A DNA stretch of 64,000 bases, from the IMG/VR virus record IMGVR_UViG_3300042268_000478, positions 32,001-96,000 of that record; one strand, 5' to 3'. This DNA is from a virus. Its lineage: Duplodnaviria; Caudoviricetes. How positions within the stretch are numbered: the stretch's first letter is position 1; every line of letters starts with the position of its first letter. Shown one piece after another: positions 1-64,000 of the stretch. The notes beneath the pieces are model-generated. The model saw nothing but the letters and a program-made list of their open reading frames with translations. It ran no database searches and was not told where the DNA came from. Made by a program: the position numbers and the translations under genes.

Positions 1-166
1 AGTTGCAAGTCAATTTTCAATTGCGTAAACCATGATGGTGATTACTTTTGAGCTTGATGGCAAAAAATATTGAAAAATGTAATAAAAGAGGATTGTAACA
101 TGTCTTTGTGTGAACTATATTGATTACATAAGAAAAATTTAGAATCTAAAACAGTAAGGAGCAACC

Positions 167-550
167 ATGCCTGGAAGCAAAGAATTTGGAAGTAGGATTA
201 AAAGTTTACGGGAAGCGAAAAAGCAGACAAACCCGAACTACACCTTGCGCCAATTTGCCCTCCAATTAGGGATAAGCGCAACCTTCCTGAGCAAGGTTGA
301 GCGGGGAGAGATTCCAGCTCCAACCGACAAAATCATTAAAATGGCTGAACTGCTCGACTGCGATTCTGACGAGTTGCTTGCCCTTGCCGACAAGGTTGAC
401 CCTGAATTGAGTGACATAATAAAAGAGAAGCCTGTTGAAATGGCTTCATTCCTGCGTTCAGCACGAGGTTTATCTTCAGAACAGCTCAAGCGTTTTCAAG
501 GGTACATGGAAAGCGAGTCAAGAGAAGGAGGGGGCGGAGAAGATGATTAA
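167..550 (+). CDS. XRE-family HTH repressor (ImmR-like)
   Basis: HTH 'TLRQFALQLGISATFLSKVERG'; RBS AAGGAG; adjacent to ImmA-like protease. Confidence 0.9.
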   Translation: MPGSKEFGSRIKSLREAKKQTNPNYTLRQFALQLGISATFLSKVERGEIPAPTDKIIKMAELLDCDSDELLALADKVDPELSDIIKEKPVEMASFLRSARGLSSEQLKRFQGYMESESREGGGGEDD

Positions 551-1244
551 TGACGTTCCATTCCTTCATGATTCTGTAATTGAGCGTAAAAGCATTGAAG
601 TTATAAAAGAATATGAGCAAAAATATAATCAAAAAATAAGTATTCCAGTCCCAGTGGAGAACATGCTTGATGCGTTGTATGATTTTATAGTTGAACCTCA
701 AGATTTATGCGCAAAACACAAGGCTGACGTACTGGCAGAACTCCATATCCTTGAAGGGCGCAGAGATATTTATATCGACAAATCCATACATCCGGATTAT
801 CATCCTGAAAAGTTAGGGCGTTACAACTTTACGCTTGGCCATGAGATGGGACATTGGATATTGCATTGCCCACAGATTTTAATGATGGAGCAAACACCTG
901 ACATATTCAAGCCCGGCGAGCCAGTAGTTATTTGCCGGTCATCGTCAAAAGAAAGGCGTGAAACTCAAGCTGATATCTTTTCAGGAATGTTTCTCATGCC
1001 GCACTATTTGCTTAGCGAGGCATGGATTGAGGCTACCGGCAGTGATGCTCCGGTTAATGTTTATGATGAACTCAATCAGCTTCGTACAGCAAGAGGTTTG
1101 CCGAAAAATGACCGTAGCGTAAGTTGCGAAATAGCACGAGAACTTGCTCCATTGTTTGACGTGTCGGCTCAAGCAATGCAGATACGACTGGACAAGGCTG
1201 GTTTCATTTCAACCGAGGAAGATTTACAGCCGTCTTTATTTTAA
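543..1244 (+). CDS. ImmA/IrrE-family metalloprotease (anti-repressor)
   Basis: 'FTLGHEMGHW' HExxH and 'ETQADIFSGMFLMP'; start ATG 543 overlaps repressor end. Confidence 0.9.
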   Translation: MINDVPFLHDSVIERKSIEVIKEYEQKYNQKISIPVPVENMLDALYDFIVEPQDLCAKHKADVLAELHILEGRRDIYIDKSIHPDYHPEKLGRYNFTLGHEMGHWILHCPQILMMEQTPDIFKPGEPVVICRSSSKERRETQADIFSGMFLMPHYLLSEAWIEATGSDAPVNVYDELNQLRTARGLPKNDRSVSCEIARELAPLFDVSAQAMQIRLDKAGFISTEEDLQPSLF

Positions 1245-1267
1245 CAGATATATTTTTTTATTAATCG

Positions 1268-1287
1268 TGTAACCTGTTAAGGTTACA
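1268..1287. promoter_or_regulatory. Palindrome TGTAACC-N6-GGTTACA, candidate operator
   Basis: Perfect 7-bp inverted repeat upstream of gene at 1320; degenerate copy TGTGAAC-N6-GATTACA at 109-128 upstream of the repressor. Confidence 0.5.
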
Positions 1288-1319
1288 TAATACACAGGCA
1301 AATTAAGGAGAACTGAAAA

Positions 1320-2489
1320 ATGGCAAATACTTATCATGCCAAAAAAGTGTTCAGGGTTGTTGACCGGGAGCTGTTGCAGAGATTCTTTGCAAAATTCGAA
1401 ACGCAACTTCCGGTTGACTGGACGTTGGACAAGCCGAAAAAATTTACAAATGAACTCTTTGAAGCCTTTTTGAGTCTGGATGATGGACTAAAAACAACAA
1501 TCGAGAGCGCTTTGCACGAGATTCATTCGGTCATTCAGCGGGAACAAAATGCCAAGATGATTCACGGATTATTGAATTTCGACGGCATAATTGTCCCGAA
1601 TAAGATTAAAGATGGCTGTATCCAAGACCTTGCGATGTGGCTTTATCTTGAGTCTGAATCACTATGGATACAGTGCATTCGCTATGCGCTCACCGATAAA
1701 TGTGCCGAACGTTTTTGGTTTGTCCGCCAATTGCCTTGCGACTTGGACTATGAAAAAGATTACTCTGATGATCAGTTTGAAGCTATGAAACGCGAAATAT
1801 GCGCATTTGTGTATAAACGCGAAGGGCGTGGCAAACATGCCTACGTTGAATATTTCGAACGCGAGGGGCGGTATGAATACTTCTTTGTTTATCTGAGCAA
1901 TTATATCACCCAAACTATGCAGTGGCGGGGCGGTGAAAAATTCAACCGTGAATTTGACTACAGTTCATATGAGATGGTGTTCATTTACGACCGTAAAGAG
2001 AGGCAACTTCAAGTAAAAACCACCGGAGTTCGCGATTACAAACTTTGCTTATGTATGATTTGGGCGGAGGCCATGCGCAATACCAAGATTACCGACGATG
2101 AACGCGAAAAACCAAGCTTTAATGTTGAACCGTTAATCAACGGGGATTATGCTTTGCCGCCGGACGCTGACGGAAAAGTAAAAAGGGCTTTTGTAACTGC
2201 GCTCGGCTTGAACATCCGGGGATGTCCAGGCAGTAAGCGTGTATTTGAAGAACCCAACGGCGGCATTCATGAAAAAATTCAAAATGAATGCAGTGGCGAG
2301 ATTTACAATTCGATGATGGTCTACCCATACATGGCTAAAATCAGGATCGAACTTGGAGACGAATATGGTCGCTCAAGGAATCAAACTATAACCATAACCG
2401 AGGACTCCTGCAATATACATAACAAGAATCCAAAAGTTCGGGATGTTCTGCAGGACTGCCTTAAGAGGTGGAACCTTGTCGCGGCATGA
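1320..2489 (+). CDS. Hypothetical protein (389 aa)
   Basis: Long ORF with RBS AAGGAG; no recognised motif. Confidence 0.75.
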   Translation: MANTYHAKKVFRVVDRELLQRFFAKFETQLPVDWTLDKPKKFTNELFEAFLSLDDGLKTTIESALHEIHSVIQREQNAKMIHGLLNFDGIIVPNKIKDGCIQDLAMWLYLESESLWIQCIRYALTDKCAERFWFVRQLPCDLDYEKDYSDDQFEAMKREICAFVYKREGRGKHAYVEYFEREGRYEYFFVYLSNYITQTMQWRGGEKFNREFDYSSYEMVFIYDRKERQLQVKTTGVRDYKLCLCMIWAEAMRNTKITDDEREKPSFNVEPLINGDYALPPDADGKVKRAFVTALGLNIRGCPGSKRVFEEPNGGIHEKIQNECSGEIYNSMMVYPYMAKIRIELGDEYGRSRNQTITITEDSCNIHNKNPKVRDVLQDCLKRWNLVAA

Positions 2490-3405
2490 ATTCCAACCAA
2501 TAGCTTCAATGCTGAACCTGCCCAATCCAGTATGGACTATTCATGAGCTTGGAAACGTTGATAATCCTCTTGTTGCCAATGGATTGCTCAAGGAACTACC
2601 TCGCGACAATGTGGCGAAATGTCCATGTGAGAACGGTCATTGGGAAGAAGTCAGCCGGATAAGCAATGGTTCGGGAAACGTTGCAGATACACTGTTTTGC
2701 CCTTATAGCGGATGTTTCGTCCAGTTGCCGAAAAACGCTCTCAGGCGGTGGAGTTTTGACGGCGGCCGGTTAGCCGAAATGCTCGCGGATGAGATGCATT
2801 GTGTGCAAAAACAAATCATACCTTTATTGCCAAACCAGCTTTGGAGTCTTGGAGAAAGCCAAAGGGCAATTGCAGGGCGAAGAAGACAGGTTTTCTTGGC
2901 TTTGCGCCTTAGCGAATCGGCGGAACACTTATACAGGTTGCTTCCCACGGGCAAAACGCCTATCTTATTCTGTGCTGGAGCAAATGCCCAATATACCAAT
3001 AGCTTTGACTCCAACAGGATTTTTCTATTACATGAAGTTGCTTGGTTTGAGCATAGCGTCTTGAATATTGACATGGCAATACTAAACGACAGGCTGTCAG
3101 ATAAACCTGTTGAACAACCGAAAGCCAAAGTAGCTGGAAGCAAGAGCCGTAATGACGCCATTATGAAAATAAAAGAAGAGTTGCGAGCAAGGTTGCAAGG
3201 AGCGAACCGTCATTATTGGCATCATTTCGACAACGGTAATGGTGAAAAACTGCTTCCGCGCCCAACCTTAGAACAAATAGCCACTGCTATAGGACGGAGC
3301 ACCAGCACCGTTTCGCGTATAATCAACTCTGAACAAGACCGGGAATTAACAATGCTCTGGCAAGGAGGCAATGACGTCAATTTTGTAAAGCAATACCGCA
3401 GATAA
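2476..3405 (+). CDS. Hypothetical protein with Cys cluster and C-terminal HTH
   Basis: CPC..C..C cluster; C-terminal 'PTLEQIATAIGRSTSTVSRII'; likely TTG start at 2476 after GAGGTG. Confidence 0.7.
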   Translation: MSRHEFQPIASMLNLPNPVWTIHELGNVDNPLVANGLLKELPRDNVAKCPCENGHWEEVSRISNGSGNVADTLFCPYSGCFVQLPKNALRRWSFDGGRLAEMLADEMHCVQKQIIPLLPNQLWSLGESQRAIAGRRRQVFLALRLSESAEHLYRLLPTGKTPILFCAGANAQYTNSFDSNRIFLLHEVAWFEHSVLNIDMAILNDRLSDKPVEQPKAKVAGSKSRNDAIMKIKEELRARLQGANRHYWHHFDNGNGEKLLPRPTLEQIATAIGRSTSTVSRIINSEQDRELTMLWQGGNDVNFVKQYRR

Positions 3406-3434
3406 TGATCTGAATCACCATATTTTTCTTTGAT

Positions 3435-3474
3435 TCCACTATCGGAAGGATTTTTCCGATAGTGGATTTTTTTT
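3435..3474 (+). terminator. Rho-independent terminator
   Basis: TCCACTATCGGAA...TTCCGATAGTGGA stem followed by T run. Confidence 0.8.
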
Positions 3475-3611
3475 GCCATTTGAGGTGAAATGAACCTTCA
3501 CGTCAAAAAAAACGAAAAAAAGTTCAAAAACATCAGAGTGATTTCCAAAAATCGGGAAAGAAAAAGGATAGAGGCACATCACTTTTTGAATTTTAACCCA
3601 AAGGGAAATAT

Positions 3612-5459
3612 ATGAATTACGGAAGCGTCTGCAGCGGAGTCGAGTCCGCTACACTGGCATGGAAGCGGCTCGGCTGGACTGCCAAATTCTTTGCCGAGGT
3701 CGAGCCGTTCCCGGTGGCGGTTTTGCATCATAGATTTGATGCGACACGTCCGCTGCGTTCGCTTGACCCAGCGGAAGCGGCCAGCGAAAAAGAGCGCAAA
3801 GAGCGTGACCGCTGGCAAAGATACAACGCCGAACTGCCCGATGGCGGCAGCATCCCGAATCTCGGCGATTTCACTCGAATAAAGGAGAATGATTATAATG
3901 GAAATATTGACTTGCTCGTCGGGGGAACTCCCTGCCAGTCGTATTCAGTTGCTGGCTTGCGAAAAGGAATCGAAGACCCCAGAGGCAACCTCGCGCTTGA
4001 GTTTGTTAAACTGGCTTATCGCACAGGCTCCCGCTGGATTTGTTGGGAAAATGTGCCGGGCGTCTTGTCGAGCGGGAAAGGACAAGATTTTGCCAGCTTC
4101 TTATCGCTTTTGTGCGGATGGGAAGTCGCAGCCCCAAAGCCACGATGGAGCAAATCAGGAATCATCACGCCAGCTTCAGGATGTTTCGGGTTGGCATGGC
4201 GAATTATGGACGCTCAATATACCCGAGTGGAATCTTTTCCCCACGCCGTGCCACAACGCCGACGCCGTTTGTTCGTTATCGGATATCTTGGAGAGTGGCT
4301 CTATCCCGCACAAGTATTATTTGACGGCGAAATGCGCGTTGGGGATACTCCGCCGCGCCGCGAAAAGAGGAAAAGACTTGCCAAAAATTCTCAAGGCGGC
4401 GCTCATACGGCAAAGTCAATCCGAATGCGCGGTGATTCCGGAAATGGAGGAAAAGGCGCACTTGTAGGAACTGAATTAAGTCACACATTGGCAACCGGAA
4501 ATGACCAAACCATAGTCTGTTTGCCGGAGGATGAAGATAAGACCTGTTTTGACATTCGGCAGGTGGAACTCAACGAAACCGAGCTTGCGCCTACTTTAAT
4601 CGCTACCGACTATAAAGGTGGCAAGGCGATTTCAATATACCATCAGCGCAAAGCTGAAAGCATGTGTCCGCTGGAAGAATGTTCAAACACACTCACCAAC
4701 GGCACGGCACCGGGGCATCAGAATGCCGTTTGTTTTGAAAATCACGGCAACGACAGCCGGGTTAAAGAGGTTGAAGTTTCACCAACTCTCACGAAACGCC
4801 TCGGGACAGGCGGCAATAACACGCCAATAGTTTTCGAGAATACAGGCAAATGCAGCCGGGCAAATCAGACAAAAGTTTCTCAAACCATCACCTCATCGGC
4901 TACCAGTTCAAATAAACTACCGTTGGTGCTGGAGAAAAATAATAAGGTCGCATCGCATGAGCAACCCAGGTGCGAAAAAGATGCACAACGCAAAGACGGC
5001 GAACCGTCAGCTCACGATGCGGCCGACCTTTTAGGTTTTATCAAAAACGACGCCGGTGGCGACCAGGATGGCTATTGGGAGGATGTTTTTCCTACAATTA
5101 GAAGTCAGGTCACGCCAGCGGTTGCAGTCGCTGAAAACATCATCGGTCGCCAAGCCCAAAACGGCGGTAATGGAGTGGGCGCTAAGGAAGAAGTCAGTTA
5201 TACCCTCAACTGCACCGGCGTTCATGGAGTAGCTCATAACGCTACCGTGCGGAGGCTGCTGCCAATCGAATGCGAAAGACTGATGGGATTCCCCGACAAC
5301 CATACACGCATCCCTTGGAAGGGCAAACCGGAAGAAGATTGCCCGAACGCACCACGTTACAAAGCCTGCGGAAACAGCATGTGTGTAAATGTGATGAGCT
5401 GGCTGGGCGAACGGATAAACCAAGTTGAAAACAATATACAAAAGCAAGGACGCATATGA
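3612..5459 (+). CDS. DNA (cytosine-5)-methyltransferase with long variable region
   Basis: Motifs I (SVCSGVES), IV (GGTPCQSYS), VI (WENVPG), VIII (PQRRRRLF), IX (RRLLPIECERLMGFPD), X (YKACGNSM). Confidence 0.95.
   Translation: MNYGSVCSGVESATLAWKRLGWTAKFFAEVEPFPVAVLHHRFDATRPLRSLDPAEAASEKERKERDRWQRYNAELPDGGSIPNLGDFTRIKENDYNGNIDLLVGGTPCQSYSVAGLRKGIEDPRGNLALEFVKLAYRTGSRWICWENVPGVLSSGKGQDFASFLSLLCGWEVAAPKPRWSKSGIITPASGCFGLAWRIMDAQYTRVESFPHAVPQRRRRLFVIGYLGEWLYPAQVLFDGEMRVGDTPPRREKRKRLAKNSQGGAHTAKSIRMRGDSGNGGKGALVGTELSHTLATGNDQTIVCLPEDEDKTCFDIRQVELNETELAPTLIATDYKGGKAISIYHQRKAESMCPLEECSNTLTNGTAPGHQNAVCFENHGNDSRVKEVEVSPTLTKRLGTGGNNTPIVFENTGKCSRANQTKVSQTITSSATSSNKLPLVLEKNNKVASHEQPRCEKDAQRKDGEPSAHDAADLLGFIKNDAGGDQDGYWEDVFPTIRSQVTPAVAVAENIIGRQAQNGGNGVGAKEEVSYTLNCTGVHGVAHNATVRRLLPIECERLMGFPDNHTRIPWKGKPEEDCPNAPRYKACGNSMCVNVMSWLGERINQVENNIQKQGRI
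3889..4467 (+). CDS. Nested alternative-frame ORF inside the MTase (beta-polypeptide-like)
   Basis: 192-aa +1 frame ORF containing 'CSLSDILESGSIPHKYYLTAKCALGILRRAAKRGKDLP', typical of C5-MTase-associated segments; start uncertain. Confidence 0.55.
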   Translation: MIIMEILTCSSGELPASRIQLLACEKESKTPEATSRLSLLNWLIAQAPAGFVGKMCRASCRAGKDKILPASYRFCADGKSQPQSHDGANQESSRQLQDVSGWHGELWTLNIPEWNLFPTPCHNADAVCSLSDILESGSIPHKYYLTAKCALGILRRAAKRGKDLPKILKAALIRQSQSECAVIPEMEEKAHL

Positions 5460-5656
5460 GCGAAAACACAAATTTAGAAGAACAAATCCGCGATAATGCG
5501 GTACAGCCAAAGTCGGCGGAAGTTGATGGGCAAAAAGTCGAACAGCATCCATTGAAAGACCAAATCGCCGTTGACTCTTACCTTGAGGGAAAAAAGGCAA
5601 TGCGCCGGAAGAACTCTGGGCTGAAAATCACTAAACTTCAACATTCGGGGGCGTGA
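5456..5656 (+). CDS. Small head completion protein (gpW-position)
   Basis: 66 aa immediately before a lambda-type portal; ATGA overlap with MTase. Confidence 0.65.
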   Translation: MSENTNLEEQIRDNAVQPKSAEVDGQKVEQHPLKDQIAVDSYLEGKKAMRRKNSGLKITKLQHSGA

Positions 5657-7092
5657 CTATGTTCAAACGGATAAAATCAATGTTCCGTTCGCGAACGCCT
5701 CCCAAGACTTATATGCCGGTGATGCGTGGCAGGTTCGACGCGGCACAAACCACGAGGGATAACTCGAAACACTGGGGAGCGGCAGATCACCTGTCAGCCG
5801 ATATGGAGGCATCGCCGGATGTTCGCAGAACCTTGCGGATGCGATCGCGCTATGAAGTAGCGAACAACTCCTATGCTAAAGGGCTGGTTCAGATGTTGGC
5901 CAACGATTGCATCGGAACTGGGCCACGATTGCAGATGCTCTCACAAGATGAAGATTTCAACGATGAGATTGAAGCTGAATTCATGATGTGGGCAGAGGCA
6001 ATCAGATTGCCATCGAAATTGCGAACCATGCGAATGACACGATGTCAGGACGGTGAGGCATTCACGGTGATGGCGACCAATCCCAAGGTGCGACATCAAG
6101 TAAAACTTGACCTTACCCCGATTGAAGCAGACCGGATTTCGGGCGAGTTGATGTGGCAATCAGATGACAAAAGCATCGACGGCATAACCTTTGATTCGTG
6201 GGGTAATCCAAGTAATTATCGAGTATTGAAATATCATCCCGGCGACATGCAGTTTGCGCCGGGCGATGAAGCAATACAGGTTCCAGCCGATTATATGTTG
6301 CACATCTTCCGTCAGGACAGACCGGGGCTTCATAGAGGAGTTCCTGAGCTGACGGCGGCATTGCCGCTCTTTGCCCAACTTCGCAGATACAACCTTGCGG
6401 TGTTGAGCGCGGCTGAAGCGGCGGCAGATTTCGCGGCAATCCTCTACACCGACGCTCCGCCAAACGGCGAAAGCGATGAAGTGGAGCCGATGGACGCAAT
6501 TCCGCTTGAGCGCAACATGATGTTGACCGTTCCGGCTGGCTGGAAGCTAAGCCAGCTTGATCCGAAGCAACCGGCGGCAAATCATGCTGAGTTTGTCAAG
6601 GTAATTCTGTCTGAAATTGCCCGGTGCGTTTGCTCAACATTTGGCACGGTAGCCGGGGATTTCTCCGGTTTCAACTATGCCAGTGGGCGGCTCGATAACC
6701 AAATCTACCACAAGTCAATAATGGTAGACCGTAGCTTTTGGGAAACCGAAGTTCTGAACAGGATATTTGCCCAGTGGATGAGGGAGTATGCTTTAACGAA
6801 AACATTCATGCCGGACTCAAATAGTTATCCACGGCACACATGGTTTTGGGATGGATTCCCGCATGTCGATCCGGGCAAAGAAGCAAAAGCACAGCAACTC
6901 AGGCTTGACAACAACACAACCACGCTGGCGGCAGAATGCGCCAAAGACGGACAGGATTATATGTCGGTCTTGAGGCAACGAGCCAAAGAGTTCAATCTCA
7001 TGCGTGAGATGGACATACCGTTTGACGGCGAACAAGTGCCGGAAGATATAACCGAAGAACCCGAAGAAGAGGGTTCTGAACCAAAGGAATGA
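5653..7092 (+). CDS. Phage portal protein, lambda family
   Basis: 'LRMRSRYEVANNSYAKG', 'RPGLHRGVP', 'GDFSGFNYASGRL', 'HVDPGKEA'. Confidence 0.92.
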   Translation: MTMFKRIKSMFRSRTPPKTYMPVMRGRFDAAQTTRDNSKHWGAADHLSADMEASPDVRRTLRMRSRYEVANNSYAKGLVQMLANDCIGTGPRLQMLSQDEDFNDEIEAEFMMWAEAIRLPSKLRTMRMTRCQDGEAFTVMATNPKVRHQVKLDLTPIEADRISGELMWQSDDKSIDGITFDSWGNPSNYRVLKYHPGDMQFAPGDEAIQVPADYMLHIFRQDRPGLHRGVPELTAALPLFAQLRRYNLAVLSAAEAAADFAAILYTDAPPNGESDEVEPMDAIPLERNMMLTVPAGWKLSQLDPKQPAANHAEFVKVILSEIARCVCSTFGTVAGDFSGFNYASGRLDNQIYHKSIMVDRSFWETEVLNRIFAQWMREYALTKTFMPDSNSYPRHTWFWDGFPHVDPGKEAKAQQLRLDNNTTTLAAECAKDGQDYMSVLRQRAKEFNLMREMDIPFDGEQVPEDITEEPEEEGSEPKE

Positions 7093-7098
7093 AAAAAT

Positions 7099-9102
7099 AT
7101 GAGTGATTTTCTGCTGATTGAAGCAGCCGGTGGCGGCAAGCCCAAGGTAAAGGGGCTGGCGTACTCTGGCGGCAAGATGAACTTGCCGGGATGGAAACAT
7201 CCGGTGGTCGTTGAGCTTGCCGGGATGGAAATCCCGGACAATGTGCCGCTATTGACCAACCATCAAAACAAAACCACTTCGCGGGTTGGGATGGTGATGG
7301 CAACGGTCAAAGACAACTCGTTGGAGATTGACGGCGAGATTATCTCTGAAAACGGCGACGCCAAAGACATCGTGGCGCAAGGTAAATCCGGCGCTGACTG
7401 GCAACTTTCCATCGGAGCGGATGTGGTCAAGTGCGAATTCGTCAAAGCCGGTAGCCGTGAGGTCAACGGCAAGATGTGCGACGCGCCGTTCTATCACGTT
7501 AAACAATCTGTCCTGCGTGAAGTGTCGGTCGTCGCAGTAGGCGCTGACTCCAGCACAAAAATGAAAGTAACAGCAAGTTTTAACCTTAACTCAAACCAAG
7601 GAGGCGACATGCCCGAAGACAACAAACAAGAAGTTCAAGACAAGGAAACTCCCGAAATGAACACAGAAGAACAAACTGAAACCACCGAGCAGGAGCAGGA
7701 AATCCAGGAACAGCCCAAGGATGAGGCTGAAGCTGTGGCTACTCCTCCGACCATTCAAGCCAGCGCACAGGAAACGGCGCAGGATGCAATCAAGGCAGAA
7801 CGCAAGCGTGTTTCTGAAATTCAGGCGATTTGCGACGGCGAATATCCAGAAATCGAACGCGAAGCCATCTCCAAAGGCTGGGAGCCGGAAACCGTAACCG
7901 CCAAGGTATTGAAAATGATTCGTGCTGAACGTCCGAGCGCCGATGTGAACATTTCCATTAAGAGCAAGCCCGAGGGCAATGAAATGCGTAAAACCCTAGA
8001 GGCGGCAATGAGTCTGCGTGTCGGACTTAGTGCTGACGAGCTTGAAAAGAGCTACGGCGGCAAAGTTGTCGAAGCAGGAATGACTGAAATGGACATGCCG
8101 CTTCGCCAGATGTTGGTTGAATGCATGAAACTGGACGGCATTCCGGTACCGCGCGGTTTTGACAACGATTCGATTCGCGCCGCTTTCAGCACTGTAAGTT
8201 TGCCCGGCATTCTTTCAAACGTAGCCCATAAGAAGTTGCTGCAAAGTTTCAAGGCTCAGCCGGTCATCGCCACCAAGCTGTGTTCCAGCGGCGATTTGAA
8301 CGACTTCAAGGAAAACGACCGCTTCCGCTTGACAGACGTTGGCGATTTGCTCCCGGTAGCCGCCGATGGTGAAATCAAAGACGGTGGACTTGTTGAGGAA
8401 ACCGCCAAGAACCAGCTCGACACCTACGGCAAAAAGTTTTGCCTGACTCGCAAAATGATTATCAACGATGACCTCGGTGCGTTCATGAAAGTACCGACCG
8501 CAATGGGCAACCGTGCGGCACGGCTGATTGACCAGCTCTTTTTCAGCCGTTTGTTGAGCAATCCGGTTCAGAGCGATAATAAGGCTCTGTTCCATACGGC
8601 TCACAAAAACTTGATTAGCGGGGCGACTTCAGCTTTGGGTAGCGACAGCCTCAAGAAAGCAATCCAGCTTTTCCTTGACCAAGTCGATGCGGATGGGCAA
8701 CCCATCAGCGTTGAGCCGAAATACTTGCTTGTGCCGACCGCACTCAAGCATTTGGCGATTGAACTTACCCAAGGTGCAACACTGGTTATGAGCGGTGGCA
8801 ACGACAATACGGTTCGCCCGGCGATTAACGTAATCGCAGATGAAAACCTGCAGGTTGTCAGTTCTCCGTATCTTGGCAATGCGGCATATACCGGCTCATC
8901 TCAAACCGGATGGTATTTGTGGGGCAATCCGCAGACCGTCGACAGTTGGGAAATCGGCTATCTCAAAGGCAAACGCACTCCGACTGTTGAGCGCGGCGAT
9001 ACTGATTTCAACACTTTGGGCATGTGGTTCAGAGTTTATTTCGACCTTGGCGTTCGTGAGCAAGACCATCGTGGCATGGTCAAAGCCAACGGCGCAGCGT
9101 AA
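7099..9102 (+). CDS. Fused prohead protease / scaffold / major capsid protein
   Basis: N-terminal protease ('AYSGG', 'WQLSIGA', 'LREVSVVAVGAD'), acidic linker, HK97-fold capsid C-terminus ('TYGKKFCLTRKMIINDDLGAF', 'PKYLLVPTAL'). Confidence 0.88.
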   Translation: MSDFLLIEAAGGGKPKVKGLAYSGGKMNLPGWKHPVVVELAGMEIPDNVPLLTNHQNKTTSRVGMVMATVKDNSLEIDGEIISENGDAKDIVAQGKSGADWQLSIGADVVKCEFVKAGSREVNGKMCDAPFYHVKQSVLREVSVVAVGADSSTKMKVTASFNLNSNQGGDMPEDNKQEVQDKETPEMNTEEQTETTEQEQEIQEQPKDEAEAVATPPTIQASAQETAQDAIKAERKRVSEIQAICDGEYPEIEREAISKGWEPETVTAKVLKMIRAERPSADVNISIKSKPEGNEMRKTLEAAMSLRVGLSADELEKSYGGKVVEAGMTEMDMPLRQMLVECMKLDGIPVPRGFDNDSIRAAFSTVSLPGILSNVAHKKLLQSFKAQPVIATKLCSSGDLNDFKENDRFRLTDVGDLLPVAADGEIKDGGLVEETAKNQLDTYGKKFCLTRKMIINDDLGAFMKVPTAMGNRAARLIDQLFFSRLLSNPVQSDNKALFHTAHKNLISGATSALGSDSLKKAIQLFLDQVDADGQPISVEPKYLLVPTALKHLAIELTQGATLVMSGGNDNTVRPAINVIADENLQVVSSPYLGNAAYTGSSQTGWYLWGNPQTVDSWEIGYLKGKRTPTVERGDTDFNTLGMWFRVYFDLGVREQDHRGMVKANGAA

Positions 9103-9132
9103 ACAAAAACAACTTAAACAGGAGATTTATCT

Positions 9133-9480
9133 ATGAGCGCAATATTTAAACAACGTGGTGATTCTGTCAACTATGTTCCCGACGCAGACGTTTCTGCCGG
9201 GGATGTAATCATTCAAGGCGACCTTGTCGGGGTCGCTAAACTCGACATCAATGCCGGAGACCTTGGCGCGCTGGCGCTGACCGGGGTCTACTCATTCCCG
9301 AAAGCTACCGGGGCAAGCACGGCAATCGCCGCTGGAACCAAGCTCTATTGGGACGGCACACAGGCAACCGCTGATGCCAATGACGGCGAAACCGAACCGA
9401 CTGCCTATCCCTACATCGGCAAATCCATTGCCTCCGCAACCGACGATGACGCGGCAGTGGAAACGAGGCTTTGTCCGTGA
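9133..9480 (+). CDS. DUF2190-family capsid cement/decoration protein
   Basis: 'VSAGDVIIQGDLVGVAKLDI..G.LGALALTGVYSFPK' after capsid gene. Confidence 0.85.
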   Translation: MSAIFKQRGDSVNYVPDADVSAGDVIIQGDLVGVAKLDINAGDLGALALTGVYSFPKATGASTAIAAGTKLYWDGTQATADANDGETEPTAYPYIGKSIASATDDDAAVETRLCP

Positions 9481-9848
9481 GCAACATGTTGCAACAAGGC
9501 GAACAATGGCTTGAAAACCAACGCAAAAAATACCTGTCCGCTCCAGTGGTCTATGTGTTCAAGGACGGCACAGAGCTGAACCTTGAAGCCACCATCGGAC
9601 GGACGGTGTTTCGCGCTGAAAACGAGTACGGGGCAACAGTCAGGACGGAGAGCCGTGATTTTTTCATCGCGGCAACCGACCTTGAATCTGACCCGGAACG
9701 CGGCGATGCGGTTTTTTATGACGATCATCGCTTCGAGGTGCTTGCGCCAAACAATGAACCAGTATGGAGATGGACTGGGTCAGGTCGGTTGACCCGCCGT
9801 ATCCATACCAAAGACGTTGGGGAGGTAGGCCATGCCGAACGGGAATGA
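9477..9848 (+). CDS. Putative head-tail joining protein
   Basis: Position, size and 'PERGDAV' beta-barrel pattern. Confidence 0.6.
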   Translation: MSNMLQQGEQWLENQRKKYLSAPVVYVFKDGTELNLEATIGRTVFRAENEYGATVRTESRDFFIAATDLESDPERGDAVFYDDHRFEVLAPNNEPVWRWTGSGRLTRRIHTKDVGEVGHAERE

Positions 9849-10077
9849 TCAGCCGGGACATCAGGAGCTTTGGGAGGCTCTAAACGATGCAAGACTCGAT
9901 ATTGCCGAGTTGAAGGGCATGATTTCCATGCACTTTAAAGATGGCTCAGCACATCATGTTCCGCCGTGCCGGGCGGTGCAGGATGTTCAACGGTCGATTT
10001 TATCGGCTACTGGAGCGGCAGTTTTGGCGTTGATTACCGCACTTGGGGCAATGGCAATGGAACTTTTCAGGAGGTGA
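9832..10077 (+). CDS. Small membrane protein with C-terminal hydrophobic helix
   Basis: 'ILSATGAAVLALITALGAMAMELFRR'; RBS GGAGG. Confidence 0.6.
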   Translation: MPNGNDQPGHQELWEALNDARLDIAELKGMISMHFKDGSAHHVPPCRAVQDVQRSILSATGAAVLALITALGAMAMELFRR

Positions 10078-10081
10078 AACT

Positions 10082-10474
10082 ATGCCAGAAATTCTCAAAA
10101 TTGCCCAGGCGGTAGCCGATGAGTTGAGCGAGTTTGACGCAAAAGTATCGTTTGTTCCCGAGTTTGAACTCAGCGAACTTGACGAGATGCGCATTGCCGT
10201 GGTTCCGCTCTCAACGGAATACAAAACGCTCAGCCGGTCATCGCATAGCGAACTGTTGAAAGTTTCGGTAGGCATTCTCAAGCGCGGCAATGAAACGGAA
10301 CTTCTGGCTCTCTTGAAGTTTGCTGAGGACGTTGGTTTGCGTTTTTTGAACTGTAAACTTGCTAGAGCAACATGTGTTTCGGTGGCTTATGATCCGATCT
10401 ACAGTCCGGAGCTTCTGCGCCAGCGCAATCAATTCACCAGCGTCATCCAGCTTACTTTCAAGCAAATCCAATGA
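10082..10474 (+). CDS. Putative tail terminator/completion protein
   Basis: Position in neck region; RBS GGAGGT before ATG 10082. Confidence 0.55.
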   Translation: MPEILKIAQAVADELSEFDAKVSFVPEFELSELDEMRIAVVPLSTEYKTLSRSSHSELLKVSVGILKRGNETELLALLKFAEDVGLRFLNCKLARATCVSVAYDPIYSPELLRQRNQFTSVIQLTFKQIQ

Positions 10475-10857
10475 AAGTACATACCGAGTTTGACGCACGG
10501 CGGGTACTGGTTTGTGTCAGGCGCGGCAACATCACTGGATTGCGACGCGCTGGTGCGTACATCCGCAAGTCCGCAAGAAACAGGGTTCGCAAAAGCCGCA
10601 AGGCCTCGATTCCCGGTTCGCCGCCGCACACTAGGCAGGGAGTTCTCAAACGCTCTTTGCTGTTCGGCGTGGAAAAACGTCGCCAAGCGGTGGTGATTGG
10701 CCCAGCTGAAAAGTTTATCGGCACAGCAATGTATCCGCATGAGTTCGGAGCGCGTTACCACAAACGCCGTTATCCCAAGCGGCCTTTGATGAACCCGACG
10801 CTAAACAAAACAATCAACAAACTTCCCAAATTATGGAAAAATTCTGTAAAATCATAG
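10471..10857 (+). CDS. HK97 gp10-like neck protein
   Basis: 'SIPGSPPHTRQGVLKRS', 'HEFG', 'PKRPLMNP'. Confidence 0.7.
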   Translation: MKVHTEFDARRVLVCVRRGNITGLRRAGAYIRKSARNRVRKSRKASIPGSPPHTRQGVLKRSLLFGVEKRRQAVVIGPAEKFIGTAMYPHEFGARYHKRRYPKRPLMNPTLNKTINKLPKLWKNSVKS

Positions 10858-10869
10858 GAGACAAAAATT

Positions 10870-11292
10870 ATGGCAGTAGTACTTGGACTTGACGCAAAAC
10901 TCTTGCGTGGGGCGGCCGGAAGCACCGGCGCGACCGAGGTGAAAAACGTCAAAGATTTGACCTTGAGCCTTGAGTCAGGCGATGCTGACGTAACCACAAG
11001 AGCCACGGAGGGGTGGCGTGCTTCCGTGGCGACTTTGAAAGAGGCGTCATTGGAGTTCGGCATGTTGTACGATACTGAGGACGCAGACTTTCAAGCATTC
11101 TCGGACGCTTACTTCAACAACACCGCAATCGCCTTGTTCATCACCGACGGCGCAGGCAATGGTTTGGACGCCGATTTCTCAATCACTGGCTTTTCCGTTG
11201 AACAGCCGTTGGAAGAAGCATTGAGCGTGTCCGTAACCGCAAAGCCAACCGCATCTGACCGCGCACCAAGCTGGACTGGAGGTGGCAGCTAA
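10870..11292 (+). CDS. Major tail tube protein
   Basis: 'VKDLTLSLESGDADVTTRATEGW', 'FSITGFSVEQPLEEA'. Confidence 0.8.
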   Translation: MAVVLGLDAKLLRGAAGSTGATEVKNVKDLTLSLESGDADVTTRATEGWRASVATLKEASLEFGMLYDTEDADFQAFSDAYFNNTAIALFITDGAGNGLDADFSITGFSVEQPLEEALSVSVTAKPTASDRAPSWTGGGS

Positions 11293-11783
11293 TGAAAAGT
11301 TTCACTGACAACGCCGGGCGTTCATGGGTAATTGCCGTGAACGTGGGAACGGTAAAAAGGGTTCGGGCGATGTGCGAGGTTGACCTTGCCAACATCATCA
11401 GCATGGAGCCGGGCAAACCGCCGAATGTGGAGGTGCTTGAACAGCTTGCCGGCGACCCGGTTCTGCTGGTTGACGTGCTGTACGCCGTTTGCAAAGAAGA
11501 AGCCGATGCGAAGAACATATCTGATATCGACTTCGGTCAATCAATGGCTGGCGACGCTATCGAATTGGCAACGGCGGCATTACTTGATGAGGTGGTTGAT
11601 TTTTTCCCCGAGGGGAAGCGGCGAATCCTGCAAAAGGTACTGAACGCCACTCGTCGCTTCCAGGAAAAAAGCAAGGCGGCGCTGAACGACCTGCTCGGCG
11701 ACCCAACGCTGGACAGCAAAATCGACGGCGCATTAGAACAGTTGACCAGCTCATCAGCGAACTTGCCGGAATCTGCGGATTAA
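11292..11783 (+). CDS. Tail assembly chaperone (gpG-like)
   Basis: Between tail tube and tape measure genes. Confidence 0.75.
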   Translation: MKSFTDNAGRSWVIAVNVGTVKRVRAMCEVDLANIISMEPGKPPNVEVLEQLAGDPVLLVDVLYAVCKEEADAKNISDIDFGQSMAGDAIELATAALLDEVVDFFPEGKRRILQKVLNATRRFQEKSKAALNDLLGDPTLDSKIDGALEQLTSSSANLPESAD

Positions 11784-11812
11784 ATCCCGATCCGTTCACG
11801 CTGCGCGAGCTA

Positions 11813-12034
11813 TTGGCAATGACCGAAGCTCGCGGGCGTTTCGAATGGGAACAGACCTCCAGCTTAATGGCACTTGTAGTCAATTTGACTCGCAATCCCA
11901 AGAAAAGCAAAGCGGCAAAGGCGACGGATTTTAATCCGTATTACGTCAAACCCAAGCCAATAATCACGGCTCCGCTTTCAATGCTAAAAGACGTATTCGT
12001 CAGGCAGAAACAAACTCAACAACAGGAATCTTAA
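11813..12034 (+). CDS. Tail assembly chaperone C-terminal part (gpT-like, probably via -1 frameshift)
   Basis: -1 frame relative to upstream ORF and open from at least 11600; 'NPDPFTLRELLAM'. Confidence 0.65.
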   Translation: MAMTEARGRFEWEQTSSLMALVVNLTRNPKKSKAAKATDFNPYYVKPKPIITAPLSMLKDVFVRQKQTQQQES

Positions 12035-15000
12035 TGTCAATATCCAGTAATATCCGCGCGGGAGCGGCTTATGTCGAGGTTACCGCCGAGACAAGCAAGC
12101 TCCAACGTAATTTAACCCAGGCGCAAGCTCAGCTTTACAGCTTTGGGCGTACTGCCACCGCTATCGGCCGCGATTTGATGGTCGCTGCTGGGGCGATGGC
12201 TGTGCCGCTGGCGCTGTCGGTTAAAAGTTTTGCTAATTTTGACGATCAGATGCGGTTGGTTCGGGCAGTAACGAAAGCCACGGAAGATGACTTTGAGTCG
12301 TTGACCAAGACTGCTCAAAAGCTTGGTCGTGAGACCAGTTTCACCGCTTCGCAGGTGGCACAGGGCATGACCAGCTTGGGGCGCATGGGATTTTCTCCGC
12401 AGGAAATCCAGTCATCAATTCAGCCGGTACTTGATTTGGCGAGAGCAACCGGCACGGAGCTTGGCGAGGCATCCAATATCGCGGCGAACTCCATGCGGAT
12501 TTTCGGAGTGGAGGCGTCGAAGATGTCCAGCGTGGTCGATGTGCTGACGGCGGCGGCGAACGGTTCGGCGCAGACCTTGACTGATTTGTTCGAGGGACTG
12601 AAAATGACCGGGCCGCAAGCCAAAGCAGCAGGGGAGAATATCCAGGACACCGCTGCAGCATTGGGTGTTCTGGCCAACCTTGGGATTAAGGGTTCGCTGG
12701 CTGGCACAGCTTTGCGTAAATCCTACTCAAGATTTGCCAAGGTCAAGGTGCGCGAGAAGCTAAAGGAAGTCGGGGTTGAAACCGCCGACGCCAACGGCAA
12801 CTTGCGTAAAATGGCCGACATTATGGCCGACTTGGGCAAGGTCATGAACGACTTGCCCACCGCTGAAAAGCTCGCCTTTGCCGAGGATATTTTCGATATT
12901 CGCGGTTCACTGGCTGGCTTGAGTTTGGGCGGTAACACCAAAGAGCTTGACGCATTTATTGCCAAGCTAAAGGACATCGATGGCACCGCCAGGCAGACCG
13001 CATCTGAAATGGATGCCGGGCTTGGCGGTTCGTTCCGCTTGTTTCGTTCTGCGGTCGAGGGCGCGATGAACGCTATTGGCAAGGCGCTTGAGGGAACGCT
13101 CCAGCCGTTTGTCGATAAGCTAACCAGCGTAACCTTGGCGGTTGTTGAATGGATTGAAGCAAATCAAAGCATGGTAACAGGCTTTGCCGTGGCGGTTGCC
13201 GGGGCGGCGGCGCTGGGGGCTGGATTGGTAGCCATCGGCATGGCGGCAAAGGCGGCTTCTGCAGGAATCAGCGTGGTTCAGGGTGTATTGCAAGGCTTTA
13301 CTTTTGTACAGGGATTATTCGTTGCCAAAGGCACGGCGATGGGTTCTTCGATTTCCTTGCTGACTCAAGCGTTCGCCAATTATCGCAACGCCGCTATGCC
13401 TGCAATGGTCGGGACTTCAAAGCTGCTTGCGGCATTGAACTTGCCGATTGACTCGCGAGCTAAACAAATCGCTGCAGGTCTTATATTAATGAATAAGGCG
13501 GAAACCGCGTCGACTGCAAAATCCATGCTGGCGGCAAAATGGGCGGCGGCAACAACCTCAATGAAAAATTTCAGCTTGGCAACCGTCGCCGCGACTGCAA
13601 CCACCAAAGCAAATACCGCCGCTTCAATCATCGCTACTGGAATTTCCAAGGCATTAGCTGGAGCGAAAGCATTTGCCGCCGGGGCAATCGGATTATTTAG
13701 CGCGGCGAACATCAAAGCCGCAGCAGTTGCGACGGCTGGAGGGGCAACGAATTTGTTCCTTGCGGTTACGACCAAGGCGGTTGCGGCTGGATATTTGGCA
13801 GCAAGCGCAGCGGCGGCAGCGTTCTGCGCAATTCCGGTTTCTTGGATTTTGATTGGGATTGGGGCGGCACTGGCTGGAGTGGTTATTGCCTTGAGTCAGG
13901 CTGGCAAATACACCGCTCAACTCACTGATAAAATGAGTAAGCTCCGTGAGAAAGGTGATCAGCAACGGCAGAGCGATCAGCTCCGCATGGAACGGCTTCA
14001 ACAGCTTGCCGGAAAGCAAAAACTTTCCAATGCGGAGATGGCGGAAGCTGAAAAACTCTCCGGCGAATTGCAGAAAAAGTATGGTGACCTTGGCATATCC
14101 GTTGATAAAGTCGGCAACAAGCTCTCTATCGCCGCCGGGGCGCAAGGCAAGCTCAACGAGGCGATGAAAAAGGCTTCATTGGCTGAACTTGACGCTGAGA
14201 TGGCTGAAATAAGAGCCAACCTTAAGGAGCTTGGCAAAGAGAACGAGGCTCTGCAATCCTATTGGAACAATAATTTGTGGAGTCAGATGTCAGGTCGTCA
14301 GCAAGAGGCGATGGACAAGCTCGAAGTCAATTCCAATAAAGCTGCGGCAATGCGTACCAAGCTTGGAGCGTTGCGTCAGCGTAAAAAAGCGATTGAGGGC
14401 GGCGACCAGAAAGCCGTCACTGGTGAAGACGGCAAATCTACTCAAGATAAGGTGGAAGAACACAAAACCCAGAGTAAAGCCGCTAAAGATGCCGCCGATG
14501 ATGCGGCAAAGCGGGTAGCCGATATCGACAAACAGCTTGCTCGGGAACGTCAGACTGAATTGCAAAATGAGATTGCTGATATTATCGCACTGCGGGACGA
14601 GTACAAGCAATTGATAAAAACCATGCTCGACTTTGAAAAATCCAAAGCCGACGACAAGCAGGACAAAAAGAAAATTGCCGAGCTTGAGGGCAAGCTTGCC
14701 GAGGCAGACCGCACCGCCAATCAGCGAGTAAAAGAGGCTCAAGGCAAGGCGCGAGAGAAAATGGAAAAGGATGTTGCGGATTATCAAAACCGCTTTGCAT
14801 CTAACGAAAAATCCATCAAACAACGCCGCACGGAACAAGCTCAAGACCGCAAGATTGACGAAACGCTTGAGAACGACAAAGGCGCTGGAATCGAAATGCT
14901 CCAAGGCATGATTGAACAGTACCGCCAAGCCGCTGAAGCCGCTAAAATCCAGTTCCAGGAGGAGCTTAAAAAAGCGCAGGCTGACGGTACAATTGACGAT

Positions 15001-15279
15001 AAAGAGCGCGCCAAGCTGGACAATATCCAAGCTGGCTACAGTCAAGCAGAATCAATGCTCGACAAGTATGAGGGTAAACTCCGCGAGGCGCAGGACGGTA
15101 CGCAACAGGTAGCCGAGGATGTAAAACCGCAAGGGGCTTTCCTGGCGGCGGCGCTTTCAAATATTGGCGAAAGTTCAGCGGCTGACCGTACCGCCAAGGC
15201 GACCGAATCGGTGGCAAGCAACACCAAAAAAACAAACGATTTAATCAAAAAGAACTCAGGTATGGGAGTATTTACATAA
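12034..15279 (+). CDS. Tail tape measure protein (TP901 family)
   Basis: 'TAQKLGRETSFTASQVAQGMTSLGRMGF', 'GIKGSLAGTALR'; Ala-rich, 1081 aa. Confidence 0.95.
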   Translation: MSISSNIRAGAAYVEVTAETSKLQRNLTQAQAQLYSFGRTATAIGRDLMVAAGAMAVPLALSVKSFANFDDQMRLVRAVTKATEDDFESLTKTAQKLGRETSFTASQVAQGMTSLGRMGFSPQEIQSSIQPVLDLARATGTELGEASNIAANSMRIFGVEASKMSSVVDVLTAAANGSAQTLTDLFEGLKMTGPQAKAAGENIQDTAAALGVLANLGIKGSLAGTALRKSYSRFAKVKVREKLKEVGVETADANGNLRKMADIMADLGKVMNDLPTAEKLAFAEDIFDIRGSLAGLSLGGNTKELDAFIAKLKDIDGTARQTASEMDAGLGGSFRLFRSAVEGAMNAIGKALEGTLQPFVDKLTSVTLAVVEWIEANQSMVTGFAVAVAGAAALGAGLVAIGMAAKAASAGISVVQGVLQGFTFVQGLFVAKGTAMGSSISLLTQAFANYRNAAMPAMVGTSKLLAALNLPIDSRAKQIAAGLILMNKAETASTAKSMLAAKWAAATTSMKNFSLATVAATATTKANTAASIIATGISKALAGAKAFAAGAIGLFSAANIKAAAVATAGGATNLFLAVTTKAVAAGYLAASAAAAAFCAIPVSWILIGIGAALAGVVIALSQAGKYTAQLTDKMSKLREKGDQQRQSDQLRMERLQQLAGKQKLSNAEMAEAEKLSGELQKKYGDLGISVDKVGNKLSIAAGAQGKLNEAMKKASLAELDAEMAEIRANLKELGKENEALQSYWNNNLWSQMSGRQQEAMDKLEVNSNKAAAMRTKLGALRQRKKAIEGGDQKAVTGEDGKSTQDKVEEHKTQSKAAKDAADDAAKRVADIDKQLARERQTELQNEIADIIALRDEYKQLIKTMLDFEKSKADDKQDKKKIAELEGKLAEADRTANQRVKEAQGKAREKMEKDVADYQNRFASNEKSIKQRRTEQAQDRKIDETLENDKGAGIEMLQGMIEQYRQAAEAAKIQFQEELKKAQADGTIDDKERAKLDNIQAGYSQAESMLDKYEGKLREAQDGTQQVAEDVKPQGAFLAAALSNIGESSAADRTAKATESVASNTKKTNDLIKKNSGMGVFT

Positions 15280-16106
15280 TGGCAACACGCATAGAAAAAG
15301 GATTTTTCGACCTTAACCGGAGCATCAACGCCGAGGGATATCTGACCGCAATGGAAGTGCCGTACATCGTCTTTGAGGTTGATGACGAGGAAGCGGCGCT
15401 GGATGCGGTTCATTTAGAGGCTGAACAGGAGATTGGGCGGCTTCGCTTGCAGAGTATTGAAATTGACGAACGCATCAACGAGGACACTTTCAAAGTTCGG
15501 GCAACATACGAACCGCTGGTTTATGAAACCGATGGCGATACCCCGGAAATGGAGCCGAGTTTCGCTTTCGATACTGGCGGAGGTTCTCGGCATATCATGC
15601 AGAGCCTCAAAACAACCAATAAATATCCATCCAGCTCACCGGATTTTGGCGGTGCAATCGGAGTTGATAATGAGGGCAATGTCAATGGCGTGGACGTGAC
15701 TATCCCGACGATGAATTTCACTGAAACCCATTACATGAGACCGTCGAAAGTTTCAACCCGATACAAGCAAACCATTGCAGATTTGACCGGGAGCGTCAAT
15801 AATTCCAAATTCAAAGGCTATGATGCTGGAGAAGTTTTATTCCTTGGCGCTTCGGGTTCAAGGCGTGGTAAACGTTCTGACGATTACTGGGAAATTACCT
15901 TCAAATTTGCGGTGTCGGTCAACGTCAAAAACATGAAAGTCGGCGACCTGACCGTGAGCAAGAAAGACGGTTGGGATTATCTGTGGGTACGCTATCACAA
16001 CGATGTTTCAGACGATCAGAAGAATCTAATTAAAAAGCCGGTTGGGGCTTACGTTGAGCAGGTCTACGAAGCAAAAAACTTTGGTGCTTTGGGGATTGGC
16101 CGATGA
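15279..16106 (+). CDS. Tail tip/distal tail protein (putative)
   Basis: Directly follows tape measure gene. Confidence 0.6.
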   Translation: MATRIEKGFFDLNRSINAEGYLTAMEVPYIVFEVDDEEAALDAVHLEAEQEIGRLRLQSIEIDERINEDTFKVRATYEPLVYETDGDTPEMEPSFAFDTGGGSRHIMQSLKTTNKYPSSSPDFGGAIGVDNEGNVNGVDVTIPTMNFTETHYMRPSKVSTRYKQTIADLTGSVNNSKFKGYDAGEVLFLGASGSRRGKRSDDYWEITFKFAVSVNVKNMKVGDLTVSKKDGWDYLWVRYHNDVSDDQKNLIKKPVGAYVEQVYEAKNFGALGIGR

Positions 16107-16175
16107 CCAGAACAAGTTCTGGACTTCGAGAAAATCCTCATGGATTTTCCGTACTTTTTAGGAGAGTGAATTATC

Positions 16176-17036
16176 ATGAATAAGGTTAAAACTGGACAGA
16201 AAGTTAATATCGCCGCTTCGACTTGGAACTCATTTATTGATGCGGCGAATCACACCAAGAATCTGCAAAGCGGAGGCATTAGCGCCGTTACTTCAAAAGG
16301 CATGTTCAAAACCGGGATTATGCTGGTTCAAAACGCCGCAGGGAATTTACTCAAGGAATTTACTCCAGTGGCATTGACTGATTTGATTATCACGCCAGAG
16401 AAGAACGAAAAGGAGTTCAAAACCCATGTCGCGGTATTGAAAGCCGAGGAGTTTGACGCAGACAACAAGGAGACCGCCACGATAGCTATTTTGCAGGAGC
16501 CAATTGATGACGGCAAACTTGGCCGCGCGATGGTCTTGGGGACGACTCCGGCAAAGGTGAATATTCAGGACAAGGAACATCTCTGTGCTACTCCAACCGA
16601 TGACGGCAAACTCGAATCCAACGATAAAGGCGATTGTCGAATTGTTTGGAAAGCTGATGATACAGGCGAACAATGGACATTACTTCTGCTTGGTGGTGGA
16701 GGCAAAGCCGCATGGGAGTACGATGGGCCATTCGCAATCGAATGGGACAGTGAAACAGAGCAAATCAAAGTCAAAGCTGGATATTTGAGCCGCAATGGCG
16801 AATGGCTGGAAGTGAGCGAAACCGAGCTTGCACCGTCTGAGGGATATATCTGTGTTTGCAGCCAAATCGATGACGAGGGCAACTGGAGTGAGCCGGAAGT
16901 GGAAATCTCCACGCCGGGCAAAGAGGCATATCCGATTGGCTACTGCGAGATGAAAGACGGCAAGGCAAAACTTTCCTGCTACGGCGTGCCAGTGGTAATT
17001 CTGATAGTTTCGGAAGTTTGCGAGGCTGACACATGA
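16176..17036 (+). CDS. Putative tail protein
   Basis: RBS AGGAG; position in tail operon. Confidence 0.55.
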   Translation: MNKVKTGQKVNIAASTWNSFIDAANHTKNLQSGGISAVTSKGMFKTGIMLVQNAAGNLLKEFTPVALTDLIITPEKNEKEFKTHVAVLKAEEFDADNKETATIAILQEPIDDGKLGRAMVLGTTPAKVNIQDKEHLCATPTDDGKLESNDKGDCRIVWKADDTGEQWTLLLLGGGGKAAWEYDGPFAIEWDSETEQIKVKAGYLSRNGEWLEVSETELAPSEGYICVCSQIDDEGNWSEPEVEISTPGKEAYPIGYCEMKDGKAKLSCYGVPVVILIVSEVCEADT

Positions 17037-17461
17037 GCGAGGGTTCAAATAAATTATGGCTGCATCACGAAAACAAACGGCTCATTCGCAAAGAGAAAAA
17101 CGGCAAGTTGGTCATTTGTTGGGTTTGCCCGTGCTGTGAGCCGAAAGTCATTGCTTCAAAGATTACCAACAGCCGTTACGAATCGCAAAAACGCTGGAAT
17201 CTGCGTCCGTATCAGGGTGATAAGGTTGGCTTGCCGGGCGCAAGATGGCGACTCCGGGATGTGGGCGAAGCTCATCACAACAACCCGGACGCAAACTGTA
17301 GTGGAACCCAGTACAACAGCGGCATAGTCGATGAAAACGGCAAGCTGGTCGGTCTGCCCGACGAGTTCGTTTCCAGCTATTCATACAACGGCTATATGCA
17401 ACTTCAACAGGGGTGCATTCGTGAGGACGGCAACATCGAATGGCCGTGTCCCAATGGATAA
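17033..17461 (+). CDS. Cys-rich hypothetical protein
   Basis: 'CWVCPCC'; ATGA-coupled to upstream gene. Confidence 0.6.
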   Translation: MSEGSNKLWLHHENKRLIRKEKNGKLVICWVCPCCEPKVIASKITNSRYESQKRWNLRPYQGDKVGLPGARWRLRDVGEAHHNNPDANCSGTQYNSGIVDENGKLVGLPDEFVSSYSYNGYMQLQQGCIREDGNIEWPCPNG

Positions 17462-17476
17462 AAACAGAGGATTTCA

Positions 17477-18217
17477 ATGTTCAAATTTAATGAAAAAACT
17501 TACAATCACATGCCGTTTGCGGCTTACGATAAAGACGTCAATGCAAAGCAATTTTGCTGTTTGATGATTAACGGTTTGTGGAAGTTGCATCACTTCGACG
17601 GCGAAAGCTGGCAACGGATAAACACACATCTCCCGAAGGATGCAACCGAGTGTTCACCGACCGCTGAATGGGAGGACTGCATGTGGAAGATTTCATTTGT
17701 CGCTGGAGGCTTCGAGGGTGGTCGGCAGTTCAAGCTCTACCGTATGTTGGGGCTGAATGGCACACCAATGGAGCAATGCCCGGCTGATGTTGGCTTTGTG
17801 TGGAAAGACCGCATCGCCTATGCCGGACGGCGCGGGCCGCTGTTCGTCATCGATCCCGAACAGCACATGGAGATAAAATTTCACAACGTCGAATTTCTCT
17901 ACCGGGTTTCCTATGATGCAAGCAATCCGCGAATGCTGCTGATTTCAGGTCAGTTGCATGGCGGCGAGATTTTCTCTTGGGCGTATCATCCGGAGATGAA
18001 CCGGCTCTTTGAAGTCATTGCCGATGGTCGAGTCGCCTACAAAGCCGCGAGTTGGAATAGCGACTGTTACTACGCTGAACGTCGGGGTGGCGACGATTTC
18101 GAGGAACGCCATATCCGTAAAGCTCAACATCTGCAACTCAAACCTTTTATTGTGGATGAATATGTCTCGCTGAATATCGAAAATACAGCAAGCGACATAG
18201 CACCGGAGTTTGAATAA
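17477..18217 (+). CDS. Hypothetical protein (beta-rich)
   Basis: RBS GAGGA; in-operon ORF. Confidence 0.65.
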   Translation: MFKFNEKTYNHMPFAAYDKDVNAKQFCCLMINGLWKLHHFDGESWQRINTHLPKDATECSPTAEWEDCMWKISFVAGGFEGGRQFKLYRMLGLNGTPMEQCPADVGFVWKDRIAYAGRRGPLFVIDPEQHMEIKFHNVEFLYRVSYDASNPRMLLISGQLHGGEIFSWAYHPEMNRLFEVIADGRVAYKAASWNSDCYYAERRGGDDFEERHIRKAQHLQLKPFIVDEYVSLNIENTASDIAPEFE

Positions 18218-18579
18218 TGAGTTGTAATTGTCATGGCAAAAACGGTGTCAGCGTCGGCAGAACTTCTCCCTATGACCAATGTAGTAGTTGTGCAAAGAAG
18301 CACATTGTCAAGGCGTGGAGTCTGTGGAATGAATTTACTTACCTTGATGACAACCGCGATACGATATCGGGGCAACTCCGGCTGGCGGTGGATCATCTGA
18401 TGTACGATCACCGCGATACTGCGCTCAAGGCTCGTAATTTAGCAATGCTCATTGAGGAAAACCGAGATAAAGAAATTGGCAGTCAATGGCAAGAGCTACT
18501 TGAGGCGGTTCGGGGACATTTTTATGCCGATAATCCGCGAATGGCAAAACGGCTAAACAAACTTAAAGAGGAAAGATAA
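18217..18579 (+). CDS. Hypothetical protein with CxC..CxxC..H motif
   Basis: 'MSCNCH...QCSSCAKKH'; coupled start. Confidence 0.65.
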   Translation: MSCNCHGKNGVSVGRTSPYDQCSSCAKKHIVKAWSLWNEFTYLDDNRDTISGQLRLAVDHLMYDHRDTALKARNLAMLIEENRDKEIGSQWQELLEAVRGHFYADNPRMAKRLNKLKEER

Positions 18580-18580
18580 T

Positions 18581-19981
18581 ATGCAACAGGTGCAAATGTA
18601 TTTAAGGGCGAATTCGACCTTGGCTACGCTGGTTGATGAGTTCAATCAGACGCTGTCGTCGTCGAGCGTCCCGGCGATTGTGCGGGGGATGCAGGTTGAA
18701 TTGATTTTGACTTTGCTTGATCGTGACGGCGAACCTTATTCACCACTGGATTTCGATTCATGGGAGTTCGTACTGGCAACCGACTGGGATGCTGGAACAC
18801 CACCGCAAATCTTGGTAAATTCAGGTATTACTATTGACGGTAGCAACGTCCATGTGCCGATTCTGAACACCAACACCGCTGAACTTGCGGCGGCATTGTC
18901 GACAAAGGAATCAATCAAAATTGGCGCTGAACTCTGTGGATTTAATGCAGGAGAAACCACTCCAGCATTTGTTTTACAGTTCAATCTTGGCATCCGCAAC
19001 CGGCGCAGTTCGTCAGGCACCGGCACGGCTGAACCTGTCGGCGACGGAACTTACAGCGCGGCGCAGGTTGATGCGTTGTTCGCCGCCGGATACGATGTTC
19101 AATTCTCAATCGACGGCGAAACTCTCTGGCATGAAGAACAGCTCTTTGGCGACCAGTATTTTCGCATCCGCAATGCGGCATATGAAAACAGCGCCTATTC
19201 TGACGCAATCCAGCTTCTACCCGGAGCCATCGGCGAACCCGGCGAGAGTTCTTACATCTACGTTGCCTGGGCAACCGCCGATGACGGGACTGGATTTGTC
19301 ACTGAACCGGGCAACCTGACCAACGCACACAAATACATCGCGTTCCTGGTCAGCGAGGTTGAAACCGCAGAGCTTTCCGCATCGGATTTTGCCGGACTAT
19401 GGACAAAATATCGCGGTGAAGATGGCCAAGGCGTGGGTGATATGACCAAGGCGGTCTATGATTCAGATGACGACGGCAAGGTAAACGCCGCCGTCCATGC
19501 CGACAGCGCTGGAGCCGTTGACTGGTCTAACGTCGGCAACAAACCATCGGAGTTTACGCCTGAAGTTCACAATCACAGCATAGCGACATTGTCCGACCCG
19601 GTGAGGCAGAAAGCCGTCACCGAAAGCAACCCGGCAACGCTGTATGTCGATACGCCGATTATCCGCAAAAGTTCGCATAGCAGTTCAACGCTGAATATTG
19701 ATTTTACCGCGATAAAAGACACGTTCGACGGTGAAGCTTATTCCGTGGTCAATGGAGATTTTTTCACTTGGGAATATCACGTTCCGGCGTCTGTGAATAT
19801 TACCGGGATAATCGTTGGTTCGCTCAATTCGACCATGACTGGCATCAGCATCCCGGAGGCAATTGATCTGATTGGTGGCAATAACACCGTCCATGTCTTT
19901 GCGGTGCGCGGAGTCTATAAATCCGGGGCAGTAAACAATCTTGCTTTGCAGGTCAACTATGCCTACAGTTATGAGGGGTGA
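18581..19981 (+). CDS. Tail fibre / baseplate-attached protein
   Basis: 'GDMTKAVYDSDDDGKV', 'VDWSNVGNKPSEFTPEVHNH' phage fibre motifs. Confidence 0.7.
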   Translation: MQQVQMYLRANSTLATLVDEFNQTLSSSSVPAIVRGMQVELILTLLDRDGEPYSPLDFDSWEFVLATDWDAGTPPQILVNSGITIDGSNVHVPILNTNTAELAAALSTKESIKIGAELCGFNAGETTPAFVLQFNLGIRNRRSSSGTGTAEPVGDGTYSAAQVDALFAAGYDVQFSIDGETLWHEEQLFGDQYFRIRNAAYENSAYSDAIQLLPGAIGEPGESSYIYVAWATADDGTGFVTEPGNLTNAHKYIAFLVSEVETAELSASDFAGLWTKYRGEDGQGVGDMTKAVYDSDDDGKVNAAVHADSAGAVDWSNVGNKPSEFTPEVHNHSIATLSDPVRQKAVTESNPATLYVDTPIIRKSSHSSSTLNIDFTAIKDTFDGEAYSVVNGDFFTWEYHVPASVNITGIIVGSLNSTMTGISIPEAIDLIGGNNTVHVFAVRGVYKSGAVNNLALQVNYAYSYEG

Positions 19982-21504
19982 GCATGGCAAAAATTCCATT
20001 TAAATTCAACCCGCTTGGCTGTAAAAATCTGACGGTCAACTCTGCTCGATACGGTACGGCTGGAGTGTTCAACTACCTTTCAAACGGACGTTGCAATCAG
20101 AGCGCGATGCAGATTTCAGGGACGGTTTTGCTGTCTCATCGGGTCTATTCGCAGTATCTGTTTTCAGGCGGCACGGCGACTCAAACCGAGATTAACTATG
20201 GCGCAAGACAGTACGTCAGCGGCGGCACGGCGATCAGCGCGGCGGTCAATTCAAACGGATATCAATATGTTTATTCAGGCGGCGCGACGCAGGAAGCCAA
20301 GGTCAATTACAGCGGACGCAAGATTGTCAGCAACGGCGGCACGGCGGTAAGTGCGCAGGTTGCTTCGCGTGGTTACATGAGCGTTTGTTCAGGCGGTCAA
20401 GCCCACGGCGCAGTAGTCAGTTACGGCGGTTATATCTATTTGAGCAACGGCGCTTACGCGAGCGGAGTTGAGATTAAATCCAACGGTAGCGTGTACCTCA
20501 ACGGCGATTGTGAAGCGATCGACACCATAATTTCAAGCGGTGCGCAGTTTATCGTCAACAACAGCCAGCGGGCAAATGGCGTAAATGTTCAGAGCCAAGG
20601 CAGATTTTATGTATCGTCGGGCGGTACTGCTTTGAATGTCAGTGCGCAACCCAACTCCTACATTATCGCCGGAATTTACGGCTATGATGAACGGACGGTA
20701 GTCGATGGTTCGCACGAATCCGGCGCATTCAGCTTGAGCGATGGGGTTGCAAATAACTGGCTGATTTACGGCGACCGCCAGTATGTCTATTACGGTGGGA
20801 CGGCAATTTCAACCACGCTTCATTCGGGCGGCTCGCAGGTGGTTTCATTCGGCGGCGTTGCCAGCGATACCATCGCCAATTCCTACGGCAGATTATATGT
20901 CTACAGCTCGGGAACGGCGAAAAATCCAATCGTTAGTTCGGGCGGTTACATGGAACTTCAGCAAGGCGGCATCGGCGAAAATATCACGCTTGAAAGCTAT
21001 GCGTCGATGGGAGTTTATCAATTTTCGTTCGCTTCCGGCACGGTGATGTCCAGCCGCTCGTATCAGTATGTTTCGCTTGGAGCGTCATCGGTTGATGCAG
21101 TGATTATGTCGGGTGCGACCCAGTTTATTTCACAGGCATCTTATGCCAGCGGCACGGTGATTTCAAGCGGCGGTTATCAGGTGCTGTCTTACGGTGGGCA
21201 AGCCTACGACACAGTAATCTCGCCGGGCGGTCAGCAACGGATTTCGCACTACTGCACCGCAGGAGGATTGTCGGTATGTTCAGGCGGTCGCGGCTATTGC
21301 TACAGCCAAAGCGTCGCCAACTCCGTGACCATCGACGAGGGCGGCTACTATGACCTTGGTGCACACTGCAAAGGCTCGATTTATCACGTCGCTTTGGGAG
21401 GGACATTGAACGTCGGCAACAATGCCAGTGCTTTGGCGGTGACATCCGAAGCTGGAGCAGTAGTCAACAGCGGAACAAGTTCATTTATCGAATACACAAC
21501 ATAA
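19978..21504 (+). CDS. AIDA-repeat (autotransporter passenger-like beta-helix) protein without signal peptide or beta-barrel
   Basis: Many ~19-aa repeats such as 'QYVYSGGATQEAKVNYSGR' and 'QVVSFGGVASDTIANSYGR'. Confidence 0.85.
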   Translation: MSMAKIPFKFNPLGCKNLTVNSARYGTAGVFNYLSNGRCNQSAMQISGTVLLSHRVYSQYLFSGGTATQTEINYGARQYVSGGTAISAAVNSNGYQYVYSGGATQEAKVNYSGRKIVSNGGTAVSAQVASRGYMSVCSGGQAHGAVVSYGGYIYLSNGAYASGVEIKSNGSVYLNGDCEAIDTIISSGAQFIVNNSQRANGVNVQSQGRFYVSSGGTALNVSAQPNSYIIAGIYGYDERTVVDGSHESGAFSLSDGVANNWLIYGDRQYVYYGGTAISTTLHSGGSQVVSFGGVASDTIANSYGRLYVYSSGTAKNPIVSSGGYMELQQGGIGENITLESYASMGVYQFSFASGTVMSSRSYQYVSLGASSVDAVIMSGATQFISQASYASGTVISSGGYQVLSYGGQAYDTVISPGGQQRISHYCTAGGLSVCSGGRGYCYSQSVANSVTIDEGGYYDLGAHCKGSIYHVALGGTLNVGNNASALAVTSEAGAVVNSGTSSFIEYTT

Positions 21505-21512
21505 GGACAAAA

Positions 21513-22748
21513 ATGCAAAATCTAACCATAAAATGCGGTGCGCAGCCAAGCGCACCAGAGGTACGACAGCCTCCAGTCTTTGCGCCGCCGCCTGAACAGC
21601 TCACGCAAGAAGCGGTTGAGGAAATCAGATTTGATTATAATGACGGCGTGAGGGTTTCGTTTCCCAAATCGGGCAAGTACCGCTGTATGCTGACTGATAT
21701 GGACAGCGGGGCGGTAGTCTATAACATGGACGTTGAACCGGGGGTAACCGTTGCGAGTGTGAAGAAGTTTTTTGTGCCGTACAGAATCGATATTTTTGGA
21801 ACTAAATCCAAGAAAAACGTGTTTTTTCACGACTTTAATCCGAAAAACAGAGATGTGCTGGTGCAAATCCCAATCGGGACGCTCGGCGACACTATTGCCT
21901 GGTTTTCCTACGTCGAGCGTTTTCAGCAAAAACATCAATGCCGATTACATGTGTCGATGGCTCCTTGGATTGCGGAGATTTTCAAGACTCAATATCCCGA
22001 TATTCACTTCATTACGATGGATGAGGCTGCAAAACTCAAGCCGTATGCAACCATCAATCTCGGGCTGTTTTTTCAGGACAACACAGATAATCAGCCGGTT
22101 GATTTTCGTCAGGCAGGCTTGCATAAAACCGCCGGGTGCATTCTCGGGCTGGATGACCTATCAGAAGTACCACCAAGGGTGGATTTGTCAGCGCTACGCT
22201 CAATCAAAGAGCCGTATGTGGTGATAGCGACGCAAGCAAGCAGTCAGGCAAAATACTGGAACAACCCCAACGGCTGGCACGAGGTCATCGCTTATCTGAA
22301 ATCTAAAGGCTACCGGGTGCTGTGCATCGACAAAAATCGAGTCTGCGGCGCCGGTGTGGTGTGGAATCATATTCCGCATGGGGCTGAGGACTTTACAGGC
22401 GATTTGCCGTTGCAGAAGCGCATTAATCTTATCAAAGATGCCGACATGTTCATCGGCTTGAGTTCGGGATTGAGCTGGTTGGCGTGGTGCTGCAAAGTTC
22501 CGGTACTGCTCATCAGCGGATTTACCGCCGAAAACAACGAATTTCACACGCCGTACCGGGTAATAAACCATCGTGTCTGCCATTCCTGCTGGAACGATAT
22601 GCGCTGCGATTTCGACCACTTCGACTTTCTGTGGTGTCCGCGCCACAAGAACACCGAACGGCAATTCGAATGCACAAAATTCATCACGCCGAAAATGGTA
22701 ATCGATAAAATTAAAATCATCAAACACGGAGGCAAATCATGCAAATAG
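21513..22748 (+). CDS. Autotransporter O-heptosyltransferase (AAH/TibC family)
   Basis: 'IRFDYNDGVRV', 'VASVKKFFV', 'GTLGDTIAWF', 'QASSQAKYWNNPNGW', 'FIGLSSGLSWLAW', iron-finger Cys set 'CHSCWND...WCPRH...FEC'. Confidence 0.93.
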   Translation: MQNLTIKCGAQPSAPEVRQPPVFAPPPEQLTQEAVEEIRFDYNDGVRVSFPKSGKYRCMLTDMDSGAVVYNMDVEPGVTVASVKKFFVPYRIDIFGTKSKKNVFFHDFNPKNRDVLVQIPIGTLGDTIAWFSYVERFQQKHQCRLHVSMAPWIAEIFKTQYPDIHFITMDEAAKLKPYATINLGLFFQDNTDNQPVDFRQAGLHKTAGCILGLDDLSEVPPRVDLSALRSIKEPYVVIATQASSQAKYWNNPNGWHEVIAYLKSKGYRVLCIDKNRVCGAGVVWNHIPHGAEDFTGDLPLQKRINLIKDADMFIGLSSGLSWLAWCCKVPVLLISGFTAENNEFHTPYRVINHRVCHSCWNDMRCDFDHFDFLWCPRHKNTERQFECTKFITPKMVIDKIKIIKHGGKSCK

Positions 22749-22981
22749 ATCAGTACGGCTTTGAGGCGAGAAGCATGTTTTTTCAACGCAAACAACTCCA
22801 GCCTTACCGGGTTGTGGAGACCGCGTCGGCAACTTTTATGTGTTTCGGCGACGAACCGCAACGCCCGATTCACCGCATCACGAAAAACGGCACGGAGACC
22901 GTTGTTGAGTGGGCGTTCGGGGCGTGGAACGACAAAGAAACCCTTGCTTATGTGCCAATCAATCAAACCTTGGAGGTGTAG
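22739..22981 (+). CDS. Hypothetical protein
   Basis: RBS GGAGG; in-operon. Confidence 0.6.
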   Translation: MQIDQYGFEARSMFFQRKQLQPYRVVETASATFMCFGDEPQRPIHRITKNGTETVVEWAFGAWNDKETLAYVPINQTLEV

Positions 22982-22984
22982 AAT

Positions 22985-23473
22985 ATGGACACAAAATTCG
23001 ATTCTTTGCTTGGGCAGATGCGCGAATCCGACGGTTCAGGCGGCGAAATTAACTACACCATCAACGGTCAGGAGCCAGACGAAAGCGGTAATTTTGCCGT
23101 TACGGCCGCCGGGGTCGGTGCGGCTGAGGATGTTCATGCTCACATTATCGCTGACGTTACCGGTCTGCAAAGTGCTTTGGACGACAAATCTGATGCCGAA
23201 CACAGTCACGAGCTTGTTGGCTCGGTGGCGGTTGGCGGCGAAACCGTCAGCGGCGAGATTACTTTGGAGGCGTCGGACAATATTCTGTTATCCGCTTCCG
23301 GTCAGGAAATAACCATCACCGGCGAACCATATGCCGTCACCGTCGCCGCATCGATTCCCGATTCCAATACCAGTAATACCGAACCGGTCAAAATCTTTTC
23401 AGGCACGCAGGCTGACTGGGATGCTTTCACGCCCGAAAGCAACGTCCGTTATGTGGTTTTCATTCATGAATAG
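22985..23473 (+). CDS. Short tail-fibre protein with HxH repeat
   Basis: 'HAHIIADVTGLQSALDDKSDAEHSHE', 'INGQEPDESGN'. Confidence 0.75.
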   Translation: MDTKFDSLLGQMRESDGSGGEINYTINGQEPDESGNFAVTAAGVGAAEDVHAHIIADVTGLQSALDDKSDAEHSHELVGSVAVGGETVSGEITLEASDNILLSASGQEITITGEPYAVTVAASIPDSNTSNTEPVKIFSGTQADWDAFTPESNVRYVVFIHE

Positions 23474-23479
23474 GGAGGC

Positions 23480-23914
23480 GTGATGCTTTACACAATAAAC
23501 AATATTTACCCGGATATGAATTTCGCCTTTACCTTGACCGCGGGGACTTTGGGACTGGCTCCGCTGGCGCATACTCACGGCATTGGCGATATAAGCCAGC
23601 TTGCCGACGAACTTAACGGTAAAGCTGATGGCGGGCATCAGCACGAGGCGGTTCCGGCAGTAATCGTCGACCGGGATCGGTTGACTGGGAATATAACTCT
23701 AACCGGCGCTGGTTCAGTCGCCGCAAATAAATCGGGTTCAATTATAACCATCGCTTCAGCCCCGGCTCAATCCGGCAATGTCGCGGCGTTCCGCAACGCC
23801 AATCCGGCAAGACGGCACACCATGCTCAAACTCTTTTTCGGCGACTGCCGCAGCATCGACAGCGATTCAGAAAACTTAATTTTTACGGAGGACAGCAATG
23901 CTCCAGCATCTTGA
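23480..23914 (+). CDS. Short tail-fibre protein, paralog of upstream gene
   Basis: 'HTHGIGDISQLADELNGKADGGHQHE'. Confidence 0.7.
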   Translation: MMLYTINNIYPDMNFAFTLTAGTLGLAPLAHTHGIGDISQLADELNGKADGGHQHEAVPAVIVDRDRLTGNITLTGAGSVAANKSGSIITIASAPAQSGNVAAFRNANPARRHTMLKLFFGDCRSIDSDSENLIFTEDSNAPAS

Positions 23915-26900
23915 CAAACAGCGGGGAACAGGTATAAAAAATCTCTTGCTCGCTAACGACGCCAATGAAACCACGGTAAAAAAAGTGCTTTCATACACTT
24001 CTGCCGAAGGCGAAAAACAGCTCTGGCCAAACGCGCCGACGCATCTGCGTATTGAGTCAAATTACGATGACTCGACCGCCGTCAGAATCGAAAACGGCAA
24101 AATCTATGGTCATCCGGTAATTGATCCGGGCAGCGACCTTTACAAGCCGTTGGAAATCACCGTCACGCCGTTCCCCATAAATTCCGCATGGACGCTGGAA
24201 GCGGAGAATTTCGACCTTGGGCAACACGCCGGTAAAATGTTCCACGGTAAACAAACCGTCACTTTTGATGTGTCTGTACCGTCCGTCGTCGGGCATTTTC
24301 TGCACCGGATCAGCGCCGTGCCGAACGCCGGTGAAGCAGAACGAGCCGTTTTCAGTTTCTGGAGCGTGAAGTTTTCCGAATCCGCACTGATCCCTAAACA
24401 CTGGTGGAGTTTTGATGACGAAACCCTTGCAGACCAGGTTGGAAACATGCCGCTGGTCAAGGAGACCACCGAGGGGACGACCACCTACACCGACGGAGTA
24501 AGGCGCAAGGCGTTGCAGGCTATTTACGTCAACGGCGCGACTGAACCAAACACCTACCGGGCTACAGTCAATCCATCCATGGCAAACGGCTTGAGCCTCA
24601 GCATGTTCGGGCAAATCAACCGGGGCGGCAGTTTTGGTTTTGTTGATTTAAATGATTACAACGCCACCAACGGCAATCATTTCGCCTTTAACTGGTATTA
24701 TCGGCAACCGATTAATCTGCTTCTGGACGGATACGGCACCACGACACCGGAATCAACCGCATATGACCGCCTTGAACAAGGCGAATGGCATCATCTGGCG
24801 TTGACCATGTCGCCGCAAATTGATTTGGCTAATCATCCCGATATTGAGGTTGACTACAGCGAAAACCAGTACGGCACAATTCGCTATGCCTCGCCGCATG
24901 TTGACTACAGCACAGAATGGGTCTGTGATTATTACAACAATTATTTAACACAGGAGTTTTACCTGGCGAAGTTCTATATTGACGGCGTGCTTCATTCCGA
25001 AAAGCTCATGAGCTTTTGGCCTGGAGGTTTCAATACTCCCGGCAACGGCGTGATAACATTAGATTTCAACAATTCTAATGAACAGGACGGTTATTATCCT
25101 GACCGAGTCGATGAACTTAAAGTCTTTGAACATGAGTTGTCGTTAGCGGAAATCCGCGGCGAATGTTCGTTGATTGGCTTGCAGTTTGAGAGCGACAACC
25201 CGACCGAGGGCGGCGGTGTAACTGTAGAGCCAATCGAACGCTCCGGGCGCAGTCGCGACGGCGAACCACCGGACATTGCCGCCGTGCCGCTGGACTGTCG
25301 ACTCAAGGCGTTTGTGATTGACAATCAGACCATCGCCGTCGGCGGCAACTTCCGCGATTTTTTCCTTGAGCGGCTGGAGACGGAGTTTCCTAACCTTGAC
25401 GCGACCGAGTTCAATTTTCGCAATGGTTTTTCGCACCGCTGGAGCCGGGACTTCAACTACCTCTATAATATGTGGGAGCTGTACCGCGACTATCAGCCGT
25501 TAATTGTTGCGGCGATGGACGATGCAAGCAACTGGTCGGTTGACAACTCACCGGTGACGATGCTCGGGCGCTGGCAGAACTCCACCGGGCTGATGCGCTT
25601 CGGCGACGCTTACGACGGCACGGACGTTGTCACCACCGATTGCGCCGATATTGTTCATTTTGCCTACTTGCGTTTGCCGCAGCCAATGACCGAGGAGAGT
25701 TCACATGCAGTGGATTGGAACGGCAATCAGCTTGATTTTAGCTATTCGCGCGATAAAGCGGCAAGCAGCATCAAGGTGAATCAGGAGGGCTATCTACCCG
25801 AGGCCAGGCGCAAGTACGCCTACTTTGGCACATGGCTCGGAACCGGAGGCGCGTATCAACATTCGTTGAACGATCTGACCTTTCATTTAGTTCCGGTCGG
25901 CTCGACAATTCCGGCGTTCACCGGAACGATGACCAGGCGTAACACCGCTGAAACCCACACGCAGGGCGACGTGACTTTCCAGCTTACCGGCGAGGAAACT
26001 TACGTCTGCGATTTTTCCGCATTTCAAACCGAGGGTGATTATCAAATCCATATCCCGTCGGTCGGCTACAGCCATGTGTTCAAAGTCGGCAAAGCCGCTC
26101 TCGGCAAGGCGTTCTGGACGCATTGCCGGGGCATGTTCCATCAGCGTTCGGGCTGTGATTCGGTGGTCAATCCGTACACAAACTGGGAGTTTCCTGGAGC
26201 GGCACACTACTGGACGTGGGAGTCGAATTTCATCTGCGACGACCAGAGTTACAACAACTGCGCCACGGTCGACGGCACGACCTACGGCGAAATATTCCCG
26301 CAACGGCATTTTTCAATGATTCCGAATAACGTCACCGGCAAACTTTACCGCGATTTGCGCGGCGGCTGGTTCGACGCGGCCGACTTTGACCGCAGGCCCT
26401 ACCACTTCTACTGCGTCCGGGATTTGGTTGAGGCGTATTTGCGCTTTCCGCAGAATTTCACCGACAGCCAGCTTGACCTGCCCGAAAGCGGCGACGGCAT
26501 ACCCGACGTCCTTTCGGAAGCTGAATGGGGCTTGGACGTCTGGCGTCGGGCGCAGAAAACCAACGGTGGCGTGGCCTGCTGGATTGAGGCAGACGGACAC
26601 GAATCAGGCTGGCCGTGGGAGTCGGATAGAAAGTATTACATCGGCATGCCGAACCGTAAGGACTCGTTGGAGTACGCTCAATGCGCTGCCAAGTTTGCCC
26701 GCGCTTTGCGGCTTGCCGGTACTCCGTCGGCATTGGCCAAGGCCGACGTTTACACCGAATCGGCCGTCAGGGCGTTTAACTTCGGTATTAATCCGGTCAA
26801 CGCCGCCACGCTGGAGTTTACTCAAACCAACAGCTCAAACAGTCAGTTTGACTTCAGCTACACCGAAGCGGCGGAGCGCGCCGACTGGCATATCGTTCCC

Positions 26901-27806
26901 GCCGCTGCGGCATTGCTGGCGCTGACCCGCGAGCCGAGGTTCGCCAAACATGTCACCGAATCGGCATGGGACAATTATTTCAGCTCATTGCAAGGCGATG
27001 AGAATAATTTTGCTCAGCGATGCTGTACGGAACTGCTGTTTGATTTGACGGCGAATTTCCCGGACTATTCAAAGGCTCTGCGTGAGTTTATCATCGCCAA
27101 GGCCGACCAGTGGCAAGGCTATCAGGAGCAGCAACCGTATTTCGAGATGAACTGGCCGCCGAACCATCAATTTTACCAGTATGTAAGTTGGGGCGTGGGA
27201 CATCCTGAAAAGCGCGGCAAAGCCTTTATCTACGCATGGCTGGTGACCGGCGACGACTCGTACCGGGACTCGGCGTTGCTGGCGATGGACAACTTTGCTG
27301 GGTGCAACCCGATGGGCAGGAGTTTGACCACCGGGCTTGGGAAAGTGTCGCCGATTCATTTCCTCAACAGTTGGTTGCCTCGGGCTGAAATTGAACTCGG
27401 ATTGCACGAACCGGTGCCGGGCATTACGCCGTATACCTATATCGGCGACGGCGCAGGCAAAAGCACATCGCACGGGTTCTGTTTGTGGAAAGGCGCGAGG
27501 ACGGATTTTGGTTTCGACGAAATGACCCAAAACATCCTGCCCGGTGGCTACAGCCAAACGGTCGCGCCGTCGCGCGGCAACGTCGCCCAGTGGTTGCAAA
27601 TCAACTGGCCGTTGTGGCGGCACGTGTTCGAGCTTGAGGCGTACAATGTCGCCCAAAGCGAATTCACAGTCAGTGAGACCGTCAGCGGTAAAGCCTTTAT
27701 GGCCGGATGCCTGATGGGCAGCGGCGTTACGCCCGATCCGGCATGGAAAACCGCCAGCCCGGCAACCGAAAGATACGAGCCGGAAGGCTTGGTCTATTTA
27801 CCATAA
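23898..27806 (+). CDS. LamG/ConA-like domain + Ig-like + glycoside hydrolase family 9 protein
   Basis: LamG 'HWWSFDD', 'GEWHHLALT', 'VDELKVFEHELS'; GH9 'IKVNQEGYLP', 'DLRGGWFDAAD', 'PESGDGIPDVLSEAEWGL', 'GCNPMGRSLTTGLG'. Confidence 0.85.
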   Translation: MLQHLDKQRGTGIKNLLLANDANETTVKKVLSYTSAEGEKQLWPNAPTHLRIESNYDDSTAVRIENGKIYGHPVIDPGSDLYKPLEITVTPFPINSAWTLEAENFDLGQHAGKMFHGKQTVTFDVSVPSVVGHFLHRISAVPNAGEAERAVFSFWSVKFSESALIPKHWWSFDDETLADQVGNMPLVKETTEGTTTYTDGVRRKALQAIYVNGATEPNTYRATVNPSMANGLSLSMFGQINRGGSFGFVDLNDYNATNGNHFAFNWYYRQPINLLLDGYGTTTPESTAYDRLEQGEWHHLALTMSPQIDLANHPDIEVDYSENQYGTIRYASPHVDYSTEWVCDYYNNYLTQEFYLAKFYIDGVLHSEKLMSFWPGGFNTPGNGVITLDFNNSNEQDGYYPDRVDELKVFEHELSLAEIRGECSLIGLQFESDNPTEGGGVTVEPIERSGRSRDGEPPDIAAVPLDCRLKAFVIDNQTIAVGGNFRDFFLERLETEFPNLDATEFNFRNGFSHRWSRDFNYLYNMWELYRDYQPLIVAAMDDASNWSVDNSPVTMLGRWQNSTGLMRFGDAYDGTDVVTTDCADIVHFAYLRLPQPMTEESSHAVDWNGNQLDFSYSRDKAASSIKVNQEGYLPEARRKYAYFGTWLGTGGAYQHSLNDLTFHLVPVGSTIPAFTGTMTRRNTAETHTQGDVTFQLTGEETYVCDFSAFQTEGDYQIHIPSVGYSHVFKVGKAALGKAFWTHCRGMFHQRSGCDSVVNPYTNWEFPGAAHYWTWESNFICDDQSYNNCATVDGTTYGEIFPQRHFSMIPNNVTGKLYRDLRGGWFDAADFDRRPYHFYCVRDLVEAYLRFPQNFTDSQLDLPESGDGIPDVLSEAEWGLDVWRRAQKTNGGVACWIEADGHESGWPWESDRKYYIGMPNRKDSLEYAQCAAKFARALRLAGTPSALAKADVYTESAVRAFNFGINPVNAATLEFTQTNSSNSQFDFSYTEAAERADWHIVPAAAALLALTREPRFAKHVTESAWDNYFSSLQGDENNFAQRCCTELLFDLTANFPDYSKALREFIIAKADQWQGYQEQQPYFEMNWPPNHQFYQYVSWGVGHPEKRGKAFIYAWLVTGDDSYRDSALLAMDNFAGCNPMGRSLTTGLGKVSPIHFLNSWLPRAEIELGLHEPVPGITPYTYIGDGAGKSTSHGFCLWKGARTDFGFDEMTQNILPGGYSQTVAPSRGNVAQWLQINWPLWRHVFELEAYNVAQSEFTVSETVSGKAFMAGCLMGSGVTPDPAWKTASPATERYEPEGLVYLP

Positions 27807-27828
27807 TAACCAACAAAATGGAGGATTT

Positions 27829-28251
27829 ATGAATCGTTTCCAAGAAATCAAACGGCTCATCGTATTTGCGGATGAACTCCGGCTTGACAACCGTGTGATT
27901 GTCCGCAAGTATCGCAATTATGAGCTTGCGTCAATCTACAACGGCATCGGGCCGGACGCATTCCCCGATTGGCTTCGGGGGTTGATAACCGGACTGCATC
28001 CAACGCTGGCAGTCGTAGCGTTCATCCACGATATAGAGTGGCACGAATCAGACGGATCGGAGGAGAAGTTCACCGAATCCAACCGCCGTTTCAAGGCCAA
28101 CGGCTACAAGGCTGCCAAAGCCTTGCATGGCTGGTGGAACCCGCGGCGCTACCTGGTCATGAATCAGGCACGAAAGTTCGGCAATCTCTGCCAATGGTTC
28201 GGCTGGTTCGGCTGGCTTGAAGCACAAAACAAAACCAATGGAGGAAAGTAA
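27829..28251 (+). CDS. Hypothetical protein, NGxG..HD motif (PLA2/DUF1353-like)
   Basis: 'YNGIGP...FIHDIEW...ESNRRF'; RBS GGAGG. Confidence 0.55.
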   Translation: MNRFQEIKRLIVFADELRLDNRVIVRKYRNYELASIYNGIGPDAFPDWLRGLITGLHPTLAVVAFIHDIEWHESDGSEEKFTESNRRFKANGYKAAKALHGWWNPRRYLVMNQARKFGNLCQWFGWFGWLEAQNKTNGGK

Positions 28252-28253
28252 AC

Positions 28254-28628
28254 ATGTTCAAAATCATCATCACACTTAGTCTTATCATAGTTATCACGGG
28301 ATGTTCCCACAATGTTTCAACTTATTCGGACGGTGTCGGGCTTGAAACCACATTCCGGCCGGATTCGGGCAACTTCGGGATAATCCTGCGCTACGGCAAA
28401 ATTTGGAACCTTGTCGCCCGCGAAAACACCGAAGCCGAAATGACAGGTTCAAATGAACTCGATGCCAAGGGCAATCCGGTAAGTGGCAAAACCGACGGCA
28501 ACGTAAAAATCAAAATCGGCACGCAGACCACCGGCTACGAGCGCGACGTTATCAAACTGCTCAAGGACAACCCCGAGGCAATCAAGGCATTTTACGATTC
28601 AAAGAATCAGGTAAATTCAAAGCCCTAA
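28254..28628 (+). CDS. Lipoprotein
   Basis: Signal 'MFKIIITLSLIIVITG-C' lipobox. Confidence 0.75.
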   Translation: MFKIIITLSLIIVITGCSHNVSTYSDGVGLETTFRPDSGNFGIILRYGKIWNLVARENTEAEMTGSNELDAKGNPVSGKTDGNVKIKIGTQTTGYERDVIKLLKDNPEAIKAFYDSKNQVNSKP

Positions 28629-28634
28629 ATCCCC

Positions 28635-28677
28635 AGTCCCGTCGTGAGCAAATCCAGTCATTGCGGGACTATTTTTT
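28635..28677 (+). terminator. Terminator ending the morphogenesis operon
   Basis: AGTCCCG...CGGGACT stem then T run. Confidence 0.55.
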
Positions 28678-28843
28678 GCCCTCAGCCGTGAAATTAAAGA
28701 TACTAAAATTTATATGCAAGAAATAGCGATAATAGATGCTGTTTGAGCTTGAAACGAGTGGCTATTACCCTTGTTCACGCTAATGTAGCTACAGTACAAG
28801 GTACGATAAGCGAACCTCAAAAAAAACAAAAACGGAGAACAGC

Positions 28844-29782
28844 ATGAGCAAGCAAAAAGCAACCTTTAACGACCTGACCATCGGCGTGGAAATCGAACTG
28901 GTAGGCATCGAACGCGACACGGCCGCAGAAGCCATTAAATCGGTAGTAGGCGGCAACGTCCGCTACCTCGGCGGAGCCTACAACGCATGGAGCGTTACCG
29001 ACGAAAGCAACAGAGTTTGGAAAATAGTTAGCGACTCAAGCCTCGACGCACCGCGCCACCTGCAAGTCGAGGTCGTCAGCCCGATTTTAAAGTATGACGA
29101 CATCGAAACCTTGCAGGAAGTTTTAAGAGCGTTACGCAGAGCCGGAAGTCGCACCTCACCATCGGCCGGAGTTCATATACACATTGGCCAAGAACCATTT
29201 AACGTTAAACAACTTGCGAATCTAGCCAAGATGGTCTACAAGAACGAAGAGCTTTACATCCACGCACTCGGCATCCACCGCCAGCGCATGCAGTACACCC
29301 AACGGATGAATCAACGGCTGATAGACGAAATCACTGCCAAGCCACCGAAAACCATCGAAGACCTCAACAAAGCAATTTACGGCTACTACAACGACTGCCC
29401 AGAGCATTACAACAGCGCAAGGTACTCTATCCTCAACCTCCATGCCGCCATTACCGGCCCCACGATAGAATTTAGAGCTGCGAATTCAACCTTGCACAGC
29501 GGTAAATTACGCTCATATATATTACTAGTTATGAGCCTCGCACTAAAAGCCTTAAATTCTAAATGCGCCTCCAGCAAGAAAAAGGCATTTAACGAGGAGA
29601 GTGCCCGATATGACATGAGAGTTATACTACTCAACCTTGGCTGGAAAAATTCACCTATTTTCAAGAATCCGCGCAAACATCTTTTAGCCAACATGCCCGG
29701 TAGCTCAGCCTTTAAAACTCAAGCCCAAGCCGATAAACACGCCGCCAAGTACGCCGCCAAGCGTCGGGCTGAAAAACAGTAG
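28844..29782 (+). CDS. Putative amidoligase (COOH-NH2 ligase, Amidoligase_2 family)
   Basis: 'GVEIE', 'WKIVSDSSL', 'EVVSPIL', 'GVHIHIG', 'RYSILNL', 'TIEFR'. Confidence 0.9.
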   Translation: MSKQKATFNDLTIGVEIELVGIERDTAAEAIKSVVGGNVRYLGGAYNAWSVTDESNRVWKIVSDSSLDAPRHLQVEVVSPILKYDDIETLQEVLRALRRAGSRTSPSAGVHIHIGQEPFNVKQLANLAKMVYKNEELYIHALGIHRQRMQYTQRMNQRLIDEITAKPPKTIEDLNKAIYGYYNDCPEHYNSARYSILNLHAAITGPTIEFRAANSTLHSGKLRSYILLVMSLALKALNSKCASSKKKAFNEESARYDMRVILLNLGWKNSPIFKNPRKHLLANMPGSSAFKTQAQADKHAAKYAAKRRAEKQ

Positions 29783-29792
29783 GAGGTAGCCA

Positions 29793-30233
29793 ATGTTTTA
29801 CTACTTCGCCTACGGCTCAAATCAAGACCCGAAAAGGGCGGCACGCCGGATGCCCGGCGCGATCGCCCTTGGCGTGGCGACTCTCCACAATTACCGCTTA
29901 GCCGAACGGCTCTATGCCGATGTTGATTTCGGTGAGGGAGCCAGCGTCCAAGGCGTTTTATATCTGATTAACTCGGCGCAATTATTCAATCTCGACATCT
30001 GCGAGGGCTACCCACTGGTTTACAAACGGCAATGGCTGGAGGTGGAGTTTCGTGGCGAAAAGCTACTGGCAATCACCTACGAAATGACCGCCGTCACCAA
30101 AGCCCAACGCGAGGGTAAGCCATACCCAGAAAAATATCGAAAAATCTGTCACGCCGGAGCGCGGCACTACAAAATCAAAAGCCAATTTACCAAGAAAAGG
30201 AGTAAGAAACCATGTCCGAAAACAAAATCATAG
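29793..30233 (+). CDS. Gamma-glutamylcyclotransferase-family protein
   Basis: 'YYFAYGSNQ', 'VQGVLY', 'LDICEGYPLVY'. Confidence 0.88.
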   Translation: MFYYFAYGSNQDPKRAARRMPGAIALGVATLHNYRLAERLYADVDFGEGASVQGVLYLINSAQLFNLDICEGYPLVYKRQWLEVEFRGEKLLAITYEMTAVTKAQREGKPYPEKYRKICHAGARHYKIKSQFTKKRSKKPCPKTKS

Positions 30234-30577
30234 CCGTGTACGGAACTTTAAGAACTGATTGCAAAAATCACCACTTCGCCGCCGGAGCAATCAGTAACCA
30301 GCCATGCACAATCACCGGAACGCTCTACGATACCGGCTACGGCTTTCCGGCATTTGAACTGGAAGGCAACACCGAAATTGTCGCTGAACTCATCGAAGTA
30401 ACCGCTCAAGATTTCGCCAATATAGAAAAACTGGAAGGTTACCCGAACCTTTACCGCCACCAACAGATCCCGGCAACGCTCCCCGACGGCTCAAATGTTC
30501 AAGCATGGGTTTACATCATGAACCGTTTACCCGAACATGCCACCGTAATCAAATCCGGCGACTGGAAAAAGAGATAA
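30212..30577 (+). CDS. Gamma-glutamylcyclotransferase (AIG2-like) protein
   Basis: 'AVYGTLR', 'LEGYPNLY', 'AWVY', 'IKSGDW'. Confidence 0.88.
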   Translation: MSENKIIAVYGTLRTDCKNHHFAAGAISNQPCTITGTLYDTGYGFPAFELEGNTEIVAELIEVTAQDFANIEKLEGYPNLYRHQQIPATLPDGSNVQAWVYIMNRLPEHATVIKSGDWKKR

Positions 30578-31340
30578 CCGCAACCACAGCCCTACAGAAA
30601 TAACGCCACACACCGCCAACGTTCGCCTCAACGTGCGATTATATCCACGGCTCGGCATCGGCCTATAGCCGACCAAAATAATAACGCGACAAATCGCCAC
30701 AGCTCTGCGAATCTCGGCAAGGTCAACAATCTCCCAATAACTTTGTAATAAAGTGGTTGCTATAATCTAAACCCACGCCATTGTACGCACATCGAGACCC
30801 GCCAGCAGCCCGCAACACCGACAGCGGAGCAACCCCGTGCCGGCCGGGGGATATAAATTGTCGGCCCTTTCTATTGTTGAACTTTCTCCTCGACCACTGG
30901 TCGGCGGTTCGTTGTGTTAATTTAAGAAAGCAGTTTTATTATATACGAACTGCAACATCCCTTGGATTTGAGGCTGATTTTGATAAATAGAGAAAATTCG
31001 ATGCTTTAAAAATATCGAGTAAAGATCGGATTTATTTATCGACCTTTGCTTTTTCAAAGAGATTTATTGAAATTTTAGTCTGTTTCGCACATGTTCTTTC
31101 TTAAGTACTTATTCTCTAAGTAGTTAGCTGTAAATGTAAAAGTAAAGGACGGCGACCTTTACTCAACGGAGAATTTGCGGGGATTTGGCTTGCGGATGGC
31201 AGATGAACACGGATTTGGAGATTCTCTGCTGGCTTGATTGCGAGAGAATGAAACTTCGCTAAGTCTTTACTGTCAGGCAGATATGTGACTTGTTTGCCTG
31301 TGTCGATTCCAATGGACTGGACGGCAGAGAATGAAAAAAA

Positions 31341-31387
31341 TGGTCGGGATGAGAAGATTCGAACTTCCGACCTTTTGACCCCCAGTC
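31341..31387 (-). repeat. att site: 3' half of tRNA-Pro(GGG)
   Basis: Reverse complement GACTGGGGGTCAAAAGGTCGGAAGTTCGAATCTTCTCATCCCGACCA gives anticodon loop, T-arm and CCA; 5' half absent; about 130 bp from integrase. Confidence 0.88.
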
Positions 31388-31408
31388 TATAGCATCAAGC
31401 AAAGAATA

Positions 31409-31434
31409 CTGAAAATGTTCTGAAAATGTTCTGA
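31409..31434. repeat. Tandem 11-bp direct repeat CTGAAAATGTT x2 (candidate arm-type site)
   Basis: Between att core and integrase start. Confidence 0.5.
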
Positions 31435-31519
31435 TTATACCCTAATGAAGCGCTTGTAATGGCGAGACTGAGCGTATATATTCCAGACAGTATAGCAAAC
31501 AAAAATAACCAGTAAATCT

Positions 31520-32863
31520 ATGTCTGTTTTTAAAAGAAAAACCACAAAGGGCGAAACCAAAGAATACCACTACAAGTTTATATGTGGTGGAAAAACATTT
31601 TACGGCGTATGCAAGGAATGCTATGACATCAAAGCAGCCCGTGAGTTTGAAGCCAATCAAAAAAACCTCGTTAAAGAATTGGCATCACAGAAAAGCGTTA
31701 AAGCTCTTGTTGAAAACTTCCGTAATGAACTGTCTGGCGGCGTTAAAATTCCTTTAACGAAAGCATTTGATTTATCTCTAAAAAAGCCAAGGCGCTTTAA
31801 CGCGTCAGAAAAGCACATTGATGTAAAACGTTCTCAATTCGATGATTTTGTACAGTATATGAAGGCTAAGCATAAAGATGTTATAAATATATCGGACGTG
31901 CAGAAAATGCACTCAGAGGGCTATATACATTATTTACGGACAAACGGAAAATTCAATAAAAAAGTATCATTCAAGAATAGAATGAAGGGAGGCAAAAAGA
32001 GCTCATATCAGCGCACAGAAAAAAGCTTGTCTCCAAGAACAATTAACGCTTACCATAAAACTATCACTGAAGTTTTTAATTTACTTTTTGAGGATGCTGG
32101 ATTACATGAAAACTATTTTTCAAAAATCCATTTGCTACAAGAAAACAGTGAAACCAGAGAAGCCTTTTCTGAGGAAGAATTGGAACTCATTATAAAAGAA
32201 GCCAACCCGTTCATAAAAGCGATCTTCACCATAGGCTTTTTTACCGCTTTTCGTGAGGGAGATATATCAACTCTTCGCTGGCAAGAAGTAAACTTTAAAA
32301 CTCACATCATACGGCGCAAGCTTATTAAAACAGGAAAGATTGTTGAAGTTCCAATTATGCCACCATTGATGGAATTTCTCAAGAATCAATACAAGGTAAC
32401 AGGTGAAGATGAGTATGTCCTACCGGAACATGCAGAAATGTACAAAAAGAACCCTTCTGGCATAAGCTACCGAGTGAAAAAATTTCTGGAAAGCCTTGGA
32501 ATCCAAACGACAAAAAAAGTTGCTGGTAGAGACCGTGCTATCTCTGTCAAAGATGTCCATAGCCTACGGCATACTTTTTGCTACTTTGCCGGAATCGCCG
32601 GAATTCCTCTGGTCGTGGTTCAATCTATCGTAGGTCATATGACCCCAGAAATGACAGCTCATTATACTGCACATGCTGACCGCAAAGCTAAACATGAAAA
32701 AATGTTACTGCTTCCCAATCTATTAAAGAGCCTACCAGAGCCAGAACCCGCAAATCCTGAAATTGATTCAAACGTTGAAGCAAAAAGAAAGCGTCTGCTT
32801 GAGCACTTAGCCCTTGCAGACGCAGGAGAGATAAATAAATTTCACGCTCTATTAGAAGCGTAA
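31520..32863 (+). CDS. int: Tyrosine integrase
   Basis: 'TAFREGDISTLRW', 'HSLRH', 'VGHMTPEMTAHY'. Confidence 0.95.
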   Translation: MSVFKRKTTKGETKEYHYKFICGGKTFYGVCKECYDIKAAREFEANQKNLVKELASQKSVKALVENFRNELSGGVKIPLTKAFDLSLKKPRRFNASEKHIDVKRSQFDDFVQYMKAKHKDVINISDVQKMHSEGYIHYLRTNGKFNKKVSFKNRMKGGKKSSYQRTEKSLSPRTINAYHKTITEVFNLLFEDAGLHENYFSKIHLLQENSETREAFSEEELELIIKEANPFIKAIFTIGFFTAFREGDISTLRWQEVNFKTHIIRRKLIKTGKIVEVPIMPPLMEFLKNQYKVTGEDEYVLPEHAEMYKKNPSGISYRVKKFLESLGIQTTKKVAGRDRAISVKDVHSLRHTFCYFAGIAGIPLVVVQSIVGHMTPEMTAHYTAHADRKAKHEKMLLLPNLLKSLPEPEPANPEIDSNVEAKRKRLLEHLALADAGEINKFHALLEA

Positions 32864-33562
32864 ATTAACTTCATAAGAAACTACAGGATATATCCAAAGC
32901 AAAGTCTGCCTTGCCTGAGTCTTCTTGAATTCTAGTTTTGCTTTTAAGTTTTGACTATTTGGTATTGTGTTTAGGACAATAGACTTGCCCTTATCGTTAT
33001 ATATTGCAAAAATTACCTGTTCATCAACGGTTTTGAGAAAAACCATATCGCCATCCTGAGGATAATCTTTGCCTGCAATGAATACTGTAGCATTTTCAGG
33101 AAGAGAAGGCAGCCAATCCTTAGTATCCATTTTGATTGCAAGCATGCCGCCAGGAATAGCTTTCTTGGCATGAAACTCTACTTTCTCGTTTGACATATTC
33201 TTTGCAAATTTGTCAAATGCATCTAGCATCCCAGGATATTGAGAGGCTGTCTCAAGATTTATTACTGGCAACATCGCCGGAATATATTTAGGGTCTAAAT
33301 ATTTTTCAGGGATATCATCTAAAGTGCTAGCATACTGCTCCTTGCCTGCATCATCAACATAAATACTATCAGCAGGAAGATATTTTTTAATGTATGAAAA
33401 TAGTATCTGCCACTTAGGTTCTGTGATTCCATTACCCTTTTTTCGCCATTTGATAAGTGCGGCCTCGGAAATACCGAGCTTAGCGGCAAAATCTTTTGCA
33501 GGTTTTCCACTGTCCGAAATGTACTTATTTATTGCGCTGGCAATATTGCTGTCTACTTTCAT
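32852..33562 (-). CDS. CI-like repressor (HTH + degenerate S24-like C-terminus)
   Basis: 'AKDFAAKLGISEAALIKWRK'; divergent from early operon; start chosen after GGAG RBS. Confidence 0.75.
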   Translation of the reverse strand: MKVDSNIASAINKYISDSGKPAKDFAAKLGISEAALIKWRKKGNGITEPKWQILFSYIKKYLPADSIYVDDAGKEQYASTLDDIPEKYLDPKYIPAMLPVINLETASQYPGMLDAFDKFAKNMSNEKVEFHAKKAIPGGMLAIKMDTKDWLPSLPENATVFIAGKDYPQDGDMVFLKTVDEQVIFAIYNDKGKSIVLNTIPNSQNLKAKLEFKKTQARQTLLWIYPVVSYEVNLRF

Positions 33563-33817
33563 AGTCTTGTGCTCCTGTGGTTTTCGCATAAAATAATTAT
33601 GCGTCTTTTGCAGCCCATCAAAAACTTCATTTACTACTCGTTATACTCCTCTGTGGTTTTTTAGGTAACTGTACTTGGTTAAAAAAAATAATTATATAAC
33701 GTAATAATTATTTAATTATATATTGTAATAATAGAATATTGCATATTTCACCTCATTGCAAGTTTTTCCATTTAGCTGAGCTTAAAATATTTCACTATTT
33801 TTTTAATTTACTACTTT

Positions 33818-33833
33818 AATTTACTAAATTAAC
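33818..33833 (+). promoter_or_regulatory. Repeated motif AATTTACTAAATTAAC (copy 1)
   Basis: Exact copies at 38171-38186 and 54093-54108; 1-mismatch copy at 40335-40350. Confidence 0.6.
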
Positions 33834-33883
33834 CATTATAATAAACTTTATAATCTTTAAAAACCACAACAAAAGGAAACCAC

Positions 33884-34210
33884 ATGCATAAAAAAAGAGA
33901 ATATCCTGAAGGGCTAATGGTTAAGATCAAACATCAATTAATCATTGGCTTCCTCGAAAAACAACGACTGAAAGGTAAATCAAACACTGAGATTGTTGAA
34001 CACGCCTTGGCGAGCTTTCTCGGCATTTCTTTGCCGGACAAGAAATATGGAACAAGGGCAAGAAAAAGCGGAGCTGACTACACAAAAGGGCTTCCGGTAA
34101 AAATCAGCGAGAACAGCCTGATCAAAGAAATACTTTATAGAAGAACAGCCAAAGGCATCCCGCATTGTTTCACTGTTGAGAAAGCAATGCTCGCCTACAT
34201 GGAGGGATGA
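33884..34210 (+). CDS. Cro-position small regulator with internal duplication
   Basis: First gene of early operon; two similar halves (YPEGLMVKI / YTKGLPVKI). Confidence 0.6.
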   Translation: MHKKREYPEGLMVKIKHQLIIGFLEKQRLKGKSNTEIVEHALASFLGISLPDKKYGTRARKSGADYTKGLPVKISENSLIKEILYRRTAKGIPHCFTVEKAMLAYMEG

Positions 34211-34211
34211 A

Positions 34212-34511
34212 ATGAATAGTGTAGCAAAGATACCTGAAAGCATTGTGACTTCAGTCTCAGTACTACTCCATCCATATGGCATAGATTTCAAGGAGCTTTT
34301 GAATAAGGCAAAAGATAATTTCGGCAAAACAGAAACAAAATACATGACCCCTTCACAGGCAGCACAGTATTGCGGTTTTTCTCCAAAAACAATTAGAGAC
34401 AAAGCTCTTGCTGGAGAAATAGACTCTACGAGAATTGGGCATTCCGAAAAAAGCCGAGTTCTAATCTTAAAAAGCAGTTTGGACGCATGGCTTGAAAGTT
34501 TCAAGTCATAA
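34212..34511 (+). CDS. Excisionase-like HTH protein
   Basis: 'YMTPSQAAQYCGFSPKTIRD...GEI'. Confidence 0.8.
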   Translation: MNSVAKIPESIVTSVSVLLHPYGIDFKELLNKAKDNFGKTETKYMTPSQAAQYCGFSPKTIRDKALAGEIDSTRIGHSEKSRVLILKSSLDAWLESFKS

Positions 34512-34547
34512 CATAAAAAACCACAAAAGAAAGAAAAGGAGCTTATC

Positions 34548-35264
34548 ATGAGCAACCTCGTAATCGCAAACGAAACAATCACGGCACTGGACAATGCGGC
34601 AAAAGCTGGATTGATTGCCCAGAAAGAAGCAAGCCAGTTTAAGAAAATGGCTTTAGTTGCCGGAGCAATTCAGGAATTAAGGGCTTTGCTTACTCCTAAA
34701 GTCATGGCTCCCGTTATGGCTTTGCAAGGCACGGCTATTGGATTCAGAACCGACAAAGACGGCAAAGGAGGATATGACGTTGATACCGTAAAAGATTGCC
34801 TCATTGAAGCTACTCTTCAGGGCGTTTTTCCGGTAGGGAACGAATTCAATATCATCGCCAGCAGGTGCTATATCACCAAGGAAGGTTTCGGGCATAAACT
34901 TCGTGATATTCCTGGGCTTTCCTACATGATTACTCCATCCGTGCCGGTAATGAGAAACGGTGGTGCTGTTGTAAAAATGCTTGTTGAATGGACTTACAAC
35001 GGCAAGTCTAACTCCAGAGAGCTAGAGATTGCCGTCAGGGTGAATAACGGCATGGGAACCGATGCTATCATTGGAAAAGCTGAACGCAAAGCCCGTGCAT
35101 GGCTGTACAAAGCAGTTACGGGACAGGAAATCGGCGAAGGCGATGTCGAAGACTTGGACGCTATTGACGTTACGGTTACTGATGTTGAAGCAACCTCCCC
35201 ATTTGAGGAAGAAGCAACAACTGAACCGCCACCGGAAGAAGCGCAAGACGAACTCCCAATGTAA
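34548..35264 (+). CDS. Putative single-strand annealing/recombination protein
   Basis: Position before exonuclease; acidic tail; family not firmly identified. Confidence 0.45.
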   Translation: MSNLVIANETITALDNAAKAGLIAQKEASQFKKMALVAGAIQELRALLTPKVMAPVMALQGTAIGFRTDKDGKGGYDVDTVKDCLIEATLQGVFPVGNEFNIIASRCYITKEGFGHKLRDIPGLSYMITPSVPVMRNGGAVVKMLVEWTYNGKSNSRELEIAVRVNNGMGTDAIIGKAERKARAWLYKAVTGQEIGEGDVEDLDAIDVTVTDVEATSPFEEEATTEPPPEEAQDELPM

Positions 35265-35331
35265 ATACACAGGCGGCTGAAATATGCCGCCTTTAAACTT
35301 AAAAAAAACCACAGCGAGGATATACCACAAA

Positions 35332-36405
35332 ATGAGCAGCCAACAACATCACGAACATAGCCCAAGTAAATTAGAACAAATGCGGCTTTGTCCAGCAAGC
35401 AACCCAATGCAAAAGGGCATTCCAGATGCGCACGGAGAAGAGTGGACAGAGGAAGGGGGGCTTCTTCACGCAAGGGTTGTAACAAGAGATACAACAGACC
35501 TGAATGATGAACAGATAGAAACTCTAAATAAGTGCTGGAGATTCTTTAAAGGCATCTTTGAAAAAGGAGATACCGTTTTCTACGAAGAAAAAGTACAAAT
35601 ACATGACCACGAAGGCAACCTGCTTACCGAGGGTACAGCGGATGTAATCATCTTGAAACTTGATGGGTCTATGAAAATAATAGACTGGAAATTCGGTTGG
35701 ATTCCTGTTGATAATGCAAATAAAAATATTCAGCTTGCCAGCTATGCGGTTGGAGCTATGCAAAAATACAAAAAGAAAGAATGCGAAGTACATGTTTTTC
35801 AGCCTCGCATCAGGCACCAGACAAAATTCACGTTCACAAACGAAAATGCAATAATTAAAAACATTAAAAAGATTATTACCCGTTCCACAATGGACACGTT
35901 GGTCTTCATGGCTAGCGAAAAAGCCTGTAGATATTGCAAGGCACGTTTGAACTGTCCGGCATTCCGTATCAAATTTCAAAAACTAGCTGCGTCACGCAAC
36001 ATTTATGATCTCTCTAACCCAGATATCGTCTCCAAGCTTTACGAAGTCTCAAAGGACATCAAAGTCTTCATACGGGAAATTGAAGACATCCTCAAAAAGA
36101 TCATTGCACGGGACGGTGTTTGCGGTAAATGGAAAATCCAGAAAAAAGATGGCAGCAGACAGATCAAAAAACTTAACGACCTTTATGACCGCCTGGGCGT
36201 TTGGCTCACGCCAAAAGAATTTAACTCCGTATGCAGCGTTACTCTCGGTAAACTGGAAAAACTGTGCGTAGAAAAGATTGTAGCAGAGGCTAAATCCAGA
36301 GGAGAGGAAATGTCAAAAGAAGAAGCAAGACGGCAATTGTACGTAGTCATAGGAGATTTAATCATACGGGGAAACCCGACTAAAAATATTGTAGAGGTGG
36401 CATGA
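35332..36405 (+). CDS. DUF2800/Cas4-like PD-(D/E)XK exonuclease
   Basis: 'HSPSKL...CP', 'GTADVI', 'IIDWKFG', 'QLASYA', 'CRYCKARLNCP'. Confidence 0.85.
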   Translation: MSSQQHHEHSPSKLEQMRLCPASNPMQKGIPDAHGEEWTEEGGLLHARVVTRDTTDLNDEQIETLNKCWRFFKGIFEKGDTVFYEEKVQIHDHEGNLLTEGTADVIILKLDGSMKIIDWKFGWIPVDNANKNIQLASYAVGAMQKYKKKECEVHVFQPRIRHQTKFTFTNENAIIKNIKKIITRSTMDTLVFMASEKACRYCKARLNCPAFRIKFQKLAASRNIYDLSNPDIVSKLYEVSKDIKVFIREIEDILKKIIARDGVCGKWKIQKKDGSRQIKKLNDLYDRLGVWLTPKEFNSVCSVTLGKLEKLCVEKIVAEAKSRGEEMSKEEARRQLYVVIGDLIIRGNPTKNIVEVA

Positions 36406-37211
36406 TGCCTAATAGAATTATCAGAGAAGGGATTTTGGACAGCGATGAAGTGGACAAACTGGATGTTCACGCAGAACTTTTTTACCGCAGATTGATGTCT
36501 GTAGTCGATGACTACGGAAGGTTTGACGCAAGACCGGCAATTCTCAGAGCCAGATGCTATCCGCTCCGGCTCGACAAAGTGACAGAAGAGGACATAAAAA
36601 ATTATCTCAAAGCTTGCCATAAACTGATTACTATTTACACGGCAAAAGGGAAACCATATCTCCAGATTAATAACTGGAAACAGCAGGTTCGAGCAAAATA
36701 CAGCAAATATCCAGCACCCGAAGAACAAACGTCTACCCCATGCGAAGCATATGATATACAACCGCAAACAGATGAACAGCATATGGACACTATAGACGAA
36801 GACGAAGTCGGAGTCGATATTAGACCTAACGGTCTTGTTGACGTAACGCCAACAGAGCCCCCTGCTCCGAAAGCAAAACCTGTCAATTTTAAGGAAATTG
36901 TCGACAGGTGGAATACCTTTGCCAAGGAAAATGGCTTGTCGCAAGTGGAAATAATCACAGACAAGCGCAAGAACAAGATTAAAACACGACTTGCGGAGAA
37001 CATAAATTTTCCAGCAATCGAACAGAAAATAAAGGACAGCCCGTTTCTCAGGGGTGATAACAATAAGCAGTGGAAGATAACTTTTGATTGGCTGATTGAA
37101 AATGATTCCAACTGGGTCAAGGTCGCAGAAGGGCAGTACGACAAAAAGAAACCAGGCGGTTCAAGGCAAAATAAGCAAATCCAGAAGCAAGACTACCAAG
37201 AGGCATTCTGA
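36402..37211 (+). CDS. Phage replication initiator
   Basis: 'MPNRIIREGIL..DDYGRF'; C-terminal 'FLRGDN..WKITFDWLI...KVAEGQY'. Confidence 0.8.
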   Translation: MMPNRIIREGILDSDEVDKLDVHAELFYRRLMSVVDDYGRFDARPAILRARCYPLRLDKVTEEDIKNYLKACHKLITIYTAKGKPYLQINNWKQQVRAKYSKYPAPEEQTSTPCEAYDIQPQTDEQHMDTIDEDEVGVDIRPNGLVDVTPTEPPAPKAKPVNFKEIVDRWNTFAKENGLSQVEIITDKRKNKIKTRLAENINFPAIEQKIKDSPFLRGDNNKQWKITFDWLIENDSNWVKVAEGQYDKKKPGGSRQNKQIQKQDYQEAF

Positions 37212-37873
37212 TGATAATAAACCTTGAAAAAATACGTCCCAAAACACGACGTGAACCGTCTGCCCAAGCTCTGGATAAACTAAAAAAGCACTATGCTGGA
37301 GTTATGCAGAAATACGGTTACGATACCCGTTCATCCAAGGCATTTGATAAGCTTGCTGAATATTTTGCCAGATACTACGCAGGAACAAAATACCTGCATG
37401 AAGGAGCAGAGGACAGTGCGCAAAGTAATGAAATATTCGACTTGCCGGAAAGAGGCTTGCTGCTTTTTGGTCCATGTGGCACCGGCAAAACTTACGCAAT
37501 GCAAATTTTTTCCGGCTTGTTTTCCATAGAGATTATCTATGCTGATGAACTGGCTCAAGCGTACGGAATTGGAGGCGAAAAGCAATTCTGGGATTATGTT
37601 GCGCTTTTTGATAATAAGCCTCTTATCGTTGATGATATTGCGAGTGAGCGTGAAATTAAGAGCTACGGCAACGAAAGCATAATGATAGACTTCATTTATC
37701 GCAGGGAGCGCCGGTTTAAATACGCCGGAGTATTAACTTTTTTCACCAGCAATGTCATAAACCGCAAGGGACTAGTAGAGCGTTATGGAGACAGGGCTGT
37801 AAGTCGGATGCTCGGCATGACTGATCAAATTCTACTGACCGGTACTGATGGTCGTTTGATTCGTAAAAGTTGA
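37211..37873 (+). CDS. DnaC/IstB-like ATPase (helicase loader)
   Basis: Walker A 'GPCGTGKT', 'LIVDDI', 'RYGDRAVSRM'. Confidence 0.85.
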   Translation: MIINLEKIRPKTRREPSAQALDKLKKHYAGVMQKYGYDTRSSKAFDKLAEYFARYYAGTKYLHEGAEDSAQSNEIFDLPERGLLLFGPCGTGKTYAMQIFSGLFSIEIIYADELAQAYGIGGEKQFWDYVALFDNKPLIVDDIASEREIKSYGNESIMIDFIYRRERRFKYAGVLTFFTSNVINRKGLVERYGDRAVSRMLGMTDQILLTGTDGRLIRKS

Positions 37874-37975
37874 ATAAAAGGCAAATAAATTTTATCTTAA
37901 ATATTTTGTGTTTGCTCGGAGTAATAAAAGTTCAGGGCACAATTTAGTAACTTATTTCCAAAGGAGAAGGACAAG

Positions 37976-38125
37976 ATGAAGTCCCAAACAGCGACTAACG
38001 AAGGTAAGAGACAAGAAGTAATTGCAGTTCCATGCTCGAAGATAGGAGTTCAAGCCTATCATGGTGAAGTAAAAAATCCTGAAAAGCTTCGTTTTAAGCC
38101 CCTCAAGGAAATTAGCAACAAGTAG
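37976..38125 (+). CDS. Small 49-aa ORF not in the ORF track
   Basis: AAGGAGAAGG RBS; MKSQTATNEGKRQEVIAVPCSKIGVQAYHGEVKNPEKLRFKPLKEISNK. Confidence 0.5.
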   Translation: MKSQTATNEGKRQEVIAVPCSKIGVQAYHGEVKNPEKLRFKPLKEISNK

Positions 38126-38274
38126 TAAATTTCACCTCACAGGCCAAAAAAAAGGATATTTTTATAAAATAATTTACTAAATTAACTTGCTTTTAGTAAA
38201 TAAAGTTATAGTTTAATATTACAGTTCACAAAAAACCACAAACCCCGTAAGGGAAAAAACCACAGGAGAGTAAC

Positions 38275-39462
38275 ATGAGTACGGAAGTACAGCCCATCGA
38301 AGAAGTGAAAGTAACTGAACTGAGAAAAGCAGCACGTCACTTCGCACCGGAAACCAGAGGCGTTGGTGGACTTGCCCACGCTGGAACCCGTGAACAATTA
38401 ATTCAGCTTCTTCTTCAAGACAAGGGCGTAATGGCAAGCGAAATTCAAGAGTTTCTGGCTGGCGGTGATGTCCAAGCTCCCCAAGATACTCCAGAACCCT
38501 ACTGGCACGGTTTTGATGCAGGGGCTGGAGCAGGTGAAGGAGAAGAGCCAGAACAACAGCCGGAGCAAAAGCAGGAACAGCCACAAGAAAAAGAAGCTTC
38601 AAAAGGCGAAAATGATGAACTCGAAATTATCCGCAAAATCATCAATAAGGGCAAAGGCGTAGACGAAGAGGCTGTCAAAAAGATCGTAAGGGAAGAGCTG
38701 AAAAAGAAAGTAAAAGTTATCGAAGTCAAGCGCCAAGACCTCCCTCCGAAAGAAATCGGCATGTGCCATCATCTTACAGAGCAAATTGCAAAGGTCTGTA
38801 ATCTAGGCATCAATCAGATGCTTGTTGGTCCAGCAGGTGGCGGTAAAACTACCACAGGCGAAAAGGTTGCAGAAATTCTCGATATTCCGTTCTATCCTAT
38901 GAGTGTCGGCCCACAAACAACTAAAAGCGACTTGCTCGGCTTTATTGATGCTCACGGCAACTATCACGCTACACCGCTCCGCAATGCTTTCGAGAATGGC
39001 GGTTTACTTCTTCTCGATGAAATGGATGCGGCAAACGCTGGAGTTCTCACCATCATCAACGCCCTGCTTGCGAATGGCTACTGCTCATTCCCAGACGGCA
39101 TTAAGAAACGCCATGATGATTTTCGTTGCATCTGCGCATGTAACACTTTCGGGAGAGGAGCTGACCGCCAGTATGTGGGACGTAACCAACTGGACGCGGC
39201 AACCCTTGACCGTTTCGCTGTAGTTGATTTTGATTATGATGAAGACCTTGAGCGCCAGCTTGCCGGACATGATGAATGGGTCAGCAAAATTCAGCGTTAC
39301 CGCAAGCGTGTTTTTCAGACTAAGCAGCGGGTGGTAATTTCTCCACGTGCTAGCATTTACGGAGCTCAACTTCTAGCATCCGGCATGAAAGAAAAAGATG
39401 TCGAAGAGCTCGTTGTCTGGAAAGGCGTAAGCGCTGAAATCCGTAGCAAAATCCAAGGCTAG
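38275..39462 (+). CDS. MoxR/CobS-like AAA+ ATPase
   Basis: 'GPAGGGKT', 'LLLLDEMD', 'NTFGRGADRQYVGRNQLDAATLDRF'. Confidence 0.9.
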   Translation: MSTEVQPIEEVKVTELRKAARHFAPETRGVGGLAHAGTREQLIQLLLQDKGVMASEIQEFLAGGDVQAPQDTPEPYWHGFDAGAGAGEGEEPEQQPEQKQEQPQEKEASKGENDELEIIRKIINKGKGVDEEAVKKIVREELKKKVKVIEVKRQDLPPKEIGMCHHLTEQIAKVCNLGINQMLVGPAGGGKTTTGEKVAEILDIPFYPMSVGPQTTKSDLLGFIDAHGNYHATPLRNAFENGGLLLLDEMDAANAGVLTIINALLANGYCSFPDGIKKRHDDFRCICACNTFGRGADRQYVGRNQLDAATLDRFAVVDFDYDEDLERQLAGHDEWVSKIQRYRKRVFQTKQRVVISPRASIYGAQLLASGMKEKDVEELVVWKGVSAEIRSKIQG

Positions 39463-39483
39463 TAAGAGCTGAGAGGTGTAGTC

Positions 39484-40317
39484 ATGAATATTGAAAAACG
39501 TCCAAGTGAAATGTTCGTTGATTTCGAGAACATTCTGGAATTTGCTAATTTTGCCAATGAAATACCAGACACAAACTATTCTAAAGACAGAGATGACGAA
39601 GAATGGTGCGGAGGAACTTTTGAAGATGCAATGACTCAGGCAAAAACTGGAAATCCAGAGCTTTGCAATAAACTCTTTGATGACGTAAGAGTTCTTGAAG
39701 CTCTTATTGAGGAAGACAAGATTGGAGAAATTCGGGACGTTACCGGAGAATATTTCGATGTTGGAGACGTTATTTCAGGAGAGCCGGAATGTTGGAGGAG
39801 AGACGAATACGGAGAGCAGAAACCAGTAATTCCCATATATGCTAGTTTCGGAATGAATGCCGGTATTTCTCCAGAAACTATTTTTCATCGAGGAGCAGCA
39901 ATAGTTGCAATGATTGACGAATTAGAATCAAATGGATTTACTGTAGACTTATATCTTGAAAAAGGCACAACATACAGAAATGTTACTTATCATTATTTCA
40001 TAAAAGTAAAAACTGACCCTATTGATTTGGATACTGTTGCATTTATTCTTGCAAATCCTTTATGTCAAAGACGATTGTCCTTTGCAGTTCTTGAAAAGCT
40101 TACAGAAGAGGATTATTGCTCAGGTTATGGCGTTTCCAAGAACTTGCCTTCTGAACGTATTTTGCAGGATACTGATTTGTCCGGCTTTTACTTCTGTTGT
40201 TCAAATGCGATTCAGTTTAGGGAAAAAAATTACAGCACCCTCGAAGCAGCGAAAGATCACATCCTTAAAATGCTTGAAGACTTCAAGAATAACGCGGCAC
40301 AAGTAATAATCGGGTAG
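39484..40317 (+). CDS. AAA partner protein (VWA/CobT-like, degenerate)
   Basis: Follows MoxR AAA; 'FDVGDVISGEPECW', 'RGAAIVAMIDELESNG'. Confidence 0.6.
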   Translation: MNIEKRPSEMFVDFENILEFANFANEIPDTNYSKDRDDEEWCGGTFEDAMTQAKTGNPELCNKLFDDVRVLEALIEEDKIGEIRDVTGEYFDVGDVISGEPECWRRDEYGEQKPVIPIYASFGMNAGISPETIFHRGAAIVAMIDELESNGFTVDLYLEKGTTYRNVTYHYFIKVKTDPIDLDTVAFILANPLCQRRLSFAVLEKLTEEDYCSGYGVSKNLPSERILQDTDLSGFYFCCSNAIQFREKNYSTLEAAKDHILKMLEDFKNNAAQVIIG

Positions 40318-40367
40318 CTTTTTTTTAATCCTGAAATTAACTAAATTAACCACAAGAGAAGTAAATC

Positions 40368-40682
40368 ATGCAACACGAGTTCACAATATGGGCAGAAGGC
40401 GAAAGCGGAAGCGAACACGAATTCTTTGTTATTGCTGACTGCGATGTTGTAGACAACGGAATTGGCGCAACTGAATTCTGGGGCATCAGAAGCTATCACG
40501 TCCAACTGCAAAATGAATGCGAACTCGTTGAAGCCTACCTCGTAGGCAGAAACGAGCGCAAGCGCAAGCTCGACCTCAACAAACTGTCGTGCTACATGCC
40601 GATACTGAACGGCGTAAAGGAAAAGTTTGAGGAACTTGTAGAAGACGCAAAGCTTGAAGCGCAACTGAATAAAGCCAGTTGA
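40368..40682 (+). CDS. Hypothetical phage protein
   Basis: 'DNGIGATEFWG' phage-type motif. Confidence 0.65.
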   Translation: MQHEFTIWAEGESGSEHEFFVIADCDVVDNGIGATEFWGIRSYHVQLQNECELVEAYLVGRNERKRKLDLNKLSCYMPILNGVKEKFEELVEDAKLEAQLNKAS

Positions 40683-40714
40683 AATAAATAACCACAAAAA
40701 GGAGTAACCACAAA

Positions 40715-40993
40715 ATGAGTACCAACTCGGAACTTAAAAAGGGAGTCGTCAGATGGTTCAGTCCCAGCAGGGGCTACGGATTCATTGACAGCAAGCAAGG
40801 TGACGTTTTCGTCCACTATTCAGCAATCAGCACAAAGGGCTATAGAGAGTTGCAGAGCGGCGATGTTGTACAATACACCTCTCAACCCACGGAAAAGGGC
40901 TTGATGGCTTTAACGGTCTTCCCTGCCCCTTCACGCAAGGCATCCTCCGCTAAATACTCACGCCGTAGACAATGGAGACGTAAAAATGCCTAA
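40715..40993 (+). CDS. Cold-shock domain protein
   Basis: 'GVVRWFSPSRGYGFI', 'DVFVHYSAI', 'GYREL'. Confidence 0.92.
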   Translation: MSTNSELKKGVVRWFSPSRGYGFIDSKQGDVFVHYSAISTKGYRELQSGDVVQYTSQPTEKGLMALTVFPAPSRKASSAKYSRRRQWRRKNA

Positions 40994-41585
40994 TCCAAGA
41001 ATTGAAATTGATGTTCCTGATGGAGTCTCTGGAAACTGGCAGGTCAGCAGCTTTGAAGTTTCTGAAAAAGACGCTTCTTGGTTTAATCTGGGGCAAGCGA
41101 TCAAAGGGACACGCAGAAATATTGTAGCTGGCAAATACAAGAGAATTTGCAGAAACGGCAGGGTGATAATGTCTAATACTCCTGCCGAAATAGCCGACCA
41201 TATGAAGTTCATTCTTACCGCCAAACAGGAAGGCGGTCACATCTTGATAAATGGGCTCGGTCTTGGTGTAGCACTCAAAGAAATATTGACCAGCGAAAAG
41301 GTGAAATCCGTTACTGTCGTAGAAAAGTCAAAGGACGTGATCGCTCTGGTTGCCTCAACATACCTGAAAGATAGCAGGGTAAAAATCATCGAAGCAGATG
41401 CTTATGATTACACGCCACCGGCTGAAATTAAATACAGTGCGGTATGGCATGACATTTGGGACGATATTAGCTCGCAGAATCTTCCAGAAATGGCAAAATT
41501 GCGGAGAAAATACTCCAAGTTCGCAGACTGGCAGGGTTCCTGGGCTGAGAATGAATGCCGTAGACAAAAGAGACGTGGCTATTAG
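40986..41585 (+). CDS. Spermidine-synthase-like class I SAM-dependent transferase
   Basis: 'ILINGLGLG', 'VTVVEKS', 'IIEADA', 'WHDIW'. Confidence 0.8.
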   Translation: MPNPRIEIDVPDGVSGNWQVSSFEVSEKDASWFNLGQAIKGTRRNIVAGKYKRICRNGRVIMSNTPAEIADHMKFILTAKQEGGHILINGLGLGVALKEILTSEKVKSVTVVEKSKDVIALVASTYLKDSRVKIIEADAYDYTPPAEIKYSAVWHDIWDDISSQNLPEMAKLRRKYSKFADWQGSWAENECRRQKRRGY

Positions 41586-41596
41586 GAGAATACATC

Positions 41597-42070
41597 ATGT
41601 CTTCCAGCTATGAAACCAGAGAGAATTTGCGGGATGCTAACCGTGCTCTACGAAAAACCATCAACGAAAAAAACATTGAAATACTTAAACTTAGAAAGGA
41701 GCTTGAGATTTATATGCAGGAGCAATTAAAACAACTGGATTCATTCAAACAGGTATTCAATTCCTTCCAAATGAAAATCCATGAAAACGCCAAGGATAAA
41801 GGCTGGCACGAACAGGAACCAAGAAACAACGGGGAGCTTATCGCTCTCTGCCACAGTGAGCTTTCCGAAGCCTTGGAATACCTGCGTCACGACAATCCGA
41901 AAAGTGACCATATTCCAGAATTCACTGGAGTAGAGGAAGAACTTGCAGATGTCATTATCCGTATCATGGATATGGCGCAATTGAGAGGTTGGGATATCGC
42001 AGGCGCGATGATTGCCAAGCACGAGTTTAACCGCATAAGATCACACCGGCACGGCGGTAAGCAGTTTTAA
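41597..42070 (+). CDS. MazG-like nucleotide pyrophosphohydrolase
   Basis: 'LCHSELSEALE', 'EEELADVIIRIMD', 'KHEFN'. Confidence 0.85.
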   Translation: MSSSYETRENLRDANRALRKTINEKNIEILKLRKELEIYMQEQLKQLDSFKQVFNSFQMKIHENAKDKGWHEQEPRNNGELIALCHSELSEALEYLRHDNPKSDHIPEFTGVEEELADVIIRIMDMAQLRGWDIAGAMIAKHEFNRIRSHRHGGKQF

Positions 42071-42097
42071 CAAGTCAGCAGAAAGGAAAATAAAGCT

Positions 42098-42355
42098 ATG
42101 ACTCCTACAAACTTCCCAGAAAGTAATAGAACCTTAGTGAAACCTGCAAACCTGACCGAAGAAGAATGTGGCAGCCTTCCGATATTCACAGATGGGCAAA
42201 TCTGCGTAAGCTGTTGGGAATTGTCAGAAGAAGAAAAACAGAAAATACTCAAGACCGGAAAGATATGGCTGATGGTTTGGTCTGGAACGACTCAACCGCC
42301 AGTATGTATTACCGCTGAAAGTCCAATTATTACGAATGAAACTGAGGAAAAATAA
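42098..42355 (+). CDS. Hypothetical phage protein
   Basis: 'CGSLP...VSCWELS..E...I..TGKIWL...QPP'. Confidence 0.7.
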   Translation: MTPTNFPESNRTLVKPANLTEEECGSLPIFTDGQICVSCWELSEEEKQKILKTGKIWLMVWSGTTQPPVCITAESPIITNETEEK

Positions 42356-42368
42356 AAGGATTTGAACA

Positions 42369-42956
42369 ATGAAAAACGAAATTAAACTAGACATCAACAA
42401 GGTCATTTCGCCACTAGCATTGAAAGTAAAAGTCAAAGGCGTTTCTCGGTTTAAGATAAGGACAAAAATAACTTATTTCCTGCTTAGGATCGTAGGCATG
42501 GTTTGCCCTGTCGATACCAAGCTGGAGATAGAGATGCTGGATAAAGAAAAGAAGAATCTTAACAGCCTGTATCCAGATAAATGCCCGATTACCCAGAGAC
42601 CGTTTTTTATGACTATCGAGCACCCAGAAAAAGGCATAGTTCCGACTTATGGAGGTCCATTCGACTCGTACACAATCCCTGAAATGTACGGTCACCCTGA
42701 GCAACCTTGGCATGAGCGTGAATTATGCTACGAGCGTTATGATCATGACGAAGGTTGTTGGACAGATGAATTGACAATATCAACGCTCCGCATAGTGGAT
42801 GAAAACTATCTATTTGAGGCAGAAGATAAAGTTAAAAATATGATGGGGACGTTGAAAGAATTCTTGGCTTATTATGAAGCGGACGAAAATCTATCTTGGG
42901 GCAGTTTATCACAGGATGCAAGAGCCATAATAGCCAAAGTGGAAGGAGTGGAATGA
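42369..42956 (+). CDS. Hypothetical protein
   Basis: In-operon ORF with RBS. Confidence 0.65.
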   Translation: MKNEIKLDINKVISPLALKVKVKGVSRFKIRTKITYFLLRIVGMVCPVDTKLEIEMLDKEKKNLNSLYPDKCPITQRPFFMTIEHPEKGIVPTYGGPFDSYTIPEMYGHPEQPWHERELCYERYDHDEGCWTDELTISTLRIVDENYLFEAEDKVKNMMGTLKEFLAYYEADENLSWGSLSQDARAIIAKVEGVE

Positions 42957-43531
42957 TGAATAGTCAAGAAATCATTGAGAAGCTGAAGGCTCATTACAAA
43001 ACCTTTAATGAAATTCCTGAACATTTTGACCTTGCGGAGTTTGTAAAAAAGGATTTAACAGAAGACGAGAAAACGGCGCGTGATGCCAAGCTGTCAATCA
43101 GGAATCTGAAACATATTATAAACGATATTATTTTCTTGGTTAAAGCTTCTGAATTGAAAGAAACTGAGTTTTCAAGTGATAAGCCATTGAGAACCGAAAA
43201 GGCGTTGTTTTCAGATACAAAAACCGGTGATTTTGTCGCAGTCCGCCCATGCGGGGACGAATACGATAATAAAACATTTCTTGGAGTGTATTTAGGTGAA
43301 GCCGCTTTGTCGCAGATTATAAAGATTGAAGACAATAAAATAAAAACTGAGCTTGGTTTTTATAATCCGGCGATCTTCGTACCTGATTTGAATGAAATTA
43401 TATACGGGTGTGCCAGTTGGTGGGGCAAAATCAAATCTCCTGACGACCTTAAACAGATATCCGATGTAGATATTAATAATGTTTGGTATGTCAAGGTAAT
43501 GAAAACTATTGCCCAAGCGGAGAAAGAATAA
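42953..43531 (+). CDS. Hypothetical protein
   Basis: Coupled start after GGAG. Confidence 0.65.
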   Translation: MMNSQEIIEKLKAHYKTFNEIPEHFDLAEFVKKDLTEDEKTARDAKLSIRNLKHIINDIIFLVKASELKETEFSSDKPLRTEKALFSDTKTGDFVAVRPCGDEYDNKTFLGVYLGEAALSQIIKIEDNKIKTELGFYNPAIFVPDLNEIIYGCASWWGKIKSPDDLKQISDVDINNVWYVKVMKTIAQAEKE

Positions 43532-43533
43532 TC

Positions 43534-44100
43534 ATGGAAATCACTAAAACCACTACACACAAGTACGAAGTTGCCAATGTTGCCTTGAACTTGTTCGTGT
43601 TCAATGAAAATTTCAGGAAGATAAGAGGCAGATTCAAGTATAAAGGCTTTGCTTGCTTCCGCTGTCACCACAAGTTTAAAGATGGCGAAAAAATAAGCTT
43701 GCTGCAATTCAAAAACTACCCGAACCGCCTGGTGTGTCACGAGTGCGCAAAGGCGTGTGATGATGCTCTGAAAGCTGAAAAAAAGAGTAATAAACTGAAA
43801 ATAAAAAATATTCTTCAAACATGTTCCTCTTGCCCGTCTCAGTGGGAGGCAAAGTTGGATGATGGCAGAATGGCTTACTTTCGATACAGGCACGGGTACT
43901 TGGCTGTAAGTGTGAGCAAAGAAATAACCAATGACATTTATGATGCTATTGGCGATACTGCTGATTATGTATATGAAAAAGAAATAGGTGGAGAATATGA
44001 TGGCGATATGGAAACAGAAGAAATGATGAAGCTTACTTCACATATTTTTGAATATCCAGAGGTCGAGCTAACAAGTTTATTAATACAGGAAGGTGAATAA
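43534..44100 (+). CDS. Hypothetical protein with CxxC motifs
   Basis: CFRC, CHEC, 'CSSCPSQW'. Confidence 0.6.
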   Translation: MEITKTTTHKYEVANVALNLFVFNENFRKIRGRFKYKGFACFRCHHKFKDGEKISLLQFKNYPNRLVCHECAKACDDALKAEKKSNKLKIKNILQTCSSCPSQWEAKLDDGRMAYFRYRHGYLAVSVSKEITNDIYDAIGDTADYVYEKEIGGEYDGDMETEEMMKLTSHIFEYPEVELTSLLIQEGE

Positions 44101-44495
44101 TGAAAGAAACTATCAAATACACAATACCTAAAGTGCTGTTTTCCTTAGTTACATTTTTTATTGTTATGTACGGAGTAATTGGAATCAGTTACACTTGGGA
44201 TTATAGCAAAGGAATCTGGAATATAGCTCAGGTCTACATGTGGTTTCATGTTTGTGCTGAATGCTTTGTCATACCATGTGCATTCTCTCTGCTCACTGAT
44301 AAAAAAGCTCTCAAGAAAGCCAGAAAGAATTACCAAAAAACTCACCCTACTCCTATTTCTGAAGTAATTGGTATATTTACACATATAATTGAAATTGCGA
44401 CATTGGCGTACTTCGGTCATTTCTTCTATGCTGCAATATGGATACTTTCATTTATACTTTGCTTCTTTGTAAGTTTAATTCTTAAAAATAAATAA
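44100..44495 (+). CDS. Membrane protein
   Basis: Several hydrophobic segments. Confidence 0.6.
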   Translation: MKETIKYTIPKVLFSLVTFFIVMYGVIGISYTWDYSKGIWNIAQVYMWFHVCAECFVIPCAFSLLTDKKALKKARKNYQKTHPTPISEVIGIFTHIIEIATLAYFGHFFYAAIWILSFILCFFVSLILKNK

Positions 44496-44513
44496 TGCAG
44501 GAGGAGATAAATA

Positions 44514-44726
44514 ATGAAACTTTTTATAAACAAGAATAGTTCCTCGGAGCTTATAGAATGGCTCAAGGCAGTTTGTGAGTACATAGAGGATGATGCAAAT
44601 AACCTTACGGCAGGAAACTTGTCGCATCATCGTCCATCTATCAGATGGAAAGCAACCAGGATGAAGCAAGTCTTAGATGCCTTGCCTGATAAAATTAAGC
44701 AGGAAAAAGAAAAGGAAGATAAATAA
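44514..44726 (+). CDS. Hypothetical protein
   Basis: RBS GGAGG. Confidence 0.6.
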   Translation: MKLFINKNSSSELIEWLKAVCEYIEDDANNLTAGNLSHHRPSIRWKATRMKQVLDALPDKIKQEKEKEDK

Positions 44727-45598
44727 TGCTATACGAAAAATCTACTTGGTGGGATGAAGCCTGGAACCCAGTCTGGGGATGCACTCCAGTCAGTGAAGAG
44801 TGCGAACACTGTTATGCGAAGTCTCTTGTTGAGACTCGATTTGCAAATAATCCTCTTGCGCCGGTGCATGATTTCAACGTAAAAATTGTTGAGAAGCAGT
44901 TCAATAAGCGTTTCAAGAAGAGTTCTAAGCGGATTTTTATCTGCAACATGAGTGACCTTTTTCATGAGCAAGTGCCGTTTGAAGTAGTTGACCGAGTGCT
45001 AGCACGAGTAGCCCAAGACCAAGAACGGCAGTATTTTATTCTGACCAAGCGTGAAAAGCGAATGGCTGAGTATTTCAGCTACCATGACACTTGCTTGAGA
45101 GTGGCGAACGAAGCAAAAATCAGACCTCACAAATTACTCGAACGCTGGCCATTAAAAAATCTTTGGCTTGGGGTAACTGCCGGTAATCAAAAGAATCTGG
45201 ATTTAAGAGTTCCATACCTCCTAAAAACTGGCTGGTCTAATTTGTTTGTAAGTATTGAGCCAATGCTTGAAGATGCAAATCTAAAATATGAATGGTTTGA
45301 AACTGACAACGAGAAAGAGTGTCCAAACAAAAACCTTACTCTCCACAGAAAAATACATCTATGTCCTAAGTGTGCACCGAAAACGTCCGGTGGAATTGGC
45401 TGGATTATTTTTGGAGCTGAATCCGGTTCAGATCGGAGACGTTGTGAAAATCAATGGATAACCAACGGAGTAAAGATGTGCAAATCAGCAAACATTCCCG
45501 TATTCGTCAAGCAGTTAGACATTAATGGTAAACTTGTTAAGGATATTTACAAGTTCCCTGAGCTCTTGAGAATAAGAGAATTTCCCGAAATGTCGTAA
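44726..45598 (+). CDS. DUF5131 / phage Gp37Gp68 family (radical-SAM-like)
   Basis: 'WNPVWGCTPVSEECEHCYA', 'MSDLFHE', 'LTKR', 'SIEPML', 'GAESG', 'FVKQ'. Confidence 0.9.
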   Translation: MLYEKSTWWDEAWNPVWGCTPVSEECEHCYAKSLVETRFANNPLAPVHDFNVKIVEKQFNKRFKKSSKRIFICNMSDLFHEQVPFEVVDRVLARVAQDQERQYFILTKREKRMAEYFSYHDTCLRVANEAKIRPHKLLERWPLKNLWLGVTAGNQKNLDLRVPYLLKTGWSNLFVSIEPMLEDANLKYEWFETDNEKECPNKNLTLHRKIHLCPKCAPKTSGGIGWIIFGAESGSDRRRCENQWITNGVKMCKSANIPVFVKQLDINGKLVKDIYKFPELLRIREFPEMS

Positions 45599-45687
45599 AA
45601 GAATTTTTTGCAGCTTGCAATTTACTATATTTATCATTATTTTTTACTTTATAAACTAAAAATAACCAAAAGAGAGAGTAGATAATA

Positions 45688-46218
45688 ATGAACGATTGCC
45701 CAAGCTGCTTTGCGACACAGGAGTGCGGCAGGATTCCCGAATGCACCATGTGCGAGTTTACAGAATCCTGTCGCTATTGTTTTGAAAATGATGGAGATAA
45801 ATGTGATCGAACTTCAGGTCACGTGTCTTTTGAAAACTACGACTACAGCGAAGAAACTGCGGAAACAGCTGAGGGCGTATATTCGTTTGATAACAGCAGT
45901 CGAAAGACTGACCCAAGATACACCGATGAAGACCTCTTGAAGCTAATGGAATTCATGTTGAGAATAGATGATTATTCCCTCGGCATTGTAGAAAGCGTCA
46001 TAAACGGCAATCTCATGACCGTCAGTGATGCGGCAAGGGTCTTCAAGGTATCCAGACAGGCTATGCATAGAAAAATTCTTGATTCTGTCCGCAAGCATCC
46101 AGAACTTAAAAACCTTTTCCGTGCGAACCTGTACCGATGCAAGAAACTGCGCAATGAGCATTTGAATCATGGCGAAAACCAGAGAAACAAAGAACGAGAA
46201 CAAATGGAGTTATTCTAA
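45688..46218 (+). CDS. Cys-rich regulator with HTH
   Basis: N-terminal Cys cluster; 'TVSDAARVFKVSRQAMHR'. Confidence 0.6.
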   Translation: MNDCPSCFATQECGRIPECTMCEFTESCRYCFENDGDKCDRTSGHVSFENYDYSEETAETAEGVYSFDNSSRKTDPRYTDEDLLKLMEFMLRIDDYSLGIVESVINGNLMTVSDAARVFKVSRQAMHRKILDSVRKHPELKNLFRANLYRCKKLRNEHLNHGENQRNKEREQMELF

Positions 46219-46709
46219 TGGCATGTATCAATAAAGTTATTATAATGGGTAATCTTACCAGAGAGCCGGAACTTCGCTACACCCAAGGCGGTTCGCCGGT
46301 ATGCGAAATGAGCCTTGCACTGAACCGTAAATCCAGAGGCAGAGAAGATGTGTGCTACGTTGAAGTTGTAGCATGGGGAAAGATCGGAGAGAATGCCAAC
46401 CGTTATCTTGGCAAAGGCTCCAGCGCTCTCGTTGAAGGCTATCTGAAATTTGAGCAGTGGCAAGACCAGTTCGGCAACAATCGCTCAAAGCTCAAAATAA
46501 CGGCTGAAAACGTTCAGTTCATATCTTCACCCCAAGAACCCTATAACAGAGCTCAAAACTCCGCTTATGATGAAAATAGAGGTACTCCAACGCCTCCACC
46601 ACAGCAACGCTTTACTACGGAAGATCGCCCAGACACACCGCCCCCTGCCCCAGAGCCGAAACCAAGTGATTACGCAGAACCTCCAGCAGAAGATGATATC
46701 CCGTTTTAG
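46218..46709 (+). CDS. ssb: Single-stranded DNA-binding protein
   Basis: 'INKVIIMGNLTREPELRYT', C-terminal 'DDIPF'. Confidence 0.97.
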   Translation: MACINKVIIMGNLTREPELRYTQGGSPVCEMSLALNRKSRGREDVCYVEVVAWGKIGENANRYLGKGSSALVEGYLKFEQWQDQFGNNRSKLKITAENVQFISSPQEPYNRAQNSAYDENRGTPTPPPQQRFTTEDRPDTPPPAPEPKPSDYAEPPAEDDIPF

Positions 46710-46711
46710 TC

Positions 46712-47131
46712 ATGAAAAAGCGAAGGAATTTGTTCAATGCCGAAAAGCTCAACCTCTGGAATTGCTGCGGAGAATATTACCCTGGAGGAATTACCCACTG
46801 CCGGAAATGCGGAAAGCCCAGACTTGACGCTAGTAGTTCTGAACGAAGTACCCCCAAGCCTCAACAAAGTCAACCAGATGCATTGGACGCAAAAAGCCAG
46901 GTTACGGAAGCACTGGGAAACTATTCTGGACGGCTCCGTATCGTTATCGAGCGACACTCCAACCGCATGCTTGACGATGATAATGCCATAGGTGGAGCCA
47001 AGCAGCTCAGGGATGCTATAGCACATCTTCTCGATCGCAAAGGTGACAGCGAGCAAGACGGATTGACATTCGAATACATTCAGGTAAAGAGCAAGGCAAA
47101 AAAGACGGTAATAAAATTCTATAAAATATAG
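46712..47131 (+). CDS. RusA-like resolvase C-terminal part
   Basis: 'RMLDDDNAIGGAKQLRDAI...GDS'. Confidence 0.6.
   Translation: MKKRRNLFNAEKLNLWNCCGEYYPGGITHCRKCGKPRLDASSSERSTPKPQQSQPDALDAKSQVTEALGNYSGRLRIVIERHSNRMLDDDNAIGGAKQLRDAIAHLLDRKGDSEQDGLTFEYIQVKSKAKKTVIKFYKI
46737..46991 (+). CDS. Overlapping ORF carrying RusA-like N-terminal motif
   Basis: 'LTLVVLNEVPPSLNKVNQMHW'; GAAGGA RBS upstream. Confidence 0.45.
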   Translation: MPKSSTSGIAAENITLEELPTAGNAESPDLTLVVLNEVPPSLNKVNQMHWTQKARLRKHWETILDGSVSLSSDTPTACLTMIMP

Positions 47132-47144
47132 AGGGATATTAATT

Positions 47145-47912
47145 ATGGCGACCAGAAAAACAAGTGCTCGGGCTAAAAACAAAAAAGCCACAGAAAAGAC
47201 GGTCAAGAAAGCTGTGCTTCAAATCAAAGAATATGACATTGAGTATCTTCTTGCCTGTAAGGCTAAGTACAATCCGAGAAAAATCTCTGGAGAACAGCAG
47301 GCTGGCTTACGCCTTTCCATGACCAAGTTTGGCTATGTCCAGAACATTATCTTCAACGAAAAGACCGAAACTGTAGTATCGGGTCATCAAAGGCTTGATA
47401 TTCTTCATGCGGAAGGTTATGAGCGCGTTGAAGTGCATGTCGTTAATCTTTCCGAAGAGCAGGAGAAGCAGCTTAATGTTGCAATGAATGCCTCGACGAT
47501 TTCCGGGGATTTTACTGCCGGAATTAACGAAATGATCGAAGACATTCTCAAGGAAGACCCGGAGCTTTATGACTTGGCAAACCTTGGGTCGCTTATGGTG
47601 CTTGATGAAGACGAAGAAAAGCCTGAAAAGAAAAATGATGACAAGGAAGGCGTACCGGGGATGGACCTGCTGCCATACGAACACTATGACTGCATGCTGG
47701 TGGTGTTCAAAAACGTTGACGACTATCTATACCTCAGCAGCGCGCTCGGACTGGATGAAAAGCGGGTCATATCAGCCCCGATGGTCAAAAACAAACGTCT
47801 CGGGAAAGTGCGAGCCGTAGCAGCGGATAAACTGCTTGCGCTGATCGAAGGCGGCAATGAGGGCGCGATCGACATCATACTTGACGATCTTGAAGATATT
47901 AAGGGGTTGTGA
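47145..47912 (+). CDS. ParB/Srx N-terminal domain protein
   Basis: 'YNPRKIS...SMTKFGYVQNIIFN...VVSGHQRL'. Confidence 0.85.
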   Translation: MATRKTSARAKNKKATEKTVKKAVLQIKEYDIEYLLACKAKYNPRKISGEQQAGLRLSMTKFGYVQNIIFNEKTETVVSGHQRLDILHAEGYERVEVHVVNLSEEQEKQLNVAMNASTISGDFTAGINEMIEDILKEDPELYDLANLGSLMVLDEDEEKPEKKNDDKEGVPGMDLLPYEHYDCMLVVFKNVDDYLYLSSALGLDEKRVISAPMVKNKRLGKVRAVAADKLLALIEGGNEGAIDIILDDLEDIKGL

Positions 47913-47913
47913 T

Positions 47914-48693
47914 ATGGCTGGTGAAGTAAAAACATTCGATGATTATTCCGGCAGGGATTATCTCACCATTATCCCATCCAAGGGCAGACCCGACAGAGTG
48001 GCTAAGGTGCAGAAGGTGTTTCCTAATGCCGTCATGTACATAAACGCCAGTGAGCTCGAAAGCTATGCCCCGAACTGCGACATTCCTATCATACTCCATA
48101 ATGAGACCATGGGCTATGGTAGTGTCATGAATAGCATCTTCCGTGAATGCACCAAGGCGAATATCAGGTACAGTGTTGTGTTTGACGACGATGTTGAATC
48201 ATTCGATTCTCTTGTCGGCAACCGCCCTCGCAAACTAACCGTCGAACAGACGGAAGAGGCGATTGTTAATGCTTGCCAGATACTGGAAGACTTGGACGCT
48301 TACATCTATCTGTTCAGTACATGTTCTTCGTGCGTAAAATACCAGCAGTCGGAGCCGTTTAAGATTGGGTTCAGTTTATCACAAGGGGCTTGGGTGTTGA
48401 GAAACGATAAGATGGGCAGGTTCAAACTCGGAATGCACCACTACGAAGATTTTGATTTCTGTATGGATTACGTCTTGAAGCACCGGTACATGGTTATAGA
48501 AAACCGGTTTCAGGCAGTATCAAAAGGCGCATACGAAGCCGGTGGCTGCAATTCGTTCAGAACCTCGGAAAACGAAAAATCTAGCATGGAATACATCAGG
48601 AAAAAGTGGAAGGGCAATGTCGCCTTCGTGGTGAATCAGGGTGGCACGATTCGCCCTACTGCCAAAATAAACAGGCAGCAAAGAAGGAAATAA
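47914..48693 (+). CDS. GREB1-like / TET-associated-type GT-A glycosyltransferase
   Basis: 'IIPSKGRPD', 'VFDDD', 'EDFDFC', 'AGGCNSFR', 'KKWKG'. Confidence 0.78.
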   Translation: MAGEVKTFDDYSGRDYLTIIPSKGRPDRVAKVQKVFPNAVMYINASELESYAPNCDIPIILHNETMGYGSVMNSIFRECTKANIRYSVVFDDDVESFDSLVGNRPRKLTVEQTEEAIVNACQILEDLDAYIYLFSTCSSCVKYQQSEPFKIGFSLSQGAWVLRNDKMGRFKLGMHHYEDFDFCMDYVLKHRYMVIENRFQAVSKGAYEAGGCNSFRTSENEKSSMEYIRKKWKGNVAFVVNQGGTIRPTAKINRQQRRK

Positions 48694-48818
48694 TAAAAAA
48701 AGATTTTTTTTTATTTTAAGATTGGAAATACAAAATCATAAGATTATGATAACGCTATAGTAATCAACAACTTACATAAAGTTGTTAAACAAAAAAACCA
48801 CAAGGGAGCACGAGAAAG

Positions 48819-49007
48819 ATGAGTAACATGAGCTATTGCAGATTTAGGAACACCGAAACTGACCTCGAAGACTGCTACGCAAGTATGGAAAATGGAGACG
48901 AACTGTCACACGAAGAAGCCGAGGCAAGGAAAAGACTTATTGAGCGATGTGTTGATATCGCTCTTGACTATGGGCATGAAGTTGGCAGAGCAGTTGAGGA
49001 AGTATAA
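48819..49007 (+). CDS. Small phage protein
   Basis: 'MSNMSYCRFRNT..DL.DC'. Confidence 0.7.
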   Translation: MSNMSYCRFRNTETDLEDCYASMENGDELSHEEAEARKRLIERCVDIALDYGHEVGRAVEEV

Positions 49008-49064
49008 AAATAACCATTGTAAACTAAAAGCAAGACTAACCACAAACCGAAAGGAAAAAACCAC

Positions 49065-49688
49065 ATGAGCAACCCGATGAAACAACCGACCCCAAGAGGG
49101 TACAATCCGTATGAACTGATGTCCGCTATGCAGAAGTTTGTTCGCCGCAGTATGGAGCGCGAAGCCCTGTTTTGCTTCTATGAGCTTGAAGCAGCCGGAC
49201 TTTACTATGCAGCCGCATCCCGTCTCACAGTCATTGTTTACGAAGACTGCGGCATGGCGAACCCGGCCTTGCTTAACTCCATTCAGGGGCATATGGAGCA
49301 GATGGCTAAATGGTGGAAGGCTAACAACGGCGCATGGCGGCTTGTGCTAGGCAACATTATCCTGCAAGCCTGTCGCGGCAAGAAGACCAGAATTGCCGAC
49401 CACTTCGTTTGCTCCATGATGGGAGCTATGGTGAACGGCTACAAGGTTGACCTTGAGCAGTACAGCGAGTTCGTCTTTGATATGCATACTCGACAGGGCA
49501 AGCAAATGGGGCGCGGGCTAGACCACTTCTTTGAGCACGGCATGACGATTATCGAAAGCACAGAAACCACTGATTATGCCAATGATGAAATGCGCGAACT
49601 TCTCAAGGCTGAAAAGATCAGTGATGACATTTCCGAAGATTATAAAAAAGACCCGCGAAACCTCGCAAAACAAGGAGACCTTTTTTGA
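49065..49688 (+). CDS. Stand-alone RarA/MgsA C-terminal-like domain protein
   Basis: 'YELMSAMQKFVRRS...EAL...RL.VI.YEDCGMANP'. Confidence 0.7.
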   Translation: MSNPMKQPTPRGYNPYELMSAMQKFVRRSMEREALFCFYELEAAGLYYAAASRLTVIVYEDCGMANPALLNSIQGHMEQMAKWWKANNGAWRLVLGNIILQACRGKKTRIADHFVCSMMGAMVNGYKVDLEQYSEFVFDMHTRQGKQMGRGLDHFFEHGMTIIESTETTDYANDEMRELLKAEKISDDISEDYKKDPRNLAKQGDLF

Positions 49689-50365
49689 ACTCGAAAACTG
49701 TTCATATATCACAACCAAGGATTTATCCGCATTTGTCTTATTTGGAGAAAATAGCAAGTGCGGATTTATTTGTCGTTCTGGATGATTTAATGCTTAAGCC
49801 GGAGCTTTTCGAGCGGCGCAATCGCTACTACTGCTTCAACGCCGGAGAACCGCGCTTTCTTACCATTCCTACCGAAAAAAAAAGGCAGCACCGGCATTTG
49901 AAAATCACCGACTTGGATTTTGCCAAGAAGCACCGGCGCATACTTAAAGACAACTACTGGAAACGCACAGCCCGCTTTGATGAAGACATTCTCAATGAAA
50001 TTGTTTTCGACCCGGCTAATGAATCCTTTCTCGAATACTACACCGAATCATTAGCCCGTACAATGAAGCTCCTTGGCTTTCACACTGAAATCGCTTTATC
50101 ATCCCAAGTTGCCAGCCCAAACGTCAAAACAGAGCGCCTTAATGATATTCTACGCTATCATCAGGCAGATACCTACCTGTCGGGCGCATGTGGAGCCGAA
50201 TACATGGGCGAAGACTGCTGTGTGCCGGTTGTCTTCCGTAGGCACGAGGAAGAAGTGAGCCGCTTCCACTCCAACAGCAATACTGACATGATGCTTATGT
50301 TTATCGACACACTTTTTGATAAAGGACTGGAATTCACAAAAGGACTGTTGCATAAAAATGATTGA
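49685..50365 (+). CDS. WbqC-like family protein
   Basis: 'ISQPRIYPHLSYLEKIASADLFVVLDD', 'RRN', 'LTIP', 'KTERL', 'ADTYLSG...EY'. Confidence 0.85.
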   Translation: MNSKTVHISQPRIYPHLSYLEKIASADLFVVLDDLMLKPELFERRNRYYCFNAGEPRFLTIPTEKKRQHRHLKITDLDFAKKHRRILKDNYWKRTARFDEDILNEIVFDPANESFLEYYTESLARTMKLLGFHTEIALSSQVASPNVKTERLNDILRYHQADTYLSGACGAEYMGEDCCVPVVFRRHEEEVSRFHSNSNTDMMLMFIDTLFDKGLEFTKGLLHKND

Positions 50366-50981
50366 TACTTTGATTATAGCTGCTCACGACGACGATGAGG
50401 CCTTGATGGCTGGTGGATACATTGCGAAGTATGCCAGCCAAAAGGAAATCGTTGTATGTGTTGTTATCGGCTGCACCGATGACCAGAAAGCAGCTTCCGC
50501 AAAAAACGCAGAAGCATTCGGCTACACGATTGAGCCCATTTATGAAAAGCAATTCGCAACCCCGCTTCACGTCCTTGCGGCAAAGATTAATCAGGTCATT
50601 TTAAAGCACCGTCCTCAGACCATTATCACACACACTTATTTCGATACCCATCAGGAACACAAGCTGGTTCACGATGCCGTTGAGATTGCCACGCGGGCTA
50701 TTGATATGAGAGAGGCAGGGGGTGGGCACTTTGTCCCGAATATTTTACTTGGGCTCGGCACCGGCTTGTATGAAAACTCTATAACTTTAACCAGACCGCA
50801 GTGCTTTGTCGGGCTCTCCCGGAAAGAAGTCAATCGTAAGGTGGATATGATGAATCGCTACGGTCTTGAAATGAAGGGAATCAGAAGCAGGATCGGTGCT
50901 ATCACCGATGCTAGGTTTTGGGGCAAGATGAACGGGACGCAATTCGCCGAGGCGTTTATTGCTAAAAGGATAGCCGTGTAG
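50358..50981 (+). CDS. PIG-L/LmbE family N-deacetylase
   Basis: 'IIAAHDDDEALMAGG', 'DTHQEH', 'AEAF'. Confidence 0.85.
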   Translation: MIDTLIIAAHDDDEALMAGGYIAKYASQKEIVVCVVIGCTDDQKAASAKNAEAFGYTIEPIYEKQFATPLHVLAAKINQVILKHRPQTIITHTYFDTHQEHKLVHDAVEIATRAIDMREAGGGHFVPNILLGLGTGLYENSITLTRPQCFVGLSRKEVNRKVDMMNRYGLEMKGIRSRIGAITDARFWGKMNGTQFAEAFIAKRIAV

Positions 50982-51054
50982 CCCGGCATAATAAGGTTAT
51001 TATTAATTATATATATTATATAAATATATTATATAAGAGAGGATATTATTTATA

Positions 51055-51426
51055 ATGAGCAAATCTGACGAAAAAAAGCCAGAGGAAAAAAATCCAGGCG
51101 GTAGACCCAAAAAAGAAATCAACTATGATACCGTTGAAAAGCTCGCACGGATTATGTGCACTCAGGAAGAGATTGCTGCCGTTCTTGACATAAGCGTGAG
51201 GACATTACAGAGAGATGAGGAGTTTTGTCGCATATATAAAAAGGGACAGGAACTTGGCAAGGCAAGCCTTCGCCGCTCTCAATATAATCTTGCCATGAGC
51301 GGCAATGCCACGATGCTGGTCTGGCTTGGCAAACAACTCCTTGACCAATCGGACAAACAAACCCACGAAGTTGACGTTACTCAGCCCATTGTGCTAAAAG
51401 TAGACGAAGATGACGCAAAAGCCTAA
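51055..51426 (+). CDS. Terminase small subunit
   Basis: 'GGRPKK', HTH, 'SLRRSQ..LA..GNATMLVWLGKQLL.Q'. Confidence 0.8.
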   Translation: MSKSDEKKPEEKNPGGRPKKEINYDTVEKLARIMCTQEEIAAVLDISVRTLQRDEEFCRIYKKGQELGKASLRRSQYNLAMSGNATMLVWLGKQLLDQSDKQTHEVDVTQPIVLKVDEDDAKA

Positions 51427-52681
51427 ATTCAAAAAGACCCAAGACCAGATTCAGGCGGTAAAACTCATGATTGGCAGTGCGGTGCATGTGCTACTGTTCG
51501 GCGGCTCCCGCTCTGGCAAAACATTTATTATTATCCGGCAGATTCTTTTAAGGGCGATAAAAGCCCCCGGCTCCAGACACTGTATCCTGCGCAAAACCCA
51601 AACTGATATTAGAAAAAGTATCTGGCTTGATACCTTGCCAAAAGTGCTTGAATTGTGCTTTCCCGGCGTTCCGATCAAGAAGAACGAAGCGTATCTGAGG
51701 ATTATCCTGCCGAACAAGTCCGAAATATGGCTCGGGGGCTTGGATAAAACAGATAAAATCCTCGGTAACGAGTACGCCACGATGTACTTTAATGAAATCT
51801 CTGAAATCTCATACGAGCAGGTTGAAACGGCACATTCCCGACTTGCCCAAAAGTGCCCGGAACTCGTGAACAAGTTCTTCTACGACTGCAACCCGCCGAG
51901 CAAGTCACACTGGAGCTATAAGGTTTTCAATCAGAAAGTGAATCCGGTGGAGAACACGCCTCTCCCAAGACCGGAGCTCTATACTTATATGCGCCTGAAC
52001 CCAGACGGCAACAAGGAAAACCTTGCAGACGGATACATTGAAACAACCCTTGAGGGTATGTCCGAACGCAAAAAGAAACGTTTCCTGCGTGGCGAATGGG
52101 CAGACGACAACGAAAATGCTCTCTGGAAACGTGATAGCATGATTAATCCGTTCAGGGTAAAAAGCCTGCCTCCAGATTTGGAACGTATCGTGGTAGCTGT
52201 AGACCCTGCCGTCACGAGCAAGGAAACTTCCGACCATACCGGCATTGTGATAGCTGGCTCCAAGCGTTTCAACGGCGAAAAGCATTACTATGTGCTAGAT
52301 GATCGCTCCCTGATAGGCACTCCGAAAGAATGGGCAAGCACAACGGTAAACGCCTATCGTGAATATTTTGCTGATCGTGTCGTTGCTGAGGTGAATCAAG
52401 GTGGTGATCTGGTTGAAGCCACGTTAAGGAACATTGATAAGAGTATCAGTTACCGTGGTGTCCGTGCTTCAAGAGGAAAAATCCTGCGAGCGGAGCCGAT
52501 TGCTGAACTTTACGAACGTGGTTTAGTTCACCATGTCGGCTCGTTTCCGCTGCTGGAAGATGAAATGTGCTCGTATTGTGGTTTCGATAACGAGCAGTCC
52601 CCCGACAGGCTTGACGCTCTGGTTTGGGCTCTCACAGAACTCTCGCACCGTGCCGGAGGCTTTAGGGCTATACTGGCTTAA
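51410..52681 (+). CDS. terL: Terminase large subunit
   Basis: 'GGSRSGKT', 'DCNPP', 'VVAVDPA', 'AEVNQGG', 'SPDRLDALVWA'. Confidence 0.95.
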   Translation: MTQKPKFKKTQDQIQAVKLMIGSAVHVLLFGGSRSGKTFIIIRQILLRAIKAPGSRHCILRKTQTDIRKSIWLDTLPKVLELCFPGVPIKKNEAYLRIILPNKSEIWLGGLDKTDKILGNEYATMYFNEISEISYEQVETAHSRLAQKCPELVNKFFYDCNPPSKSHWSYKVFNQKVNPVENTPLPRPELYTYMRLNPDGNKENLADGYIETTLEGMSERKKKRFLRGEWADDNENALWKRDSMINPFRVKSLPPDLERIVVAVDPAVTSKETSDHTGIVIAGSKRFNGEKHYYVLDDRSLIGTPKEWASTTVNAYREYFADRVVAEVNQGGDLVEATLRNIDKSISYRGVRASRGKILRAEPIAELYERGLVHHVGSFPLLEDEMCSYCGFDNEQSPDRLDALVWALTELSHRAGGFRAILA

Positions 52682-53064
52682 TATTGACTTGGAAATATAA
52701 CTTGCTGATATATTTCATATTGCCTCAGCCATTCCATCTCTTTAGGACTAAAGTCTAAATCATCATAATTTTCAATAGCAATGGATTCGCATTTTGATAT
52801 AATACGTTCCAAGTCATGAACCATTTTTTTATATTTTATTTGAGTTTCAACCTGTTCGAACTTATCACCGTCGAGCATACAATTAATGTTTGCCATTAAA
52901 GACTTAGCATCAACATAAATCTCTTCCACATCATCAAAATGATCTACAATGCTAATAGCTGCATCTACATTTTCTTTTGCGCGACGCAATTCAGACGCTT
53001 TTGCTACTATCTGATTGTATTCTTGTATGTATTTCTTGTATTTTCCCTGATTTACTCTTGGCAT
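52678..53064 (-). CDS. Hypothetical moron protein
   Basis: AT-rich, opposite strand, RBS GAGGA. Confidence 0.6.
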   Translation of the reverse strand: MPRVNQGKYKKYIQEYNQIVAKASELRRAKENVDAAISIVDHFDDVEEIYVDAKSLMANINCMLDGDKFEQVETQIKYKKMVHDLERIISKCESIAIENYDDLDFSPKEMEWLRQYEIYQQVIFPSQY

Positions 53065-53104
53065 TTTTATATCCTCTAGGTTATTTTGAGTATATTATTC
53101 TAAA

Positions 53105-53998
53105 TTATGAAGGAATACCATAATAAAAAGAGATTGCTTTTGTAAGTAATGCCCCTGCAGTGTCAATTCCGATATTCCAAATGCCGGAAGCAGATTTACC
53201 AACCATTTCCCCAATCCATCTGCCAACTTTCGAGCCGAAATGCTCAGTACTTACTGGTTTTGGGTCTTCCTCAATACACTGCTTCAGATTTGCAATATCG
53301 TCGTTGGAAATACCATTTGATTTCAGATAATTTGATAACGATTCAAAGTTATTCTTCTTGATATCCATAGTCAAATTCTGATTGACAGTACTGTTTTTTA
53401 TATCTCCGAGATTACCTTGAAAATTCCCGCCAATATTAATATTAGTAGTCATATGTGTTGCTAGCTCTTTTTCTTCTTGCGAAAACGACATTCCTTCTCC
53501 AGTTATTCCTTGCTCTTCTAATTCTAGAGACCAATTTAAAATTTTATTTCGTACAGTGCTAACAATGCACATCAGTACATTCGGAGCCACTGAAAACCGA
53601 ACTTTCATTGGATATGTTTGCTGGCTAATCAAATATTTTTCCATTTCTGCAGGAAATGTCATTTGTAAACAACCATCTTTATATTTTGATAACTCATCAA
53701 GATTCTCAATGGGATCGTGAACTTTTCTTATTTTGAAAATATTTGCAGACTCTTCATCTTCAAAAAAAAATGGAATCCAACCATTATATGGGTTAAAGGC
53801 TTCGACTTGTCCGTGAACAGTACGATATTCTGGAATAAGCGATATATCGCTATATCCATTAAGCTCATTGTTTATCCATTCTCGATAAGAATCAATTTTA
53901 AGTTTACGAGAAATAACAAGAGCTTTTTTTAGTAAGTTCCCAGCCGTGACATTATTATCAAGTGCATCCCGTTGTAATTCTGAAACTAGACCTTCCAT
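53105..53998 (-). CDS. AbiTii-domain protein
   Basis: 'LVSELQRDALD....NLLKKALVISRKL....EWINNELNGY....PEYR'; start ATG 53998 after GGAG. Confidence 0.8.
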   Translation of the reverse strand: MEGLVSELQRDALDNNVTAGNLLKKALVISRKLKIDSYREWINNELNGYSDISLIPEYRTVHGQVEAFNPYNGWIPFFFEDEESANIFKIRKVHDPIENLDELSKYKDGCLQMTFPAEMEKYLISQQTYPMKVRFSVAPNVLMCIVSTVRNKILNWSLELEEQGITGEGMSFSQEEKELATHMTTNINIGGNFQGNLGDIKNSTVNQNLTMDIKKNNFESLSNYLKSNGISNDDIANLKQCIEEDPKPVSTEHFGSKVGRWIGEMVGKSASGIWNIGIDTAGALLTKAISFYYGIPS

Positions 53999-54092
53999 GC
54001 AACTCTCCAATGTTCGTTTATTATTGGTTAAGCTATCACTAACGTTTATTGTTATCAACTCAAAATGAAGCGGGAAGTATAAATTTTTAAAT

Positions 54093-54136
54093 AATTTACT
54101 AAATTAACTTGACAACGGTAAATATAAAAGTAGGTT
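54093..54136 (+). promoter_or_regulatory. Promoter: repeated motif directly followed by TTGACA
   Basis: AATTTACTAAATTAAC at 54093-54108 then TTGACA at 54109-54114. Confidence 0.6.
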
Positions 54137-54194
54137 CTAATTATAAACTAAATTTACTAACACCAAGTAAACAAAAAACACAAGGAGCTGTAAG

Positions 54195-54572
54195 ATGAGT
54201 ACAAAGAGTGAAAAAATTGAAGTCGTAGCAAAACAAATCAAGAGAGCGGAGTTTCGCTTGAATGAAATAAGTGAATGGGCAGCGGAAAATTTTGGAAATG
54301 CCATTAATGCCTATGCAAGTTCCTATTTTGAATTACAAAGGTACTTAAAGCATCTCAAAAGCTTGCATTCAGTCCTGGATACAGAAGTTGAAGAACCAAA
54401 CACAAATGAAATTCTAACTGGCATGATTGACAGTGAAATATCTTACATAACTTCCGAAATATTCAGCGTGAGAACCGATCCATGCGGTCAACTTGAATCA
54501 AAAGGATACGTTCAGTTGGTTCGCAAAGGCGGCACTCTCGAAACCTTAAAAGACCTTTTAGAACTCAATTAA
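54195..54572 (+). CDS. Hypothetical protein
   Basis: RBS AAGGAG. Confidence 0.65.
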   Translation: MSTKSEKIEVVAKQIKRAEFRLNEISEWAAENFGNAINAYASSYFELQRYLKHLKSLHSVLDTEVEEPNTNEILTGMIDSEISYITSEIFSVRTDPCGQLESKGYVQLVRKGGTLETLKDLLELN

Positions 54573-54603
54573 TCATAAAAACCACAACAGAAAGGGAACC
54601 AAG

Positions 54604-54897
54604 ATGGAACACCGGCACGAAGTAGCATTCAAAATCGACAAAAGCACAATCTTAGGCGAAGACTTCAAAGCCACCGTACGTGAAATGGTGCGCATGACGA
54701 CAATCAACGATTTTATGAGCAAGCGGCATGGCAAAAAAGTAGAAATGCAGTACACCCCAACGGTTAACTTCCTCTATGATATCGCAAGAGAAGCAATACA
54801 CGACCAGATAGGTGACGTTCTGGCAGAAATGGAAGAAGAAGACCCTGTCGAAATCTACAAATCAATGGTCGCAGAATTCGAAAACAAACCACAATAA
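54604..54897 (+). CDS. Hypothetical protein
   Basis: In-operon ORF. Confidence 0.65.
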   Translation: MEHRHEVAFKIDKSTILGEDFKATVREMVRMTTINDFMSKRHGKKVEMQYTPTVNFLYDIAREAIHDQIGDVLAEMEEEDPVEIYKSMVAEFENKPQ

Positions 54898-54943
54898 CCC
54901 AAATAACCACAATTCAAATCCACAGAAACAAGGAGTATTCCAA

Positions 54944-55369
54944 ATGTCTACTAGATCAACTATTGCAATCCATGAGAATGATAAAATCAGAGCAATCTAT
55001 TGCCACTTTGACGGCTATCTTCATGGGGTCGGCTCAACTCTTCATAATCATTATAACACCGAAGAGAAAGTAAAAGAACTCATAGAGCTTGGAGACCTGA
55101 GCTCTCTTTCTGAAAATGTAAAACCCCGAGAAGGCACACCCCACTCATTCGACAAGCCACAAAAGGGCGTAACAGTTGCTTATATGAGAGATCGCGGAGA
55201 GAGCGAAGTAGAACCAAATGAATACTCTAGCCGAGAAGAATTGTTTGAAGCAGCAAATAGCTGTTATGGAGCCGAATTTGTTTATCTCTTTGAGAACGGG
55301 GAGTGGATTTATAGACAGGTTTACGACGAACAGGAAGAAGGCTGGCAAGTTGTCGCAGAAGAACTTTAA
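54944..55369 (+). CDS. Conserved phage protein (YCHxDGY motif)
   Basis: 'MSTRSTI...IYCHFDGY..GVG..L'; RBS AAGGAG. Confidence 0.75.
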   Translation: MSTRSTIAIHENDKIRAIYCHFDGYLHGVGSTLHNHYNTEEKVKELIELGDLSSLSENVKPREGTPHSFDKPQKGVTVAYMRDRGESEVEPNEYSSREELFEAANSCYGAEFVYLFENGEWIYRQVYDEQEEGWQVVAEEL

Positions 55370-55413
55370 GTAAAAAAAATAACCACACAATAGCCACAAA
55401 AGGAGCAACCACA

Positions 55414-55776
55414 ATGACCACAATCAAAGGACTGCTGATTGACCCCGCAAAAAGGACGATCAACGAAGTAGAACTAGAAGAGAAAAATGACAGCTACCTG
55501 AGCGACATGCGCCGTCTTTTGGGCTGCAGCACTGTTGATGTAGCTAGAGAACAAATTGCCGGAATCAACCTTGATATATGGGTTGATGACGAAGGGGCTT
55601 TCAAGAGCCCTGAGTATTTCTTCCATCTTCCAAATTATCCAGAATGGCTGTGCGGAAAAGGCTTGGTGCTAGGCAATGACGACTTGGGCAACTGCATTTC
55701 CCACGGTCTGACCCAGGAGCAAATCGAAGCCTTCGCCCAAAGCGTAAAGCTCGGAACCAGAAGAAAGGATATATGA
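55414..55776 (+). CDS. DUF3846-like protein
   Basis: 'LLIDP', 'IWVDDEG', 'LCGKGLVLG'. Confidence 0.65.
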   Translation: MTTIKGLLIDPAKRTINEVELEEKNDSYLSDMRRLLGCSTVDVAREQIAGINLDIWVDDEGAFKSPEYFFHLPNYPEWLCGKGLVLGNDDLGNCISHGLTQEQIEAFAQSVKLGTRRKDI

Positions 55777-56228
55777 TCATGAATTTGAATGATATGAACG
55801 AAAAGCAGTTAAGACAATACAAGACTCCTGTCGTTGAAAGCATAGAGGAGCTTGCAACAATAATTAATTCGCTTGCGAACAGAAAACACGATTATGGAAC
55901 CTGTGTCTATGCCATGAGCATTGCTGCACATGCTACATTCAGGTATATCGCAAATCATCTTGGCGTAACTGGTTTTCAGGCAAGCTGTGCAGACCTTGAT
56001 TTTCTTCGCAGAACGAGAAATATAGATGCTTTCAAAATCGTTGACTACAGCAAGGTTCTATACCCGCAGTATCATGATGAAATCAATAACATCTGCGTTG
56101 ATAAAATCATTGCTGAAAATAAAGATTATTTTCGTGCAGAATGCAAGAGACTCCTGAAAAACCCAGAACATGCGTCTGCAAACGTGATCGCCAACTGGAA
56201 AGCAGTACTAAAAAAATGCGGAGACTGA
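55773..56228 (+). CDS. Hypothetical phage protein
   Basis: 'HDYGTCVYA', 'GVTGFQA'. Confidence 0.65.
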   Translation: MIMNLNDMNEKQLRQYKTPVVESIEELATIINSLANRKHDYGTCVYAMSIAAHATFRYIANHLGVTGFQASCADLDFLRRTRNIDAFKIVDYSKVLYPQYHDEINNICVDKIIAENKDYFRAECKRLLKNPEHASANVIANWKAVLKKCGD

Positions 56229-56231
56229 AAG

Positions 56232-56441
56232 ATGCAAACCAAAACCTTAGCAGAACTTAGAGCTGAATTTGAAAAAATGGCTATTGAAAAAATGTATATG
56301 CTTGGAAGAGAAGTATGCGGTGTATATGACTCTCCTGTAACACAACAGTTCTGGTGTGGCTATTGGCAATGCGCTAAGAAATACGGAGTAATTGTTGGAA
56401 AAGATGCAAACGTGCAAAATATGAATAAATGGGAGGAATAA
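56232..56441 (+). CDS. Hypothetical protein
   Basis: In-operon ORF. Confidence 0.5.
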   Translation: MQTKTLAELRAEFEKMAIEKMYMLGREVCGVYDSPVTQQFWCGYWQCAKKYGVIVGKDANVQNMNKWEE

Positions 56442-56443
56442 CC

Positions 56444-56722
56444 ATGCCTATCTGTAACCGCAACCATTCCCCTATAGTCCACAACAAAATGATCTGTCCA
56501 CTTTGCAGGGCTATCAACGATTGCCTAGAGGCTAACAAACAGATAATTGCTATTGCCGTTGAAGCTGTCCACTGGAGACGGGAATTTAAAGATGCTTGCC
56601 CAGATGTTGGATGGGGAGAGTCCTTGGAAACGTCAATTGATAAAGTCACAGAAGCAGCAGGAGCTTTCATTGACACAAATAAGCTCGTTGAAGCGTATAA
56701 ACTTAAATACGGGAAAAGATGA
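56444..56722 (+). CDS. Hypothetical protein
   Basis: RBS GGAGG; C..H..CxxC. Confidence 0.55.
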   Translation: MPICNRNHSPIVHNKMICPLCRAINDCLEANKQIIAIAVEAVHWRREFKDACPDVGWGESLETSIDKVTEAAGAFIDTNKLVEAYKLKYGKR

Positions 56723-57141
56723 TCATGATATACAAAGGGACACGAGGAAAGCCAGTCAAAACGCTTGAGCACTTGCAGGAGCTTGCTGAAAACCGCAAGT
56801 CGATTATTATAAACCATTGGGTCAAATCGAGCGTCCTTCCAGCCAAGTCTATTCTCTATCGCCAGTGTGCGGATGTCATAAGCCTTTTAAAGAGCGATAG
56901 GTTGTTTGAATACATCAAGCCTACTCCACACCCCAAACAGAAAACAACGAGGTTGTACGGGCGTAAAAAGGGCAAAAAAGAAGACCCCCGTATCGAACTC
57001 AGCCAGCAGGACATAAAAGACATGCTACAATTGCTTAATGACATCCCGAACAGTTCCCCCGGCCACAACGATTATCGGTTCAAGAACACATATGCGATCT
57101 GCTCTTTTTTGAGAGGAAAGCTTAGAGAGCTGGAGGGCTAG
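56719..57141 (+). CDS. Hypothetical protein
   Basis: Coupled start. Confidence 0.55.
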   Translation: MIMIYKGTRGKPVKTLEHLQELAENRKSIIINHWVKSSVLPAKSILYRQCADVISLLKSDRLFEYIKPTPHPKQKTTRLYGRKKGKKEDPRIELSQQDIKDMLQLLNDIPNSSPGHNDYRFKNTYAICSFLRGKLRELEG

Positions 57142-57145
57142 CACA

Positions 57146-57415
57146 ATGCTTTGCAACGTTTGCGGCGAGGACAAGCCAAAGAGCAAGTTCTACAAGCACT
57201 ATCACAAGTGCAAAACCGGCACCTGCATCCTGTGTTTTCGGGAAAAGCAAAACAAGACTTACAATAGAGCCAGTACTCCCCCTATGTCTCATGAAGACAT
57301 ACGTGACTGGAACAGGCAGCACCCGTTCGACAAGGCAATACTCCGAGGCATGGTCTACAGCCTCAGAAACATGCGTATGAATTCCCCTGAAGGTAGAGCA
57401 TCTAAGTTATTTTGA
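57146..57415 (+). CDS. Zn-finger hypothetical protein
   Basis: 'CNVC.EDKP.SKFY...CILC'. Confidence 0.6.
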   Translation: MLCNVCGEDKPKSKFYKHYHKCKTGTCILCFREKQNKTYNRASTPPMSHEDIRDWNRQHPFDKAILRGMVYSLRNMRMNSPEGRASKLF

Positions 57416-57506
57416 ATTTCAGGATATAGTTGGAAACACCAATTTAATATTGAAATTTTGCTCCTGCTTAATTATATTAACGCAAATATAAAGCAGGAGT
57501 TTTATT

Positions 57507-64000: not shown

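What the first reader, a model, noticed from the sequence alone, without database searches (positions are those of the whole stretch)
47145..50981. Candidate multi-step DNA hypermodification pathway: ParB-N, GREB1/TAGT-like glycosyltransferase, WbqC and PIG-L deacetylase before the terminase
Seen: ParB-N protein, GT-A glycosyltransferase (IPSKGR, DDD, EDFD, GGC), RarA-C-like protein, WbqC-like protein and PIG-L deacetylase directly upstream of terS/terL. Known: phage ParB-N proteins and TET/JBP-associated or GREB1-like glycosyltransferases co-occur in predicted DNA base-modification loci near packaging genes. PIG-L enzymes de-N-acetylate GlcNAc moieties, and WbqC is proposed to be a glycine/acyl transferase in O-antigen loci. 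Inference: an N-acetyl-sugar is added to DNA, deacetylated, then re-acylated (for example glycylated) as anti-restriction armour. No TET or hydroxymethylase gene is seen in the window, so the acceptor is unknown.
Basis: partly seen in the sequence, partly recalled or inferred. Interest (0 to 1): 0.85.

Follow-up and report, generated by a model that had tools for sequence, protein, structure and literature searches.

The report
Phage amino-sugar DNA-decoration gene cassette
A prophage carries, just before its DNA-packaging genes, a portable five-gene cassette that most likely attaches an N-acetyl sugar to the phage's own DNA, strips the acetyl group and adds an amino acid, although the target is unproven and the usual enzyme that prepares a DNA base for a sugar is missing.

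Summary
Window 47145-50981 encodes five proteins directly upstream of terS/terL. They are a short ParB-like protein, a TAGT-family (DNA-type) GT-A glycosyltransferase, a stand-alone RarA/MgsA C-terminal-domain protein, a WbqC protein and a PIG-L deacetylase.

New here:
- All five genes travel together as a self-contained cassette. I found it in nine distinct phage loci, in three different gene orders, on unrelated phage backbones.
- The WbqC model's nearest solved fold is BshC, the cysteine-adding enzyme of bacillithiol synthesis (Z 13.4), followed by class I aminoacyl-tRNA synthetases. GT, PIG-L and WbqC therefore copy the BshA/B/C and MshA/B/C logic: add GlcNAc, de-acetylate, aminoacylate.
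- The MgsA_C-like protein ends in QGDLF. This beta-clamp-binding-type motif is conserved across the family.
- No TET/JBP or thymidylate-synthase-like gene exists in the 107-kb record or in the flanks of relatives.

Best reading (about 0.55): post-replicative aminoacyl-hexosamine decoration of phage DNA. This would be a new variant of the known phage ParB-glycosyltransferase hypermodification clusters. The target and the acceptor atom are inferred, not shown.

The scan has noted related ParB-GT-RarA_C modules on other DNA before (e1-3753884, e1-5889682 and others).

The parts
47145..47912 (+). Short ParB-like protein (N-terminal ParB/Srx-type domain with a GHQR box, an acidic linker, a small C-terminal domain and no recognisable DNA-binding domain). 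Always directly upstream of the GT and usually overlapping it.
   Evidence: PHROG 9353/498/620 at E 5e-24 to 3e-21. PADLOC MTase_II N-terminus 2e-17. Pfam ParB_N only 0.039, but homologues in L011/L012 carry PF02195. 53-56% identical to partners in L001/L002. Adjacent to the GT in every locus.
47914..48693 (+). TAGT-family GT-A glycosyltransferase (longest ORF from 47857; probable start ATG 47914).
   Evidence: PF20691 scores 37.2 bits, cut-off 27.5, and it is the only GT family hit for all 18 clade members. AF2 model pLDDT 82. BFVD best matches are all TAGT-domain phage proteins at TMq about 0.7, including the T6-type beta-glucosyl-HMC-alpha-glucosyltransferase. DDD and YEDFD motifs are conserved.
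48819..49007 (+). 62-aa ORF of unknown function, preceded by a 125-nt AT-rich spacer. Not a conserved member of the cassette.
   Evidence: phrog_8760 at 4e-16. Absent from most related loci; only a 75-aa ORF sits at this position in L007.
49065..49688 (+). Stand-alone RarA/MgsA C-terminal-domain-like protein. Probable oligomeric scaffold.
   Evidence: phmmer against PDB: 2r9g 7.4e-7, 8g28 2e-6, 3pvs (E. coli RarA) 0.016. Pfam MgsA_C 0.014. 56-58% identical to L001/L002 partners. Present in every full cassette and in the minimal ParB-GT-MgsA_C locus L021.
49671..49685 (+). C-terminal pentapeptide QGDLF of the MgsA_C-like protein, a beta-sliding-clamp-binding-type motif (QxxLF).
   Evidence: 14 of 38 family clusters end exactly in QxxLF, and most others end in xLF or xMF within the last 8 residues, after a poorly conserved tail. 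The clamp-motif consensus QL[SD]LF is from my own knowledge. Binding is untested.
49685..50365 (+). WbqC-family protein. Predicted amino acid:aminosugar ligase or transferase with a class I aaRS-like (HUP) fold. TTG start overlaps the upstream stop by 4 nt.
   Evidence: PF08889 scores 86.6 bits. AF2 model pLDDT 91.2, pTM 0.88. VIA-align: BshC 4wbd Z 13.4, rmsd 3.0, 213 of 226 residues aligned; LysRS-I Z 11.2; GluRS Z 8-8.8; MshC Z 6.6. Foldseek top hit is BshC, prob 0.98.
50358..50981 (+). PIG-L/LmbE-family de-N-acetylase (longest ORF from 50316; probable start ATG 50358, overlapping the WbqC stop by 8 nt).
   Evidence: PF02585 scores 47.4 bits, cut-off 28.2. phrog_11796 at 1e-14. Weak NCBIfam matches to BshB1 and MshB. 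AHxDDE and HxxH motifs are conserved across seven loci.
51055..52681 (+). terS (51055-51426) and terL (51410-52681). Context: the cassette lies directly upstream of the packaging genes in most loci that reach them, though several small ORFs lie between them in L002.
   Evidence: phrog_309 at 2e-14; phrog_979 at 9e-69; Terminase_6N, Terminase_3 and Terminase_6C. Same position in L001, L007, L008, L010, L012, L015 and L021.

Best explanation
This is a self-contained, horizontally mobile five-gene phage cassette that decorates the phage's replicated DNA with a tailored amino sugar shortly before packaging.

Proposed steps:
1. The RarA_C-like protein, probably an oligomer, docks through its C-terminal QxxLF tail on the host sliding clamp left on newly replicated DNA. 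It organises the enzymes there. (Inferred.)
2. The short ParB-like protein holds or activates its translationally coupled partner, the TAGT glycosyltransferase, on double-stranded DNA. Phage ParBs do this for 5mYOX thymine dioxygenases. (Inferred by analogy; weak in-silico support.)
3. The GT transfers HexNAc from a host UDP-HexNAc pool to a DNA acceptor. The family assignment is shown; the donor and acceptor are inferred.
4. The PIG-L enzyme removes the N-acetyl group. The family and intact metal site are shown. The substrate is inferred from the rule that characterised PIG-L enzymes act on GlcNAc-glycosides after the GT step.
5. WbqC, a BshC/class I aaRS-like enzyme, acylates the freed amine with an amino acid. 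The amino acid would be activated as an adenylate or taken from aminoacyl-tRNA. The fold is shown; the chemistry is inferred.

The product would be an aminoacyl-hexosaminyl nucleobase. No 5hmC/5hmU-making enzyme accompanies the cassette. The acceptor is therefore either a canonical base or position, or something the host supplies.
For: Linkage:
- All five families co-occur in 9 of 9 distinct loci long enough to show them.
- They appear in three gene orders: ParB-GT-MgsAC-WbqC-PIGL, PIGL-ParB-GT-MgsAC-WbqC and MgsAC-PIGL-WbqC-ParB-GT.
- The five module genes (plus a weak terL match in L012 and L018) are all that the window phage shares with the flanks of L001, L002, L008, L012, L016 and L018, whose terminase, portal and capsid types differ.

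Chemistry:
- TAGT scores above the Pfam cut-off and is the only GT family hit.
- The BFVD neighbours of the GT model are TAGT proteins, including the T6-type DNA glucosyltransferase.
- Phage GTs are known to put HexNAc on DNA 5hmC (bioRxiv 10.1101/2023.12.21.572611).
- The PIG-L motifs are intact.
- The WbqC model matches BshC at Z 13.4 over 213 of 226 residues, then class I aaRS, GluQRS and MshC.
- The BshA/BshB/BshC order is GT, then deacetylase, then Cys addition (PMC5790435).
- GT4-WbqC-LmbE sits with ProRSx and tRNA-ProX in Streptomyces (PMC10404621).
- The expanded relative L012/L013 adds a dehydratase/epimerase, a DegT aminotransferase and a hexapeptide acetyltransferase to the same five genes.

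DNA link:
- The ParB-N domain is of the type fused to phage DNA methyltransferases.
- Phage ParB with an NBD and CTD but no DBD activates the cognate 5mYOX on dsDNA. In those clusters GT, ParB and terminase are the commonest neighbours (PMC13229309).
- RarA C-domain homology.
- Conserved C-terminal QxxLF.
- No membrane segments in any module protein.
- Position between SSB/replication genes and terS.

ParB-GT pair:
- The genes overlap or abut in every locus.
- The complex prediction gave weak support. The median score was 0.54 against a best control of 0.00.
- In calibration, 58 of 80 solved complexes and 2 of 110 mismatched pairs reached the mark.
- Scores of 0.60 or under came from only 7 of those 80 solved complexes and from both mismatches that passed.
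- The runs agree in at least 87% of contacts, and the partner pLDDT is at least 71.
Against: - No experiment touches this cassette. The target is inferred entirely from family membership and neighbours.
- No enzyme that makes a hydroxylated pyrimidine is present. This covers the 107-kb record, five IMG/VR fragments, and the precomputed Pfam lists for 16-19 kb around seven related loci.
- No glycosyltransferase is known to glycosylate an unmodified DNA base.
- PIG-L and WbqC come from glycan and small-molecule pathways.
- The ParB_N and MgsA_C Pfam scores of the window proteins are below their cut-offs.
- The prophage still strongly avoids GGCC (12 observed, 104 expected), GCCGGC (0 vs 15.5) and TCCGGA (0 vs 14.8), like its neighbours in the record. 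This is not what a globally restriction-proof genome would need. A temperate life style or a partial, site-specific modification could explain it.
- BshC's own reaction has never been reconstituted, so the closest structural analogue gives no firm chemistry.
Confidence: 0.55

Rival explanations
1. The target is DNA, but the tailoring happens on the nucleotide sugar. PIG-L and WbqC (plus the dehydratase, aminotransferase and acetyltransferase in relatives) would convert UDP-HexNAc into a UDP-aminoacyl-hexosamine. The GT would then transfer the finished sugar. This is a sub-variant of the best explanation, and its probability is counted inside the 0.55 for 'DNA is the target'.
For: In L012/L013 the same five genes are interleaved with an NAD-dependent dehydratase/epimerase, a DegT aminotransferase and a hexapeptide acetyltransferase, enzymes that normally work on NDP-sugars. 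L015 pairs the GT with a DegT aminotransferase alone. WbqC was named from an O-antigen locus, where tailoring is usually at the NDP-sugar level (Pfam description; my own knowledge).
Against: From established knowledge of the family, characterised PIG-L/LmbE enzymes act on GlcNAc-glycosides after glycosyl transfer. Examples are PIG-L, MshB, BshB, the teicoplanin/A40926 deacetylases and BtrD; the BshB step is cited, and Dbv21 appears as a weak fold neighbour. BshC and MshC also act after the deacetylase on the glycoside.
Confidence: 0.2
2. The cassette glycosylates something other than DNA. Candidates are a virion or packaging protein, or a host cytoplasmic macromolecule. The ParB-like and RarA_C-like proteins would then serve as adaptors unrelated to DNA chemistry.
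For: No base-priming enzyme is present. About 65% of phage GT contigs lack one. Phages are known to glycosylate virion proteins (my own knowledge). An earlier scan note reports a tail-protein heptosyltransferase in the neighbouring prophage of this same record (e1-5841984). The top PDB fold neighbours of the GT are ordinary GT-A enzymes (AvpGT, TarS, SpsA, TarP) with TMq about 0.5.
Against: The cassette sits on phages with unrelated terminase, portal and capsid types, so no common protein acceptor is evident in the flanks. The GT hits only the DNA-type TAGT family. The ParB-N type is the one fused to DNA methyltransferases. The RarA_C domain and the clamp-type tail point to replication. There are no membrane segments or flippase, so it is not an envelope-glycan pathway.
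Confidence: 0.2
3. The cassette makes a soluble aminoacyl-glucosaminide metabolite, a bacillithiol/mycothiol-like compound or a signalling or anti-defence molecule, during lytic growth.
For: GT plus PIG-L plus a BshC-like enzyme is exactly the enzyme logic of bacillithiol and mycothiol synthesis. PIG-L's best NCBIfam matches are BshB1 and MshB, though weak.
Against: The GT is a TAGT GT-A, not a GT4 BshA/MshA. The two most conserved cassette members, ParB-like and RarA_C-like at 53-58% identity against 38-48% for the GT, have no role in such a pathway. The ParB-GT-RarA_C core also occurs without PIG-L and WbqC (L021). The position next to the terminase is conserved.
Confidence: 0.08

Closest known systems
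Phage 5mYOX (TET/JBP)-ParB-glycosyltransferase DNA hypermodification clusters (Burke et al. 2021, PMC8256090; Pyle et al. 2023, bioRxiv 10.1101/2023.12.21.572611; O'Toole et al. 2026, PMC13229309)
   Same: A GT-A/TAGT glycosyltransferase next to a short ParB-like protein (nucleotide-binding-type N domain plus small C domain, no DNA-binding domain). It sits in the DNA-metabolism region beside the terminase. HexNAc on DNA is a proven product of such GTs.
   Different: No 5mYOX, C5-methyltransferase partner or thymidylate-synthase-like hydroxymethylase accompanies the cassette. ParB is paired with the GT itself. PIG-L, WbqC and a RarA_C-like protein are obligate members, and none is mentioned in those papers' main texts.
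T2/T6 beta-glucosyl-HMC-alpha-glucosyltransferase (a TAGT, PF20691)
   Same: Same Pfam family and predicted fold. Acts on phage DNA after replication.
   Different: The T-even enzyme adds a second glucose to glucosyl-5hmC made from a pre-replicative dCMP hydroxymethylase. Here there is no hydroxymethylase, and the inferred sugar is an N-acetyl hexosamine that is further tailored.
Bacillithiol and mycothiol biosynthesis (BshA/BshB/BshC; MshA/MshB/MshC)
   Same: The same three-step logic with the same enzyme families in steps 2 and 3: glycosyltransfer of GlcNAc, PIG-L-family de-N-acetylation, then amino-acid addition to the free amine by a class I aaRS-like Rossmann enzyme. WbqC is closest to BshC at Z 13.4, with MshC at Z 6.6.
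   Different: The GT is a GT-A TAGT, not GT4. WbqC lacks BshC's coiled-coil domain and is less than half its length. The acceptor is probably a polymer, and the amino acid is unknown.
Streptomyces ProRSx-GT4-WbqC-LmbE-tRNA(ProX)-MurG operon (PMC10404621)
   Same: A GT-WbqC-PIG-L/LmbE triad as one operon. It suggests that WbqC enzymes may take their amino acid from a dedicated aminoacyl-tRNA.
   Different: A cellular operon with GT4 and MurG, probably envelope-directed. It has no ParB or RarA_C proteins, and its function is also untested.
ParB-N-domain fusions to phage DNA methyltransferases (phrog_498; PADLOC MTase_II)
   Same: The N domain of the window's ParB-like protein is most similar to these. 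In both cases a ParB-N module is joined to a DNA-modifying enzyme.
   Different: Here the ParB-like protein is a separate polypeptide with its own C-terminal domain, and the enzyme is a glycosyltransferase.

Membership tests
TAGT (PF20691) DNA-type GT-A glycosyltransferases | Pfam score above the gathering cut-off, with no better GT family | tested here: met
   37.2 bits against 27.5. All 18 clade members hit TAGT, and no other GT family appears at E<=0.01.
TAGT (PF20691) DNA-type GT-A glycosyltransferases | GT-A fold with a DxD metal/nucleotide-sugar motif, and structural likeness to known TAGT members | tested here: met
   Model pLDDT 82. BFVD top hits are TAGT-domain proteins at TMq 0.62-0.73, including the beta-glucosyl-HMC-alpha-glucosyltransferase. 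DDD is invariant.
TAGT (PF20691) DNA-type GT-A glycosyltransferases | Genomic association with TET/JBP or another 5hmC/5hmU source | tested here: not met
   No PF12851 and no PF00303 in the record. None in five IMG/VR relatives or in the Pfam lists of related loci.
TAGT (PF20691) DNA-type GT-A glycosyltransferases | Glycosylation of DNA | not testable with these tools
   Needs nucleoside LC-MS or an in-vitro assay.
Phage 5mYOX-ParB-GT hypermodification cluster | A 5-methylpyrimidine dioxygenase that primes the base | tested here: not met
   A very divergent 5mYOX among the unannotated ORFs cannot be fully excluded. However, apart from weak terL matches, no gene beyond the five is shared across backbones.
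Phage 5mYOX-ParB-GT hypermodification cluster | A short ParB with N-terminal nucleotide-binding-type domain and C-terminal domain, no DNA-binding domain, encoded beside its client enzyme | tested here: inconclusive
   The architecture fits by sequence, and the gene always abuts the GT. The complex prediction gave only weak support, 0.54 against control 0.00. I made no direct comparison with the published ParB sequences.
WbqC family (PF08889) | Pfam score above the cut-off | tested here: met
   86.6 bits against 21.3. All homologues carry PF08889.
BshC / class I aaRS-like amino-acid ligases | HUP/Rossmann catalytic core superimposable on BshC | tested here: met
   4wbd_A at Z 13.4, rmsd 3.0, 213 of 226 residues aligned, well above the next unrelated rows. 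LysRS-I at Z 11.2. Foldseek prob 0.98.
BshC / class I aaRS-like amino-acid ligases | Sequence-level membership and BshC's coiled-coil dimerisation domain | tested here: not met
   No PDB sequence match at E<=1. The protein has 226 aa against BshC's 540, and only the core aligns. It resembles BshC in fold but is not a BshC.
PIG-L/LmbE de-N-acetylases (PF02585) | Pfam score above the cut-off, plus the AHPDDE-type and HxxH zinc ligands | tested here: met
   47.4 bits against 28.2. AHDDDE and THQEH are conserved in seven loci.
RarA/MgsA C-terminal domain (PF12002) | Significant similarity to the solved MgsA_C domains | tested here: inconclusive
   Against PDB: 2r9g 7.4e-7, 8g28 2e-6, 3pvs 0.016. 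Pfam gives only 15.7 bits against 27. Relatives L012 and P0224 carry PF12002 hits.
ParB N-terminal domain (PF02195) | Pfam score above the cut-off and a GxxR box | tested here: inconclusive
   The window protein scores 14.4 bits against 26.3. PHROG and PADLOC matches reach 1e-17 to 5e-24. Orthologues in L011 and L012 carry PF02195. GHQR is invariant.
Beta-clamp-binding proteins | A QL[SD]LF-type motif at a terminus, conserved in the family | tested here: met
   QGDLF lies at the C-terminus. 14 of 38 clusters end in QxxLF, and most others in xLF or xMF. This shows that the motif is present, not that it binds.
Beta-clamp-binding proteins | Physical binding to DnaN | not tested

The most novel reading that the evidence does not exclude
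A phage glycosyltransferase, held on freshly replicated DNA by a ParB-like clamp and a sliding-clamp-tethered RarA_C scaffold, glycosylates a DNA position that needs no prior hydroxymethylation (a canonical base or backbone atom). The sugar is then de-acetylated and aminoacylated, possibly from aminoacyl-tRNA, by a BshC-like enzyme. The result would be an aminoacyl-hexosamine nucleobase, a DNA modification chemistry and a priming-free route that have not been described.
Probability: 0.25. Interest if true: 0.9.

Novelty: new variant of a known kind. Interest (0 to 1): 0.7.

Why it matters
Known phage sugar hypermodifications all start from 5hmC, 5hmU or 5-hydroxycytosine made by a dedicated enzyme. 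A portable cassette that lacks any such enzyme, yet keeps a DNA-type glycosyltransferase, a ParB partner and a replication-linked scaffold, would point to a new acceptor or a new way of priming.

The PIG-L and WbqC steps would add amino-acid tailoring of a DNA-bound sugar to the repertoire. Such DNA would matter for phage resistance to nucleases, for sequencing and cloning of environmental phage DNA, and as a source of DNA-labelling enzymes.

Separately, the BshC-like fold of WbqC and its operon link to a ProRS/tRNA pair give a testable lead on two open questions: what WbqC enzymes do, and what activated amino acid BshC-type enzymes use.

Tried and rejected
- blastn of the 3.9-kb stretch, and tblastn of the GT and WbqC, against 50,697 GenBank phage records found nothing. 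No cultured phage with the full cassette was found at that sensitivity.
- Single-protein and WbqC-alignment scans of IMG/VR found no relatives. The wide GT alignment was too diverse to scan. The narrower alignment A3 found five loci.
- Pfam at E<=10 on the unannotated early ORFs (34548, 42369, 42896, 43483, 44100, 46712) gave nothing that resembles a dioxygenase or hydroxymethylase.
- C5-methyltransferases do exist in the record (record 12741-14739 and 35801-37420). They lie outside this prophage, in the neighbouring element, and are not linked to the cassette.
- PADLOC gave no hits for the GT, the MgsA_C-like protein, WbqC or PIG-L.
- Sequencing runs: no RNA holder is listed.
- Palindrome avoidance was computed to look for relaxed restriction-site avoidance. 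It is not relaxed, but the neighbouring regions show the same pattern, so the test is weak.
- Promoter and terminator scans gave counts near the shuffled expectation and no clear operon boundary inside the cassette.
- The AvpGT top PDB hit (a nucleoside 3'-O-glucosyltransferase, PMC11959488) was considered as a hint to a sugar-hydroxyl acceptor. Its TMq is about 0.5 and it is not separated from other GT-A enzymes, so no conclusion was drawn.
- The SP-15 hit of the MgsA_C-like protein falls on a gene annotated as RarA or clamp loader. I took it as family-level similarity only and did not examine that gene.

Full report
**What is there.** The window is bases 32001-96000 of a 106,924-base IMG/VR virus record. 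A tyrosine integrase at 31520 opens a prophage. Its rightward early and middle genes include a PD-(D/E)XK/DUF2800 nuclease, a replication initiator, an AAA_5 + DUF7192 pair, a cold-shock protein, a spermidine-synthase-like methyltransferase, a MazG-like pyrophosphatase, DUF5131 and SSB. They run into the stretch in question and then into terS/terL. The DNA before the integrase belongs to a second phage-like element.

They are separated by 1, -4 and -8 nt, apart from one AT-rich gap that holds a non-conserved 62-aa ORF.
- ParB-like, 47145-47912.
- TAGT glycosyltransferase, probable start 47914.
- RarA/MgsA C-domain-like, 49065-49688.
- WbqC, 49685-50365.
- PIG-L, probable start 50358.

None of the five proteins has a membrane segment.

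**The five genes are one cassette.**
- The GT has only 23 relatives at 90% clustering among 5.8 billion proteins. The named ones are from Victivallaceae MAGs.
- I fetched the contexts of six relatives from that search and five IMG/VR loci, and scored all loci with HMMs built from the five families.
- Every locus long enough contains all five genes. That is nine distinct loci: the window, L001/L019, L002, L007, L008/L009, L010, L012/L013, L016/L017/L020 and L018.
- Three gene orders occur. ParB is always immediately before the GT.
- BLASTP of all window-prophage ORFs against all loci shows that only L007 and L010 share the phage backbone. With the other loci the window phage shares only the five genes, apart from weak terL matches to L012 and L018. 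Their terminase, portal and capsid types differ.
- So the cassette is self-contained and mobile. No sixth gene, such as a base-priming enzyme, travels with it.
- An all-library HMMER search of the GT showed a tight clade, then a gap to about 30% identity.
- At 33% identity, L012/L013 carries the same five genes interleaved with a hexapeptide acetyltransferase, an NAD-dependent dehydratase/epimerase and a DegT aminotransferase.
- L021 carries only ParB-like, TAGT and MgsA_C-like before terL. L015 has the GT plus DegT before terS/terL.
- The ParB-TAGT-MgsA_C trio therefore looks like a core that frames exchangeable sugar-tailoring enzymes. Earlier notes of this scan reached the same view on other DNA.

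**What the enzymes are.**
- *GT.* It hits only TAGT. Its AF2 model (pLDDT 82) is closest in BFVD to TAGT-domain phage proteins at TMq about 0.7. These include the T6-type beta-glucosyl-HMC-alpha-glucosyltransferase. In the PDB it resembles generic GT-A enzymes.
- *PIG-L.* It keeps its metal ligands. Its nearest curated families are BshB1 and MshB, weakly.
- *WbqC.* It had no solved relative by sequence. Its AF2 model is confident (pLDDT 91.2, pTM 0.88).
  - The model superimposes best on BshC (4wbd; Z 13.4, rmsd 3.0, 213 of 226 residues aligned).
  - Class I LysRS, GluRS, GluQRS, CysRS and MshC follow.
  - BshC adds cysteine to GlcN-malate after BshA (GT) and BshB (PIG-L family). MshC does the same in mycothiol synthesis. 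BshC's activated donor is still unknown (PMC5790435).
  - A Streptomyces operon places GT4-WbqC-LmbE beside a dedicated ProRS and tRNA (PMC10404621).
- Together these make 'HexNAc transfer, de-N-acetylation, N-aminoacylation' the most economical chemistry. Which amino acid is used is unknown.

**Why DNA is the likeliest target.**
- TAGT is the DNA-glycosylating GT-A family. Phage GTs have been shown to put HexNAc on 5hmC in DNA (bioRxiv 10.1101/2023.12.21.572611).
- The ParB-like N domain is most similar to the ParB-N modules fused to phage DNA methyltransferases.
- O'Toole et al. (PMC13229309) showed that short phage ParBs without a DNA-binding domain activate their cognate DNA-modifying 5mYOX on dsDNA. 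GTs, ParBs and terminases were the commonest neighbours in such clusters.
- Here the ParB gene always abuts the GT. A complex prediction gave weak support only: median 0.54 against a best control of 0.00. In calibration the mark was reached by 58 of 80 solved complexes and 2 of 110 mismatches. Scores of 0.60 or under were reached by only 7 of those 80 and by both mismatches. The runs agree in at least 87% of contacts, and the partner pLDDT is at least 71.
- The third core protein is homologous to the C-terminal domain of the replication-fork protein RarA/MgsA.
- I also noticed that this protein ends in QGDLF. Fourteen of 38 family clusters end exactly in QxxLF, and most others in xLF or xMF, after a variable tail. 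From my own knowledge this matches the bacterial beta-clamp-binding motif QL[SD]LF. If it is functional, it would tether the cassette to newly replicated DNA.
- A cassette that moves between phages with unrelated virion proteins is easier to reconcile with DNA as the common substrate than with a particular structural protein.

**What speaks against it.**
- There is no 5mYOX/TET-JBP or thymidylate-synthase-like gene in the record, in five IMG/VR relatives, or in the Pfam lists around the other loci.
- No enzyme is known to glycosylate an unprimed DNA base.
- The authors of the GT survey regarded GT contigs without 5mYOX/ThyS as less obviously DNA-directed.
- The prophage still avoids GGCC, GCCGGC, TCCGGA, CGCG and GATC strongly, so a blanket anti-restriction role is not evident. 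A temperate phage shares its host's biases, and published ParB-dependent modifications are partial and site-specific.
- The rival readings therefore keep real weight: a non-DNA macromolecule, a soluble bacillithiol-like metabolite, or tailoring at the UDP-sugar level.

**Comparison and novelty.**
- The cassette works like the known phage ParB-GT hypermodification clusters joined to a bacillithiol/mycothiol-type tailoring line. It fails the defining feature of the former (a base-priming dioxygenase or hydroxymethylase), and it is not a member of the latter (different GT, truncated BshC-like enzyme).
- 'WbqC' occurs in only 15 papers of the searched library, and none concerns phage DNA. 'Deacetylase', 'LmbE', 'RarA' and 'MgsA' are absent from the main text of the GT preprint. 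'Deacetylase' is also absent from the two PNAS papers. The supplements of these papers were not searched.
- I class it as a new variant of a known kind. It would become categorically new if the acceptor proves to be an unprimed DNA position.
- The scan has flagged related modules in other genomes before. I did not see those reports' evidence and tested the claims here independently.

**Verdict.** My confidence that DNA is the target is 0.55, and interest is 0.7.

Noticed in passing
window 49671-49685 (C-terminus of the MgsA_C-like protein): The protein ends in QGDLF. This QxxLF ending, of the beta-clamp-binding type, is conserved at the exact C-terminus in 14 of 38 family clusters, and most others end in xLF or xMF. 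It suggests tethering to the host sliding clamp.
   Followed up: partly
window 47880-47912 and the equivalent ends in L001-L018: The ParB-like proteins end in acidic tails with a terminal hydrophobic residue (for example ...DLEDIKGL, ...GFQL, ...GFDEL, ...NEYDL). This recalls SSB C-terminal tips, which RarA is known to bind (my own knowledge). The MgsA_C-like protein might dock on this tail.
   Followed up: no
L012:7274-13745 and L013:2992-9463: An expanded relative of the cassette: ParB_N, TAGT, hexapeptide acetyltransferase, MgsA_C, NAD-dependent dehydratase/epimerase, WbqC, a 60-aa ORF, PIG-L and DegT aminotransferase, then a 293-aa ORF and terL. This is a probable diamino-deoxy-sugar version of the same system.
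   Followed up: partly
L021:7363-9356: A minimal version: ParB-like, TAGT and MgsA_C-like only, directly before terL, with no sugar-tailoring enzymes.
   Followed up: partly
window 1-30577 versus 31520-64000 (record 32435-62577 versus 63520-106924): The IMG/VR record holds two phage-like elements in tandem. A structural and tail module with higher G+C (about 0.50-0.55) ends near 30.6 kb. A second prophage (G+C about 0.40-0.46) then starts with an integrase at 31520 and runs off the record end inside its tail genes.
   Followed up: partly
window 3801-5420 (+), and record 12741-14739 (-), outside the window: Three C5 cytosine DNA methyltransferase genes lie in the record, all outside the prophage that carries the cassette.
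   Followed up: no
window 40986-41585: A 199-aa SAM-dependent protein matches polyamine aminopropyltransferase (spermidine synthase) models at E 1.7e-8, and phrog_15480 'methyltransferase' at 1e-40. A putative polyamine aminopropyltransferase also sits in a published HexNAc-transferring phage DNA-modification cluster (contig 69 of Pyle et al.). This gene is not conserved with the cassette.
   Followed up: no
window 38275-40317: An AAA_5 (MoxR/CobS-like) ATPase followed by a DUF7192 protein. The pair is conserved in the related phages L007 and L010. Function unknown.
   Followed up: no
window 44726-45598 and 41597-42070: A DUF5131 (phage Gp37/Gp68, radical-SAM 'mobile pair A'-like) gene and a MazG-like nucleotide pyrophosphatase lie in the early region. 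Both are of the kind sometimes tied to nucleotide or DNA chemistry, but neither travels with the cassette.
   Followed up: no
window 52678-58193: terL and the portal gene (58261) are separated by about 5.5 kb. This island holds a leftward AbiTii-domain gene (53105-54058) and a string of small ORFs.
   Followed up: no
window 48694-49064: An AT-rich 125-nt spacer follows the GT. AACCACA-type boxes lie just upstream of the 62-aa ORF and of the MgsA_C-like gene (near 48798, 49040 and 49060). This is a possible internal regulatory point that splits the cassette into ParB-GT and MgsAC-WbqC-PIGL halves.
   Followed up: no
record 63520-106924 (window 31520 to the record end): Strong under-representation of GGCC (12 observed, 104 expected), GCCGGC (0 vs 15.5), TCCGGA (0 vs 14.8), CGCG and GATC. 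The two neighbouring regions of the record show the same pattern.
   Followed up: partly
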